Assembly (NCBI GenBank): GCA_050084985.1
Contig: JBITNC010000001.1
Location: 86,118,001 to 86,182,000, forward strand
Direction: 5' to 3'
Source of the DNA: Nageia nagi
Lineage: Eukaryota > Plantae > Pinophyta
DNA: 64,000 nt
In this document: piece after piece, positions 1-64,000 of the stretch
Layout of the letters: each line of letters begins with the position of its first letter
Position numbering within the stretch: the first letter of the stretch is position 1
The notes under the pieces: model-generated
The model's database searches: none
What the model saw: only the letters and a program-made list of their open reading frames with translations
Told to the model about the DNA's origin: nothing
Position numbers and translations under genes: made by a program

Positions 1-98
1 TTTGGAATGGAGTGTAGATATGTTGTGATCCCAGTCTCTCCTGAAATCACTATTTCTCTGAGCTCCAACTCTTAGTCAAGCGATTAATTGGTAGTCTT

Positions 99-755
99 TT
101 GTATTTGACTATATCCAAGCCAGATATTGCCTTTGCAGTGAATCTGATGGCACGATTCATGCAAAAACCATATGTTGAGCACCTCAAATTTGTTAAGCAA
201 ATCTCGAGGTATGTTGCAAGGACTAAGGATCTTACTCTCAAGTATTCTAAGTTGCCCTCACTTGTTCTCTTTGGATTCTCAAATTCTGACTATGGGGGAG
301 ATAGAGATGACAGGAAAGCAACCTCTGCATATGTATTTAGCATTGGTTCAAGTGTTATCTCTTGGGCTTCCAAGAAGCAGCCTACTATTTCTCTTTCCAC
401 CATAGAAGTCGAATACCAAGCCATGTCTGTTGCAACCCAGGAAGCTATTTGGCTAAGGCATCTTCTGAAAGAAATTGGGTATGAGCAAGGAGGCTCATCT
501 TTGATTTCTTTAGACAATCAGTCGACTGTTTCTTTGGCTAACAATCCTATGTTCCATCAGAGAACAAAACATGTGGAAATCCATGCCCATTTTATCAGGG
601 AGAAGGTTCTTGATGGCATCATACACTTGGAGTATTGTCCATCCACCTTGAACTTCGCTGATTTGTTCACCAAGCCCCTTCTGGAAGCTCAGTTCTGTAA
701 ACTTAGGGATGCTATTGGGTTGGTGAAGTTGCCCTCAAGGGGGAGTGAAGTTTGA
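99..755 (+). CDS. copia polyprotein C-terminus (RT tail + Ty1 RNase H), partial
   Basis: Canonical Ty1 RNase H motifs. The frame is open upstream (KRLIGSLLYLT), so 99 is not a true start. Confidence 0.9.
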   Translation: MYLTISKPDIAFAVNLMARFMQKPYVEHLKFVKQISRYVARTKDLTLKYSKLPSLVLFGFSNSDYGGDRDDRKATSAYVFSIGSSVISWASKKQPTISLSTIEVEYQAMSVATQEAIWLRHLLKEIGYEQGGSSLISLDNQSTVSLANNPMFHQRTKHVEIHAHFIREKVLDGIIHLEYCPSTLNFADLFTKPLLEAQFCKLRDAIGLVKLPSRGSEV

Positions 756-1464
756 ACTCTTGTGTTGAATTCATATTTGTGATGACAACTTCACCCCTAG
801 AAGGATTTTGTGTTGTATAGTGTTGATTTTGTTGTACACCTTCGTGGTAAGTTCGCTCTGCATGAGGAACTTGTACAAAATTTTAAAAACAAAAAGATTG
901 GCTAATCTAGCATTGTTCAGTTATCCATATGTGAGGAACTCTTATGTGTCTTTTGGCACTGTTCAGTTATTCATATGTGAGGAACTCGTATGTGCATGCT
1001 CTATTTTGTAATGATAATCAACACATGTTTTATATACAGCAGGTGACTATGAGTTTTTGGCATGGCATCTTCGTGATGACTTATAGTGCACCATTGATCA
1101 GTTCTTGATGGCATTTGTGTGATTCATCTATCCTTGTTGACATGAATATGTTTCATCTCACTAATCTTGTTATTTGAGCTGCTTATGACCTATAGGTTTC
1201 TTTGAGATTACAGGTTACTTTGGGTATGCAGGCTCTTGGAGACTCTTCATGACTTTCAATTGGATGACTACTTCATGTACATTGAAACCAATTATGGTTA
1301 ATGATTGTATTTGGCAAAGTAATGAGTCTCAAATTAGATCTTTCTTCCTTTACAAATATGTTAAAAGTTCTCATCTCCGTTGTATCTGTTTGGAGGAGAA
1401 CTCTCTTACTTTCTCGCTTTCTTCTCTCTTATTCGCTCTATCCCAATATTGCATTAAGGGTTAG

Positions 1465-1961
1465 TGTTGGAATGTACAATGCATTATTGTAAAGGTTATG
1501 TAATAATCTTCTATGTAAGTTCACTAATACTTAAGGGTATCATTTGATACCTTAAGTATTTAAGTGAATATGATAATGTAACTTGTCCTACACTCCATGT
1601 CATGAACATGCCCCTTGGGTAAAAGGATGTGCATGTCATGCTTTTGTACATTGGATAAAAGGGTGATCCAAAGAGGGATTTTGGCTTATAAATAGAAGGC
1701 TCTTTCTTTGTGATCACACACCAATTGTGGAGTAAAGTTATGATATAGGATAGTGTTTAGGAGAAAAGTGTAGGAAGATTGTAAGAGTTCATATTTGTTA
1801 AGAAGAGAGATCTAGTTAGTGGATGTACTCCTAGTTGAAGGAACCACTTACATCTTGTGTTATCTTTGTAAGATTGCTTTGTGAGTTGTTAGATGTGCAT
1901 TGTGAGCTTTCATGTGATCTTGGTTGTTTATGATTGCTTTTGTTATAGTTCAATCCCTTCA
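1465..1961 (+). repeat. copia 3' LTR (~497 bp)
   Basis: TG...CA ends, degenerate PPT (aagggttag) before it, internal TATAAATA near 1687, similarity to LTRs at 37049 and 44874. Confidence 0.85.
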
Positions 1962-4240
1962 GATAAGAGTATCAATTTGCTGAAATTCCTCATTTTCATC
2001 TTCGGAATCTTCTCCTTCGCAGGGATGATTTGAACTCAAACTAGCCATCATTGCAACCATGTCGAAGCGGGGTTCCATAGGTTGTTTTCCGTAGGGAACC
2101 ATCTCTTCGTCTTCAATGATTTCGACATCATGCTCTACTTGTCTTCTTTTTCTCCTTTGTTCTTCATTTTCTCCATCCTGTTGATTTTCATCATCTCCCC
2201 CTGAAGATGATGTCAGTGTCCTCGCTCTTGAAGTACCTTTCTGAGCTGATGTTGTTGTGGTCCTTCGAGATGGTGACGTTTGCGATGCCTATTTCCGAGG
2301 AGCAGATTTTGGGGTATCTGTTCCTGCTGCTTGCTGTACAATCATATCGACTGAGGGATTGCCTTCACTAAGGATCTCTACTGAATGATCGATGTTGACC
2401 CACTCAAAGGCAGCATCTTGGTTTATCTTCATGTCAGTGTTGATGACTGCAGCAAAATCCATCTCTTCATGGTCTCTGATGAGTCACTTAATCCATATTT
2501 ATCGAAACTGGATGATGATGTGCAGGGGTTTTGATTCAAGCGCATACCACTCCAATTCAAACCTTGTGGGAGATTTATCTTTTTTTGCAAGTGTTTGAAT
2601 GGTTGAGAGATCAGGCCTGCTCTTCTAAGGTCCAAGATTTCATTCCTCGTACTCGTGACAGTTGTTTCAATGGTTTGTCCGGGGATGGTATTGGTAGCGT
2701 ACTGCCCATTCTGTCCTTGAGCTAGGGTTACTAAAGGGGATATTATGGGAATAACATACTCATGGCTCGGGGGTACAGTGACTCGTGCATTGGCTCTTAA
2801 CCTAGCAACTTGTTCGACTTCATGTTGTTTTTGTTCTTTTTTCAGCTCCTTATGAATCCGTTGAACCTGTAGGGCGTTTTGAATGTTCCTATACCTCTTA
2901 ATGCTACCAAGGGACTGGTGTGGGTATGATGAGCTCCAAGTCTTCTAGAAGAATGCATCAATCACTCCATCGGGATCATAGTGATCCGCAGCTACTTCTA
3001 TCAAGAATTCATACAATGCTAGTTCTTGTTTGATCATTTCAATCTGTCGCCAATTGGTGCATTCATAATTCCCGATGATAATAGGTAATTGGTAAGTAGT
3101 CACCGCCTTCTTTACCCATACCTTGTCATGTACGTTTAGCAAGTGTCTTGAAAATTCCATAAGGATGATACGATCACTTGCATAACGGGGTTGCCTGTAA
3201 GGGGCTTCTTTGGAGCCATAGACCCTTAGGTAGATGAACTCTATGTCTTCCGCAAAGAAGTCTGCATGTCCCTTGATAGCAGTAGCAGCCTCTTTGGATA
3301 TTCTGAATACGTTAGCTCTACCTAGGATCTCTTCGTAGATCTTGCCTTCAAAACCATTGGTCATCATCGTCCAGTTTCCAGTATTCCATTTATTATTAGC
3401 ATAGAACCGGGGTAATTTTCCCACACTGGATGTGTAGGGTTTTACAGATACTAGGTATTGACAATTGAAGTTACCCTCTCCCTACGATGGAGGAGTAGGA
3501 AAACTAGGTAGGATAAAATTTCCTGCTCTTCTGAATGTCTTTCAGTTGCTGAGCCAAGGAATCACTAATTACTCTGCTCCACTAACACCTTTACCGCTAC
3601 TGATTAGCTCTATAAACCCCGCGAATTCCGGCTGGAATTTGGTGTCATCTTTCTGTCCAGTCACTTTGGAAAGCATGGATATTAGTCTAGAGACTACTAG
3701 ATAGAACTCTCCTCTGTTTGGCATTGCTAAGCTCTCCCTGTGAGATGCTTGCAGTCATCGGCCAACCAATCTCTGATAAAATCAGCTAGAGGTTTCAGAC
3801 CCTTGTAGAACTTCAAGGAGTCTTGCATGTTGTATGATAAGCCTTCGCCCTTCCAAGAGAATGCCCTTTCTATTCCTTCCTCAAAGAAGTCCATGATTAC
3901 CTTGTTTCTTCTATCGAGGAGTCTCCGCTCTAGGATGTTGCAATGCTTTCCTAGCTCATAACACAACTCACGGAAGGGGATGGCAAATGGCACCATAGAA
4001 GCTGATAGTAGTAAGGAAGTTTTCAAGGTGTCCTTCACTATCGAAGCTGGATCCAATGTATGTATTTTCATTAGAGTTTAATTGGATCGAGGGAGTTATA
4101 ATCTGTATCTCCGATCTCACTCGGTCAATGATTCTTGCAGTGGGCATCACGGGCTCTGACGTATGTTCAAGAGTGATGGGATTGTCCATCGTGAGCCTTT
4201 TCTGCTTCCTATCTTTGATATTCTGAGCAACTAACCCCAT
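1962..4240 (-). pseudogene. TE accessory gene, 'domain A' + acidic linker (unknown function), frameshifted, cut by copia insertion
   Basis: Fragments 3968-4240, 3727-4071 and 2945-3424 align with 18244-19855, e.g. VPFAIPFRELCYELGKH vs IPFTAPFPELCMEVGHH; YLRVYGSKEAPYRQPRY vs YIRIHGSAV*PYQLPRF; DHYDPD in both. Minus-strand TATAAATA at 5101-5108. Confidence 0.8.
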
Positions 4241-5499
4241 CCTGTTCCTGTCTAAGAGAACAACACAGTGTTAGAGGATTCTTGGGAAGCTTGTGGCACT
4301 TTCTAGGCAAGCTAAGAGAATTTTTCAAAAAATTGGGATTTTGGGCATTTTTTTCTCTAAGTGTGCCATCATCGAAAAATATCAAGGTTTGCAATTTTCA
4401 AATCCTTTTGGGTGAGTTTAAGGTGACACAAAGGTAGCTACCTCAAAGGGGAATGCCTTGGCAAAAATCTCAGATGATTGGGGAATTTTCAAGTTTTTCT
4501 CCAAAAACCTTGACTTTTTCAACAGGAAAAAATGGTGAAATTTGGCAAAATTGGCAAATGATGCCGGAATCAAGTTCTAACACCTTAGATGGATGGGGAA
4601 TGAATGGGGAAGGTGTTTCAGACTTTGAAACAGCCAAAATGGACTTCAAAAACAATTTTTGGAATTTTTTGAAATTTTTTGGGATTTTTTTTTAATTTTT
4701 TTTAAAAAATGAGGATTTTGAGGACTCAGATCTTGGATCTTATGAATTTTTTGTGTTTTTTAGCTGAAAATAAAAGTTGATCACATGGATAAAGGGTATC
4801 CAAAAAAATGATCAAAATTGAAATCTGAAAAAAAAAATCAAGTGTTTGAAGGTTTGAAAAATGGGTTTTTATGAAAAAATCCTCAAAACTTGAAAAAAAT
4901 GGAGTTCATGTGGATGGAGGATGCTTCGATTTCGAAATTTAATGGAGTTTGGGTAAATGGCCAAGATACTAAGTGTTTGAAAAAATCCTCCAAGGCTGGA
5001 AAAATGGCTTCTTTTCTCACTTGGCTCTTAAATTCTCAAAAATTTGGGTGGCATAAGGGTGAAAAAAAGAGAGGTGAGCAAAATGGAGGGGGTATGGTCG
5101 TATTTATAGACCTTGGGGTGTTAAAAGTGCCACATGTCACTTCCACATCAACCTTAGAGCTCAACACTTGCACTTTGGACTATTTTCTTTCAAACCCAAC
5201 ATTGGAAATCATGAGAAAACTTGGAAAAAGGTCAAAACCTGCACCTAGATGGGGAGGGAGCAGATTTGGTGCAATGGGGGAGGTCTTGGAAGCAAAGATG
5301 ATGGCCTTGGAATGCTCTACAACCTCCATGCTTCAGATTTGGATTTTGAATTTTGATATTTTTGAAGGAAAATCCAAATTTTTTGAATTTTCTCAGCCCT
5401 TAGATCCTTTTGGATGCAAAAAGGTGGTTTTTAGGAGTTTGTGTGAGCCAAATTGCACAAATGATAGGTCAAAATGGTGTAGAATCACACCACCTACCT

Positions 5500-6850
5500 C
5501 ATAAAAGTGAAGAATTGCAATTTTGGGCACTTTTAGGAACCAAGGAGGCTAGGCACACATTTTACGATGTTTAGGCAAGTTTTGAAAAATGAAAAAATGG
5601 GGGATAACTTGCACAACCAGCACCTACCTTTTAGCGGAGGGGAAATTAGTTTTTGAGCAAATTTGCAAGAGGTAAAGATGCTTGCATTTGGATTTTGAAC
5701 CCTACCTTTCTTTACAATTTTGTTTTTGGGATTTTTGAAATTTCTTGGAAAATTTTGGAGTTCTCTCATTGGCTGATTCAAATTTTGGGATTTTGAGGGA
5801 GTAGATCAACTTTTTCCAAAAACTTAAAACATGAAAGAGATGTAAAATTGGATTCCCATGCTCCTAGGATCAAAAATTTTGATTTTTGAGCAAAAATGAG
5901 GGCTTGCAAGCTAGGCGCAGGTTTTAGGGGCTTTGGCATGTTTGTTGGAAATTTAGAAAATGGGGGAAACAAGCCAAAACTGCCACCTAGCTTTTTCAGG
6001 GGGTAAACTTGATTTTTTTGCAACATTGCAAGAGGCAATGTTGATCTCCTTTGAATTTTGCATCCTACCTCACTTTCCTTTTTTGATTTGAACAAGTTTG
6101 GAAAATTTTGAGAAAATTTGGAGCCCTCTCATTGGTCAATCGAAATTTGATGATTTGAGGAGGTAGATTTCAATTTTTTAGGAAAGTCAAATCATCAAAC
6201 TTGAGAGGAATCCCATCCTATACTCCTTGAAGGTCAAAATTTTCAATTTTTTTCAAATTTGGGGCACAAGAAGGGTAGGCACAGATTTTAGGATGTTTGG
6301 GGTGTTTTGAAGATTTTGAAAAATGAGGGAAAACACCCAAAACCAACGCCTAGCTCTAGGAGGGTCAAAATTTGCTAAATTTCAAAAATTCCAAGAGGAA
6401 AGGTGCCTAATTTTTTATTTGCCACCCTACCTCACTCTTAAATTTTCATTTTGACACTTTTGGGAATTTTGGAAATCTTGGAGCATTCTCATTGGCTTCC
6501 CTTTTGCTCATTTTCCTATTTTTTCTCATTTTCGATGGTGCAAAATTCGTTGAAGTCATGAACTTGAAAGACCAATTTGATGTAGAATCGCAATCCCCAT
6601 GCTTCTGAGCTCAACAATTGCCATTTCAGATCAATTTGGGCCTCCCAAAAGGTAGGTGCAAGTTTTGAGGGGAATAGGCTATTTTTCAAAATTTACTGAG
6701 GCAAAACTTGCAAAACTCCACCCTAACTTTTCAAGGGTCAAAAATTGAGTTTTTTCAAAATTTTCAAGAGTAGAGTGACCTTAATTTGTCATTTGGCACC
6801 ATACCTCTCTCTTGGATTTTCATTCCGAGCACTTTGGAAAAAATTCAATT
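5500..6850. repeat. ~365-bp degenerate tandem repeat (~4 units) with inverted TAGGCGCAG...CCAAAAC..GCCTAG half-sites and CCAAT boxes
   Basis: (g/c)TAGG(C/T)RCA at ~5549, 5911, 6275, 6652; CTCATTGG at ~5765, 6128, 6488; phased A/T tracts throughout 4300-7500. Confidence 0.75.
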
Positions 6851-7545
6851 TTCAGGCTCAAACCGAAGCTTTTTGAAGGCCAAAATGCTCATTTCTTGAT
6901 CCTGGCGCACAAGGGCGCTCAAACTTGTTTTCCTCATTCATCCCAGGCTATATTGTACATTCCCGACCTTCACCGTCTTTTACGAACCCAAATGGTGCAT
7001 TTCCGACCATTTTCGGCATTTCTAGGCTCTAAGTATGAATTTTGACCATTTTCAGCTTTTTCGAACATTTCCAAGCTTGAACGGTGAAAAAATGGTCATT
7101 TTCGGCATTTTTAGTATTTCGAGCTCAAAGTCTATATTTTTGGCCTTTCCAGACTCAAGATATGCAAAAATGCTCATTTCCAGCCTTTTCGAGCATTTCC
7201 GAGCACTTTGAGCTCAAACTTGCATTTTTGGTCATTTTTGAGCTCTCCGAGCTTAAATCGTGCAAAAATGCACACTTTCAGCATAGTGACCATTTTCGGG
7301 CTCAAAATTGACCAAAACGTGCTTTTCCATGCTATTGACCATTTTCTGGCTCCCCGGGCTCAAAATTGACAAAACGCACTTTTTGGCTGTAGATGCCCTT
7401 TTCGGGTTCAATTTGTGGAAAAAAGCGCATTTTTGTCATCTTGATTGTATCCACTAGCCTTGGGCTCAAATTCGACGAAAAAAGCATCTTTTGTCGCCTT
7501 AGCACCTTTGTTGCTCAACTTTGCCAAAACGAAACTTTTTCTGCC

Positions 7546-9745
7546 ATGATGGCCATTCGCTCAAAACTCCACTATCTGGTTGCTGTCACAATCCAAAACT
7601 CCGTCCTTTGAGATGCTGCTCAAGACCGAGCCCCGACTTGGCCACTGGTTGAGATGAATTGTTTCCATGACTTCGGGGCATGTTCGTGCATTGTTTGATC
7701 AATTCGTCATTCTAGGTATCCATATCGGTTGTAAGTTGATCATGCCGAGGCAATATTGCTCATTGCCGTTTAAAAAATTGGGTCCCCAAAATGCTGCATC
7801 TTTGGGTGTGTTGTGTGGGCACAACAGCTTCCTGCAAGAAAAAGGCAAGAGGCCTCGAGGGAGCCCATCCTGGGTCCTAGCAAACACAATGTAATAGAGG
7901 CTGATCTCAAAGACGCTGGATATCATGCTCTCCCCTCGGATGTGCTGGACGATGTGGTAAATGCAGCTTGTGGTAGTGGTTCATCCACTAAGGCAATCCC
8001 TTCCAGACCTATCCATTCTCCTAGTCCCAGAAAGAAAGTTCCCCCTCTACAACCAAGTTCTAGCTCTAGCTTTGAACGTTCCTCTTCTTTCGAAGAAGAA
8101 ACTGATGAAGATCTTGATCGTACGATGGAAGATTCTAGAGAAGAATCAAAAAGCCGTAGTAAGAGAAGAAGAAGAAGAAGATGTTGACAATGCTGCCAAT
8201 ATGCCTAAGCAAGAGGATGTGACTATAGGTGCTTCATCACATGATGAAACTGAAACTGAAACCATCCCAGATGATGAGATAGTGGACGTTGGTACCTATG
8301 ATGATGACGTCCAGATAATTGGGAAGAAGTGCGCTAGAGAGGTGGTTGCATCTAAGTCCTCTCCTGCTGAACATAGGAAGAAGTCCTCTTCTTCGCATAA
8401 ATTCTCTACCAAAAGGAGTCATGAGAGATCTCCCTAGCTCTGGAACAAAGGCTTATCTATAGGCGATAATGGAGGAGATGAAGAAGACGAAGGAGAGACT
8501 GATGAACAGAAAAAGAAGAGGCAGCAAGAGGAGCATCAAGGCAAGGAAATGGCTATAGTTCAGACCACTCTAGTGAAGGAGGTCAAGAAAATCGATAAAG
8601 GAAGATTGTTGGTTCAAAGGTTTCCCCCTCGGCCAGCAACCGAACATCCAAATCTTGACCTGGATGCTTGCCTTAGAGCCCTCAGCATGAGTACAACTCA
8701 TGATGAAGACATAGACCAGAACCTGCGTTCTGAAGATGAGGAGGAAGAACTTTCAAATGGGGAGAAGATTCGAAAGGTGGACACTTTTTGTCTCCACCTC
8801 TCAAAAAGAGATCTCCATTAGCCATTGCTACTCGAAGGAGAAACACCCTCAGAGACCGAGGTTTATGTCATCGAGACATTCAAGATGCTTATGAAACTGG
8901 GGTTGATAGCCAGAAAACACATTGTTACTCAGAATGTTGCATTCATGGAGCAGAAAGGCTATGAAGCCAAAAAAGAGGTGAAGAGATTGACGAAGAAACT
9001 CACGGCTAGTAAGAAGATTATCAAGGAGTTCCAGAAAATTAGCACCACCCGTTTAAACCTAAGACTTCTTTCTATGAAGGATGGGAACTGATAAAGGAGA
9101 AGCTTAGGAATGAAGTGGAGGCCATCAAGAGATTGTCTTCATAGATTTACAAACTCCTTGCTGAAGGTGTTGAAATCAAGGATCTCAAGACATAGATTTT
9201 AGCACACCTTAGCACGTTGGATAGTTATCTTCTCAATGTTTCCCATCTGCAGCACATTTACACCAACAACCCTGAAAAGTTTGTTTATTGCCATGAGTTC
9301 ACCTATCATCATGATTGGTTGAACCACGCACTTGAGAAGTGCAATGAAGTCCTGAAAGTCAGAATCCCTTTGAGAAAGGAGATTGAGGAATAGATGAGTA
9401 TCTTTATCAACTCAAGTTCCAAGGGGAGGATAACAATGTTAGTAAGAAGGAGGCAGTATTGGCAGAGGCCCAAAATCTAATCCAAGAGCATCTTGAAATT
9501 GATGATCTCAACTTGCTGAAGTAGGGCATCTCGTCATCCATGAGAGGCGGATGGTCATTTGGAGACACCAGATGCAGGCTACGTCCAAGAAAATTGAAGG
9601 ATATTTCCGGCAAAATGGCAGTATTATTGATATCATCTCTAGGGGCATGCGGAAGACTATGGCATTCTTGGAGAAGAACATTGAGTCCTACGGTCTCACC
9701 AGCGAGGAGTGGAACTCCACTCGTATCGAATCAGATCTGGCCTAG
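7546..9745 (+). pseudogene. TE accessory gene, Ser/acidic region + helical/coiled-coil 'domain B' (unknown function), with stops and frameshifts
   Basis: LGLIARKHIVTQN ~ IGLVGRKHAIISN (20.7 kb); LSTLDS...H...NNPEKFVYCHE ~ LRVLDS...H...RRPEDVKFCEE; WRHQM...KIEGYFRQN...GMRKTMAFLE ~ WEKDM...KVERYMAKN...GLKLTAKFLD (21.4 kb). Start approximate. Confidence 0.75.
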
Positions 9746-9906
9746 GTTTCATTCACCTGTAAACTTCATCTGTGGTATCTTTTCTTTGTTTAATGCATAC
9801 TTAATGTTGGTTGTTATCTCAAACTTTATTCCATCCAATTTGATCGGTGTAGGGATGAGGTTTTGCTTCTGTCAGGTGAAATCTATCATATTCATTTATG
9901 GCTTTG

Positions 9907-9940
9907 ACCGATGCAGGGATGAGGTTTTGCTCCCATCGGT
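9907..9940 (+). other. Conserved hairpin motif (stem ACCGATG/CATCGGT around GGATGAGGTTTTGCTCC); decayed second copy at ~9845-9875
   Basis: Same core at 21611-21627 enclosed by a different perfect stem. Confidence 0.7.
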
Positions 9941-11649
9941 GTAGATGTCAGACCTTTCAAACTATTTATTGCATATCTGATTTACTGTTGCATAGATTAG
10001 ATATAGATTAGATGCATTTTGAAGGTGGCATTTATATTTTGTCAACTTTAAGTGCCACTTGCATAGTTTTTTTTTGCAATCTGATTTTGTATTGATGTGT
10101 GTTGTGTGTTTGTGCACCATATCAGATTTGATGCCTTTAGGGTAGCACTTCTAGTGGCCTATTTATACCCCACTCAAGCCATTTAGAAAGGGATTTTGGC
10201 ACTAGGGATTTTGCATCAAATTCTAACATGAAGAATTTTGATATGAGGAATTTATGCATAGGATCTTAACACAATTTTGCATGGGACTTCTGCACTTAAT
10301 GAAAGCATCATATATTGGAGTTCTTGCATCTTTGAGATTCTGACTATTGGGTTTATATATATAATCATTTTGAACCTTTGCATATTATAATACTCACATT
10401 CCATTGCATAGAGGTTTGCTGCATAAGGGGTTCTATGCATGTATCGTTGTTGAAAATTATTATGAATGAGTTTATCTAGAGGAATAAAATCATAAAGTTA
10501 TATTGTGAGGAATATCATTTGTGGGATTGTGCATATTTGAATGGTTCTTTCTTTGAGCTGCTTATTGATTATTCATGTGAAAGAGTTTGATCCTTCTTTG
10601 CATAGTTTGCACGCAAGTGGATATATTATGAGGCTTAAAGCTTGTCTTTATATCATTCGGTTAGGTTATTGCACTCACGCCCTCACTTCACTTTTACCCC
10701 CTCCATCGAGTCTTCCACAGACCCTAAAACTTCTTGCTCTCGTCTAGTAGTGATTTGAGCATATTTGCTATTTGTTGCCCGGCTTGATAGTGAATGCATC
10801 AACCTTAATGAATCTGAGGATGACCTGATGAAACACTATATCCCTAGCGATGTCTTCATAAGTCTTTTCCTTTCCTCGCATTCCCTTGCATTTATCCTTG
10901 TGTTTGTCTCTGCATTTGTGATCTTTCTTCGCTTTCGTTCACATTTGCAGTCTTTCCTCATTTGTGGAAAGGATTTCCGGCATGTATTTCCCTTGTATAC
11001 AATTAACAACATGTATCTTTAACTGCTGAGCCATCAAGACCATATTCCATGTGAGCGCTTGGGGTAACCAGTCTTTTCAGGTGGAAACAAGTAACATTGT
11101 TTCCTCCAAGTCTTGTGCATGTTTTGGGCGAGGAAAGAAAAACATACCAACAGCTATAACATGTCAATCCAACCTACATAGTTTGAAATCATGCAATCTA
11201 TGTAATTTATTTTGATAAAAGCTATTGCAGATTTAGTGTTCGGTATATAGTAGAAATCCCCATGATTTGGGAACCAATTTGCTTTCTAAGGTACAAAACA
11301 ACAAATTCTTTAAGATTTTTTTGTTAGAAAACATGCAAATAATCCAAAATCCAAATTTTAGCTAAGTTTAATCTATTTTGAAAAACTTGCTGCATTCTGA
11401 GAGTTTGTCAACATGACCAGCCCATATGGTGCATTGCATTGAAATTTTTTAACAAGTTTACATTTTTTGGAAGCTCTTAAGATCCTAAGGGTTGCTTCTT
11501 TCAATTTTCAGATTGGAAGCTTTAATCAAACTGAAATCTTGAAGGAAGAAGGTAAAAACAATTCTGTAGGTATAAGAATTTATTACAAATGTAATGGCAT
11601 GGAACATTTGTGATTTGAAATCATAGCTTGCAAGAAGAAAATGCACAAG

Positions 11650-11900
11650 GGCTCTGATACTAATTCTGATAAAGAGGTCTTGCTGGCTTGGCCAAAATGG
11701 GGGGAACCACTTAAATTGCATATTAAGAGATTTGGTGGTACTGATCCTATTGACTGGATAGATGAAATTGCTAAACAATTCAAATTGCGTGATACACCTA
11801 AAATGGAAAGGGTTTATTTTTCAAAATATTTGAGGAACAAGATATGGCAAGCTAAAAAGAATAGATTATGAACCAACATGGAGAAAGTTTGTGGATATAC
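11650..11900. mobile_element. LTR retrotransposon remnants: minus-strand tRNA-iMet PBS-like sequence and plus-strand gag-like fragment
   Basis: GGCTCTGATACTA (reverse TAGTATCAGAGCC) near 11650; KRFGGTDPIDWI...TPKMERV resembles a Ty3 gag N-terminus. Confidence 0.4.
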
Positions 11901-12143
11901 TTATTAAGTATGATGAATCTAATGTTCATAACCAAAAGAATGCAAGACCAGTGTTGACTCCAAGAACCATGAGAAATAAGATTATGATTCCAATTTTGAT
12001 TTTGGGATTATCATGATCTATGAAAAAGACCTTGAAAGCGTTGTTCAAAGTTATTATTTGAGCATTTCTAAACATTATTTTTAGAAGGGATGGCCATGTT
12101 TGGGTTATCTATGATTAATGACCATATATGCCATTGTTGGGAT

Positions 12144-12646
12144 CATAGAATATTAATATAACGTTTATATGCCAAATTTTCCTCCAAAAAATGTTGTTTT
12201 TTCCTAGCAAAATACAGTGTTGTTTAAATGTCAAAAATATGCCAAAATAATGGTCAAAAAACATTGAATACACCTTGAATACGTGAAGAGACAGTGGAAG
12301 TACCCATCATACTTACCATATTTAGTGTATAAACAGCCAAAAAATGCAAAAACATGTATAAAAAATTGCATGTTTTTTTAATGTGCCATGTATTTTTCCC
12401 AAATTTGTCATCTTTTTTCTATCTTTTGTCCATTTTTTCCCGAATTTGTCATTTTTTTTGTCATGAACTTTTCCCATTTTTTTGGTTTTTTACCAACTTT
12501 TTCCCTTTTTTTGCCAAATTTGCCGTATTCAAAAATTTTAAAATTTGCAAATTTTGTCATATTCACCTTACTTTGACCCTTTTTGGACCGTTTTTAACTA
12601 TTTAGCCCCGGACCATATTTACAAAAAATCGAATTTTTATTCTATG
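12144..12646. mobile_element. hAT-type non-autonomous DNA transposon (MITE-like, 503 bp)
   Basis: TIRs CATAGAATA...TATTCTATG; 8-bp flanks GTTGGGAT / GTCAGGAT, consistent with one TSD GTCGGGAT after CpG deamination on opposite strands. Confidence 0.8.
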
Positions 12647-13952
12647 GTCAGGATCTCATGGCCATGATCAAAATTGCAATGGATGGTTTTGGTATGCAAG
12701 TGTTGATAAACTAATATCGCTATTGTGTGAGGAGTAGGAATATCTAATTTCTACCTCCATGGGAAGAAAGGACTCTTAAGAAGGTTTAGCCGCTTATACA
12801 AAGATTTCTATAGTATCCAAACATTCATTGTTTAAATTGTTTAATTCTTCTCACTCTTTTCAGTAGTTCAATATAGGCTGCGGAACATTTGAAAAGAAGA
12901 CATCGCCAAATATGTTAAAAAGTTCTAACCCTATGACATGAGCTTTGTCAACACTTGAAATCTTATACACTTCGGAAAAGCATGTTTTGTAACATGCCAA
13001 ATTGGACTTTTTAAGTGGTAGCATCAATCAAGCCTTCGAAAAAGTCCCAACTTACTTTAAAGCTCAAACAATTGAGATATGAAGCATAAATGGAACTATT
13101 TTGAGCTTACATCAACATATTTTATCAAAAAGCTCAAACTTGTATGGTTGTAAAGCGATAAAGAGAAGACCGAAGTTTCATCATATTTAATGTGACATCA
13201 TCTCTATGAAATTTTCAACTTCTGCACAAACTAAGTTTCCATGACAAAAGAGTATACTAGAAGATTTTACCCATGCAAAGAAAAAAGCCAAATTTTGTTG
13301 AAAATAGCTTGTTCTAATTTTCTAAAACATATCTATGCAATTATGTGGATTGTAATATGTTCAAACAAATCTCTAGTTATTTTAAGATAGGTTTTCTAGT
13401 TACACGAGTGTAGAAGATTGTTCAAAGGGTCAAGAATTGCAGAGGTGCCCTCTTGTAATTAAATTACTGCAATATTTTAGTAACATTGAAGCACTATTTT
13501 CCCCTTTCTTCTCTACAATTGTTTAAAGAAAGTTTGATGAGTGAATTCAATGGTTGATCATTTCCCCATCTTCACAATTGAGAAAGTAATTATGATCAAT
13601 ATTTATCCTTTTTCTACTATTTAGTGAGTTCTATTTTGATTTGTGGTGATTGGGTTGAAGATTGGATTATCAATGGTTGCTTTTCTTTATAAATTTATGG
13701 TCATTATTCAAAATTTCCTCCACAATTAGAATTTTCCTTGAGTAAGATTGCTTTGAACAAGGGCCTATTTCTTGTTTTTTATCCCTTTTTATTCTCTCTT
13801 TCTCCTTTTGTTAATTTTCAAGTACCATAAGGATTCGGTCTTCTCTAGAGGTTGATTAATACATTCTACATTAAATCTTCCAAGTAAGAGTGGTTGGTCA
13901 GAGAGCACAAATAACCATTACCTAAGGTGAATCAATAGTTCATTCACATTTT

Positions 13953-14025
13953 TGGCATGCTTGGTGGGATTCTATCCCACAATCGCTTGATTAGAAGTCA
14001 AAATCATTCTATTTACCTATTGGCA
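13953..14025 (-). pseudogene. tRNA-Arg(TCT)-derived copy including 3' CCA, directly after an LTR-end-like ...TTCACA
   Basis: Minus strand GACTTCTAATCAAGCGATTGTGGGATAGAATCCCACCAAGCATGCCA matches the anticodon arm to 3' end of plant tRNA-Arg(UCU) as I recall it. The 5' half is degenerate. Confidence 0.7.
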
Positions 14026-15158
14026 ACTCCATTTTAGGGACTACCCAGTTGACCTATGTTCATTATATCACAAGCTAAAAAGGTCAAACTTTCCCAATTC
14101 TAAAAGAAGATTTTGATCTTTATCCCCACATAAATACAATCTAAACCTTTGTCATTAGCCCTTTCTAGAATCCATAATGGTCGCTCCAAATTCATTCATA
14201 TGTCCGACTTGGAATGATCTTGGACCTCAAAAATGTTCCTAATCCCCATTCGATTCCTAGTGCAATTCTTAAAGCTTTACCCGTATTTGATGGCACTGAA
14301 AAGACCAACATGTGAGCATTGTAAACATATTATAACACAATTGCAAGCCCTATACTTTAAAGGTAAATTCTTTATTTGGTATAATCATTGGCAACTAATT
14401 CAATCAACAATTAGTCAAAGCTAGCTTAACATTTTATTATCAAATTCAATGAGATTGGAGATCCCTTCTTCCTCCTTAGTAAAATCACTTCCATTCAACA
14501 TCATCATGTGGAGAACATTACCGGTTTCAACATTTGATTCTCAAAAAATGCCCCTAAATGTCTGGCCCTCTAATCCTCAAGCATATATTCATTATCTTGA
14601 AGCTTTCACATCTGATTTGGGTTTTCAAATCAGACAATTTAATGAGAAGGGATTCCTTCAAGTGTTACAAGAAGCCACAATAACATAGAATGCTTCAATA
14701 TCAATTTGAGCTACTTCCTTGAGTTATTATCCATACTTCTCTAAGTTACCTCAAAATAGTAGTCTAATAATGTCTCTTCTTGAATCTTTTGCTTTGTCTA
14801 TTGCAACCCTTTCAAACATTACTTCTCAAAGGAGTAATCCACCACCTATAGTATCTTTGTCCTTAATTTTAGCACTCCTTCCATAAGAAGCCAAAGAATC
14901 AACCAACATGCAAGGGTAGCTATGGTCAAGAACCTAGCAAATAAAATCACTATCATGGAAAGAAAAACATATGAAAGAACATTTGATGAATTAAAACAAA
15001 GAAGACTACCATGCATAAAAAAGGAGCAAGCAAGCCCATTAGGATCAACTAAAAGAATGAATGTGGTAGTGTAAATGCCAAGAGATGGAACCTCATCTAA
15101 AGAAGAAGGTTGTTGCTTAGCATGTAATGATCCACATGAATAAAATACATGCCCTATG

Positions 15159-15900
15159 TGTAGACACCTAATTTTGATTTTCAGTTTATTAAAAAATTAT
15201 AATTTAGGTATCTAAATTGAGTTAATTCATTAAAGAGAAGTCGTGCATAGCGAGAAGTCGTGCATGTTTTGGGGTCAAGGATTTCCCCAACTCGACTCCT
15301 AGCATTGATTTTTCCAAAGATTTATATAGAAAGGTTGGTATATTCATTACCTTTTTTCAGGAAGGTGGTTGAGAAATGCCAGATGAAAACTCTGCACCAC
15401 ATCCAAACTTTCATCAAGAGTAAGATATTGCATGATCACCAAGCTTACTTTGTCCCAAGACATCAACAAAGAGTCATGTTGTTAGTTGATCCGGAATGTA
15501 ACTTGTTGTCTTCCTTGTCATCCTCCTTGCAGGAAAAGAGGTCCACCTCATTCTTTAGAGAATCCTTTTCATATTTGATGTTTAAACCCTTGGTTTTGAG
15601 CCCCAACACCTCTATAATCAAAGCTACAAAGATGGTAAATTTGATACCCCTAGCTTGCACCTTGTCCCATGTCCATAAAATGGCTAATTATTTTGCTAAT
15701 TCAACATATGGCTTTGACATCTTGAACAAATAACTAAGGATACCCCCACAGGTAACTCTCATTACGATTCTATGCCACCATCTTCCTTGTGTCAAATGCC
15801 CATGCCAACTAGTGGAGAATAAATGCTCTAAGATACAGCACCATAAAGTTAGTTTTTAGACACACCTTTTCGACATGTCGTGAAATGAGTTGTTGAGTTG
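15159..15900 (+). mobile_element. Truncated Tat-type LTR fragment inserted into a gag-like remnant (C..C..PH...C at ~15110-15155)
   Basis: Starts TGTAGACACCTAATTTTG, like the other Tat LTR starts in this window (TGTTTACACC, TGTTAACACC). Right end not defined. Confidence 0.4.
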
Positions 15901-15949
15901 TCTTCTAGGTGGGTCCCATTCGCATAGGTTTGAAAGTATAAACATTATG

Positions 15950-16640
15950 ATAACATGGAAGTGTCACTCTAATGATTCCAAGGATTCCCAATTTTCCAAC
16001 AAGTTCCAACGTTGATTTTTTCTATATACACATATTATTAGAAATTAAGGTCAAGGTGTCTCTTAAGGGGTTCTCCCTCCAAATGGACATCTTTCTTTGA
16101 AGAAGTCCTAAATTGGCCAATCAATCAATCACCATATTACCCTCCCTATATACATATTCTACCTTTAAGGTCTCCAACTTTGACAGTTTTATAAGAGCTT
16201 CGTGAATCATAGGTTTAATGGTCAAACAAGAGCTTGGGATCACTTCATTGCATTGACTATATTGAAAGAATCTCCCTCAATTATAACTTTTTAAAAATTT
16301 AGAAGACAAAAAGATAAATACGTTGGTAAAGGGCCCTAGTTTTTGCAAAGTGACTAGATTGAATTCCCAACATTTCAGCAAAGGATAGGAGGGGTTCCCC
16401 TTTATCATTACTAATAACCCCTCTCACCCCTATGTCTCTAGTGTTTCCTTTCAAAGCCATGTCAAAGTTCAATTTCACCCAACCTTGGGGAGGGTCCATC
16501 AAACTAGAAATCTATTCACGTTCACCTCCACAATCGAGACATCTTTTTGGAGCATTCCCCACCAATATTTGGACACTTTCTTCTTAGCATCAAGCTTCAA
16601 CATTCAATGAAAAAAGACTCAATGCTTTAGCCAATCCCTT
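15950..16640 (-). mobile_element. LINE (L1) 3' fragment with RNase H-like (RVT_3) domain
   Basis: PPQGWVKLNFD.A.KGN...G..GVI.ND.G...SFA..LG..S...A..RAL is the plant L1 RNase H signature. Confidence 0.8.
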
Positions 16641-16940
16641 CTGTTGTGACTAAAATACAACATGCCCCAAAATCGTACGATTTTGGGGACCCTCAAGCAC
16701 ACCTTTGTATATACTTCATTTTGTCGTCATCTTCACTCCCCATGTTGCATCACCGAGACCCTGATTCATGGACTACTCATAGTTCATAGCCTCTCCCTTC
16801 ATTAGAGTTAGCCATGATAAAATAGAAATTGCAAATTCCTTGGAATGGCTAAGTCCGGGAAGAGTAAAAGTCAAATCTAGGTGAATTAGGAAGTCTAAGA
16901 TGAGCTGGAAGCTGAGCAAGTCAAACTAGGCATTCCCGAG

Positions 16941-17914
16941 GGCTAGCACATGCTTCAAAAAGATAGAATCTTGTCTTTTTGAACCATGTGATTGGGCCAA
17001 GGGGCCGTCCAGGCGAGAGGGAAGGTTCGAAGATGAAGTCTAGGCACTTACAAGCCCAGTGCATGCCTCCAGGAGACAAAACTTTGACTATCCTGAGCAT
17101 GCGCCAAAGACAGGAAGTATTCTGGACCAAAAGAAGGTGCAATAATCCTAAGGCAAAGACACCAGAAGGCTGGCGCATGCTTCAAAAAGACAAAAAACCA
17201 TGCAATTTGGCTAGGAGGACAAGTTGAGCAAGTTTGGATGCCTAAAAAAGAATCTAAGTCACCCAGGAGGCTGGCACATGCCTCAAAAAGACAAAATCTT
17301 GTCTTTTTGAACCATGCGCCAAGCTTGGAAGGGCTTTTAGTTCGACAGAAAGTGAAAATTTGACAAGGCATGGACCTGGGGAACTCAAAACCAATTCAAG
17401 CATATATAGGGGGCTAGCGCATGACCTCAAAAGACAAATTCTTGACTTTTTGAGGCATGTGCCAAGCCCAGGAAGCCTCCAGGATTTGAGAAGAGGCTTC
17501 CTGAAGCATGAAAATTCGGCTAAGGCATGAGCATTTGAAGATCAAAATTCGCAAAATAGGCCAACAGGAGGCTGGCGCATGTTTCAAAAAGACACAATCT
17601 TGCCTTTTTGAACCATGCAACCAAGCTGGAGGGGTAGGCAAGCTTGGCGCATGCCTCAAAAAGTCACAATCTTGACTTTTGAAAGCATGCACCAAGCCTA
17701 CAAGTTGCCCAATTTGAAACAAAGCATCAAATTTGATAAATTCAGCCGACTGGAAGACCAAAAATCGAGAGAAATCAGGTTAATGGGTGAGTTGGAAGAT
17801 CAAAGCAAGCAAGCACATGACCAGGAGACCCAATGTTAGGAGCATACTCCCTTCCAGGGCTGGTGCATGGCTTAAAAAGTCACCTTTCTATCTTTTTTGT
17901 CCATGCGCCAAGCT
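16941..17914. repeat. Array of 8 imperfect ~56-bp palindromes (GGCTGGCGCATGCYTCAAAAAGACA-AAATCT-TGTCTTTTTGARSCATGCGCCAAGC) with non-repetitive spacers
   Basis: Units start at ~16941, 17054, 17168 (internally deleted), 17269, 17412, 17570, 17641, 17858. Confidence 0.9.
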
Positions 17915-18065
17915 TGGATGACCTTCTGGACCCCAACATCTAGACATAAGAGGCTTGGCATGAGTTTCTGAACCAGCACACATCTTGAGGTCAGATAGAT
18001 AGAGGGCTATGATCAAGTTTGATAGAAACCCTAGCCGACTAGGGCAAGGTGGGAGACAAATTGGC

Positions 18066-18073
18066 TATAAATA
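18066..18073 (+). promoter_or_regulatory. TATA box for the LTR-internal ORF
   Basis: GGCTATAAATAC ~160 bp upstream of the coding region and just downstream of the palindrome array. Confidence 0.6.
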
Positions 18074-18224
18074 CAAGCTTTGGGACCTCATTTTCCCAAA
18101 TTCAAAACTTGCTCCACTTCTACCCTTGCGCCAAAATAGCAAGAAATTGCAGATTTTTGCGTCCAAACATCTTCATTAGTGGATCTTAGGGCTTGCACAA
18201 GCATTTGGGAGGTTAGCTACCATC

Positions 18225-21200
18225 ATGTGAGGGTTATTCTCACTTGGAAACCCAGGTAGCATCCTTGGTGAGCCACATCGCAATTGAAAATATCATGACT
18301 CCCTCCGAGGGCAATTCGGCTCTTGACTTTGCTAGGGACCTCGAGCGGTTGAAACAGGATTGCGTCATCTCCATTCTTGAGAGACAACAAGCCCTTCCCC
18401 AAGGGGCCAGGTTCTCGAGGAACGATTTTGCAACCATCGGAGATACTGACTAGCAAAACATAGACCCCATGCAGATGAGGGAGAGCATTCATGGGCTTCC
18501 TTCCACAGACCTAAAGCAGGACATTGTCTTCTTCTTCAAGCTCTCCACCTGCACCTTCATCCCGTTCACAGCCCCATTCCCTGAGTTGTGCATGGAAGTC
18601 GGTCACCACTAGCAGAAGGGAGAGAGAATCCTTCGATACATCAAGGGAGACATCATTATGGACTTTCGCCCCAAAGCTATTAAAGCAGCATTTCAATGGA
18701 CTTTCGAGGGTGACTATGAATATAGTGAAGCTAGGTCACTCGCATGCTACCAAGAGACTCCCAGGGCATCCATCACTATTAAGAGTTGGATATTCGAAGA
18801 ACATCACAGGTTGAAGGGAAATGCACTCATCAATGCTCCTCGCTCTAACTTCTAATTGACAATCGAGTTAATGATTCTCCTGTTATCTAGAGTTTTCGGG
18901 AAGGAAGATGCTTCAAAATTCAAGGAGGAGTTCTTTGGGTTCATTCTTGAGATTGCTAGAGGTAGAAGGATCCGATGGAGCAAGGTGTTGAGCAACTCAA
19001 TAGCTGATCAATTGTCATCCATTGATAAAACTCCTAAATTCTACCTCAATTCATACTTGGTATACATGTTGGTCCATGGCAGATACTGGGTTACAGCATA
19101 GGGTGAGACGGCTTGGATAGAAAGAGGAACTTACTCCATTTGGAAGTGCTATCCCAAGTGGAAGTTAGAGAGAAGGTGGGACAGTTTCACAATGAAAAAC
19201 GATGGATGGGAATACAAGATATATAAGGAACTTAAGGGAGAGATCATAGTGGCATGGATCTCCAATTCCACCCAAGATGCTTTGAAAAAGCATGGCAATT
19301 TCTTCCTCCATCACCAACACTTCTCTTATATTCGTATACATGGATCAGCCGTATAGCCCTATCAATTGCCAAGGTTCGTGAATAATAAGATTCTGCTAAT
19401 GGAGATGATGAGGCAATTGGCCTTTTTTACACGAACAGGTGTGGCAAAAGAAATCGGCTACATCAAATTTGCCGATCGTTGTGGGAGAATACCAATGTAA
19501 GTTCTGGACGGATGTGGATGCTATGAAAGAAGAGTTGGCTAGATTCAACTTCAAGAAGATGCCTTCCATAGACCACTATGATCCGGACCACAGGTTGCAC
19601 TCATTCTTCATGAAGGAAAGGAAAAAACCCTATGAACATAAGCCACTTGCAAAAGAGGAACCTTTCTGGAATATCAGCAATGAGGTAGAGATCAAGAGGA
19701 TAAGGGAAAGGGTACACAAGAATGCAAGTGATGAGCAATATCGTGTGGAAGCCACAATTAGCAAGAGACTCTCATGGAACAAAGGAAGAAGAATTCAAGA
19801 GTCTACTTCTAGGGTCACCCAGTCTTCTCCAATACACAAGACTCCTATTGGGTAGTATGCAACCATGCGTGGCAAGAACCCAGTTGAACGAGTTATACGA
19901 CAAGTGCAGGCCACCATAGATGAGCATGATGCAAGGGAATTAGAGCAAGTAGCCATAGATAAGGTAGTAAGGTGTGTGTGAAATAGACATCAAGATCCTT
20001 CTCCACCACCTAGACCACCTAGAGCCACCTTAGCTGCAACGTCACTTGTTGTACCATCATCTAGGTCAGTAGCCTCCAGTCCCTCTTACAAGCCCGATGG
20101 AAACCAAAAGGAAGGAGAGATTGGAGTATCGGAGGATGAACAGGAGCAAAATATGGTCCAGGATGAGGAGATCCTCGATGCGCAACGAAAAGATGTGTCT
20201 GTAGAGATTTTAAAGGAGACTCGTAAGCATACAACATCAGGGCCATCTACAAAGAGAAGCAGAGAACCAATTTCAGAGACAGTACAGAGGACTCAATTGA
20301 AGAGGACTCCACAGTCCCAGGCTACAGGGGCTTCACATGATCAACATGATGAATAGGAAGAGGAGAGACCCTCAAAGAGAATAAAAAGGAACATTGTTGC
20401 CAATCAAGAGGCCGTTGTGGACACTTATCAGCCATCACCCATGGATGAGTGGGGTGTCAACATGGAGGAGTGCCTTGATGTGTTCAATATGGACATCGGA
20501 AAAGAATTTGGAGCAGGGGAAAAGGATGATCAAGTAAGAGAAAGCTCCACCCGTCCAGGAAAATCCCAGACGTATGTCCACTTGGCCGATAATGCTATAC
20601 ACATTAAGACTATTATAGCCAACAAGGAGAACCCACAATGTCCAGAAGACCTCAGGCAGATTAACCAAATCATTAATACAGGTCCGATCGGTTTGGTTGG
20701 TCGGAAACATGCAATCATCTCCAATGCTGAGGCATCACCAAAGATGGTATGATGAAAGATAAGGAGATTAAGGGCCTCAAGAAGGAGTTATCCACACAGA
20801 AGAAGTGACAAAAGAATTAGAGTCGGCTAAGGTACCCACCGAAGAACTTTGAAAGATCAAGCCACTTAAGGAGGGTATGATCACGGTGAAACAAAAGCAC
20901 ATAGATGAGGTCTTGGCAGTAGTTCAACGATTTATTGGAGCACTGGAGAGGGTAGCACTTGAGGAGCAGAAGCTCAAAGATATCATTGTAGAGAGAACCA
21001 ATTTTCTCAGAGTCTTGGATTCTAGGCGGCACATGATCATGCACTTTGAGATGACATAGAATCGCAGGCCAGAAGACGTGAAGTTCTGCGAAGAATATTG
21101 GTTCTATTTGGGTGTGGTCAATCAAATGGCCACTCGATTCCAAGAGGTGCAAAAGGATATGCAAAAGCTCAATGACCAAACACTTTCCTTGAGCAAATGG

Positions 21201-21520
21201 AGTTCCAGGTAAAGTTCCTTGATGATAATGCGGGCATCCGAGATAGAGACCTGTTGGTGGCAAAAGTAAGGCACTTCCTTCACAGCTTGATTATGACTAA
21301 AGACATCAACACGTTCCAAATTGGCAATCACTTGGAGCATTTGCTTAAAGCTCATGCATGGGAGAAGGACATGTTGAGGATAGTAGACAAGGTGGAGCGC
21401 TACATGGCCAAGAACAAGCCCAGGTTATCAGAGATACTGCATGGATTGAAGCTCACAGCCAAATTCCTAGACGACGACTTTGAGGGGCGTGTAGAGGCGT
21501 TGGGCCCACCAAACACCTAG
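18225..21520 (+). pseudogene. ~1,100-codon TE accessory gene (domain A - low-complexity linker - domain B), several stops and frameshifts
   Basis: Fragments 18244-18453, 18658-18855, 18856-19101, 19439-19855, 20153-20356, 20417-20752, 20877-21059 and 21197-21520 form one collinear reading. N-half homologous to 1962-4240, C-half to 7546-9745. Confidence 0.8.
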
Positions 21521-21597
21521 TTACAATACTTGTTATATTTTATTTTATTTTATTTCATAGTTATGATTGGAAACTTGAATTTATTTGTTAATAATTC

Positions 21598-21638
21598 CCA
21601 AGTTTGTGATGGATGAGGATTTGCTCCCACAAACTTGG
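21598..21638 (+). other. Conserved hairpin motif (perfect 11-bp stem CCAAGTTTGTG/CACAAACTTGG around GGATGAGGATTTGCTCC)
   Basis: 78 nt after the ORF stop; core shared with 9907-9940. Confidence 0.75.
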
Positions 21639-22379
21639 AAGATATCTGGTGACGCCATGTGGTGTATTTTGATTGGACCATATTTTATTTTCTCGTAAGT
21701 TACAATTAGGGTTAGGGAAACATTTAGAGTTGGTCTAAAACTATATATAGCCCATTTTAGGTCATTTGTAGGGGATTAGACATTTTGTGAAAAATTGGAC
21801 TACTTACACTATTCTTCCAAACTTGCAAGTTTCTTTTTTTTTCGCAATTGTGATATAAATCTCAAGTAATTGAAGTGAGCATGTTCTTATTTGAGACTAT
21901 GGATGTCATCGTATGTTATTTCTCTATGCTATCTTGAATGTTTGGTTCATTTTGTAAATCTTCTAAAAGGTGGAAAAAAGAGTGCTTGTAGATCCTACGA
22001 AACATTCTAAGTGGTGTGTAGTTGTAACGTTCCGTAGTTTGCACTTTGGATTAGTGTCTTCCGAGAGAACTCGCATATGTCGTTTAACCTAGGAACTTCA
22101 TTCCATCATTGAGTCTTACTCCATCCTATCCTACCTTTCCACCGCTTCAACTTCAAGCTCCCCTTGTTGAGGTATTCGTGTTGTTGCCTCACAAGTCGGA
22201 TCGGGAATGCGTGGAACCTAGAACAAACCCATGCAAGTCAAGTCTCAGAAATTCACACTAATCGGTAGGAACATTTCCCTAGAGCCCCATTCGTATATCA
22301 CCGTCTCTTCACAAACCCCTTTTCTTTATTTTTCCATTTTTTGCACGGCTTTCACAACAAACTCCTTTTATTTTTTATT

Positions 22380-24200
22380 TTTCTTTGAGAAACAACCTCA
22401 ATGAATTAGAGAGACCCTTTGAGTCCTTGAGTAACAAATTTCATTTGAGTTGGTAAAAGCTTAAAATATCTCTACCAAACCATCTGAGTCAGCCCATGCA
22501 CCCTTCACTTTCTAACCTTTGAGGTAATCAATCCTCATTGGAGTCTTTCCACTAAGCCCTGCAATACTACTTGCCAACTTGTAGGGATAGGAAAGAAAAA
22601 GACACCAACACCTTCCTCCCCAAGTCTTATTGGCATAATGATTTTGGTTGGAAATAGATAAACCATGGAGAAATGTTCAAATTTCCAAGAATTTCTTTCG
22701 CCTTCAAATCTTATTTCTCTTCTCTTTGGCAATTTGTACTTGCCAAAGTTAAGAACAAATTACAATAGTCATTTCAAAACCATGATCATTGGCAAGCCAA
22801 TTCCAAGTGTGTTCAAAGGTGCTCGCTAAAATCAATGTTTATTATTCCTCTTGCTAGGCTTCCTATCAGAAGTTAAAATGATCCTTAGAGAATTTTTTAT
22901 GGGCTTCCTCCTAGCAAGGGAAAGGTTTTCATATTGTCGCATCAAAATTGTGTTGTATTCCATATGAATTTGGAGAACTTGGGCTTTTGGACATCCATCT
23001 CCAAAAGCTTGTCCTTTGTGCAAAATGGGTTAGCTAGGCCCCAGAAGGCAACAAAGATTGGAAAGTTTTGATTCAACATTGTATTGGTTTAGGCATTCCA
23101 TATGGTCAACAAACATAGAAGGAACTTCTCCATCATTCCATCCTTATTCACAAGGTGCATGTCAAAATTTAAGCCATCTTTGTGGCCAAAAGCATTTGGA
23201 AAGCTTGGGAATACTGTGAAATGGGAATGAATTTAATATTGAGATTTCAATCAACCAACAATCCTTTCAATGGTTTCCTATAATCACTCACCAAGATAAA
23301 CCCCTTGTGAAAGTCCAATGGATTGATGTTTTAAAATTCTTTTGTAGAGGGGTTTGGGTCATTTTAGACCAATTTTCTAGAGAAACAAGGAATCGAATTT
23401 CTTGGTATGAAGCCAAAGCCAATTTCAAACTGGCTAACTATGATATGGAAACCTTCCAAGTGGTTGTGGACTCTATCCCTACACATATGATTCATAAAAT
23501 AGGGAATAGAATCTCCCAACCTTGGTGTAGATATTGGAAATGGTTCCCTAATAACCCATTTTGTAGGTACAACCCTAGCAAAGGTTATAAGTGGCTTTCA
23601 CCTCACAATTTGTCACCAAAACTTGGCAACATGGGTTTCAAACTATCTAATCTGCTATCATGGAATCCAACCTTGCTCATTTTTCTTGGTGTATTCTCTA
23701 TAAAGGTCTTCCTCTTGGCAACCAAGCTTGCTCATTTAGGGGTTGCCAACCCTCGATGCCTATTTTATGGTCAACGTGGAAACATTAAGCAACTTTTTGT
23801 GTTTTGTCTAAAGGTCAAGCTGCATTGAAAAGGATCCATGATTTTGTCAAGCCCTTAAGGCTAGAGCATTTCTCTTGGCACATGATTCTTCTAGGTGACT
23901 AACACAATATGCCTCCGACGCACACCCAACCATGGCATACTTTTAAAGTGGAAATTTTTTACAAAAATTCAAATATTTCTTTCAAAACTTTTGTAGATAC
24001 CGTTTGTCTTTGACTACAAAAGCTAAAATTTGTTCCAATGTGCTTTGGCAATTCTAGGTACAAATGAATAAGGTGGCTTTGGAGGTAGCCCATCTACAAA
24101 CACTTATGAACCACTAGGTTAACACTCCATGCATGGTGGCCCATGTCCCATCAACCTCTCCTTAGCATAGAAGTTGGTCCTAAGGGTGCAAACGTCACTA
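22380..24200 (+). mobile_element. Decayed LINE ORF2 (RT C-terminus to zf-RVT)
   Basis: Frameshifted motifs: SLASQFQVCSKVL, LWA..GFH.VA..CC.P..G.LGL.D..Q..LCAKW, KSIWKAW, and decayed C..C...HLF..C (ANPRCLFY...KQLFVFC). Confidence 0.75.
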
Positions 24201-26050
24201 TAGCCAAACTTTTCAAATAAATCCCCAACATAGAGCTGGGGTCCAAACTCCTTTTCCACCTCATTCTTCTCAATACTATGACTAGGGAGCTAAGGGATGG
24301 CACAACAATGACAAGTTTCCCCACTTTAGTCTTTCCATTTCTCTAAGGAGGGGCAAAGAGGACAACCAAGTTGTAGAACAAGCTGACGAAGGTGCCAACT
24401 CAAGCTAGGAGACACCTCCAAACACTTAATATCCACAATAGTAAGGGCTGACAAGAGTGAAGAATTTTTTGTTTAGAATCCTCTTAGAAAGTGATGTTTG
24501 GATTAAGAGATATCATGACTCCCTATTAAGAGGCAACGATGTTGAAAGGGTCATCCCATGTTTGTAGCTATGAAATATTAGATAAATATGTTTTCTGCAA
24601 TGATGATGTGTCAATAAGTGGCAATCCATAGAAGATTTTAGGCTAGAGTTGGATAGGAAATTTATTCCTTTTGATGACAAATCTAGCAATTCTGCTGAAT
24701 CTTTGTAAAGATCCACAGGGAAAACATGTTCCTGTACATGGATGCTTGTTAATTTTGGAATTCGTTTTTGACAAAAGATTGGATGGAGTACCCTAGATCA
24801 ACCTCTGTTAATCAAGACAAAAAAATACTAAAAGATTATCATAAATCACATGTGAAGAGTTGAAGTTGGGAGAGGAAAGATCAGAAGTCTCATACATGAC
24901 TTTTAAGGGAATTTAGAAGTCCAAGTTTTCTAGTCTATAGAGCCTGACATCTCTTCTCAGAGATACATCAAAACAACTCTTAGAACTAATGAAATTTTTC
25001 TGATTCCACATATTGTCATTTCTGTGCATTGAATGGCTCAATGTTTCTGTATTACCATCTGTTTGTTCTTACATACGTTCATGTTTGTCAAGACACATAA
25101 GATTCAGCAATTTGATGTATTTATAATTTTATATTGCTTTGAAAATCTGAACCCTCAAATAATTTTATATCTTTAAAATGTCTTTTCAAACTCTTGCTTT
25201 TCTCCTATTGGACTTTATGATTAACCACATTTACTTGTAAGTGTTGAATTATGTTATGCCACCCTTTCCTTTATTCCATACAAACTATAGTGTTGTGTGT
25301 ATTTTATGGATAAAATTTCAAAGAACATCTTCCACAGTAAATTGAACATCTTGATAGGATATCCATAAAAACTTACCGGATGTCCAGTTTCAACTACCTT
25401 GGATGTCTCACTAGAAGTCTAAACTTGCCTCCCTAGGACACTCTAGTTGAAAACTGAAATACATCTGTATAAAACAACTTAATTCTCTGCACAGGATGGC
25501 TTAAAAGGATCTCCCAAATTCACCAATATTTGAAATTGCAAGTCCTTTGTATTTTACAGTTGTACACAAAGGTGTTTAGGAGTGGATGATCCATATCATA
25601 TATCCTGTTACTCTTCTTTGTGGTTTTCCTTTAACAATCTGATCAATAACTTTTAAATTGAGGTTTAGTAATATAGTTTATTGTTCTTTTGTCTGCAGAG
25701 TTCCATTTTGCAAAATCTAGTTATGAATACCTTCTCCCAAAGGTAAGATTCAACTTCAAGATTTTCCTAAGAGATACAACTGGAACATATGCACAAATAT
25801 CTCATATAACATAATTTTTCAACAAACAAAAACAAGCCAATTCAGTTAATACAATTACATTCAACATTAAGTATCGGCTAACCTAAAAGCACCTTTATAG
25901 CCTTCGCATATCATAATCATTATAATATCTAGTAGCAACTTCCTTGTGGACATTAGTCACAATTCATTCAGGATACCCAAAGGTACATACACTAATAATA
26001 TAATAATTACAATCTTCATTCTTATTGCACATAAAAAAGAGATATATTAC

Positions 26051-26164
26051 CGTGCAAGAACTTCCATACATGCAGTATCCTGCTGCAACCATGTTTTTTC
26101 CTGCTTGAAGTACAGAGTCTAAGCTTCCTTCCATACCATCTTTGAGCATGTATATTCCAAATAT
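26051..26164 (-). CDS. CYFBP: FBPase exon 6 (114 nt)
   Basis: [38 protein letters not shown] then GT donor. Confidence 0.95.
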
Positions 26165-29100
26165 CTACAAGAAATCAGAATATCTACATAAGCACCCCCT
26201 TTTTCATCTTTCTGGACACAACAAAGATAACACTAAATATTTTTCATAGTTGATTAATATGCCAAAAGACATCATTAAAACTCCGTTAGTTATAAAAACA
26301 ATAGAAGAAAATAGTGCATACAAATCATGTTTTTAAATGTGATATATTCAAGAGTGATAATGGCAAATGTATGATAAGATATCTATTTTTTTTAAGTATT
26401 CATACACATGAGAGACTATTAAACAACAGGATTTAATCAACTCATAGAGAGACTTGATAGTAGTTTTTACTGTTCCAATAGAAACTCCACAATCGATGTT
26501 GGAGGACCCATCAAGTGGATCAAAACATACACAATATCTGCACAAAGAAGAAATACAAAAAACTACATTAATATGTATGAAGTCAAGATTATATACATGA
26601 ATAAGTAAGATAACTAAATAAAGAAATGAACACAACCAAATATGTCAAGGAATACCTTCCTCTTTTTGATGGCTCCACAAAAAGTGCCTCCTCATCCTCC
26701 TCCGAAACAAGTATGTTCTGCAAGACATATAGCAATTAAATTATACAATTATGGTGAAGGTAATGATGCATAGGGACCATTAAATGATGGATCCGCAAAG
26801 CATATTAGAGACATTCCAATTGCTCAATAGAATAAACTCATTATGAAGATTTTGCATAAAATGAACATACCGTACGTCCACTGCTTACTAGAGCCTTGAT
26901 GAATACTTCATTTGAGAGAACATCTAGTTTCTTTTGCTCCTCTCCCTGTTTTTAGATACAAGCACCAAAATCAATCAACTACTAATTCAGTAGTTTATTA
27001 AATGTGTTATCTGAAACAAAACTTCTTGAAACAACGAGGTATGAGTCCATTGTTGGAAGATAGCGGTCAAAATTTCAGAATGCATATGGAAATTCTTTAC
27101 TCACAATCAATAGAAGATTCATATTACTAGAAGTAATGCATTCTAAGACATGCTCCAGAATGAAATCAAATTGCATGAAAAAAAAACTAACAAAAGAACC
27201 TGCACATTTGTATCCCCTGAAAGGCCAATAAGCTTAGCAAGTCCTGCCTGCACAAATAACATTCACACGAAGATATAATAAGTTAAATTTTTGAGTTTTA
27301 TATGAATTTCAATAACCAACAAAGTATGGACTATATGAGATACAGTTTGCACACTATATAGCATCAAATACCAAATATCTTTTAATTAAATTCAGTTTAA
27401 TAATTTAAATCATAAATGGCATAACTAATTGTTGTCTCAATGGTTTGTATACAATGCACAAATGCCTATTTTGTATCTTCTATTGAAAAATCTGTCAAAT
27501 AATGTTAACAATCCAGTGATGATTTTTTTTTTCTTGTTTAGTACTCCCAGCATTTTGGAATTTTGGGCAGGAAAACTCAGCTGCAGTGAAGAAATTAGGA
27601 TTTGTGCAATAGATTAGTGTCTTTTTTGTTATCATTTTCCCTAATGTTCTTATAGTTTGTGCACTTGTTTTATCAAACTCACTCGACCTTAGTCACAGTG
27701 CTTTAGCAAAATCGGGTGCGTAGATGGACTTTAGGCGATAACAACAATAAATGAAAAACTAAGCAACAAAGCACGATTAACACTATCTCACATATAAAAA
27801 AAAATTCTAATAGATCAATGGCCCTGATTGAAAATCCAAAACTTGTTCTACTTGGATGCTATTGAGTGTTGACTTATTGAGCACCACAAGACTCAATCAC
27901 TTTTGGATTAAAGCAGCTAGAGCCATGCATCATTCAAATGAAAGATCAATAAACTGAGGCACCAAAACAATAATGCCCAACTGAAGATAGCAAGCAAAAG
28001 AGGGATACACTCAATGAAGATGGATGCAAGAACATACTTCAAGCAATAACAATTGACAAAGAAAAACTATGATGGTTTGCCTTGAACAACACTGCTTCAT
28101 GTGACCTCACTTTGTTTCTAGTAAGAGATAACAAATTCAGTTTCTAAATACATCAAATAACCAATATGAAGAATCGAAAACAAATCTAAGTTGTACAGCT
28201 ACAGATTAAATTTGGTATCAGAGTAGTTTTTCCTGATTCTTGGGAGCTTTGAGAACATGTATGACAATAAACCACCAAGCAGAGAATTGGGAGAAGGTTG
28301 GTTATAGAAAACAGACCCTACAATTGGCTCTACATGCTGGATAGCTTGATTTGATTCTGTTGAATACTATGAAGGGTGCCATGAATCTATACCAGGTTCT
28401 CTGCCTAGTTGATCCAATCTGGTTAATCTCTGATGACATGAATAAAATTGTAAGCACTCCAATTCCACTTATGAGAAAATGAATTACCCATTTGTCACAG
28501 TATTAGTAGCACATGTCTGCAACTGAGATGCCTAGGTCTCACAAATTTATCACCAATCTATTCGGTTCTTTTGAGACTACATATCATAAAAGGCTTCTAC
28601 TTTACCACATGAAAAGTGTGCAAATTGTCTCTTGATATTAGATGCCCCCTTTCTAATGTTGTAGTTTTAGTTCACAACAACAAAGAATCCCTCAAGAACC
28701 CCGTCTTTATCTCTCTTCCATGGGAAGTTGATCACTTCCTGGAGATACTAACATTGTTGCACTTATAATTGAAGGAAGAAGTGGACTATATGGAGCGTAT
28801 GATTAGCTTTCTCAATGCGCCCTGTCTGACACTGTGGATTCTATAAAGGTATATATGAATGATTTTTCATATCTCTAATGGCTTTGATTCTCAAACACAA
28901 GGTGCCCATTTTTTGGCAAATTTATTCTAAACATAGGCCATATATTTTTACAAAGTAGATCAACTTATATTTATATATAGGCTTTTTAAATCAAGCACAA
29001 ATTTTACAACAGCCTAAAACTAATCATAAAGGACACCCTGTCTAATCCACAATGTAGTCTCAAACGAAGATTGCTTCTATGTTGCCCATGAATCACTAAA

Positions 29101-30781
29101 ACCTCACATAATGTCTGTGCAACCTCATTAAGACACAAATAGTGTCAAAAGGATGCAAAACATATTAGCAGGTTTGAGCAAGTCCACCTTGAAAAATGGA
29201 TTGTAATTGGTGATTTATGCTGTAGGTCTGATTATAAAAATACTAACAGAGACCAAACGAATCCCTCAACAAGAATGACATTAGCATATATGGAAATAAT
29301 AATTTCCATCAATGAAAGGGAAAGCAAAGAAACAATAGGTCAAGGATCAGCCAGCTCAAAAACAAATCACCAGTGTGAAGGGTAAAAGTCCTACTTTAAT
29401 CAAACAACCTCTTACTTTTAACATGCCTGTTTCTGATAAGACCAGTTTTTATAAATGGCAGTAAAAGGAAGGTCAATGCTCCACTCATTTCCGTCCAGAC
29501 CTATTCTCATCCTCAATCACCTTGCAGAATGACATTGAAATGAATTGTCATGGTTCACTCGTTATTTAGATCTTCTAAAAAACGTTCTTCATCAGCGTGG
29601 CATGTGATTCAATCATAGAATATGTCTCTGACTTTCTACACATTCTGAACAGTCCAAATTTCACTAACACACCTATAAATGCTTTGTGAGAGCCACCACC
29701 ATGATATCAATACTGTAGCTGGTATTCATTCAAACTCCCACAACATTCAACATCACACTAGTTGTTTGGGTATATATCATCTTCCTATGATGATGAAAGA
29801 AGTTGATCTTTCATCTTTATGAGAGAACAGAATGCATATAAATGTAGATTGCATAATTCAAAAATGTAACAGGCTTAGCCGGTCATCAGGGCCGACAAGA
29901 ATTCAAGAATTATGACTTAGTTATGGGATCCAATTGTCTTGCATTGCACTTTGCCCATTCAACATTTGTAATCAAGTGTTTGTAGAGAAAATAGTAATTG
30001 TGAGTACTTTACATCCAACCACTTTCACTCCAAAGGAACTGTTGTACACCCTGCAATATAAACTGATAGTTGAACCTACCTGACAAAGTCATCGGACTAC
30101 ACTCTCAAAGAAGGTTGAGGTTCTCAATTGGAAATCAAAATTTACAACTTACTATAATTCTTCTAACCCTCCTAAATTATAACCCCACTTTTTATATCAA
30201 GTATACATCTATATAAAGTTCATCCCTACATGCACCCATATGCACTTATCACGTCCTAGGCGGATGCAATTGCAAATAAAAATGCTTTCAAAAAAAATGT
30301 ATGAATGAATAAAATTATTTGCGAACTTCACACAAGTCAAATTCTTCACGACTTGCAACTTTTCCAAGAACCAATAACCATACAACTCCTTTTCTTTCAT
30401 GTTATTCTAAATCAATTTTCCAAAATTCTCCATACCCTTAGGACAATGATACAGTCGCAACTCATGGTGATTGCCATGATGAGGAACAAACTTCAAAACC
30501 CATTGAACATTTTATGAGAGCCCTCAAAATATATCCTTGGGCATTACAAACATCACAACTTCTACGAATTTCTTTGATTTAAAACATACAAAAGAAGAGA
30601 AGGGGAAAACAAGGAAGGGCACCTTGCTGACAGCAGAGCATACAAACTTGCAACCCAGAACAATGTGGCTGAGGAGAATGGTGAAGTCTCCGCGGGCTTC
30701 AGAGTGCTTTGACTGTTCGTTCAGCACGAAGCGTGTTATAGTCATCAAGTCTGTTCGATGAGCTTCTGCTGCATGATCCAT
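26051..30781 (-). CDS. CYFBP: Cytosolic fructose-1,6-bisphosphatase, exons 1-6 (175 codons; 3' exons not in window)
   Basis: Spliced product [23 protein letters not shown]...[31 protein letters not shown]...VSEED...[27 protein letters not shown]...[12 protein letters not shown]. All junctions GT-AG, phases consistent, no transit peptide. Confidence 0.97.
26471..26537 (-). CDS. CYFBP: FBPase exon 5 (67 nt)
   Basis: [22 protein letters not shown] metal-binding motif. Confidence 0.96.
26656..26717 (-). CDS. CYFBP: FBPase exon 4 (62 nt)
   Basis: [20 protein letters not shown] + 2 nt, AG/GT flanks. Confidence 0.95.
26871..26945 (-). CDS. CYFBP: FBPase exon 3 (75 nt)
   Basis: [29 protein letters not shown] flanks. 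Confidence 0.95.
27200..27247 (-). CDS. CYFBP: FBPase exon 2 (48 nt)
   Basis: [20 protein letters not shown] flanks. Confidence 0.95.
30623..30781 (-). CDS. CYFBP: FBPase exon 1 (159 nt)
   Basis: MDHAAEAH...CSAVSK then GT donor. Confidence 0.97.
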
Positions 30782-30869
30782 CCCTCTATTTATCTCTGAA
30801 TCTGTCTACTATGCTGCAACCAACTACTTTTCTCTTCTATGGTTCTTCGCTGTAGTTTTTTTCTGGTAG

Positions 30870-31050
30870 CTTCGTTATATATGGCTTCCATGATGCTCTG
30901 AGATCGCGTATAACGCAGGTGGTGATGACGCGGAGCCACGTCAGTGGAAATCTTTTACTCATGTTCTTGCGGAAAACAAGAATGTACCTTTTCGACGTTA
31001 TGGAAGGTTCGGGCTTTTTTTTTTAATTAATTTATTTGGAATTAGATTGG
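30870..31050 (-). promoter_or_regulatory. FBPase proximal promoter
   Basis: TATA (ATATATAA, 30875-30882), TGACGTGGC bZIP C/G-box (30935-30943), TGACGCGG (30926-30933), CCAAT (31045-31050); locally CpG-rich. Confidence 0.65.
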
Positions 31051-31299
31051 CTGGAAGAGACTTTGGAATGAATAAATTTGAGACCAAATTCACTTCAAAA
31101 GGAGATTGGGATGGGTTGACCTAGACATATAAATTAACTACTTCACTATTCAAATTTTTATTGATAGTGATCAAAGTTATTAAATTTGATAAAATTTATA
31201 TTTATATTTTTTTTATATATTAGAGGTGATTTTTGGAGGGAACTAATAACTATATTTATAGTTGTCTTGAATTTTTCAATAAAGTCTCAAATCGATAAA

Positions 31300-32950
31300 A
31301 ACTTCTTAGTATCATAATATTACTACTACTATACCGCATGGCAACCACCCTACATTGCATAGGCTTTTCAAAGGTGTAAAATTTAATCGAAAGGTGACTT
31401 TTACGGAACCAATAACCGTTACATCAATCTTCAATCTAGATACATCATTCAAGCATAGAAAACAAAATCTCCTAAATCCTTGAAGGGCTACCCCTTTGCC
31501 TTCGTCTCTCACAAGAGATACCTATGGTTCAAAATAAAAATAAGGAAATCCAAGGATGGACAGGAAGTACATCGACTCTTTGAATCGAAGTTGAGAAACA
31601 AGAAGGAAAAATAATACATTGTATTGTAGTCCAACATCCCCCAGAATGTTGCTCTAACGCTTCTTATACTCCCTAGTACCGTAGATTAAGAAAAGACTAA
31701 GTGCTAGTTAGACCTCTTGCTCTTTATCGAGACACATACCACCTCCTAACACTTATTTAGCCTAGTTCCTAAGAGAAAAACACCAAAGGAAAACTCTGCT
31801 TTTCCTTTCTATTGACTAAAAATCAAAATGAGATACCCCTACAAAAATAAACCAAAACTTCAAGGGCTTAAAAATAGAAATATTTTACAACCCGAAAATG
31901 CCTCCATACATGAGAGAATATGAAAAAATGAGAAGACACAAAGCAAGAGACTTAATAGTAGATGGGAGAATCAACTAGGTCTTACTTCAAAACTAGCAAT
32001 CGCTACAAAGAGTACTACATTGTATTATGGCTTAGCATCATGCAGGCATGTTGCTCTAACACCCTAAGTGTTGAGTGATAGATGTACTTCTCCATAGCAA
32101 CCATCACCCCTTCTGTAAAAACCTCATAGATCCACCCCTAGCACCAAAGGCTCCAAGAAGGACTCAAGTATTGATCAAACCTCTTACTCTCTTCAAAAGC
32201 TCATTACACCTCCTAGTACCAGTCCAACTTGATTCCTTCTATGGGAATCTACCATCTCCTCCCCTACTTTTGAAATCTTCTCATCTTAAGATATTTGAGG
32301 TCTCCCTAGACCTGGATCCCAGAACACTCTCCCCCATAACATGGCACGAAGAAGAACCTTTATCTATAGCAAGAATCCAGGATTGACACTTGGGCACCAT
32401 AGAATCTTCAATCATCCTTTATCCTTTATAATGAGAGTAGTTGACCCCCACGAATTGGCTTGCCTCTCTAAGGTCTTTTGTAGGAGCTTCAAAAATAACA
32501 CTGGTATGGTCCCACTTTCCTTTAGTCTCATTGAAAGACTCTCCTTCCAAGTTCAAAAAAGAGAACCCTTAGTTGTCCGATCAAACCATCCACCTTTCAT
32601 CATAATTCCACCATGAAATAAAGGCTAAACCCCTCCCTAACTGCTACCTCACCAACATGAGTCTCCAGACCATCCAACAACACCAACCAAGCCCATAAGA
32701 TCCAAGATAAAATCTTGGACACAACCCATTGCCTAAAATAAACATGTGCTCATAATCCCCATTGGCCTTTCTTCCCATACAAAAATAACCCTTCTAACGA
32801 TGCCAACAGCCTCTGTTGTTGCCTTCCTCACCCTCAAATCATCATCCTCATTATCAGAATCTCCTCCACCATCAAGCTCCTTAAACCCTAGCCCTCCTCG
32901 CCACTCCATTCCTAAAGGAGGAAATCTTAAAATTTTTATTTTTATTATTC
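31300..32950 (-). mobile_element. Probable decayed LINE 5' region/ORF1 remnant
   Basis: Composition and fragmentary W-rich and acidic minus-strand reading only; no diagnostic motif confirmed. Confidence 0.3.
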
Positions 32951-33725
32951 TAAGAATTTTTATTGTTGTAATGAATCCAAATACCAAAATATCTAAAGTT
33001 GGTGTTGGTAATGGATTGTATTTTATATTGATTAATTTATTAATTAAGTTATTGGTTTGGTTTATGTCTTTTATATTTTTTAAATTATTATATGATATAG
33101 ATATTAAAAAATTGCATACAAAAAAGTGGATGGATATGCACACCTCAATAATAGTGTAAGGAAACTATTCAAAGGAAATATCTAAAGAGATATTTAGTTC
33201 AAATAACTAATCATGGTGAGACTTGAAGAGTCTCATTAAAAAATGTACTAATTACCATGCCAAAGATGGAGATTCCTTAGCAAATTATTCATAGAGTAGA
33301 CACCAAGTTCTCTACTCGCTTTATCCAAGCACTACTTGTAGTCATTTCCTCTTTCATGTTTAAAGAAATGGCTAGCAAAAAGGATGGTAGTTTTTCTAGG
33401 TTGGCCTAAGGTTCATTGAGGGTTTGTGAAGGACAATGTCATTTAGGTGAAGATGGTGGATGCTTAGTGGGCACAAAGTAATATTGGTAATAAGGATGTG
33501 ATGGTTCATGGGGCATAGAGTGTTTAGGATTAACTTTATTGGTAATATATGGGGCATTTATTCAATGATCGATGGGGGTTTACAAATGAGAAAACCTCCA
33601 TGATCACCTTGTTAACTTGCATAAAAATATATAATAAAATATTAGAAGTTATTTTCACTTTATCAAAAATAGGAAAATATGGCAAACTAAAGATTTAGGA
33701 AAATAGGTTATCATTTATAGCCTTT

Positions 33726-34450
33726 TATTGATACTAAATATTACTTTGATAAATCTTAAATAATGTAAATCAGTATCAAACATGTAATATTAATTAATAA
33801 TAAATTAAATAAAGTGAAATGTGCAATTCAACTGTTGGAGATCAAATCTAACGTACTAAGATAAGAGAGTGAATACTGTACCTTTCATTTTACCTGCATG
33901 ATTAATTAGACACCAAAACTAGGTCAAGTAGGCCATCATTGATGATTGCTCCATAATATCTTAACTCAAATAACCTCACAAACATGATGTTGATGTCCTT
34001 GTGACTATGCTAGATAATAATGAAGAGAGACCTCTTTGAAGTAGTCGATCGATCATACCTGCAAGACTAGACTTATATCAGCATATAATTACAAAAAATA
34101 AAATGATTTGAGAGTTGGTGTGAAAGATAAAATTTCAAGCCTTGATAGGTTATTTTAAGAAGTATTAGTCAATAGAATGTACATGAGCTATCAAGGTCAA
34201 GATCAAGATTCAATATGATATCTCATGTGTACTCCTCTTCCTTAAATATGTAGGTCTCCACCTAACATAAGATAGCTTGCTTAATGCTTCCTTGATCCTT
34301 GCACCATAAAAGAAGGAAATGCAATGAGATAAATTGCATGTTATCTCAATAAGATAATATATCATAGCTAATATCAAAACAAACAACATATATTATCATT
34401 TATTTTGATACAACTAAAATAGAAAAGTGTATATATTTTAGGTGTTAACA
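33726..34450 (-). repeat. 3' LTR of minus-strand Tat element
   Basis: Collinear similarity to 50365-51093; adjacent PPT. Confidence 0.88.
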
Positions 34451-34839
34451 ATTGCCCCCATTTTTAAGTGTAATGACATGATCCATGTAATTACACATTG
34501 AAAAGGAAGATAAGCACCATATGAAAAGATAGTAAAGAGTACATAATACTTCCCTAAACCAATCATGTTGATAGCATTGGGTTTTCCATTTTGAATGATT
34601 ATTTATTGCCCCCTCTTTACTTTAGTCTTCGCAATGATGAGGTTGAACAAGAATGGAATAACTCAAGCCAAACAACTTGCAAAATATACAACAAATAAAA
34701 CCTCAAAAAGAATACATCATGTTTTAGATTATCATAGCATAGCAAATCATATCATAAGGGTGGTGCTAAATGTTGTAGGAACTAATGAGAAATAACATGC
34801 ATGTGGTACTTAATGCCTTAAGTACCAATGGGATATGAG

Positions 34840-34995
34840 TGATAGTTAAGACCTCAACCAACAAAGGGAGAAGAGTGATGATTAATACCCAACCAAAAAA
34901 GGGACAAAAATAAAATTAATGTTTAATACCCCAACTAACAAAAGGACTAGAATGAAACTCATGATTAATATCTCAACTAACAAATGGACAAAACA
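34840..34995. repeat. ~45-bp degenerate tandem repeat (4 units) in Tat 3' UTR
   Basis: TTAATACCYCAACYAACAAAnGGAC recurring. Confidence 0.7.
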
Positions 34996-37900
34996 TAAGC
35001 GATCATCATAATGGAGTTTCCATTATGGGTACCCGTTTCCCAAGGTACCATAAGGATGAACATAGATAAAATATGATATTATGGATTTTATTTTAGAAAA
35101 TAAATGAGTTATAAAAAATTATACCTACACTTATCATTTTAGATGATCCTCAAAAGCTTAAGGATATTGAAATTCTTATATGCTACCCTAACAAAGGTTC
35201 TATAATTAATATGTAGCACTAGAATTGGAAAAATATGTATCACCGATCCTAATTAGATGATATTTTCTAACCTCAAACTTTGCACATAAATTCTTATCAA
35301 TAAAGGCTTCAAATTTATACCTTTATATCTTTCTTCGAAACAAGATCAAGAACATTGGAGATTCTTTTTCCAGGAGTAACCATTTTTGAATAAAAACTCT
35401 TTTTTTGAGCTTAAAATTATTTTCATTTATTAAGGAATTAAAAAAAAATGACTTATAAATCTGAATATTAGGCTTGAAAATGCTTTAAAATATGGTGTGT
35501 ACAAATACTTCCTAACATAAGTGCTCGTATACCAAACAGTAAGATGAGTTGAAGAACTTAAAGAGGCTAGTAAGAGTGACTTTTGAACAAAATCTAAACC
35601 AAAAACTTGAAACTAGGCAATATGGGTTGAGATTGATTAGATATGTGAGGGAGAAATAATGGGATATTTATATTCCTTTCCCTCAATGGTTTATAATTTG
35701 TAAATACCCTTGCCATAATTTGTTTGTACCATAAAAGGTCTAATCTAATTAGACTCAAACTTTCCTAGCTTGCCCTTTTTTCTACCTTGGTCTTATGATT
35801 ATTCTCCTTAAGGATAAGGTATCCAACTTTGATTTATTTTGTCTTGATATTTTTATTGTAGGTTCTTTTGATTTTATTTTGATAGACCCTAATATGCTTC
35901 AAAGCATTCACTCTTTTATCATTAGGAGCTTATGACTATCATAGCTTTTTTATTTTTATGTCTTCATCATCTATAATCCCTTGAAGAGAAATTCTTAGAG
36001 ATGTAATCTGAAGCTCCAAAGGAAGAAAACATTCATCTTCACACATAAGGGAGTAGCCATTATAATTTGTAGTTGATCTTATGCTTTTCTATATGCTCAT
36101 AAGGCATATGGAAACTGCTCATGCCAATATTTACCATGCTTTTCAATTGTCTTACAAAGATATTTGATAAATGGTTTTATTTTTTGCCTCAAATTGACCA
36201 TTTCCTTGGGGATATTATGGAAAATAAAACTTTTATTGAATGTGAAAGATCTCAAAAATTTCTTTCGCCATTGTACCTCTCATATTTGTACCATTATCCA
36301 TTAAGGTTTTTTAATAACACTCCAAATATAATTATGATGTGATCAAGTAGGAACTTCATAATTTAGGGGCCTTTTGAAGATCTTAGAGGAGTTATTTCTA
36401 TCCATTTTATGAATTAATTAGTGGTTGTGATGATGAAATTATTTACTTCTCTTGATATTGGATTGATTACTCCAATGAGATTAGTCACCCAAATTGAGAA
36501 TGATCATGGAGAAACCATTATATGGAGATATTGAGAAGGAGTGAGTTGAAGGTTGGTATGCTTTTAATATTCCATACATTTACTAACATGAATAACATAA
36601 TTTATTTCTATGGATGATCAATAGTAACCTAATCTCAAAATCTTGTAATAGATTTCCTTACTATTTAAGTGACCTCTACTTATGCCTTCATGAACTTCTT
36701 CCATTTCTTTTTCAATCTCATCAATGAGAAAACATCTAAAAAGAGTACCTTGAAATGACCTCCTATATAATATATCTCTAATGAGTACATAATTTGAGGT
36801 AGTATTACTTAGTGTTATCTTTTGATTTATATTAATTACATAATTAATTATACCATCTTTGATGATGGCATAAATGTGTTTATATTAAGAATCAAATGAA
36901 GTACAACACAAGAATAAGAATCTACATAGATGAAATATGAGCACATATTATCATTGAGCATATGTTAAGGCTTTTAAAAATTATTTATGGTCATTATAAT
37001 CTCCTCATATGCAATAGTAATGGGGGTCAAAAATGATACATTAGCCATTGTTGGAATGTGTAATGCATTATTGTAACATATCTTCATGTAATTCACTTAA
37101 TACTTAAGGGTATCCCTAGATACCTTAAGTATTTAGTGAATATGATAATGTAACTTATCCTACACTCCATAGATCATGAGCATGCCCCTTGGGTAAAAGG
37201 GTGATTCATGAGATGATATTTTACAATGGTTAAAAGGGTAATCCAAGGGAGGATTTTGGCCTATAAATAAGGACCCTCTCCTTGAGATTACTCACTCAAA
37301 TTTGTATAAAAGTTATGCTATAGGTTTGTTAGGAGAAGTGAGAAAGAGGTATTGTAAGAGAGTGTTCTTTGAGAATAAGAATATCTTAAATTAGTGAATA
37401 TACTCTTTTCTATGAGAGGAACCACTTTACATATGATGTTAACTTTGTGAGACTGACTATCTTATTTATGTTATTATGATGATGTTTTAGAGAACTTTGA
37501 AGTGATCTTGGTAGAATAAGAATTTAGTCATTTAGGCTTATTTCATTTAATTGGTATTAGAACCATCCTTGAAAGCTCCTCTTCAATATCTTGGAGTTCA
37601 TTCCTACTCCTTTGTCCATCTTTGGAGGTTCATTTTCATTCTTGTGAAGTAAAATCAAGTGAAGGTATAACCTATTATTATTATTATTATTTTATTGTTA
37701 CTAACATTCTATTTTGTGTTAAGTTGTAATTTTCTTGAAAAAATACTTGCTTAAGGTAACAATATATTGATATTACACATTTTTTATATACTAACTTTTA
37801 TGATTAATTGCAATTTTTTTTACAAAAATTACTTTAAAGTAGTAGCAATATTGTTATGCAATTTTTTTGTTTATACTAACATTTTTTATGTTAGTTGTAA

Positions 37901-38902
37901 TTCTTTTTTACCAAAATTTGCTTAATATATTACTATTTATTTTGCACACATTTAGTTTGAAGAAACTTTTGTAAAAATTTGCTATGTATATTTTTTTCAA
38001 AAAAAGGCATTTTTGTTATACTATAACAAAAATACTTTGTTATTAAAAAATATTAGATGTTGTTAAGAAATATATAAAAAATGATACCCCTTTAAATATG
38101 TATATTCTTTTACAAAAATAAAGGGAAACCATTTTTTTTAAATATTGAAAGAAGTTTTTTTTATATAAAAAAATATAGGAAGGACTTGGCAGCCTTATGG
38201 CCATCCCATCTACCTCCCTACGCCCAAACCCAAATGTCTCTTGCCAGCCCATCATTAGGTAGCGTTCCCCCACCCGTAGCTCCACTTATTAGTCCCATCA
38301 CTTAGCCAATTGTGACCAACCTTTGTTCGACCCCTTAACATCCCTAGGTGGCCCACCACTGCCCCGCTCATGGCCCTTGGCTCCACTCCTTGCACTACCC
38401 CAATCGTGGTACCCACCATCTTGTTACCCTTCTTGCGATTCTTGGCTACACTTCCTGTGCTACCCAAGCCATGACACCAACCCCATTGCAACCCTTCTCA
38501 TGGTCCCCAACTTTGCTCCTTGTGCCATCCCATCTTGGTCCTAACTCATCTCCATGGTGCCACACCTCCTTAGTGTGATCGACCTTGCCCCCCCATCATG
38601 TTCTTACTCTTGACCTTGCCCTTTTCTACTTCCCAACATAGTTAGCGCTCGCTATCGCCTCACCACTCTTACAAACTTGCACCACCAAACTAGAGCTTAA
38701 ATTTTACCCACCAAGGAATGAATCTCCTATAAACAACCATTAATGGGAGTGTCAGCTTCCTCCTACCATTAAGTTGTTGCAAGTGGTGGATGAGAGCATA
38801 TTTGACTCTCATTACATTATTCTTATGGTGAATTATTAAACATGCAGTTTTATTAAAAAAGAGTTATTTTTTTTAAATAGTTGTCTATTAACAAATAATA
38901 TA

Positions 38903-39017
38903 TTTTTTTTAGTCTAACCTAAGAATTCATACACCTCAGTAGGTTGAAACACGAGAACTAACCAATCTACCATCATCAAGCCTAAGGCCCCACCACTACG
39001 CCATCCCCACTAGGACT
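38903..39017 (-). mobile_element. Short tRNA-derived SINE-like insertion in copia leader
   Basis: Minus strand A box TGGCGTAGTGG, degenerate B box GTGTTTCAACC, A-tail, A-rich flanks on both sides. Confidence 0.5.
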
Positions 39018-40120
39018 ATAATTTTTTTTTTTAATAAATGGGGAGTTATTTTAAAAGGAAACATTTTATTTGAACAAAAAGCTATAAATTTTAAATATTT
39101 TATGGAAACTTTTTTTCAAAAAGGGGGAGAATATTTTCTAAAAAGGGAATTACTTTTGAGTGAAGTTTTTTTTAAATAAATAAGTCAAGTTTTTTTTTTT
39201 TTTTTTTAACTCTATAATTGGAGTTATTTATTTAATGGGGAGTTAATTTCAAAGAAAAATTAAGCCTTTTTTTTCTGGAAACTCTTTATGGGAGAAGTTT
39301 TTTTTTTTTTTTTAAACCTTTCTAAGGGAGATAATTTTTAAGTACCTTATCCTTTTAAAAATAAAGGGGGTGGGGCAATTATTATAGAGGGGAAATTTTT
39401 TCTCTCTCCTTTAAGCAAGCTATTTTTTTTTGAAGGAAGGGAGCATTTTTTTGATAAGTTTAAATTTTAAAGTAAAAGGGGGACTCCTTGTTTTAATTGT
39501 TGTTACTTAAAATTAATGAACACATGTATTTTTTTGTAAAGAGATCCTCTTAGGGTTGTGATAAAACCTATTGGACACTCTTAGGTTTCAAATTGGATGA
39601 TGTAACATTTTTTTCATGCACTTTATATTAAAGCATTTTGATTTTATTTTTTGCAAAAAAATTGCAAATATTGGAAGTGAAGCCCCTAAAATGAATACAT
39701 CCACATATTTATTCCGTAACATAACTTGTTTGGGGAGCCACAAGAGGAGGATAAGGTATATGGTATCCTTTAGTTCGTTGATTCAAATGATGTAAAATTT
39801 GTACTTTTTAATTACTCCTAAGTCCTATGTTGGTCTAGACATAAATCCATATAGATGGATAGACATGTGTGTAGTGATACCATATGTACATTCAAGGATT
39901 ATCTTCATAACCTAGGGGGATAACTTGAAACCTAAACAAGATAAAAAAAAAAATTCGATGAAGGCCTAATTTTAAATAAGAAAACAACCTCAACTCTACC
40001 CTCACATCATCAAATGTTACTTGGTTATGCCAAAATGTTAGATGTATAGGATAAATGAATTCATGAGATTAAAACTATTTGCACATGTGAAATTGGTTAA
40101 CAATTTAAGCATGCCTTGTT

Positions 40121-40210
40121 CAAATTCAACATGTATGATTGATTTGAACAAATTCAACATGTACGATTGATTAAATTGAACAAACTCAACATGTATGGTT
40201 GTTTAATTTG
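40121..40210. repeat. ~30-bp tandem repeat x3 upstream of copia gag
   Basis: CAAATTCAACATGTAYGATTG units. Confidence 0.8.
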
Positions 40211-40264
40211 GTTAAAATATTTAACATAACTACATTGGTTAATACTTTCACCTTTTTGTAGCAA

Positions 40265-43200
40265 ATGGGAGATTCCTTTTCACCCAAGCACATCTTAGAT
40301 GCATCCAACTATGACATTTGGGAACATAACATGAAAGTAGAGCTACAAGCACAAAAATTATGGTAAATGGTAAATAAAAATCAATTTGCTCCAATAGATG
40401 AGAAGGTAGTTGAAGCTTACAACACAAACAATGAGTTGAAAACCTTTATAATCTTTTGTGTAATTTTATATGAAGTCCTTCTTATGATCTCTTTTTCAAA
40501 GTTTACAAAGGAAGGTTGGGATAGGTTGAAGAAAATCTACCTTGGCACCGAATTCTCTAAGAGGTTCACTATTATCCAAAAATTGTTATAATCATGTAAA
40601 GAGGGAAATAAAAGTGTTGTAATACACTTGAACAAGATTATTGATCTTAGGACCCAACTTGTGAGGTGTGGCTACAACTGGATCAATGATGAGTTTATGG
40701 TGTTCATCATCCTTCAAAGCCTCTCTACTAAATTCAGTGACTTTATGACAGTCATTGAGATGAGGTTTAGTGATGAAGAAGTGTATTCCTTAGAAAATAT
40801 TTCAAGCCTTCTCCTAAAATATGAAAAAATTAACTCTCAACAAAAATTTGTTGGTATCCACTCTTAAAGAGTATCATGTGGCACTAGGACCAATGAAGAC
40901 TCACTTCAAAAAGAAGTCCAAAAACCAAAAGAAATCTTTCCATCCTATGAAAAAGGACTTCAAGAAAGGTGGAAACAAATAATAGAATGACCATGATAAG
41001 TCTAGAAAATCTAAATCTAAAGCCAAATTTGATATTAATTATAATTTATATGGCATCTTTAGTCATAAGAAATCAGCTTACTACAAGAAAAAGAAAGAAC
41101 AAGGTGGTAAAGGAATTAGAAAATTAAACAACTTCATAGGTAAGAAGAAGAATAATAGAACTACTTTTATTTGTGATAGTTACTCTAGCTCTCATACTTT
41201 CTCAAATGATTGGATTGTTGACTCGATGCATAAATCACATGTGTTTTGAAAAGAATAAGTTTGAAAATTTTCATAAGTATAGAAAGGTTGCAGTTGTGAT
41301 AGGTGATAATTCAATCCTTGAAGTCAAAGGTATTAGGAGTGTGTTGTTGCATGAAAAGGTTTTTGAAAATATGCTCTATGTGCCTAAACTTAGTATGAAT
41401 CTTCTTTTCGTAATTCAAATTGCAAGGAAGGATACTCATTCGAGTTCAACTCACACTCCTAGTGCATTAAGAAGGGAATTACCACTTTGGTGAAAGGATC
41501 AGTGAAAGATGATCTCTACATTATAGATTAAGTACCAACAAAGATGTGCCTTGCTACAAATATTTGCTCTAAGGAAAATATTTGGCATCATCAATTAGGA
41601 CACCTTAACCATAAAAGCATTCAAATTATGAAAAAAAAAGAACTTATGGAAGATTTATCTTCAATATCACCTGCAATTGGTCTTTGTGAGAATTGCATCT
41701 TAAGCAAGATGAATAGGCAAAAAAGGTATAAATATAAGGTAAAAAGGGAAACACAACCTTTTCAACTTGTGCATTTAGATTTGATGGATCCATTTTAGAC
41801 GAAGTCACTTGGAGGAGCATTTTATTTCTTGACCTTCATCAACAACTTTAGTAGGATGACATTTCATTTTATACTCAAGCATAAGGATCAAACCTTTAAT
41901 AGGTTCAAAGATTTCAAAGCCTTAGTTGAAAATCATACTAATTTCAAAATTAATATGCTGAGATCTAATAATAGAGTGAATATAATAGCAATGAGTTCAA
42001 TGACTATTGTTCCAAATAGGATCATAAGGTAGTTCATGATCCCTTATACCCCTTAGTAATATGGTATTATCAAAAGAAATAATATAACCATTTAGGAAAT
42101 GGATAGGTGTATGTTGGGAAATATCCCTAGTTTCTTCTAGGGTGAAGTTGTGAGCACTATGATCTACACCCTAAATAGGTACCTTATAAAAGCAATTGAA
42201 GGTAAAACCTTATATGAGGCATGGATATGAAAGAAATCTAACATCACTTATCTTAGGGTTTTTGGTTGTGATGATTATGCCTTCATTATTGCTAAGAAAA
42301 GAAAAAAGTTGGATAATAGATCCAAAAAGTGCATCTTTATAGGCTATGATTTTTAGTATAAAGGTTATAGGCTCTACTCTACTTTCTCCAAAGTAGTGTT
42401 CATATCAAGGGATATAAATTTCAATGAACTTCCTAAAGAATTTGCTTCTTGTGAGGATTTAGATGATCTTGATGACTCTTATATTGCACCTAATTGGATG
42501 GATATCAATGTAGATAAGCCACCTTAAGAGAAAACTACTCCAACATAAAGGATAAGAAGAAGTATGACCTTAAACAAATCTTTATTTTCTAAAATTAATA
42601 GCAAGAATGAGCCCTTATCATTCAAGAAAACTTTGAAACATGACTAATGGATGGAATCCATGAAAGTGGAGTATGAGGATTTGATGAAAAATCAAACTTG
42701 AGACTTGGTTCCCTATCCTAATGAAAGGAATGTAATTGACAGTAAATGGATTTACAAGGTTAAATACAATTTAGTTGTGAAAATTGAAAATTACAAGGAA
42801 AGGTTAGTAGCCAAAGATTTCGCTTAGAAATACAAATTTGATTATGAGAAAACCTTTCCTCCGATGGTAAATATGCCCATAATCATGATTATCCTTTCTC
42901 TTTCAATAGCTCAAGGATGGAAAGTTTATTAACTTGATGTCAAGAGTGCTTTTCTCAATAGTGAATTACATGTGAAAATCTACATGAATCAACCATAAGG
43001 ATTTGTTGTAGAAGAAAAATATTCTCTTGTGTGCAAGCTAAAAAAATCCTTGTATGGACTTAAGTAAGCACCTATAGCTTGGTAAAAAAATATTTCATGA
43101 TACTTTGCAGACATTGGATTCTCTAAGTGCTTCTCCAATTTAGATCTATATGTTCTCAATCAGAAACAAGACTTGGTATTGATTCTTATCTATGTGGATG

Positions 43201-44180
43201 ATATTTTGATCATAGAAAATAATGATAAAATCATCCAAGAATGCATATATAAAGTTAAGGCAACATTTGAAATGATTGATCTTGGTTTCTTTCTCTGCTA
43301 TCTTGGTATGTAAGTGTACCAATACAAGGATTGCACTTACCTTAGTCAATCCAATTATATCTCAGATATATTACAAAAATTTTGAATAAAGGAGTGCAAA
43401 CCTATTGTGATTCCATTATCTCTTGGAATAACTCTAACTTTTAGTTGGTAGATGCTACATCTTACAAGAAACTAATTAGCAGTCTTCTTTATTTAATTAT
43501 CTCTAGGCCAAATATTACCTTTGTAGTAAATCTTATGGCATGGTTTATGTAAAAACTATATGTTGAGCACCTCAATGCTATTAGGAAAATCTTGAGGTAT
43601 GTTATGAGAATAAAGGATCTTGCTCTCAAGTATTCGAAATTGCCCTCATTTGTTCTCTCAAGGTACTCAAATTCTAACTATGGGGGAGATACAGATGATA
43701 GAAAATCAACCTAATTTATTTATATGTTCAACATTGATTTAGATGCTATGTCTTTGACTTCCAAGAAGTAACCTACTATTGCTCTCTCCACCATAAAGGA
43801 AAAATATCAAGCCATGTTATTCGTAGCCCAAGAAGCCATTTTGTTGAGGCATCTTTTGAAATAAATTGGGTATGAGCAAGCTTATCCATATTAGATTTAT
43901 TCAAATAATTAGTCAGATATTACTTTGGTAAAGAACCTTATTTTCCATTAGAGAACAAAACATGTTGAAATCCAAGCATATTTTATCAAGGAGAAGATTC
44001 TGGATGGTATCCTACAATTGTAGTATTGTACATCAATCCTAAACTCCATTGATTTGTCCATCAATCCCCTTCCTAAAGCTCAATTCTGCAAGCTTAGGGA
44101 ATCTATTGGGTTGGTGAAGTTGCCCTCAAGGGGAAGTGAAGGTTGAATTATTACTAAATTCATGTATGTGATGATAAATT
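40265..44180 (+). pseudogene. copia gag-PR-INT-RT-RH polyprotein, heavily mutated
   Basis: DWIVDS..NHM (PR), WHHQLGHLN and LCENC (INT Zn finger), LVHLDL, LDVKSAFLN and YVDDIL (RT), RNase H similar to 99-755. Confidence 0.9.
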
Positions 44181-47100
44181 CATCCCTAGGAGGATTTTTT
44201 GGTTGTATAGTGTTGATCTTGTTATGTACACCTTTGTGGTTAGTTTTCTCCATAAGAATTAGTTGTATATTTTTAAGCATATGATGGCTTTTGCTAGCAC
44301 TATTTTAGTTATCCATATGTGAGGAACTAGTATTTATATTTTTATCACTTTTCCTTTATCCATATGCAAGAAAATCATATGTACTTATGGTCTTTTTTTT
44401 GATGTTGATTAACATATATTCTTTATACAGCAAGTGACTATGAGTATTGGCTTTGCATCTTTGTGATAACTTATAGATCATAATTTATTAGTTTATAAAA
44501 GGCATTACTTGATTCATCTATCTTATATTGATATGATGCATCTAATTGATCTTGTTTATGAGCTAATTGTAGCCTATAGGTTTATTCTTGAGAGTGCAAG
44601 TTACCTAATCTGAGTGGGAAAGCTCATGGAGGCTCATCATGTCAACTTTTTGTTGAATGAATACTTTGTACAATGAAACCAGTTGTAGTTAATGATTTTA
44701 TTGTAAAATATTTATCAAATGGTAAAGTAGTGAGCCTCAATCTAAGGTCTTGGTTATTTCTCAAAGATGTAAATGTTCTCATCTTTGATTGTATCTCTAT
44801 GGAGGATAACTCTCTTTTACTCTCTCTTTCTTCTCTCCTCTTTGTTCTATCCCAATATTGCATTAGGGGGGAGTTTTAAAATGTATAATGCATTATTGTA
44901 AGGTTTATTCATGTAATTCACTTAATACTTAAGCGTATCCTTAGATACCTTAAGTATTTAGTGAATATGATAATATAACTTATCCTACACTCCATCTCGT
45001 GAGCATGCCTCTTGGGTAAAAGGGTGATGCATGAAATGATATTGTAAAATAGGTGATCCAAGGGAGTATTTTAATCTATAAATAGAGGGCTCTCTCCTTG
45101 AGATTACTCACTCAATTTTGTAGCAAATTTATGCTCTAGGATTGTTAGGAGAAATGAGAAAGAGGTCTTATAAGATAGTGTTATTTGAGAATAAGATCTT
45201 AGATTAGTATCTGCACTCTCTTCCATGAGAGGAACCACTTTACATATGGTGCCAAATTTGTGAGATTTGCTATCTTATTTATGATATTGTGATGATGTTT
45301 TAGATATCTTTCAAGTGATCTTGGTAGAATATGAATTTAATCATTTAGGCTTATTTCCTTTAGTCATGACATCAACATGCTTGTTATAATTCCTTGAAAT
45401 GCTCTCAATTACTAGTGAATCTAAATATTTCATGATTAAGTCATGAACTAAATCTTTGTAAGGAATTAACTTTGCATCCTTGGTTTTGTGCACTCCATTA
45501 ACATTATTTGTGATCAATTGAGAATCACCATAGATTTTGATCTTCTTAATTTTCATGAGAAAAATAATAGCCTTAATGCCTCACATAAGAACCTCATCCT
45601 CAACCATTTTATTTATGTATTCACAATTGAGTTTATAATCCATTTGGATTATAGTACCTTGGGAATATATCAATATAAGACCTTCCCTGGATCCTTTAAT
45701 TCACTTAGAACAATCAAAATAAAGAGTCCATATGTCATTTATGTTTAATAAAAAAAGGATATAAACTCATCAAAACATTTCTCATTAAGGGTGGAATGAA
45801 TCATTGCATGGAGCTTCAGTCATAACATCTACTATAACTTGATCCTTAATTTTTTTTTGATGAACAAAAATCATATCAAATTATTGTAATTAAAAATTTA
45901 CTCATGTAGCATCTATATGTTTAATATGAGGTTTGGAAAGAAGTTAGTTTAGAGGATCAACTTGGGAAATCATATAAGTTGTGTTATTTATCATTTAATG
46001 ACTCAATTTTTCTATACTAAATACTATTGCAAAGTAAAACTTTTCTATTAGAGTATACCTTATCTCATAATCTGCTAATGTCTTGTTGATATAGTAGATT
46101 TTTGTCCTCACCTTTTTGGGAAAGAATTACCCCAAAGTGTTTCATTATGGATAAGATATATAATTGAAAAGGACTAGAATAATTAAGAGGTGATTAAAAA
46201 ATAGGATTTAAGAGGTACATTTTTTATGTCTTCAAAAGCATACTATAATTTCTCATCCCAAATGAACTTGACATTCTTCTTGAAAAAATGGAAATTAAAA
46301 GCACTCGTATTAGCATATTAAGCTATGAACCTTTTTATGGCTTGAAATTTTACTTGAAAAATTCTAAGAACTTTAAGGTTCCTTAGAGGAGGCATTTCCA
46401 AAATAGCTTTTGCCATCTTTTAGTCTACTTTTATGTCTCTTATTGAGGTAATGAATCTAATAAGATTTGCACTTAATACTCCAAAGCAATATTTTTTAGG
46501 CTTCAATATGAGCTTAAAATATCTTAATATTTGGAATATGGCCCTAAAATATGAAATAAGATCTTCCTTTTTTCTTTTAATTTGCAAGGATATCATTTAT
46601 ATAAACTTTAAGAAAGTGATGAATGAAGTCATGAAATATAGCTACCATTTATCTTTGGTAAGTTGCTCCTACACTCTTAAGACCAAAGGATATTACCACA
46701 TATAAAAATGTTCCCCAAAGAGTTATAAAGGACTTTTATATTTATATTTATATTCAACATTAATTCTGATATGATTATATCCTAAAATTCTATGCATGAA
46801 GGAGATAATATCATACCCATCTATTGAATCACTAATCATATCTATGTTTGGAAGAATAAATTTATCTTTAATACATGCCTTGTTTATGTCTCTAAAATTT
46901 GTATAGCATCTAATCTCTCCATTGGGCTTCATAATTAGGATAATATTGAACAATAAAAAGGAATAATCAATAATATTGATGAAGCTTATATCAAGATATT
47001 TCTAAATTTCCTCTTTGATCAATAATGCAAAAATCTTAAGGTTCATCTTTCTTACTTTTTGTTGAATAAGATTAGCATCATCATGTACCACCATGTTATG

Positions 47101-47423
47101 CATCAAAACATAAGGATCTAAATCAGGCATGTCATCATTTAACTAAGATAAGAGAACATCAAATTCTAATAACAGATCTTTGTACTAGCTTATCTCTTCT
47201 TCACTTAGCCAACATACAACCTTGATCAAACTTTGATTTTCTTTTGAACTAATATTGATGTTTATTGTCTCTTATTTAATAATGGTCAATTCATCATTCA
47301 ATTGAGGAGGAATTGGTAATACCCCACCCTTATCATAATATGTAATCACTTCATCCTTTGATAACAAACATAGACACCCCTCTCCCTTGTAATTACCTAG
47401 CCCTAATCTTATTTCTAAAGAAA

Positions 47424-47439
47424 ATAGGAAAGGAGCTAG

Positions 47440-47472
<33 letters not shown>

Positions 47473-47490
47473 GATAGGAAAGGAGCTAGT
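47424..47490. repeat. (TA)n microsatellite flanked by a 17-bp direct duplication
   Basis: ATAGGAAAGGAGCTAGT-(AT)n-...-ATAGGAAAGGAGCTAGT. Confidence 0.85.
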
Positions 47491-50364
47491 GTAGCAAGGG
47501 GGACTTGCTATATCTTCATATATATATACTTTTGATATAAAATAAGTATAGGGGTGAAGATATAATTCTTTTTCCTTTTATGAATCGATCTTGAAAACTC
47601 ATAATGGGCTTTAAGTATCTTCAAAATTAAATTTTCACTTTGAAATATGTCAATGTGAATAGGAAGAATAGTTAAATAAGGGGTCAAACTAAATCATGAA
47701 TTTTTTTAGTGTCAATGCCAAAAATAATTTGATTCATGACATTAGAAACTTAGTGCCTTTTTTCCTCTTTTTAACTTTTGATTACTTCTTCTAATATCAA
47801 GACCATATTGCAAAACATAACAACTTCTTTGTCATCTTTATCCAAGTCTTCCTAAGATGTGACAACTATGCCTTTCCTATCATATTTTGAAATGGTTCTA
47901 AAAATTTTAGGCAAATATTTCAAGTCCTTGATCATATTTTCCTAGGCCTTTCCCTAATATTTATAAGTATCCATAATATATTTAGAAATAAAATAAGAAT
48001 AGATATTCATATCTTTGATATTAAAACTTAATTTGGATGTTTTGGCCTTAGATTTATATGGATAAACAATGATATCCTCTTCTTCACTTGATGAATTGTA
48101 TTCATTATAAAAATTTTGATTTATATTTTTTGAACCACACTTTAAGAAATTATTATAGTTCAAGATCTCTTTGATATCTTGGCATGAACATCATTCGTTT
48201 GAGGAGCATGAGGGATCGAAAGATGAAGCATTCTAAGGTTGATAAAGTCATTGAATGACGGGAGGAAACATCCTAAAAATGGTAGTTTTCCATGCTATTC
48301 TAAATGATATCTTACCATATCTACTCTTATTAGCTAGATTCTTCAACTTCATTATGAGGAAAAATATTTGACTAAGCCCTTCCATACAATCCAAATGGAA
48401 GTTCATATGCTTGGATGATACATGCCTAATATCCATGCTCACTTTTGAAGAGTATATGGAATCACTCCCATTGTGTGGATCCAAGGTCTACCAAGGAGAA
48501 TATTTTAAGGTAATTCTCCTTCCATTATATATTTCTTACAGTCTATGGTATTAGGTCCCATATGGATAGTAAGGTGTATATAACCAACACAATTTTTCTT
48601 CATATTATTAAAACCTTTTATTTTAACCATTTTTATTTTCATTTTGAGAAGCCCTTTATTTTAAAATGGCTTAAGAAAATCATGGAATAAATTTTGAGAC
48701 CTAATTTGGTTTCCACTAAATCTATTTTTGTAGGTACTCCCATTGTCTTTATGTGAAGGTATGAAGAAAGACTCTTTTTTTTTGTCACATCTTGTGATAG
48801 TATTTCTTGATCATAAAACTTTATCATATTGATAACTATTTAAAATAATCAAACATATCTTCACAAATGCATATTTTAGGTTAAAATGAACTTATTTAAC
48901 TTTCAAGGCATCAAATAAATATAATCTATGTCATTAAAAAATCATTAGCAAATCATATAGACTAATTTTGCATTTGTATAATTCAATTGATCTACAACAT
49001 CATAAGAAGAAGATTGAGAGGAAGTAGATTCCACCTCATGTATTTGATCATTAATAGAATTGGGTATACCTTACTTGTGGTGATGTTGTAATCAACTTCT
49101 TTATGTATGATCATATTGACCATAACATTTGCATCATCACTTAGTGCTACCTTTAAAATCTCACCATCAACATACAAAACTTTCCTACTTTCTAACAACT
49201 CATTCAATTTCTTTTTAATATCTAAAAAAATATTAGTATAATGTTATTTTACTTGATAATATCCACAATATGTAGTAGCCTTATTCCAAGAATACTTCTC
49301 TTCATCATCTTTATATTCCTTTCCTTTGACCCATTGAATCAATTCTCTTTTAAGATAATATTCAAATATCTTTCTTGGGTTAATTGAGTGGTGGATATAT
49401 TTTTCATCTTCCTTTTATTCTTTTTGAATCTCTTTAGAACTTCTTTAATCTATATTTACTTTGGTATATTTTTTTAGGATATGATTTCTTTGGATTTGAT
49501 TTTGTATAATTAACATATTTAAATTATCCATATTGAACTAATGCTTTTTCTTTGTCAATCAACTCATTAATCATATCCATAAAAGGGTAATATTTAAAAT
49601 CAATACTAGGATATTTCAAACCAATAAGAATATTTTTTATCTTTACTCAAAATTCTATAAAGGGAAAAACAAAATTTCTAAAATCTTGAAATAATTTTTC
49701 CTAACATTTCATTGGAATCTTGTTTACAATTCATTAGGTCCATCAAACTAAGAGGCATTTGGATATTAAATTTGAAATTATTTCTAAACAAGGTCTTTAG
49801 CTAGACATACAACATAATGGAATCAACTTATAATCTATGAAACCATATTCATACCTATCCCACTATACTAAGTGAAAAATATTTTCCTTTCATATTTTCA
49901 TTGATACCACATGTGGTATATCACACCTTAGCTCTATGGTAAACTCAAAGCATGGAATATGGGAATTAGGATCTCCATCTTCATTGAACTTCTATAAGTT
50001 AGGATTAAATTAAGTACCTATCAAAATAATATTTCTAATCTCATTAGTACTTAAGGGATTCACTCTTTCTTGAATAGTGGGTATCCTATCTTTTGATATG
50101 ACCTAACTCAAAATTTTAATCTAAAACTACATTTTCTCAACATGCTATTATGAACTTGTATTCCTTCACTTAACTCCATTTTGGGGGGCCAGTTCTCTAG
50201 CACTAGTGTTGAGTTATGATTTGACCAAGTTTGGGGATGTGATCCATTTCTATCACACTTAGATAAAAATATAAAATTCTTCTAAAAATCTTAAAGGTTT
50301 TTTAGCTCACAAAGAATGCCTTGAAATAAAGTATTTACATAAGTAAGCATTGGGTTCACCAATA

Positions 50365-51093
50365 TGTTGATACTAATAATTACTTGAATAAATCCTAAAT
50401 AATATACATCAATATCAAACATGTATTAACTAATTAATAATAACTAAAATAAAGTGAAGGGTTTAATTTATATATTGGATATCAAATCTAACCTACCAAT
50501 ATAAGAGATAGAAATTACTAGAACTATAATCTTACTTGTAAGATTGATTACATACCAAAATATAGGCCAAATAGATCATCAATAAATCCTTTGTATGATC
50601 TTAGCTCAAATAACCTCATAAATATAGTGTTGATATTGAGCATGCATTCTTGCATCCATATTAGATAATAATGATAAAATACTTGCATGAAGCAGTTGAC
50701 CAATGATACTTGCAACATTATATCTATACTACTATACAATTGTGGAATATGTAATGACTAAAAGATTGTATGAAAGATAAAATCTTAATTTATGATATAT
50801 GGGTCTAAGAAACACAAAACAATAGAGTGTATATGACTTATCAAGATCAAGATTCAATTTGATATCTTATGTGTACCCCTCTTCATTAAATATGCAAGCC
50901 TCCACTTGGCCCAAAGTATCTCACTTAGTAGTCCCTTGATTCTTGCACTACAAAATAAGAAAATAACATAAGATAAATGTGCATGCTAGCTTAATAAGAT
51001 AATATATCATAAATAATATCAAAATAAATATCATATATTATCATTTAATTTTAAATAGCTAATAGAAAAGTGTATCTATTTTGAGTGTCAACA
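50365..51093 (-). repeat. 5' LTR of minus-strand Tat element
   Basis: TG..CA ends; followed by PBS TGGTGAACCCAATG (50361-50348). Confidence 0.88.
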
Positions 51094-52756
51094 CCTTTCA
51101 TAATAAAAAAGAATGTCAATCCTAAATAAATATCAAACTTTTACATAGAGAGGGGAGGTCAAGAGAGTATCCTAAGAGAATCTAATGTAAGGTAAAAGCA
51201 TGGGGAGGAAAGGTTGGAAAAACTAATAGAACCACCTCTATTAATCTTTTATCTTTGTGTAAATTTAGAAGATATGTTTAATGTCTTATAGAGAGAAATA
51301 AAAAGGGTAAATTACATTATACATACCAAAATATTAAAAATATTTTTCAATAGGAAGATCATGAAAAATCAAACTCTAGGTAAAAAGGACATGTTTAGGT
51401 TCCAAATAAGAAGCCTAAATGATTTTCAAAAATTTAGTCCAAATGTATTTGGTTGAATAAATTATCCACTACTTGTTTAATTTATCAACCATAAGAAAGT
51501 ATGGAGATAATCATACATAACCAACTTTACCTTTATAATTGAGCAATCAAGTGTCATGATATCATCTCCAACTGTTCCATCAAACTCATTGAGAAAAAAT
51601 ACCAATTTTATGAAGCATATTAATAGGTACATTTTCTTTAATTTCTTAAAAGATTCTTTCATCAAATGTAGCAAAATTGAAAGTATATTAAGATACACCC
51701 ATGAAAGAAAAAAGCAATCTCATGAAAACTAAAAGTATAATTTTTAATATTTATTGACATAGATATACAAAGGAGTAGCTATAGTATAAAAAATTTACAT
51801 CAAGGAGGATAGTGAGCTTTTTTTTATGTCAAATATTTTATTTTCATTTGATATGGATGAAAGTAAGTGGTTATCCATTTTTTTCACTTATTGTAAATTT
51901 GATAGAAATCTTGGAATAATTTGTAGATCTTAGATTCCATACTACTCTTTAATGATGCTTTAGCAATAGTTATCTTGTCTCTAATAATAATAATAGATAA
52001 CATAGAGAAGGATGTGTTGGATATTATAAAATAGTGCATCTGGGCACCTTTATTTTTTCAGTGATTACCTATATTATTACTTTGGGGAACTGCATAATAG
52101 AGTCTTACAACTTATTAGAATAGTTTTCTAACTCACACTTATATTTTCCAATGCCTGCAATTTTTTTTGGACTTTGTTTCTCTTTTGATACCTACAACTT
52201 TTTGAATTTTACTACTTAATTTTGGAGCAATATGGTACTATTTATTTTGTCACACTATTATTCTAGTGTACGTCTTGATTATGATGTATTATTGTATGTG
52301 CTTATTATGTCATAATAATATATGTATTATTGCAACACACTATTATATGTGTGATTCCAATGTAGTGTTGTATGTTGTTTATTTGATGTGTTGATATATT
52401 TTTTGAATCTAACAAAATCTTTTTCTAGGTTCCTATGCATTATCTTATTTTAGGGTTTAACAAACAATGTTGTTGCAGGTACTATTACACTATGATATTA
52501 CATGTTTTAACTAACTATATTTTATAGAGTTCAATGGATAATATTTTATGAAGTTTGGCACATAGTGTTTTAAAAAGTTTGACATATCTTAACTCTTCTA
52601 TTTGGTATCAAAAGGGTATCTCACACTAATTAAGTATTCCTAGTTCTCCTCTTTTACAAGATACTTAGTTTCCTTCAAATGGTATAAGAACATTCAATCC
52701 ATTCACTTGGTATGATAAATCTTCTTAATTATAATAAAATTTAATCCTTAGCTAAG

Positions 52757-53631
52757 TGTAGCCCCTAAATCATGCACTAGAGGGATTAGGGTACATCTCA
52801 TTAAGTAAAATCCCTCGGATCTAGATGCATAAAATCTTTAGATATTTTCTAGAGTTAATATTTATGCTTTGATGGATGATCTTAAAATGTTCTTGTATTC
52901 TTTGATCTTGAATCTTGATAGTCTCCCTAATTTACAAATAGTGATTTACAAGAAAGAAATATAGTAAATATAGAGCTATAAGGTGCAAGATACTTGTCGA
53001 GGATACCTGAATAACACCAAGAAAGTGTGCACTTGATACATAAGTAAAACAATCCTTAAGATATATATCTATATATGGAGGATTGGATTGAATACGGGAT
53101 GAAGCTCGTAAGGATGTTCAATGATCTAGATCTATGCTTGATGTCCTTCATATTTGTAGCTTTGGATCTCAAAGCAGAATAACACACACATCATAGTCAT
53201 AATCCTATAACACCATGCATGATGTGAGTTTAGCAATATTAGGAACAATGAAGATAATAGCATGCAACATAAAGCTCATTTTATAACAAATTCTCAAATG
53301 GGTGGCAACAAGAGATACTATTAGTATAGAATGATGTATGGAAAACCACCTATAAAAGAGATCCATTAGTGAATGTCAACTCAAACCCCTTTTATACCTA
53401 CAAAGACATAAAAGGGAGTGAAAGTCAACATTTAAAAATATAATACAATCTTTGTAATATCAAGACATTTCTATATATAATCATGATTGATGATAAAACA
53501 TTAGAATTAGCATATGATATAATAATTTGATATCATATTAGCCTTAATTTATGTAATATTATTATTTATTCCTTTAAGATTTCTAGAATATGATTTATTA
53601 ATTAATAAGAAATTATTTTTAAGTGTTTACA
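52757..53631 (-). repeat. 3' LTR of an older minus-strand gypsy element (host of the 53896 insertion)
   Basis: Minus strand TGTAAACAC...GGGGCTACA, PPT GAGGGAAAAAA at 53632-53643, TATAAAAGGG near 53390. Confidence 0.6.
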
Positions 53632-54839
53632 TTTTTTCCCTCTTTGGATATGTAATGAAAAGTATAAAAATTGTGTAATCCGAAGAAACACAAAGAAGTG
53701 TGAAAATTTTTCAATAGTAAAGAGCACTTTCTTGAAATATTTCTATACTTAGATATGATATTTCAGTTGGAGGATTGAGGATTCCTTTGGTTCTATTATC
53801 CAATTTTGGTGAAGATGATCTATGGAACACGAAATATAAAACCCTCATAGATTACATCTTTAGAAAGAATAAAAATGTAATAGAAAATAAAGATTTGTTT
53901 ACTCCCAAAATGGAATTTTAATTTAATTAAACTACACCTTTTAGGTATTTGAAGTGATTTATTTATTTAAGTGACTTAATACTCTTTTTATTATGTGCAC
54001 TCACTACCTTTATGTTTTATGATAAGAGGTCAGCCCAAAGATAAGCTCAAGAAGAAGCCTTGGAACTTGTGTACCATAAGCCCAAGGAGGAGCCTTAGCA
54101 CTAGACCTGCTATCTATAAAGGTGAAAGGGTTGTGCATGATAAATTATGATATGATCTAGAATCCTTGATAGGTGGTAACATACTTGATCCCATTGATTA
54201 GTATTTCTCAAAGGCACATATCATATCTAGATTTTATCATACTCTAAATACTACATTCCTACGATATTTTATTTTATTATGCATAATAATCCTAACTTTT
54301 AGGAGGATTCCTTGGTGACAACCAAGGTTTTGAGGCTTTCTAAAAAGGACAAAGCAATGATGCTTCACATTGGGTAGCGACATGCCATGGACATTGGGTT
54401 GGTGGTCCCATTTCATGGGAAAGGTTAATCATCAATCTCTTTGGATTAGTTATTTTCATAACCTTTGTAATAGGTAAGATAATAAGTTTATATATCTACT
54501 TTATTTAGTTTTGATAAGTTAAGTTTAATTAAATATCTTTGATCATTATCATCTTTCATATTGGATTACTTTATTCAATAATAGGACTATGATATTTATG
54601 AATTCCACTATTATTGGTTATAATTCAATATAATTAAATAACCATAATAAATTATTATATCAGTTATAACAATTAGTGAACCTAATTTTCTTTTGATACA
54701 TCATTTTTCCTTCACTAGTTATACAAAAAACCCTAGTGTTTTTGATAGAACTGATATTGTATTTCAAGTATTTCAAATATGGAACTATTGAATTTTTTTC
54801 CATGGTTAATAACTTTGATGATGCAATTAAGGCTAATTT

Positions 54840-57800
54840 ATGGAAGATGATTTATGGTGATGATGATAGAAGTGATGGATATAATGTTGGTAGAAATAAT
54901 AGGTCAATTAGATTTCATGCTATTAGATCTAGGCATTCAAATCCCTTGTGTGATTTGATCTCTAGTTAGAGGCCATTTTTGAGATATATTAAGGAGAAGA
55001 AGATCCCATGGTACATATCAAGGATTTTGAGATGAAATTTGGAGTGAATGAGAATTTGATGGAAAACTATTTTCCCACTACATTAAGAGGTGATTCCTCA
55101 CTTGGTACCTTTCTTTTCCCTCTAAATCAATCAATTGTAATGGACAACTTATATATGAATTCTATATGCATTTCAAGTATAGTTCTCCTAGTAAAATTAT
55201 AATCCTTAATTTATAGTTAATACTAGAAAATGATCAAATGAGATATTTGATAAGTTTGTATAAATATTTCAAATTTTTTGGAGCATTATACAAAATCCTT
55301 TATCAAAGTCACATGTTAAGGCTATGTTTATTTACAACATTCATCTTTAAGTGAAATTCATAACCTTGTATTATATGTCCCCTCCATTTACTAAGATTGT
55401 GCATTAATTAATTCAAAAGGAGAAATGTTTTGTTCAAACGTATAAAAGAGATAAGGAAGGAAGGTTATCAAAAAAAGGAAGAAAAATAAGTTCATACTAT
55501 TGAAAAACCTAAAGATAAGGAGCAATAAAAGATTCAAGCAAACTAAAAAATGAGAAATTCCAGACTATTACCTCTAGCTCCTTCGATAATGTTCAAAGAT
55601 TGCTTGTAGAAAGGTCTTATTGCTCTTGATTTGTAGAAAGAATTGGGGCATGATGATGAAAATTTAGCTAGTATAATGAGGAAGCCTTTTATCATTATAA
55701 TAAGTTAAAAGGGCATTTGACTCGTTCTTGCATGCTCTTGAGAAAAGCATTGAAGAAATTGCTCAATGATGGTAAGATCCAGTATGAGACATATATGGTT
55801 GAGACTAAGGATGTTGAGCCCTTGATATACAACACCATTTTCAATGAAGAGCAATACACTAATGCTCAACATGGGAGGACTAGAGAACACATTTACCCAG
55901 TGACAGTCAAAAGAATGAAGGTTCCTCATCAAAATACAAGTTCCTCACAATACCTTTTGTAATTTTTTGTAGCTCATAGAGACACATTATTTTATGTCTT
56001 AAAAAAATTTAAATAGATGTTGATATTGCTATTGCTACATTTGTTGAGCTAGTAAATAATCTCGAAATGGATCTTACTTGCAATATGCTTTATTTTCAAG
56101 ATAGTGAATTGGCTACTGAGGATGTTATTGAAAATAATTTAGGCTTGTATATTTGTGTAAATATTTATGGTATTATATTAAGAAAACAATAATAGATATA
56201 GGTTCAAATGTGAATGTTTATTCTATTTATTTATTGAAAAACTATTTTCCATCCATTTGTGAAAATATGAGAAGAAGTACTATTAGTATTAAAGGCTTCG
56301 ATAATATTGAAAAGGAATGCAGTGGTTATGTTTCTATGCCCATTGAAGTAGGAGGAAAATATATTATTAAAAAAGTTTATGTATTTTAATAAAAATTACC
56401 TTATAATTTATTGCTTGGTATACCTTGGATTCATAAGGTTAGGGTACTTACATATACCCTCCATAGGATGGTCAAATTCATGTATAAAGATAAAACAATT
56501 ATGATCCATGCAAAAGAATGCCACATATTTTTATCAATCAACTTAATAATTTTGGATATCATCTAATTTAATTGATGATGAAGAGGGAGTGATAAAATAT
56601 TCTCAATAGGTGGCTCCATAAGAGATTTGTATGGGGGCATATAAAATACTCAATTTTGATATTTGGTAGAGCTTAAAGGAGTTAGGATAACCCTTGTTTG
56701 TTCCTAAGTTTGAGTAATGATGCTTGGAGGTGGTTAATTCTAACCAACATTGCTTCATTCCTAAAGACCCTGAAGATTCCGTTCCTAATGTTAGCATCTT
56801 ATATCAAGAAAAAGAGAAAAAATTGTTGTCATTTCCTACACAAGATGGTTCCATTTCTGAACCTTCAGTAAGGTGCATTAAAAGGTCAAGTAGGTATGCA
56901 TTTCAATAGCATTGATTCTACTTATGCTACTAAATATTTACAAAAATATTAGTATGGTAGTATAGGATTAAGTAAGAATGAGCAAGGTATTGTTAAGCCT
57001 ATTTTGAATGAAGGCCATCATAAGATGAATTTTAGAATTAGATTTAAAAAATCTACGCCTAAAGTGGAGTATTCACAATCCATTATTAAGAATTTTGAGA
57101 AGAATGATAAAAGTGGTGTATGTTTCTTATTCGATGAGTGGATGCATTGCAACATGATGCATGGTCCCAATGAAGAGTCATAGGCATATTATGTTTTTCC
57201 ATTTTTTCTACCAAGTTCTTCAATTAAAGTGGATATTTTTAGAGTGATAATGATATCCTTGAGATGATGGGATCCAAGAGTGAGTTCCCCAAGTCCAATG
57301 AAAAGAGATTCATTACATGGATGTTACATCATCAGGCCTTTTTTGGAGAAGAAGTCTATCTAGATGATCAAGATATTACAAGTTTACTCATTCTTGTATG
57401 AATATTTATTTTTTACTTTTTCATAAAATTAAGAGTAGGTTTAGGTAGTTAGGGTATAGGGAGTTTATTTTTCATGTTTCTCTACATTGAATGGTGTCAC
57501 CCCATTTTTTGGATCCCTAATAATTGATTTTGGATGCAATACTAGGGACATTGCCTATGCCTCCCCAACTCAATTATGAAATATCTTATTTGAGTAAAGT
57601 AATAATGGATGTTAACATTAGTACCAAAGAGGCACCATAGTTAATCAAGGTAGGATCGTGGTTAAATTTGAAAGAAAGGGAAAGGTATTACCTATTGTTG
57701 ATTAAGCATTTTTATGGTTTTGCTTGGTCATTTTTTGATATGCCTAATTTGGATCCTAATTTCATGACTCATAGTTTAGTTGTGAATGATAATGCAAAAA

Positions 57801-60800
57801 ATATATAACAAAAATTAGAAAGATGCATCCCAAAGTGGTTTGGTAATTAAGAAAGAAATAGAAAAAGATCTTATTACTAGTTTTATTATTTGTATTGATT
57901 ATTCTCCTTGGATTTATAACATTGTTCCTACAACTAATTCTAATAGAGAGATAACATGTTCTATGAATTTTAGAGATATCAATAACGCATGCCCAAAATA
58001 TACCTTTTCTTTGCTTAACATTGATATGATTATAGATTCTATTGTAGGCCATGAGATTTTATCTTTCATGGATGGCTTCTTTGGCTATAATCAAATAAGA
58101 ATTAACAAGGAGGATCAACATAAGACAACTTTTGTTACTCCTTAAGGTACATTTTTTTGGGTGGTTATGCCTTTTGGATTGAAGAATGCAGGAGCTACTT
58201 ATCAAATAGCTATAGTAAGTATGTTCCATGATATGATTTATGATAGTGTTAAAGTTTATGTTGATGATATTATATTGCTAAATATAGAAAAATGATGATC
58301 ATATTTCTAATTTGAGAAAAAAATTTCAAAGAATGAGAGAGTGTAATTTTAAATTAAAATCTCAAAAATGTGCATTTGGAGTTTCTTTTGGTAAATTGCT
58401 TGGATTTCTTATTTCAAGAAGATGAATTGAGGTATATCCTAAGAAAATTATGGCCATTGTTGACATGCCTCCAACATGAAATCTAAAGGATTTAAAAAGT
58501 CTTCAATGTAAGGTTCAAGTGATAAGAATATTTATTGCACAAATAGCTAATATGATTACTCTATTTTTCTCATTTGCTAAAGAAGGATGAAAATTTTATA
58601 TGGGATGATAAGTGTTAATAAGATTTGGAAAATATTAAGAGGCATATTTTTAACACTCCCATTCTATCCCCTTATGATTTAGAAAGAAATTTATTACTTT
58701 ATGTTTTAGATACATAAAGTGCATTGGGGGCAATGCTTGCTCAAAAAGATGATGGAAAGAAAGAACTATTTATTACATCAACAAACTTTAATTGATTATG
58801 AAATGAGATATATACCCATTGAAAATATGTGTTTTAATATTATTTTTGCTGCAAAAAGCTTGAAAATTATATGCTTGGAAACACCACATATGTTATAACA
58901 AAGACTGATCCTATAAGATATTTAATATCTAAATCATATTTATTTACAAGGGATACAAAATGGATAATGTTGATTCAAGAATTTGATTTTGTGTTTGTCA
59001 CTCAAAAGTCCATTAAGGGATAGACTATAGAGAATTTTATCATAAACCATCCATGAAAAAAGAATTACATGGTCCAAGAATAATTTCTCAATGAGCTAGG
59101 AATGCAAAACTCATTTACCCTAAGTGACATCGCTTCACCCAAGCGATGATGCTTGATTCTTGAGCTTGATTTCATAAAGACATTTTTTGGATTTGTTGAT
59201 AATGAAGAATGGAAATTATTTTTTGATGTTTCAAAATGCATGAATGGGGTTAGGGTAGGAATGTTTTTGATTAATTCTCATGGTGATGTGATCCCTATGT
59301 TATATAGGTTGAGTTTTGATTATACTAATAATATGGTTGAATATGAAGCTTTGATTTTATGTTTAAAAGTAGCTATACTCTTGAACATGTAGTGGATAAA
59401 TATCTTTGGTGATTCTCAATTATTGGTAAAATAAATCAATGATATCAACAACATAAAAGATGCTACATTGCAGCCATATAAGGAAATGGTCATATATCTT
59501 CTCATGTATTTTCAATACTATCAGATTGAGAACATCCCAAGAGATAATAATAGGTATGCTAATGCTATGGCTAATGCTACTTCTCTAGCTCCTATTAATA
59601 TTGAACATGAACAAACTATACTTACAATTGAGAATTTGGGTAAACCTTATCATGAATATGCTGTTGTTAATTTTATTGAAGATCATTATTTTTCTACTAT
59701 TTGCATTAATATGTGTGAATGGTATAAAGATATATTTGAATATTTGAAAAATGGTGTAGTACCTGATGTTTTTGATCATGTAATGCAAGAATTAGAATTA
59801 AACATTTGGTATCCAAATATGTTATCATTAGTGATTTGTTATATATGTTCCCTTCTTATATGTTTGATGAGAAATGAAGTAGAAATGACTATTCATCAAG
59901 CCCATAATGTTGAGTGTGGGGTTCATTTAAGTGCTAATTTGATTTATCAATAATTTCATATGTTTGGTTATTATTGGCTTTCTATGCTTAAGTATTGTGA
60001 ATCGCATGTAAATAAATGTGAACAATATCAAAATAATGTTAAACTTCAACCTTAACCTTCATATAAATTACACTCCATTGTTTCTCCATAGTCATTCTCT
60101 ATTTGGACACTTAATTTCATTAGCAAAATTAATCCTATTTCTAGAGATGGTCATAAGTTTATTATAACTACCACTGAATACTTTATAAAATTGGGTGGAA
60201 GCTATTCCTATGAAATCCAAAAAAGGAGGTAAGATTTTTGATTTTCTTATTTAATACATTATTTCTAGACATGGTGTTCCCTCTAACTTGTTTATGGATA
60301 ATGGTCCTAATTTTAAAGAAAATGAAGTGAAAGAATTTTATGAAAAATATCATATTGAAAGAAAGTTTTCTTCTCCTTATTATTCTCAATGTAAAAATAA
60401 AGATGAAGCCTCTAATAAAACTATAAATAGTATTTTATATAAAATTGTTGCAAAATATGATAAATATTGGCATGAACAATTACCTTATGCTTTTTGGGCT
60501 TATAGAACAAGTATAAGGACTACTGTTAGGGAAACTCCTTACTTTTTAATGTATGAAGATGAAGCTATTATTCTCTTAGAATTATAAATTCCTTCTTTAA
60601 GAGTGTATTTGGTTGGGTTTATTCTAGATGAAGATAAAACAAAAGCAAAATTGGTAAAATTAGATGCTTTAGATGAAAAAGAGTGAATGCTTTAGAACAT
60701 TTGAGAATATATCAATCTAGAGTTAAACAAGCTTATAGAAAAAAGATTAAACCTAAAGAGTTTAAGGTTGGGGATTTGGTATTAAAAGAAAATTTTACCA

Positions 60801-60970
60801 ATAAAAAAGCTTTAGAAAATGAAAAGAAAGGTAAATTTGAACCAAATTGGATTGGTCCTTATTTTGTAATTGTAAATTATGGAAAAGGGGCATATAAGTT
60901 GTCCACCATTGAAGGGAAAGAATAAAGAAACCCAACAAACATTATGAATATGAGAAGATTATATGTTTGA
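54840..60970 (+). pseudogene. Tat gag-pol (PR-RT-RH-aRH-INT), heavily mutated
   Basis: ORF fragments 56153, 57840, 59153, 59468, 60288, 60683 in domain order. Confidence 0.88.
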
Positions 60971-61550
60971 GAAGATCTCATTCCTTTTTCAAAATATTCT
61001 TATTTTCATTGTATATGCTAACCATACTTGCAAGAAATTATAGGGAAGTGTCGATCGGTTCTACTCCATTTTGAGCGAAGATGCTCTATTCATAATATGA
61101 AAAAATATTCTATTTCGTAAAATTTTGATTTATCAAATGGGTAAGTGTAGGTGATGTTTCCTTATTCCTTAATTTTTCATTAATGATAAAATAATTTATA
61201 AAATTATAAATATAAAATTGATATTTGATACCTTGTAAGTCCTCTTAATAAGGGTAATATATTGATATATGTTTAAATTGATTATTTCTAATATATTTCA
61301 GATATTAATCTTGACCAATGCATGCAATTGGGTGGTTTATACCAAGGTTAGCTTGTGCATTTGATTTTGATATCTAGAAGTTATTCTTGATCAATGCATG
61401 TAATTGGGAAGTGTACACCAAGTTCAATTGGATTTTGTAGATTCATTCATAGTTGTATACCTTGATGAGAGTTTCATCACCCATCAAGTTTTTCTTTGTT
61501 GAGTATATATTCTTCAAAAAGCCATTGATATTATTAATAATGTTAATTGA

Positions 61551-61662
61551 AAATCCTTCATCCCTTATGATGAGGCACAAATCCCTCATCCATTATGATG
61601 AGGCACAAAGTCCTCATCCCTTATGGTGAGGCATAAATCCCTCATCCCTTATGGTGAGGCAC
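61551..61662. repeat. 28-bp tandem repeat x4 in Tat 3' UTR, hairpin-forming
   Basis: AAATCCCTCATCCCTTATG(A/G)TGAGGCAC units; GATGAGG pairs with CCTCATC. Confidence 0.9.
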
Positions 61663-62497
61663 TCTTTTGACATAATCTTGGTGCATAATCCACAAAGAAT
61701 ACATTTTATTTCTTGATGTTTAATGTCTATATTTGAGATATTATTTGGAGAAAATAATTGCTATTTTAAGTTGATTATAGATTTTTTTATCTTTGTCTTG
61801 GGTTGCTTCTATGATGAGAGGTTCATCATGTTGCAACCAAGCCTAAGATGGGAAAAAATATTGATGAAAATTGAGGCATACAAAGCTACCATCGTGAATA
61901 CATAATTTAGGGAGTAATTATCTTGCTTGATCTTGTTATACTTTGAATTATGCTTTGATTTCATTTTATCCCAAAAGTATCAAATCATATTCAAAGTGGG
62001 GCATATGTTTACACCTAAAAAGGAATTTTAATTTAATTAAAATACACCTTTTAAGTATTTGAAATGATTTAATCATCTTTTTATTGTACATCCTCACTAC
62101 CTTTATATTTTATGATAACTTGTCGATGCAAATATAATCTGAAGAAGGAGCTTGGAAACTTATGCACCATAAGACCAAGGGTAAGCCTTGAAACTAGACT
62201 TGTAATCTATTTAGGTGGAAGGGTTATGCATGAGAAATAATGACATGATATGGAATCCTTGATAGGTGGTAACATAGTTGGTCTGATTAATTTATGTTTC
62301 TCAATGCCACCTATAATATTTGGATTTTGTTATACTTTGAATACTACATTCCTATAATCTTTCATTTAATCATACATAATAATCTTAGCTTTAAAGAGGA
62401 GTCCTCAATGAAAACCATGGCTCTAAGCCTTTTTGGAAAGGATGCCAAGTGATTATGCTCCATGTTGAGTGATGATGCTCCACATCGGGTGATGATG

Positions 62498-62766
62498 TGT
62501 TAAGATCCTGGGTGTGTGGATTCACTAACAGGTCGACCTTTTGGTGTAACGGTTCATAACATTTGGTATCAGAGCAGGCCATACGTCCCAAGTTCGAATC
62601 CCCGGAAAGGGCTACTGTGGAAAGGGCTACCTAGAGAAGACTAGAGTGAGAGCCGCCACAAGTGAGAGCCACCGAGGACGTCGGATGCGGAGCGTGGTGG
62701 AATGTTAAGATCCTGGGTGTGTGGATTCACTAACAGGTCGACCTTTTGGTGTAACGGTTCATAACA
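62498..62766 (+). mobile_element. 269-bp TRIM/SMART-type miniature LTR retrotransposon
   Basis: Identical 64-bp LTRs (62498-62561, 62703-62766, TG..CA), PBS TGGTATCAGAGC (iMet, 62564-75), perfect TSD TGATG; absent from the host's 5' LTR. Confidence 0.97.
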
Positions 62767-63070
62767 TGATGCTCCATGGAGGTTGGATTGGTGGTTTCAT
62801 TTCATGGGAAAGGTTAGTCCTTGATCTCTTTGAGTTAGTTGTTTTCTCACATCATCGTAATAGGTAAGATAACAAGTTTGTATATACGCTTAATCCAAGT
62901 TTGATAGATTAAGATTAATTGAGCATCTTTTATCATTGCCATCTTTCATATTGGATTGCTTTAGTCAATAATATGATTGTGATATTTTTGAATTCTACTA
63001 TTATTAGTTATAATTCAATATAATTAAATAACCATAACAAATTATTATTTTGATTATAAAAAAATTAATA

Positions 63071-63515
63071 TAATATGCTGAATTGAACCATTGCCATTAT
63101 GGTTGTTGATTTATTTGGAATTTATTTCAAGGAAAATGGTATTGAGAGTTCTCGAAAGCATATTAAGGCATGTGAGTACTCATCAAAAGTCTCTTCAATA
63201 TATTAATAATCATATTTAACACTTGATATTTTGATCAATTTTAATTTGGTGAATTATACAAGTTTGTTAGCTTAATATTTATTTAAGGGATTAAGATAAT
63301 ATGTTGAATTGAACCATTGCCATTATGGTTGTTGATTTATTTGGAATTTATTTCAAGGAAAATGCAATTGAGAGTTCTCGAAAGCATATTAAGGCATGTG
63401 AGTACTCATCAAAAATATCTTCAATATATTTATAATCATATTTAACACTTGATATTTTGATTAATTTTAATTTGGTAGATTCTACAAGTTTGTTAGCATA
63501 TCATTTATTTAAGGT
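63071..63515. repeat. ~226-bp tandem duplication (2 copies, high identity)
   Basis: TAATATGYTGAATTGAACCATTGCCATTATGG at 63071 and 63297. Confidence 0.9.
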
Positions 63516-64000
63516 TAAACATTAGTTCTATAGTCACTAGCTCCTCCATCCTTAAAAAAATTCAATCAATATCAAAGCATTGAGACCTTCATCCTCTAAA
63601 CTCTTAATTGGTATCAAGTCCATTTATTATATTACATTAAAATGTAATAAAAGAATGAAAACAAAAAATAATTATAGATTATTGTATCTATTGGTGGATA
63701 CTTCAAGTATTGGAGTATTTATATGAGAAATTTTTTCATCTCTCAAGTCTTATGGAGTTTTATTTCACAAGGTTATGCATTGTACTACCCAAAAAGTAAC
63801 TCTGTTAGCAAATAAAATAAATAATATTAAGACAAATATTTATTTTATTACTGTTGGATAGATATCCCTTTTATAGTTACAAATCTCTAGATTTGTTGTG
63901 CCTTACCATAAGGGCTTTTACAAAATGGTTTTTGGGCCGTTATGGCCTCTAATAGAATCACCAATGTCCTAGCATAGTTGTTTGATGATTGGTATTGGTT

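Follow-up and report, generated by a model that had tools for sequence, protein, structure and literature searches.

A likely solo LTR in Nageia nagi that carries a decayed gene for a predicted VANC-like protein and an array of candidate binding sites

How does a unit that looks like one long terminal repeat (LTR) come to hold a long gene, and what might the protein of that gene do? These questions are raised by a locus of the gymnosperm Nageia nagi, contained in a 64,000-nucleotide stretch of contig JBITNC010000001.1 (the window). In our best explanation, to which we give about an even chance, this high-copy 5,969-bp insertion is likely a solo LTR left by a Tat-type Ty3/gypsy element of gymnosperms, with a gene in its U3 for a predicted VANC-like protein that would bind the dyad array lying upstream of the gene's promoter and likely act against silencing. 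The explanation builds on what was observed: the ends, the duplication, the abundance of copies, the arrangement of parts that copies share, selection on the ORF and the fixed dyad geometry (Table 1).

Table 1. Features of the insertion, in window positions (L001-L005, related loci).
Feature	Position	Strand	Basis or remarks
Whole unit, likely solo LTR	16642..22610	+	5,969 bp, TGTTG...CAACA; depth limits, target-site duplication, ends shared with L001-L005
Left target-site duplication, CCTTC	16637..16641	+	sequence
Right target-site duplication, CCTTC	22611..22615	+	sequence
5' terminus containing a pair of small inverted repeats (TGTTGT..ACAACA; CCCCAAAATCG..CGATTTTGGGG)	16642..16688	+	kept in 4/4 5' ends
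Array of 42-bp dyads, candidate binding sites	16948..17906	.	half-site GCATG-N4-AAAAG(A/T)CA, 6-bp centre
First TATA-like box CTATAAATAC, candidate ORF promoter	18065..18074	+	sequence
Broken ORF, ~1,075 codons	18295..21520	+	VANC-like globular N-terminal domain, low-complexity middle, coiled-coil-like C-terminal part
Part of N-terminal domain aligned to VANC21 residues 297-574	18427..19248	+	model residues 21-294 (Z 6.9, rmsd 4.9, 230 residues)
Hairpin 3' of the ORF	21595..21640	+	conserved loop; some two-sided changes
Second TATA-like box TATATATAG, candidate main LTR promoter	21742..21750	+	sequence
R/U5-like tail ending GGAAAGAAAAAGACACCAACA	21751..22610	+	3' end motifs common to L003, L004 and L005

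The limits of the unit were fixed by read depth and by its ends. Copy number was high across the whole unit and near zero outside it in all four runs; depth fell from 40-84 to 0-6.5 at 22612 in each of them, and the 5-bp duplication lies exactly at these limits. The left end TGTTGTGA at 16642, as given in the preliminary description, was borne out, with the duplication adjoining it. The right end given there, TCACAACA at 22352-22359, is in contrast internal: it has no duplication (CCTTC on the left versus AACTC on the right), and contigs of all four runs continue through 22359 undiminished, several of them bridging it. The unit in fact ends in ...AAAGACACCAACA at 22610, after which comes CCTTC, identical to the five bases that precede 16642; the earlier length of 5.7 kb thus gives way to 5,969 bp, the boundary having been off by 251 bp. 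The insertion lies in what appears by eye to be a LINE, which is too decayed to show a reading frame that stays open through the empty site and gave no Pfam match in the flank frames tried. TG...CA termini were common to copies with differing flanks (four of four 5' ends and four of four 3' ends, one decayed to ..CCAATA), a sharing that the preliminary description had named as a test of its reading. Related copies have in common not only both ends but also the order of parts, namely dyad array, TATA box, ~1,075-codon ORF, hairpin, TATA box and tail. The unit contains one long ORF, and a search of the unit with Rfam gave four matches, all far below gathering scores. An arrangement of two short LTRs at the ends of the unit was rejected, as a blastn comparison did not find the 5' end again in the 3' part (best E within the unit, 0.16).

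We consider it probable that this unit is an LTR. The combination of TG..CA ends and a 5-bp duplication is described as the signature of an LTR integrase (PMC11963269), and the claim that the unit itself has neither primer-binding site (PBS) nor polypurine tract (PPT) held: no PBS-like motif was present among those tried, and no purine tract followed by TG was seen after the ORF. Nine of the ten ends seen adjoin unrelated DNA. The tenth, in L005, is a homologous 3' end that leads on into TAAATTGGTTCTAGAAGGAGGG, a PBS-like site, and then into a Retrotrans_gag match (E 0.00096; 19.8 bits, under the Pfam cut-off of 24.1). The unit is most likely an LTR because this one distant relative continues in such a manner; PBS and gag were thus found downstream of one of four homologous 3' ends, and the relative concerned is decayed, with 35% protein identity and a 5' end and array that are not recognisable. 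Its PBS-like site resembles a tRNA-Asn PBS; a tRNA check of the site gave three pattern matches, none of them a tRNA. The L005 sequence stops 1.9 kb past the LTR, within which no pol was recovered, and no homologue of its gag piece was found among 24 candidates. None of the four 5' ends is preceded by a PPT, as expected for solo or 5' LTRs. After the ORF, no PPT-TG was present in the window or L005, and the matches in L003 and L004 fall at the end of the ORF and in the loop of the hairpin. The longest loci (5.5-15.9 kb) contained no LTR pair around gag-pol, a pol-like stretch of the window had no match in L001-L005, and the viral contigs yielded no LTR-PBS junction, no protein relative among 448 stretches and four end-motif matches that were unrelated. 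The lineage is possibly TatII, and RT and aRH are required to fix it. Among the 27 TatII elements of the REXdb table (sizes to 18.1 kb), forward extra ORFs lie 5' of the polyprotein in 23% and 3' of it in 26%, and TatII has a 5/4 target-site duplication and an Asp/Asn PBS; Athila and Retand also have Asn (PMC6317226). The preliminary reading of a solo LTR with its own gene therefore stands in part: the duplication at the corrected end, the shared termini, purifying selection and the PBS-like site with gag in L005 speak for it, whereas its right boundary fell and neither an LTR pair nor a PPT-TG junction was seen. A full-length relative with the ORF outside the LTR, which had been named as its refutation, did not occur in the copies seen.

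The gene itself is decayed. From the ATG at 18295 to the TAG at 21520 (3,226 nt), the ORF has 10 in-frame stops and four frame changes relative to the copy in L004, and the window's copy is dead; the disruption described earlier was therefore real, and the length is ~1,075 rather than ~1,100 codons. Of 19 pair-segments, dS was computable in 11, and there the dN/dS ratio, which the preliminary description had proposed to compute, was 0.04-0.18; in the other eight pS was 0.77-0.83 versus a pN of 0.15-0.36. These ratios indicate that the ORF was formerly under purifying selection. The parts placed around the ORF by the preliminary description (a TATA box upstream, and a hairpin and second TATA box downstream) are all present. 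L001 and L002 have the first TATA-like box too, ~1,420 and ~1,330 nt from their 5' ends, respectively; the second is aligned in L003 and L004, and in L005 its distance from the 3' end is the same. The hairpin shows a two-sided change in three of its 19 pairs, among three sequences only.

The predicted fold of the ORF points to a VANC-like DNA-binding protein, a function that the preliminary description had not given. The N-terminal domain was modelled in two versions with AlphaFold, and for each the VANC21-DNA complex 9LNK was the sole chain with Z of at least 5 among 48,161. Model one matched it with Z 8.2 (rmsd 4.5, 239 aligned; next-best Z 3.5) and model two with Z 6.9 (rmsd 4.9, 230 aligned; next-best Z 2.1), a remote match at 5-10% identity with Z values that are common for models without a Foldseek match. 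The ESM Atlas lead was DUF1985 (0.81). Pfam DUF1985, DUF287 and PMD (PF10536) matched none of four window pieces and none of 110 aligned relatives. Foldseek gave no match at E<=0.001 in the PDB and viral models, a profile search of PDB sequences gave a best E of 0.65, and no longer homologue of the N-terminal piece was found among 1,787 candidates. A first guess by eye, PF20167/Athila ORF-1, was likewise without Pfam support in the window pieces and the 110 aligned relatives. On the strength of the models, the N-terminal domain is probably true kin of the VANC/DUF1985/PMD fold, and the predicted VANC21-like fold of an LTR-borne ORF is the new element here. The direction of its effect is not fixed by the fold, because the same fold occurs in host MAIN/MAIL1, which were first tied to silencing (PMC5418596).

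The palindrome array upstream of the ORF, which had been noted before, was confirmed. It comprises six full dyads and one half-site (eight copies by another count), with four palindrome stems above threshold versus none in 40 of 40 shuffles. The half-site blocks are GCATG and AAAAGACA, and the same half-site motif recurs in L001 (13 half-sites, within its array), L002 (10) and L003 (2); a more distant family inside the window has a different array. The dyad geometry is fixed, and the blocks are kept across copies with saturated synonymous sites. The arms show no co-variation (p 0.61 within locus; p 0.07 with shuffling across loci; 15 dyads, of which one is shifted out of register by a base), and selection of the dyads as RNA hairpins was not supported (arm identity 13.5/18 versus 13.6 for partners shuffled within a locus). 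The 42-bp dyads are thus conserved as sequence blocks and not as hairpins.

We propose the following mechanism. The integrase would have inserted a full element, and recombination between its two LTRs would have left one. The first TATA box may drive an ORF transcript, terminated by the 3' signal of the LTR itself, and the second may drive the genomic RNA. The protein could oligomerise via its coiled-coil-like part and bind the two half-sites of each dyad, and this binding might lower repressive marks around the LTR, as for VANC. That the protein binds its own array we consider slightly better than an even bet; the fuller reading, of an LTR-borne DNA-binding protein with its own array as target and a likely role against silencing, falls a little short of even. 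As gene and sites both lie in U3, each full element would have two copies, and both gene and sites would be retained in each solo LTR. More tentatively, gymnosperm Tat-type elements may carry a complete, sequence-specific anti-silencing module (a VANC-fold gene and a dyad array) in a 6-8-kb LTR; it would be doubled at each replication, solo LTRs would preserve it and could act in trans on the entire family, many protein-array pairs would have arisen by diversification, and the VANC/PMD fold would have been in transposons long before dicot VANDALs.

Other readings of protein and unit have to be weighed against this one. The gene may lie inside a giant LTR and its protein may nevertheless not be anti-silencing: it could regulate the two LTR promoters, tether integration or act on the element RNA, and the dyads may be host-factor sites. 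This is unlikely in our judgement, though it deserves serious attention, as a shared fold by itself shows no function, PMD-fold proteins are reported to act against Polycomb in some cases and in silencing (PMC5418596) in others, the functions of plant extra ORFs are described as unknown (PMC7264820) and maize Sirevirus LTRs are reported to contain palindromes upstream of the TATA box (PMC4728375). However, the sole solved structural match is a DNA-bound transposon anti-silencing protein, and the pairing of the gene with a family-specific array repeats the VANC layout.

We think it improbable that the unit is a complete non-autonomous element, moved like a VANDAL without transposase by an integrase or DDE transposase made elsewhere. 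The nine ends in unrelated DNA, the terminal small inverted repeats and the VANC-like cargo would fit such an element, whereas the tenth end with its PBS-like site and gag, the integrase-type termini and duplication (PMC11963269), and a tail with an LTR-like promoter and end motifs would not. Very improbable, finally, is a deleted element in which a 5' LTR stub is joined to a 3' internal region that holds the array and the extra ORF, followed by an ordinary 3' LTR of 1.1 kb; this would make the ORF internal. Arrays and extra ORFs are described as typical of the region from pol to the 3' LTR in Retand and Athila (PMC7264820), and depth at 21514-21847 is several-fold above that of the remaining ORF, as if this part were more widely shared. 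Against this, the 3' part has no 5'-end copy, the window and L005 show no PPT-TG after the ORF, and the order of 5' end, array and ORF recurs in L001 and L002; with synonymous sites in these two saturated relative to the window, that shared order does not reflect a one-off deletion.

That silencing can be countered in a sequence-specific way is established for VANDAL DNA transposons, and the role of the extra ORFs of plant LTR retrotransposons is presented as an open question (PMC7264820). A solo LTR that carries an anti-silencing gene would, if our explanation is true, be a gene-bearing cassette beyond a promoter alone, and would help to explain retrotransposon activity in giant gymnosperm genomes; it would also be relevant to the proposed origin of VANC from host MAIN in dicots (PMC13547354). 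Because a protein domain can be named, a 42-bp candidate site is defined and protein-array pairs are many and diverged, extra-ORF function becomes testable by binding assay. For annotation, gene-holding 6-kb LTRs are easily miscalled as genes or internal regions.

The closest comparison is with VANC21 of VANDAL21 in Arabidopsis (PDB 9LNK; PMC5735166, PMC10398659), which is alike in its predicted N-terminal fold and in being a transposon-encoded accessory gene. It is also alike in the short repeated motifs in the element's own non-coding DNA, reported to differ between families (PMC5735166), and in a coiled-coil part, predicted for VANC21 (PMC13547354). VANC targets are likewise reported to differ between VANDAL families, and the VANC21 motif is described as a 9-base, non-palindromic one (PMC5735166), in contrast to the spaced 42-bp dyad that is the candidate site here. 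VANDALs are Mutator-like DNA transposons of dicots, whereas this gymnosperm unit has TG..CA ends, a 5-bp duplication and a single long ORF, and no sequence similarity between VANC21 and its protein was detected. The Tat/Ogre/Retand/Athila elements, as described, resemble the unit in their very long LTRs (to ~5 kb), in their repeat arrays and, with gene23 of Grande, in an accessory ORF that has a promoter of its own. Their extra ORFs include PMD (PF10536), Transposase_28 (PF04195) and Athila ORF-1 (PF03078), to which the unit has no Pfam match; PMD-A is reported to be encoded by gypsy elements, and PMD to be structurally like DUF1985. These extra ORFs are described as internal, whereas here the ORF lies inside an LTR-like unit flanked by a target-site duplication.

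No LTR-internal gene is known to us in maize Sirevirus. Its LTR, as reported, has a palindrome-rich region upstream of the TATA box, as here (PMC4728375). Sirevirus is described as a Copia lineage, and the dyads of our unit are two sequence blocks, not paired arms. Genes inside LTRs include sag of MMTV and the overlapping nef of HIV, in which the cargo is copied to both ends and retained in solo LTRs, as would be the case here; Cassandra, with a 5S sequence in its LTRs, is described as another carrier of functional cargo. The sag gene is about one third of the size of the ORF studied here, and the unit differs from all of these LTR-cargo systems in having a gene of ~1,075 codons that is preceded by a separate TATA box and accompanied by its candidate binding sites.

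The repeat unit proved to extend beyond 22359, the right end given in the preliminary description: the flanks for that end read CCTTC and AACTC, with no duplication, and in all four public runs contigs span the position without a drop in depth. Summed depth, an abundance measure and not a copy number, is 40–84 at 22591–22611 and 0–6.5 in the adjoining bin in each of these runs; across the whole unit it ranges from tens to thousands, and most flank bins hold 0–6 (4/4 runs). The 3′ end reads ...GGAAAGAAAAAGACACCAACA, and the CCTTC that follows at 22611–22615 repeats the five bases preceding 16642. Because of this depth drop and the matching flanks, we place the unit at 16642–22610 (5,969 bp, termini TGTTG...CAACA, 5-bp target-site duplication, TSD); at a site set beforehand by depth, we infer that a five-base match would have a chance of ~1 in 1,000. 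The positions described earlier for the 5′ terminus, palindrome array, two TATA-like boxes, broken ORF and hairpin were all borne out. Depth at 21514–21847 is several-fold above that of the ORF in 4/4 runs, and the hairpin and second promoter located there seem to be common to more families.

A metagenome scan yielded five related loci (L001–L005) from 531 candidate stretches, and the termini are common to copies. L001 and L002 start with the 5′ terminus of the unit and share its array, first TATA and ORF; L003 and L004 finish at its 3′ terminus and pass into unrelated DNA; and L005, a distant and heavily decayed relative (35% protein identity), has a homologous 3′ end. Unrelated DNA adjoins nine of the ten ends seen, the exception being the 3′ end of L005, where a PBS-like site, TGGTTCTAGAAGGAGGG, lies five bases on and is followed after ~500 bases by a Retrotrans_gag match (90/97 profile positions, E 0.00096, 19.8 bits against a cut-off of 24.1). 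This site resembles a tRNA-Asn PBS, an identity for which three checks gave no confirmation.

The TSD-flanked unit has a single 5′ terminus, with no second copy in its 3′ part (best E 0.16). The L005 junction indicates that the 3′ end is probably an LTR end; if this holds for the unit, it is most simply read as one LTR throughout. The earlier proposal of a solo LTR with its own gene is retained as likely on the TSD, the one 5′ terminus and the PBS-like site/gag junction of L005, with its misplaced right end corrected. The anatomy of the unit is well supported, and its likely LTR status derives from that single decayed junction. No paired LTRs were seen among the copies examined, and no PPT preceded any of four 5′ ends, one of which, from a second, distant family in the window, was read with its flank 3 bases off. 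Given L005, we consider a one-piece non-LTR element unlikely. An element with an internal ORF that has suffered a deletion is very improbable: no PPT-TG was found 3′ of the ORF in the window, and a single deletion is disfavoured because the order 5′ end–array–ORF recurs in copies with saturated synonymous sites.

The REXdb entry for TatII, a gymnosperm lineage, gives a TSD of 5 or 4 bp, a tRNA-Asp or -Asn PBS and a length of up to 18,138 bp; among 27 elements, 23% have a forward extra ORF on the 5′ side of the polyprotein and 26% on the 3′ side (PMC6317226). Such even shares and a length of 18 kb would be expected of two 6-kb ORF-bearing LTRs, an indirect fit that we regard as a lead. The base preceding TGTTGTG is C in four of four copies (window 16642 and 7826, L001 8413, L002 2849), which may reflect a target preference or ambiguity between a 4-bp and a 5-bp TSD, TatII being listed as 5/4 bp. 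Read on the minus strand, 16642–16675 gives GGGGCA and then TGTTG, like a reversed PPT plus LTR start; an origin of the U3 cassette in a Retand-like element, by inversion of the 3′ internal region, is speculative.

The window copy of the gene is dead, carrying 10 in-frame stops and differing from L004 by 4 frame changes. The preliminary description had suggested dN/dS as a check. In pairwise comparison with L001–L004, dS could be computed for 11 of 19 pair-segments, which cover all four ORF parts and gave dN/dS of 0.04–0.18; in the other eight, pS was saturated. A search of 1.84 billion proteins gave 132 representatives at E ≤ 0.001, so that the protein family is large; its named homologues are from Taxus and Cryptomeria (2/10 proteins looked up), which together with the intron-split FBPase gene of the window points to a gymnosperm host, probably a conifer. 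One distant homologue, P0119, is naturally open over 1,010 residues and has a three-part layout like that of the unit's ORF, in which a low-complexity middle precedes a C-terminal piece that is coiled-coil-like by a crude heptad score. The Cryptomeria gene model P0130, annotated as an ALG12-like mannosyltransferase isoform, opens with ~74 residues of the unit's domain family; it is either an exonised element or a misannotation. Pfam named none of four pieces of the window ORF and no family common to 110 aligned proteins.

AlphaFold models were made of a 488-residue homologue (pLDDT 81) and of the 306-residue window domain with X at stops (pLDDT 80); they draw on mostly common alignment rows and are not fully independent. 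Foldseek gave no match with these domain models. In a wide structural search, the single stand-out for both, spanning most of the domain, was the Arabidopsis anti-silencing protein VANC21 with DNA (9LNK). The homologue model matched it at Z 8.2 over 239 residues (rmsd 4.5), with 3.5 for the next row, and the window model at Z 6.9 over 230 residues (rmsd 4.9), with 2.1 for the next row, although the tool warns that models lacking a Foldseek match commonly reach a best Z of 7–8. The lead from the ESM Atlas was DUF1985 (0.81). The DUF1985 of VANC is described as resembling the plant mobile domain in structure (PMD; bioRxiv 10.1101/2024.09.27.615353; PMC13547354), and gypsy elements are described as encoding PMD-A (PMC5418596). 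We take the modelled domain to be a remote member of the VANC/DUF1985/PMD fold group and do not class it as a VANC.

The window has six full dyads, each exactly 42 bp (GCATG-N4-AAAAG(A/T)CA, six central bases, then the inverse). The motif also lies 5′ of the ORF in L001, L002 and L003 and was not found in L004 or L005; outside the unit, the 64-kb window has no such array and seven scattered loose matches. Because two blocks are nearly invariant and the spacer variable over 30 half-sites, and the two arms of a dyad resemble each other no more closely than do arms drawn from the same locus (p 0.61), the dyads appear more consistent with a protein site than with an RNA stem. The post-ORF hairpin, which has some two-sided changes (3 sequences), may by contrast be an RNA element. 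VANC proteins are reported to bind short motifs that are arrayed in their own elements and vary from family to family, and to cause methylation loss (PMC5735166, PMC10398659). In the mechanism proposed here, the first TATA would drive transcription of the ORF, whose protein would oligomerise and bind dyads within U3 regions of the family that encodes it, lowering repressive marks; the second TATA would then drive genomic RNA. As parts of U3, gene and sites would be duplicated at the two ends of an element and retained in solo LTRs. This function is proposed from a remote fold and a suggestive layout, and another role for the protein is a less likely alternative.

Features of the window, in window coordinates
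Feature	Position	Strand	Remarks
Distant family, 5′ part	1959–7826	minus	double-hairpin 5′ end at 7826 like that of the unit
Third unit, 3′ half	7827–11152 (also L002 1–2817)	plus	layout like that of the unit
Decayed LINE-like ORF2 end	about 16100–16641 and 22611–24000	minus	split by insertion of the unit; by eye
Broken ORF of the unit, ATG to TAG	18295–21520	plus	~1,075 codons
Fructose-1,6-bisphosphatase exons	about 25960–27260	minus	intron-split gene; Pfam FBPase
First-hairpin lookalike TGTTGTGAACTAAAACTACAACA	28657–28679	minus	rest of element absent
RT, RNase H and integrase fragments	57819–60587		another gypsy-like element

The distant family, truncated near 1959 by a copia-like LTR, has an array of ~363-bp units that differs from the dyad array, a TATA-like box near 5100 and an ORF that is homologous to the N-terminal domain of the unit (tblastn E 1e-32); because ~3.6 kb separates its 5′ end from the ORF, it may have an LTR of close to 8 kb. 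It is inserted in the ORF of a third unit, likened to ours by layout and not by protein homology, with an acidic then coiled-coil-like ORF end, a TATA near 10160 and a tail finishing GGAAAGAAAAACATACCAACA; no PBS follows its 3′ end in either copy (window, L002). The window showed no motifs of the C-terminal half of FBPase.

Tat/Ogre/Athila elements are already known to have extra ORFs, long LTRs and repeat arrays, and gypsy elements to have PMD-fold ORFs. Among the papers listed by targeted searches, no title or abstract opening described a plant LTR with an ORF inside it or a VANC-like retrotransposon protein. In the relevant passages of reviews, extra ORFs are assigned to the internal region (PMC7264820, PMC11963269), whereas the unit described here carries its ORF inside a TSD-flanked, likely LTR.
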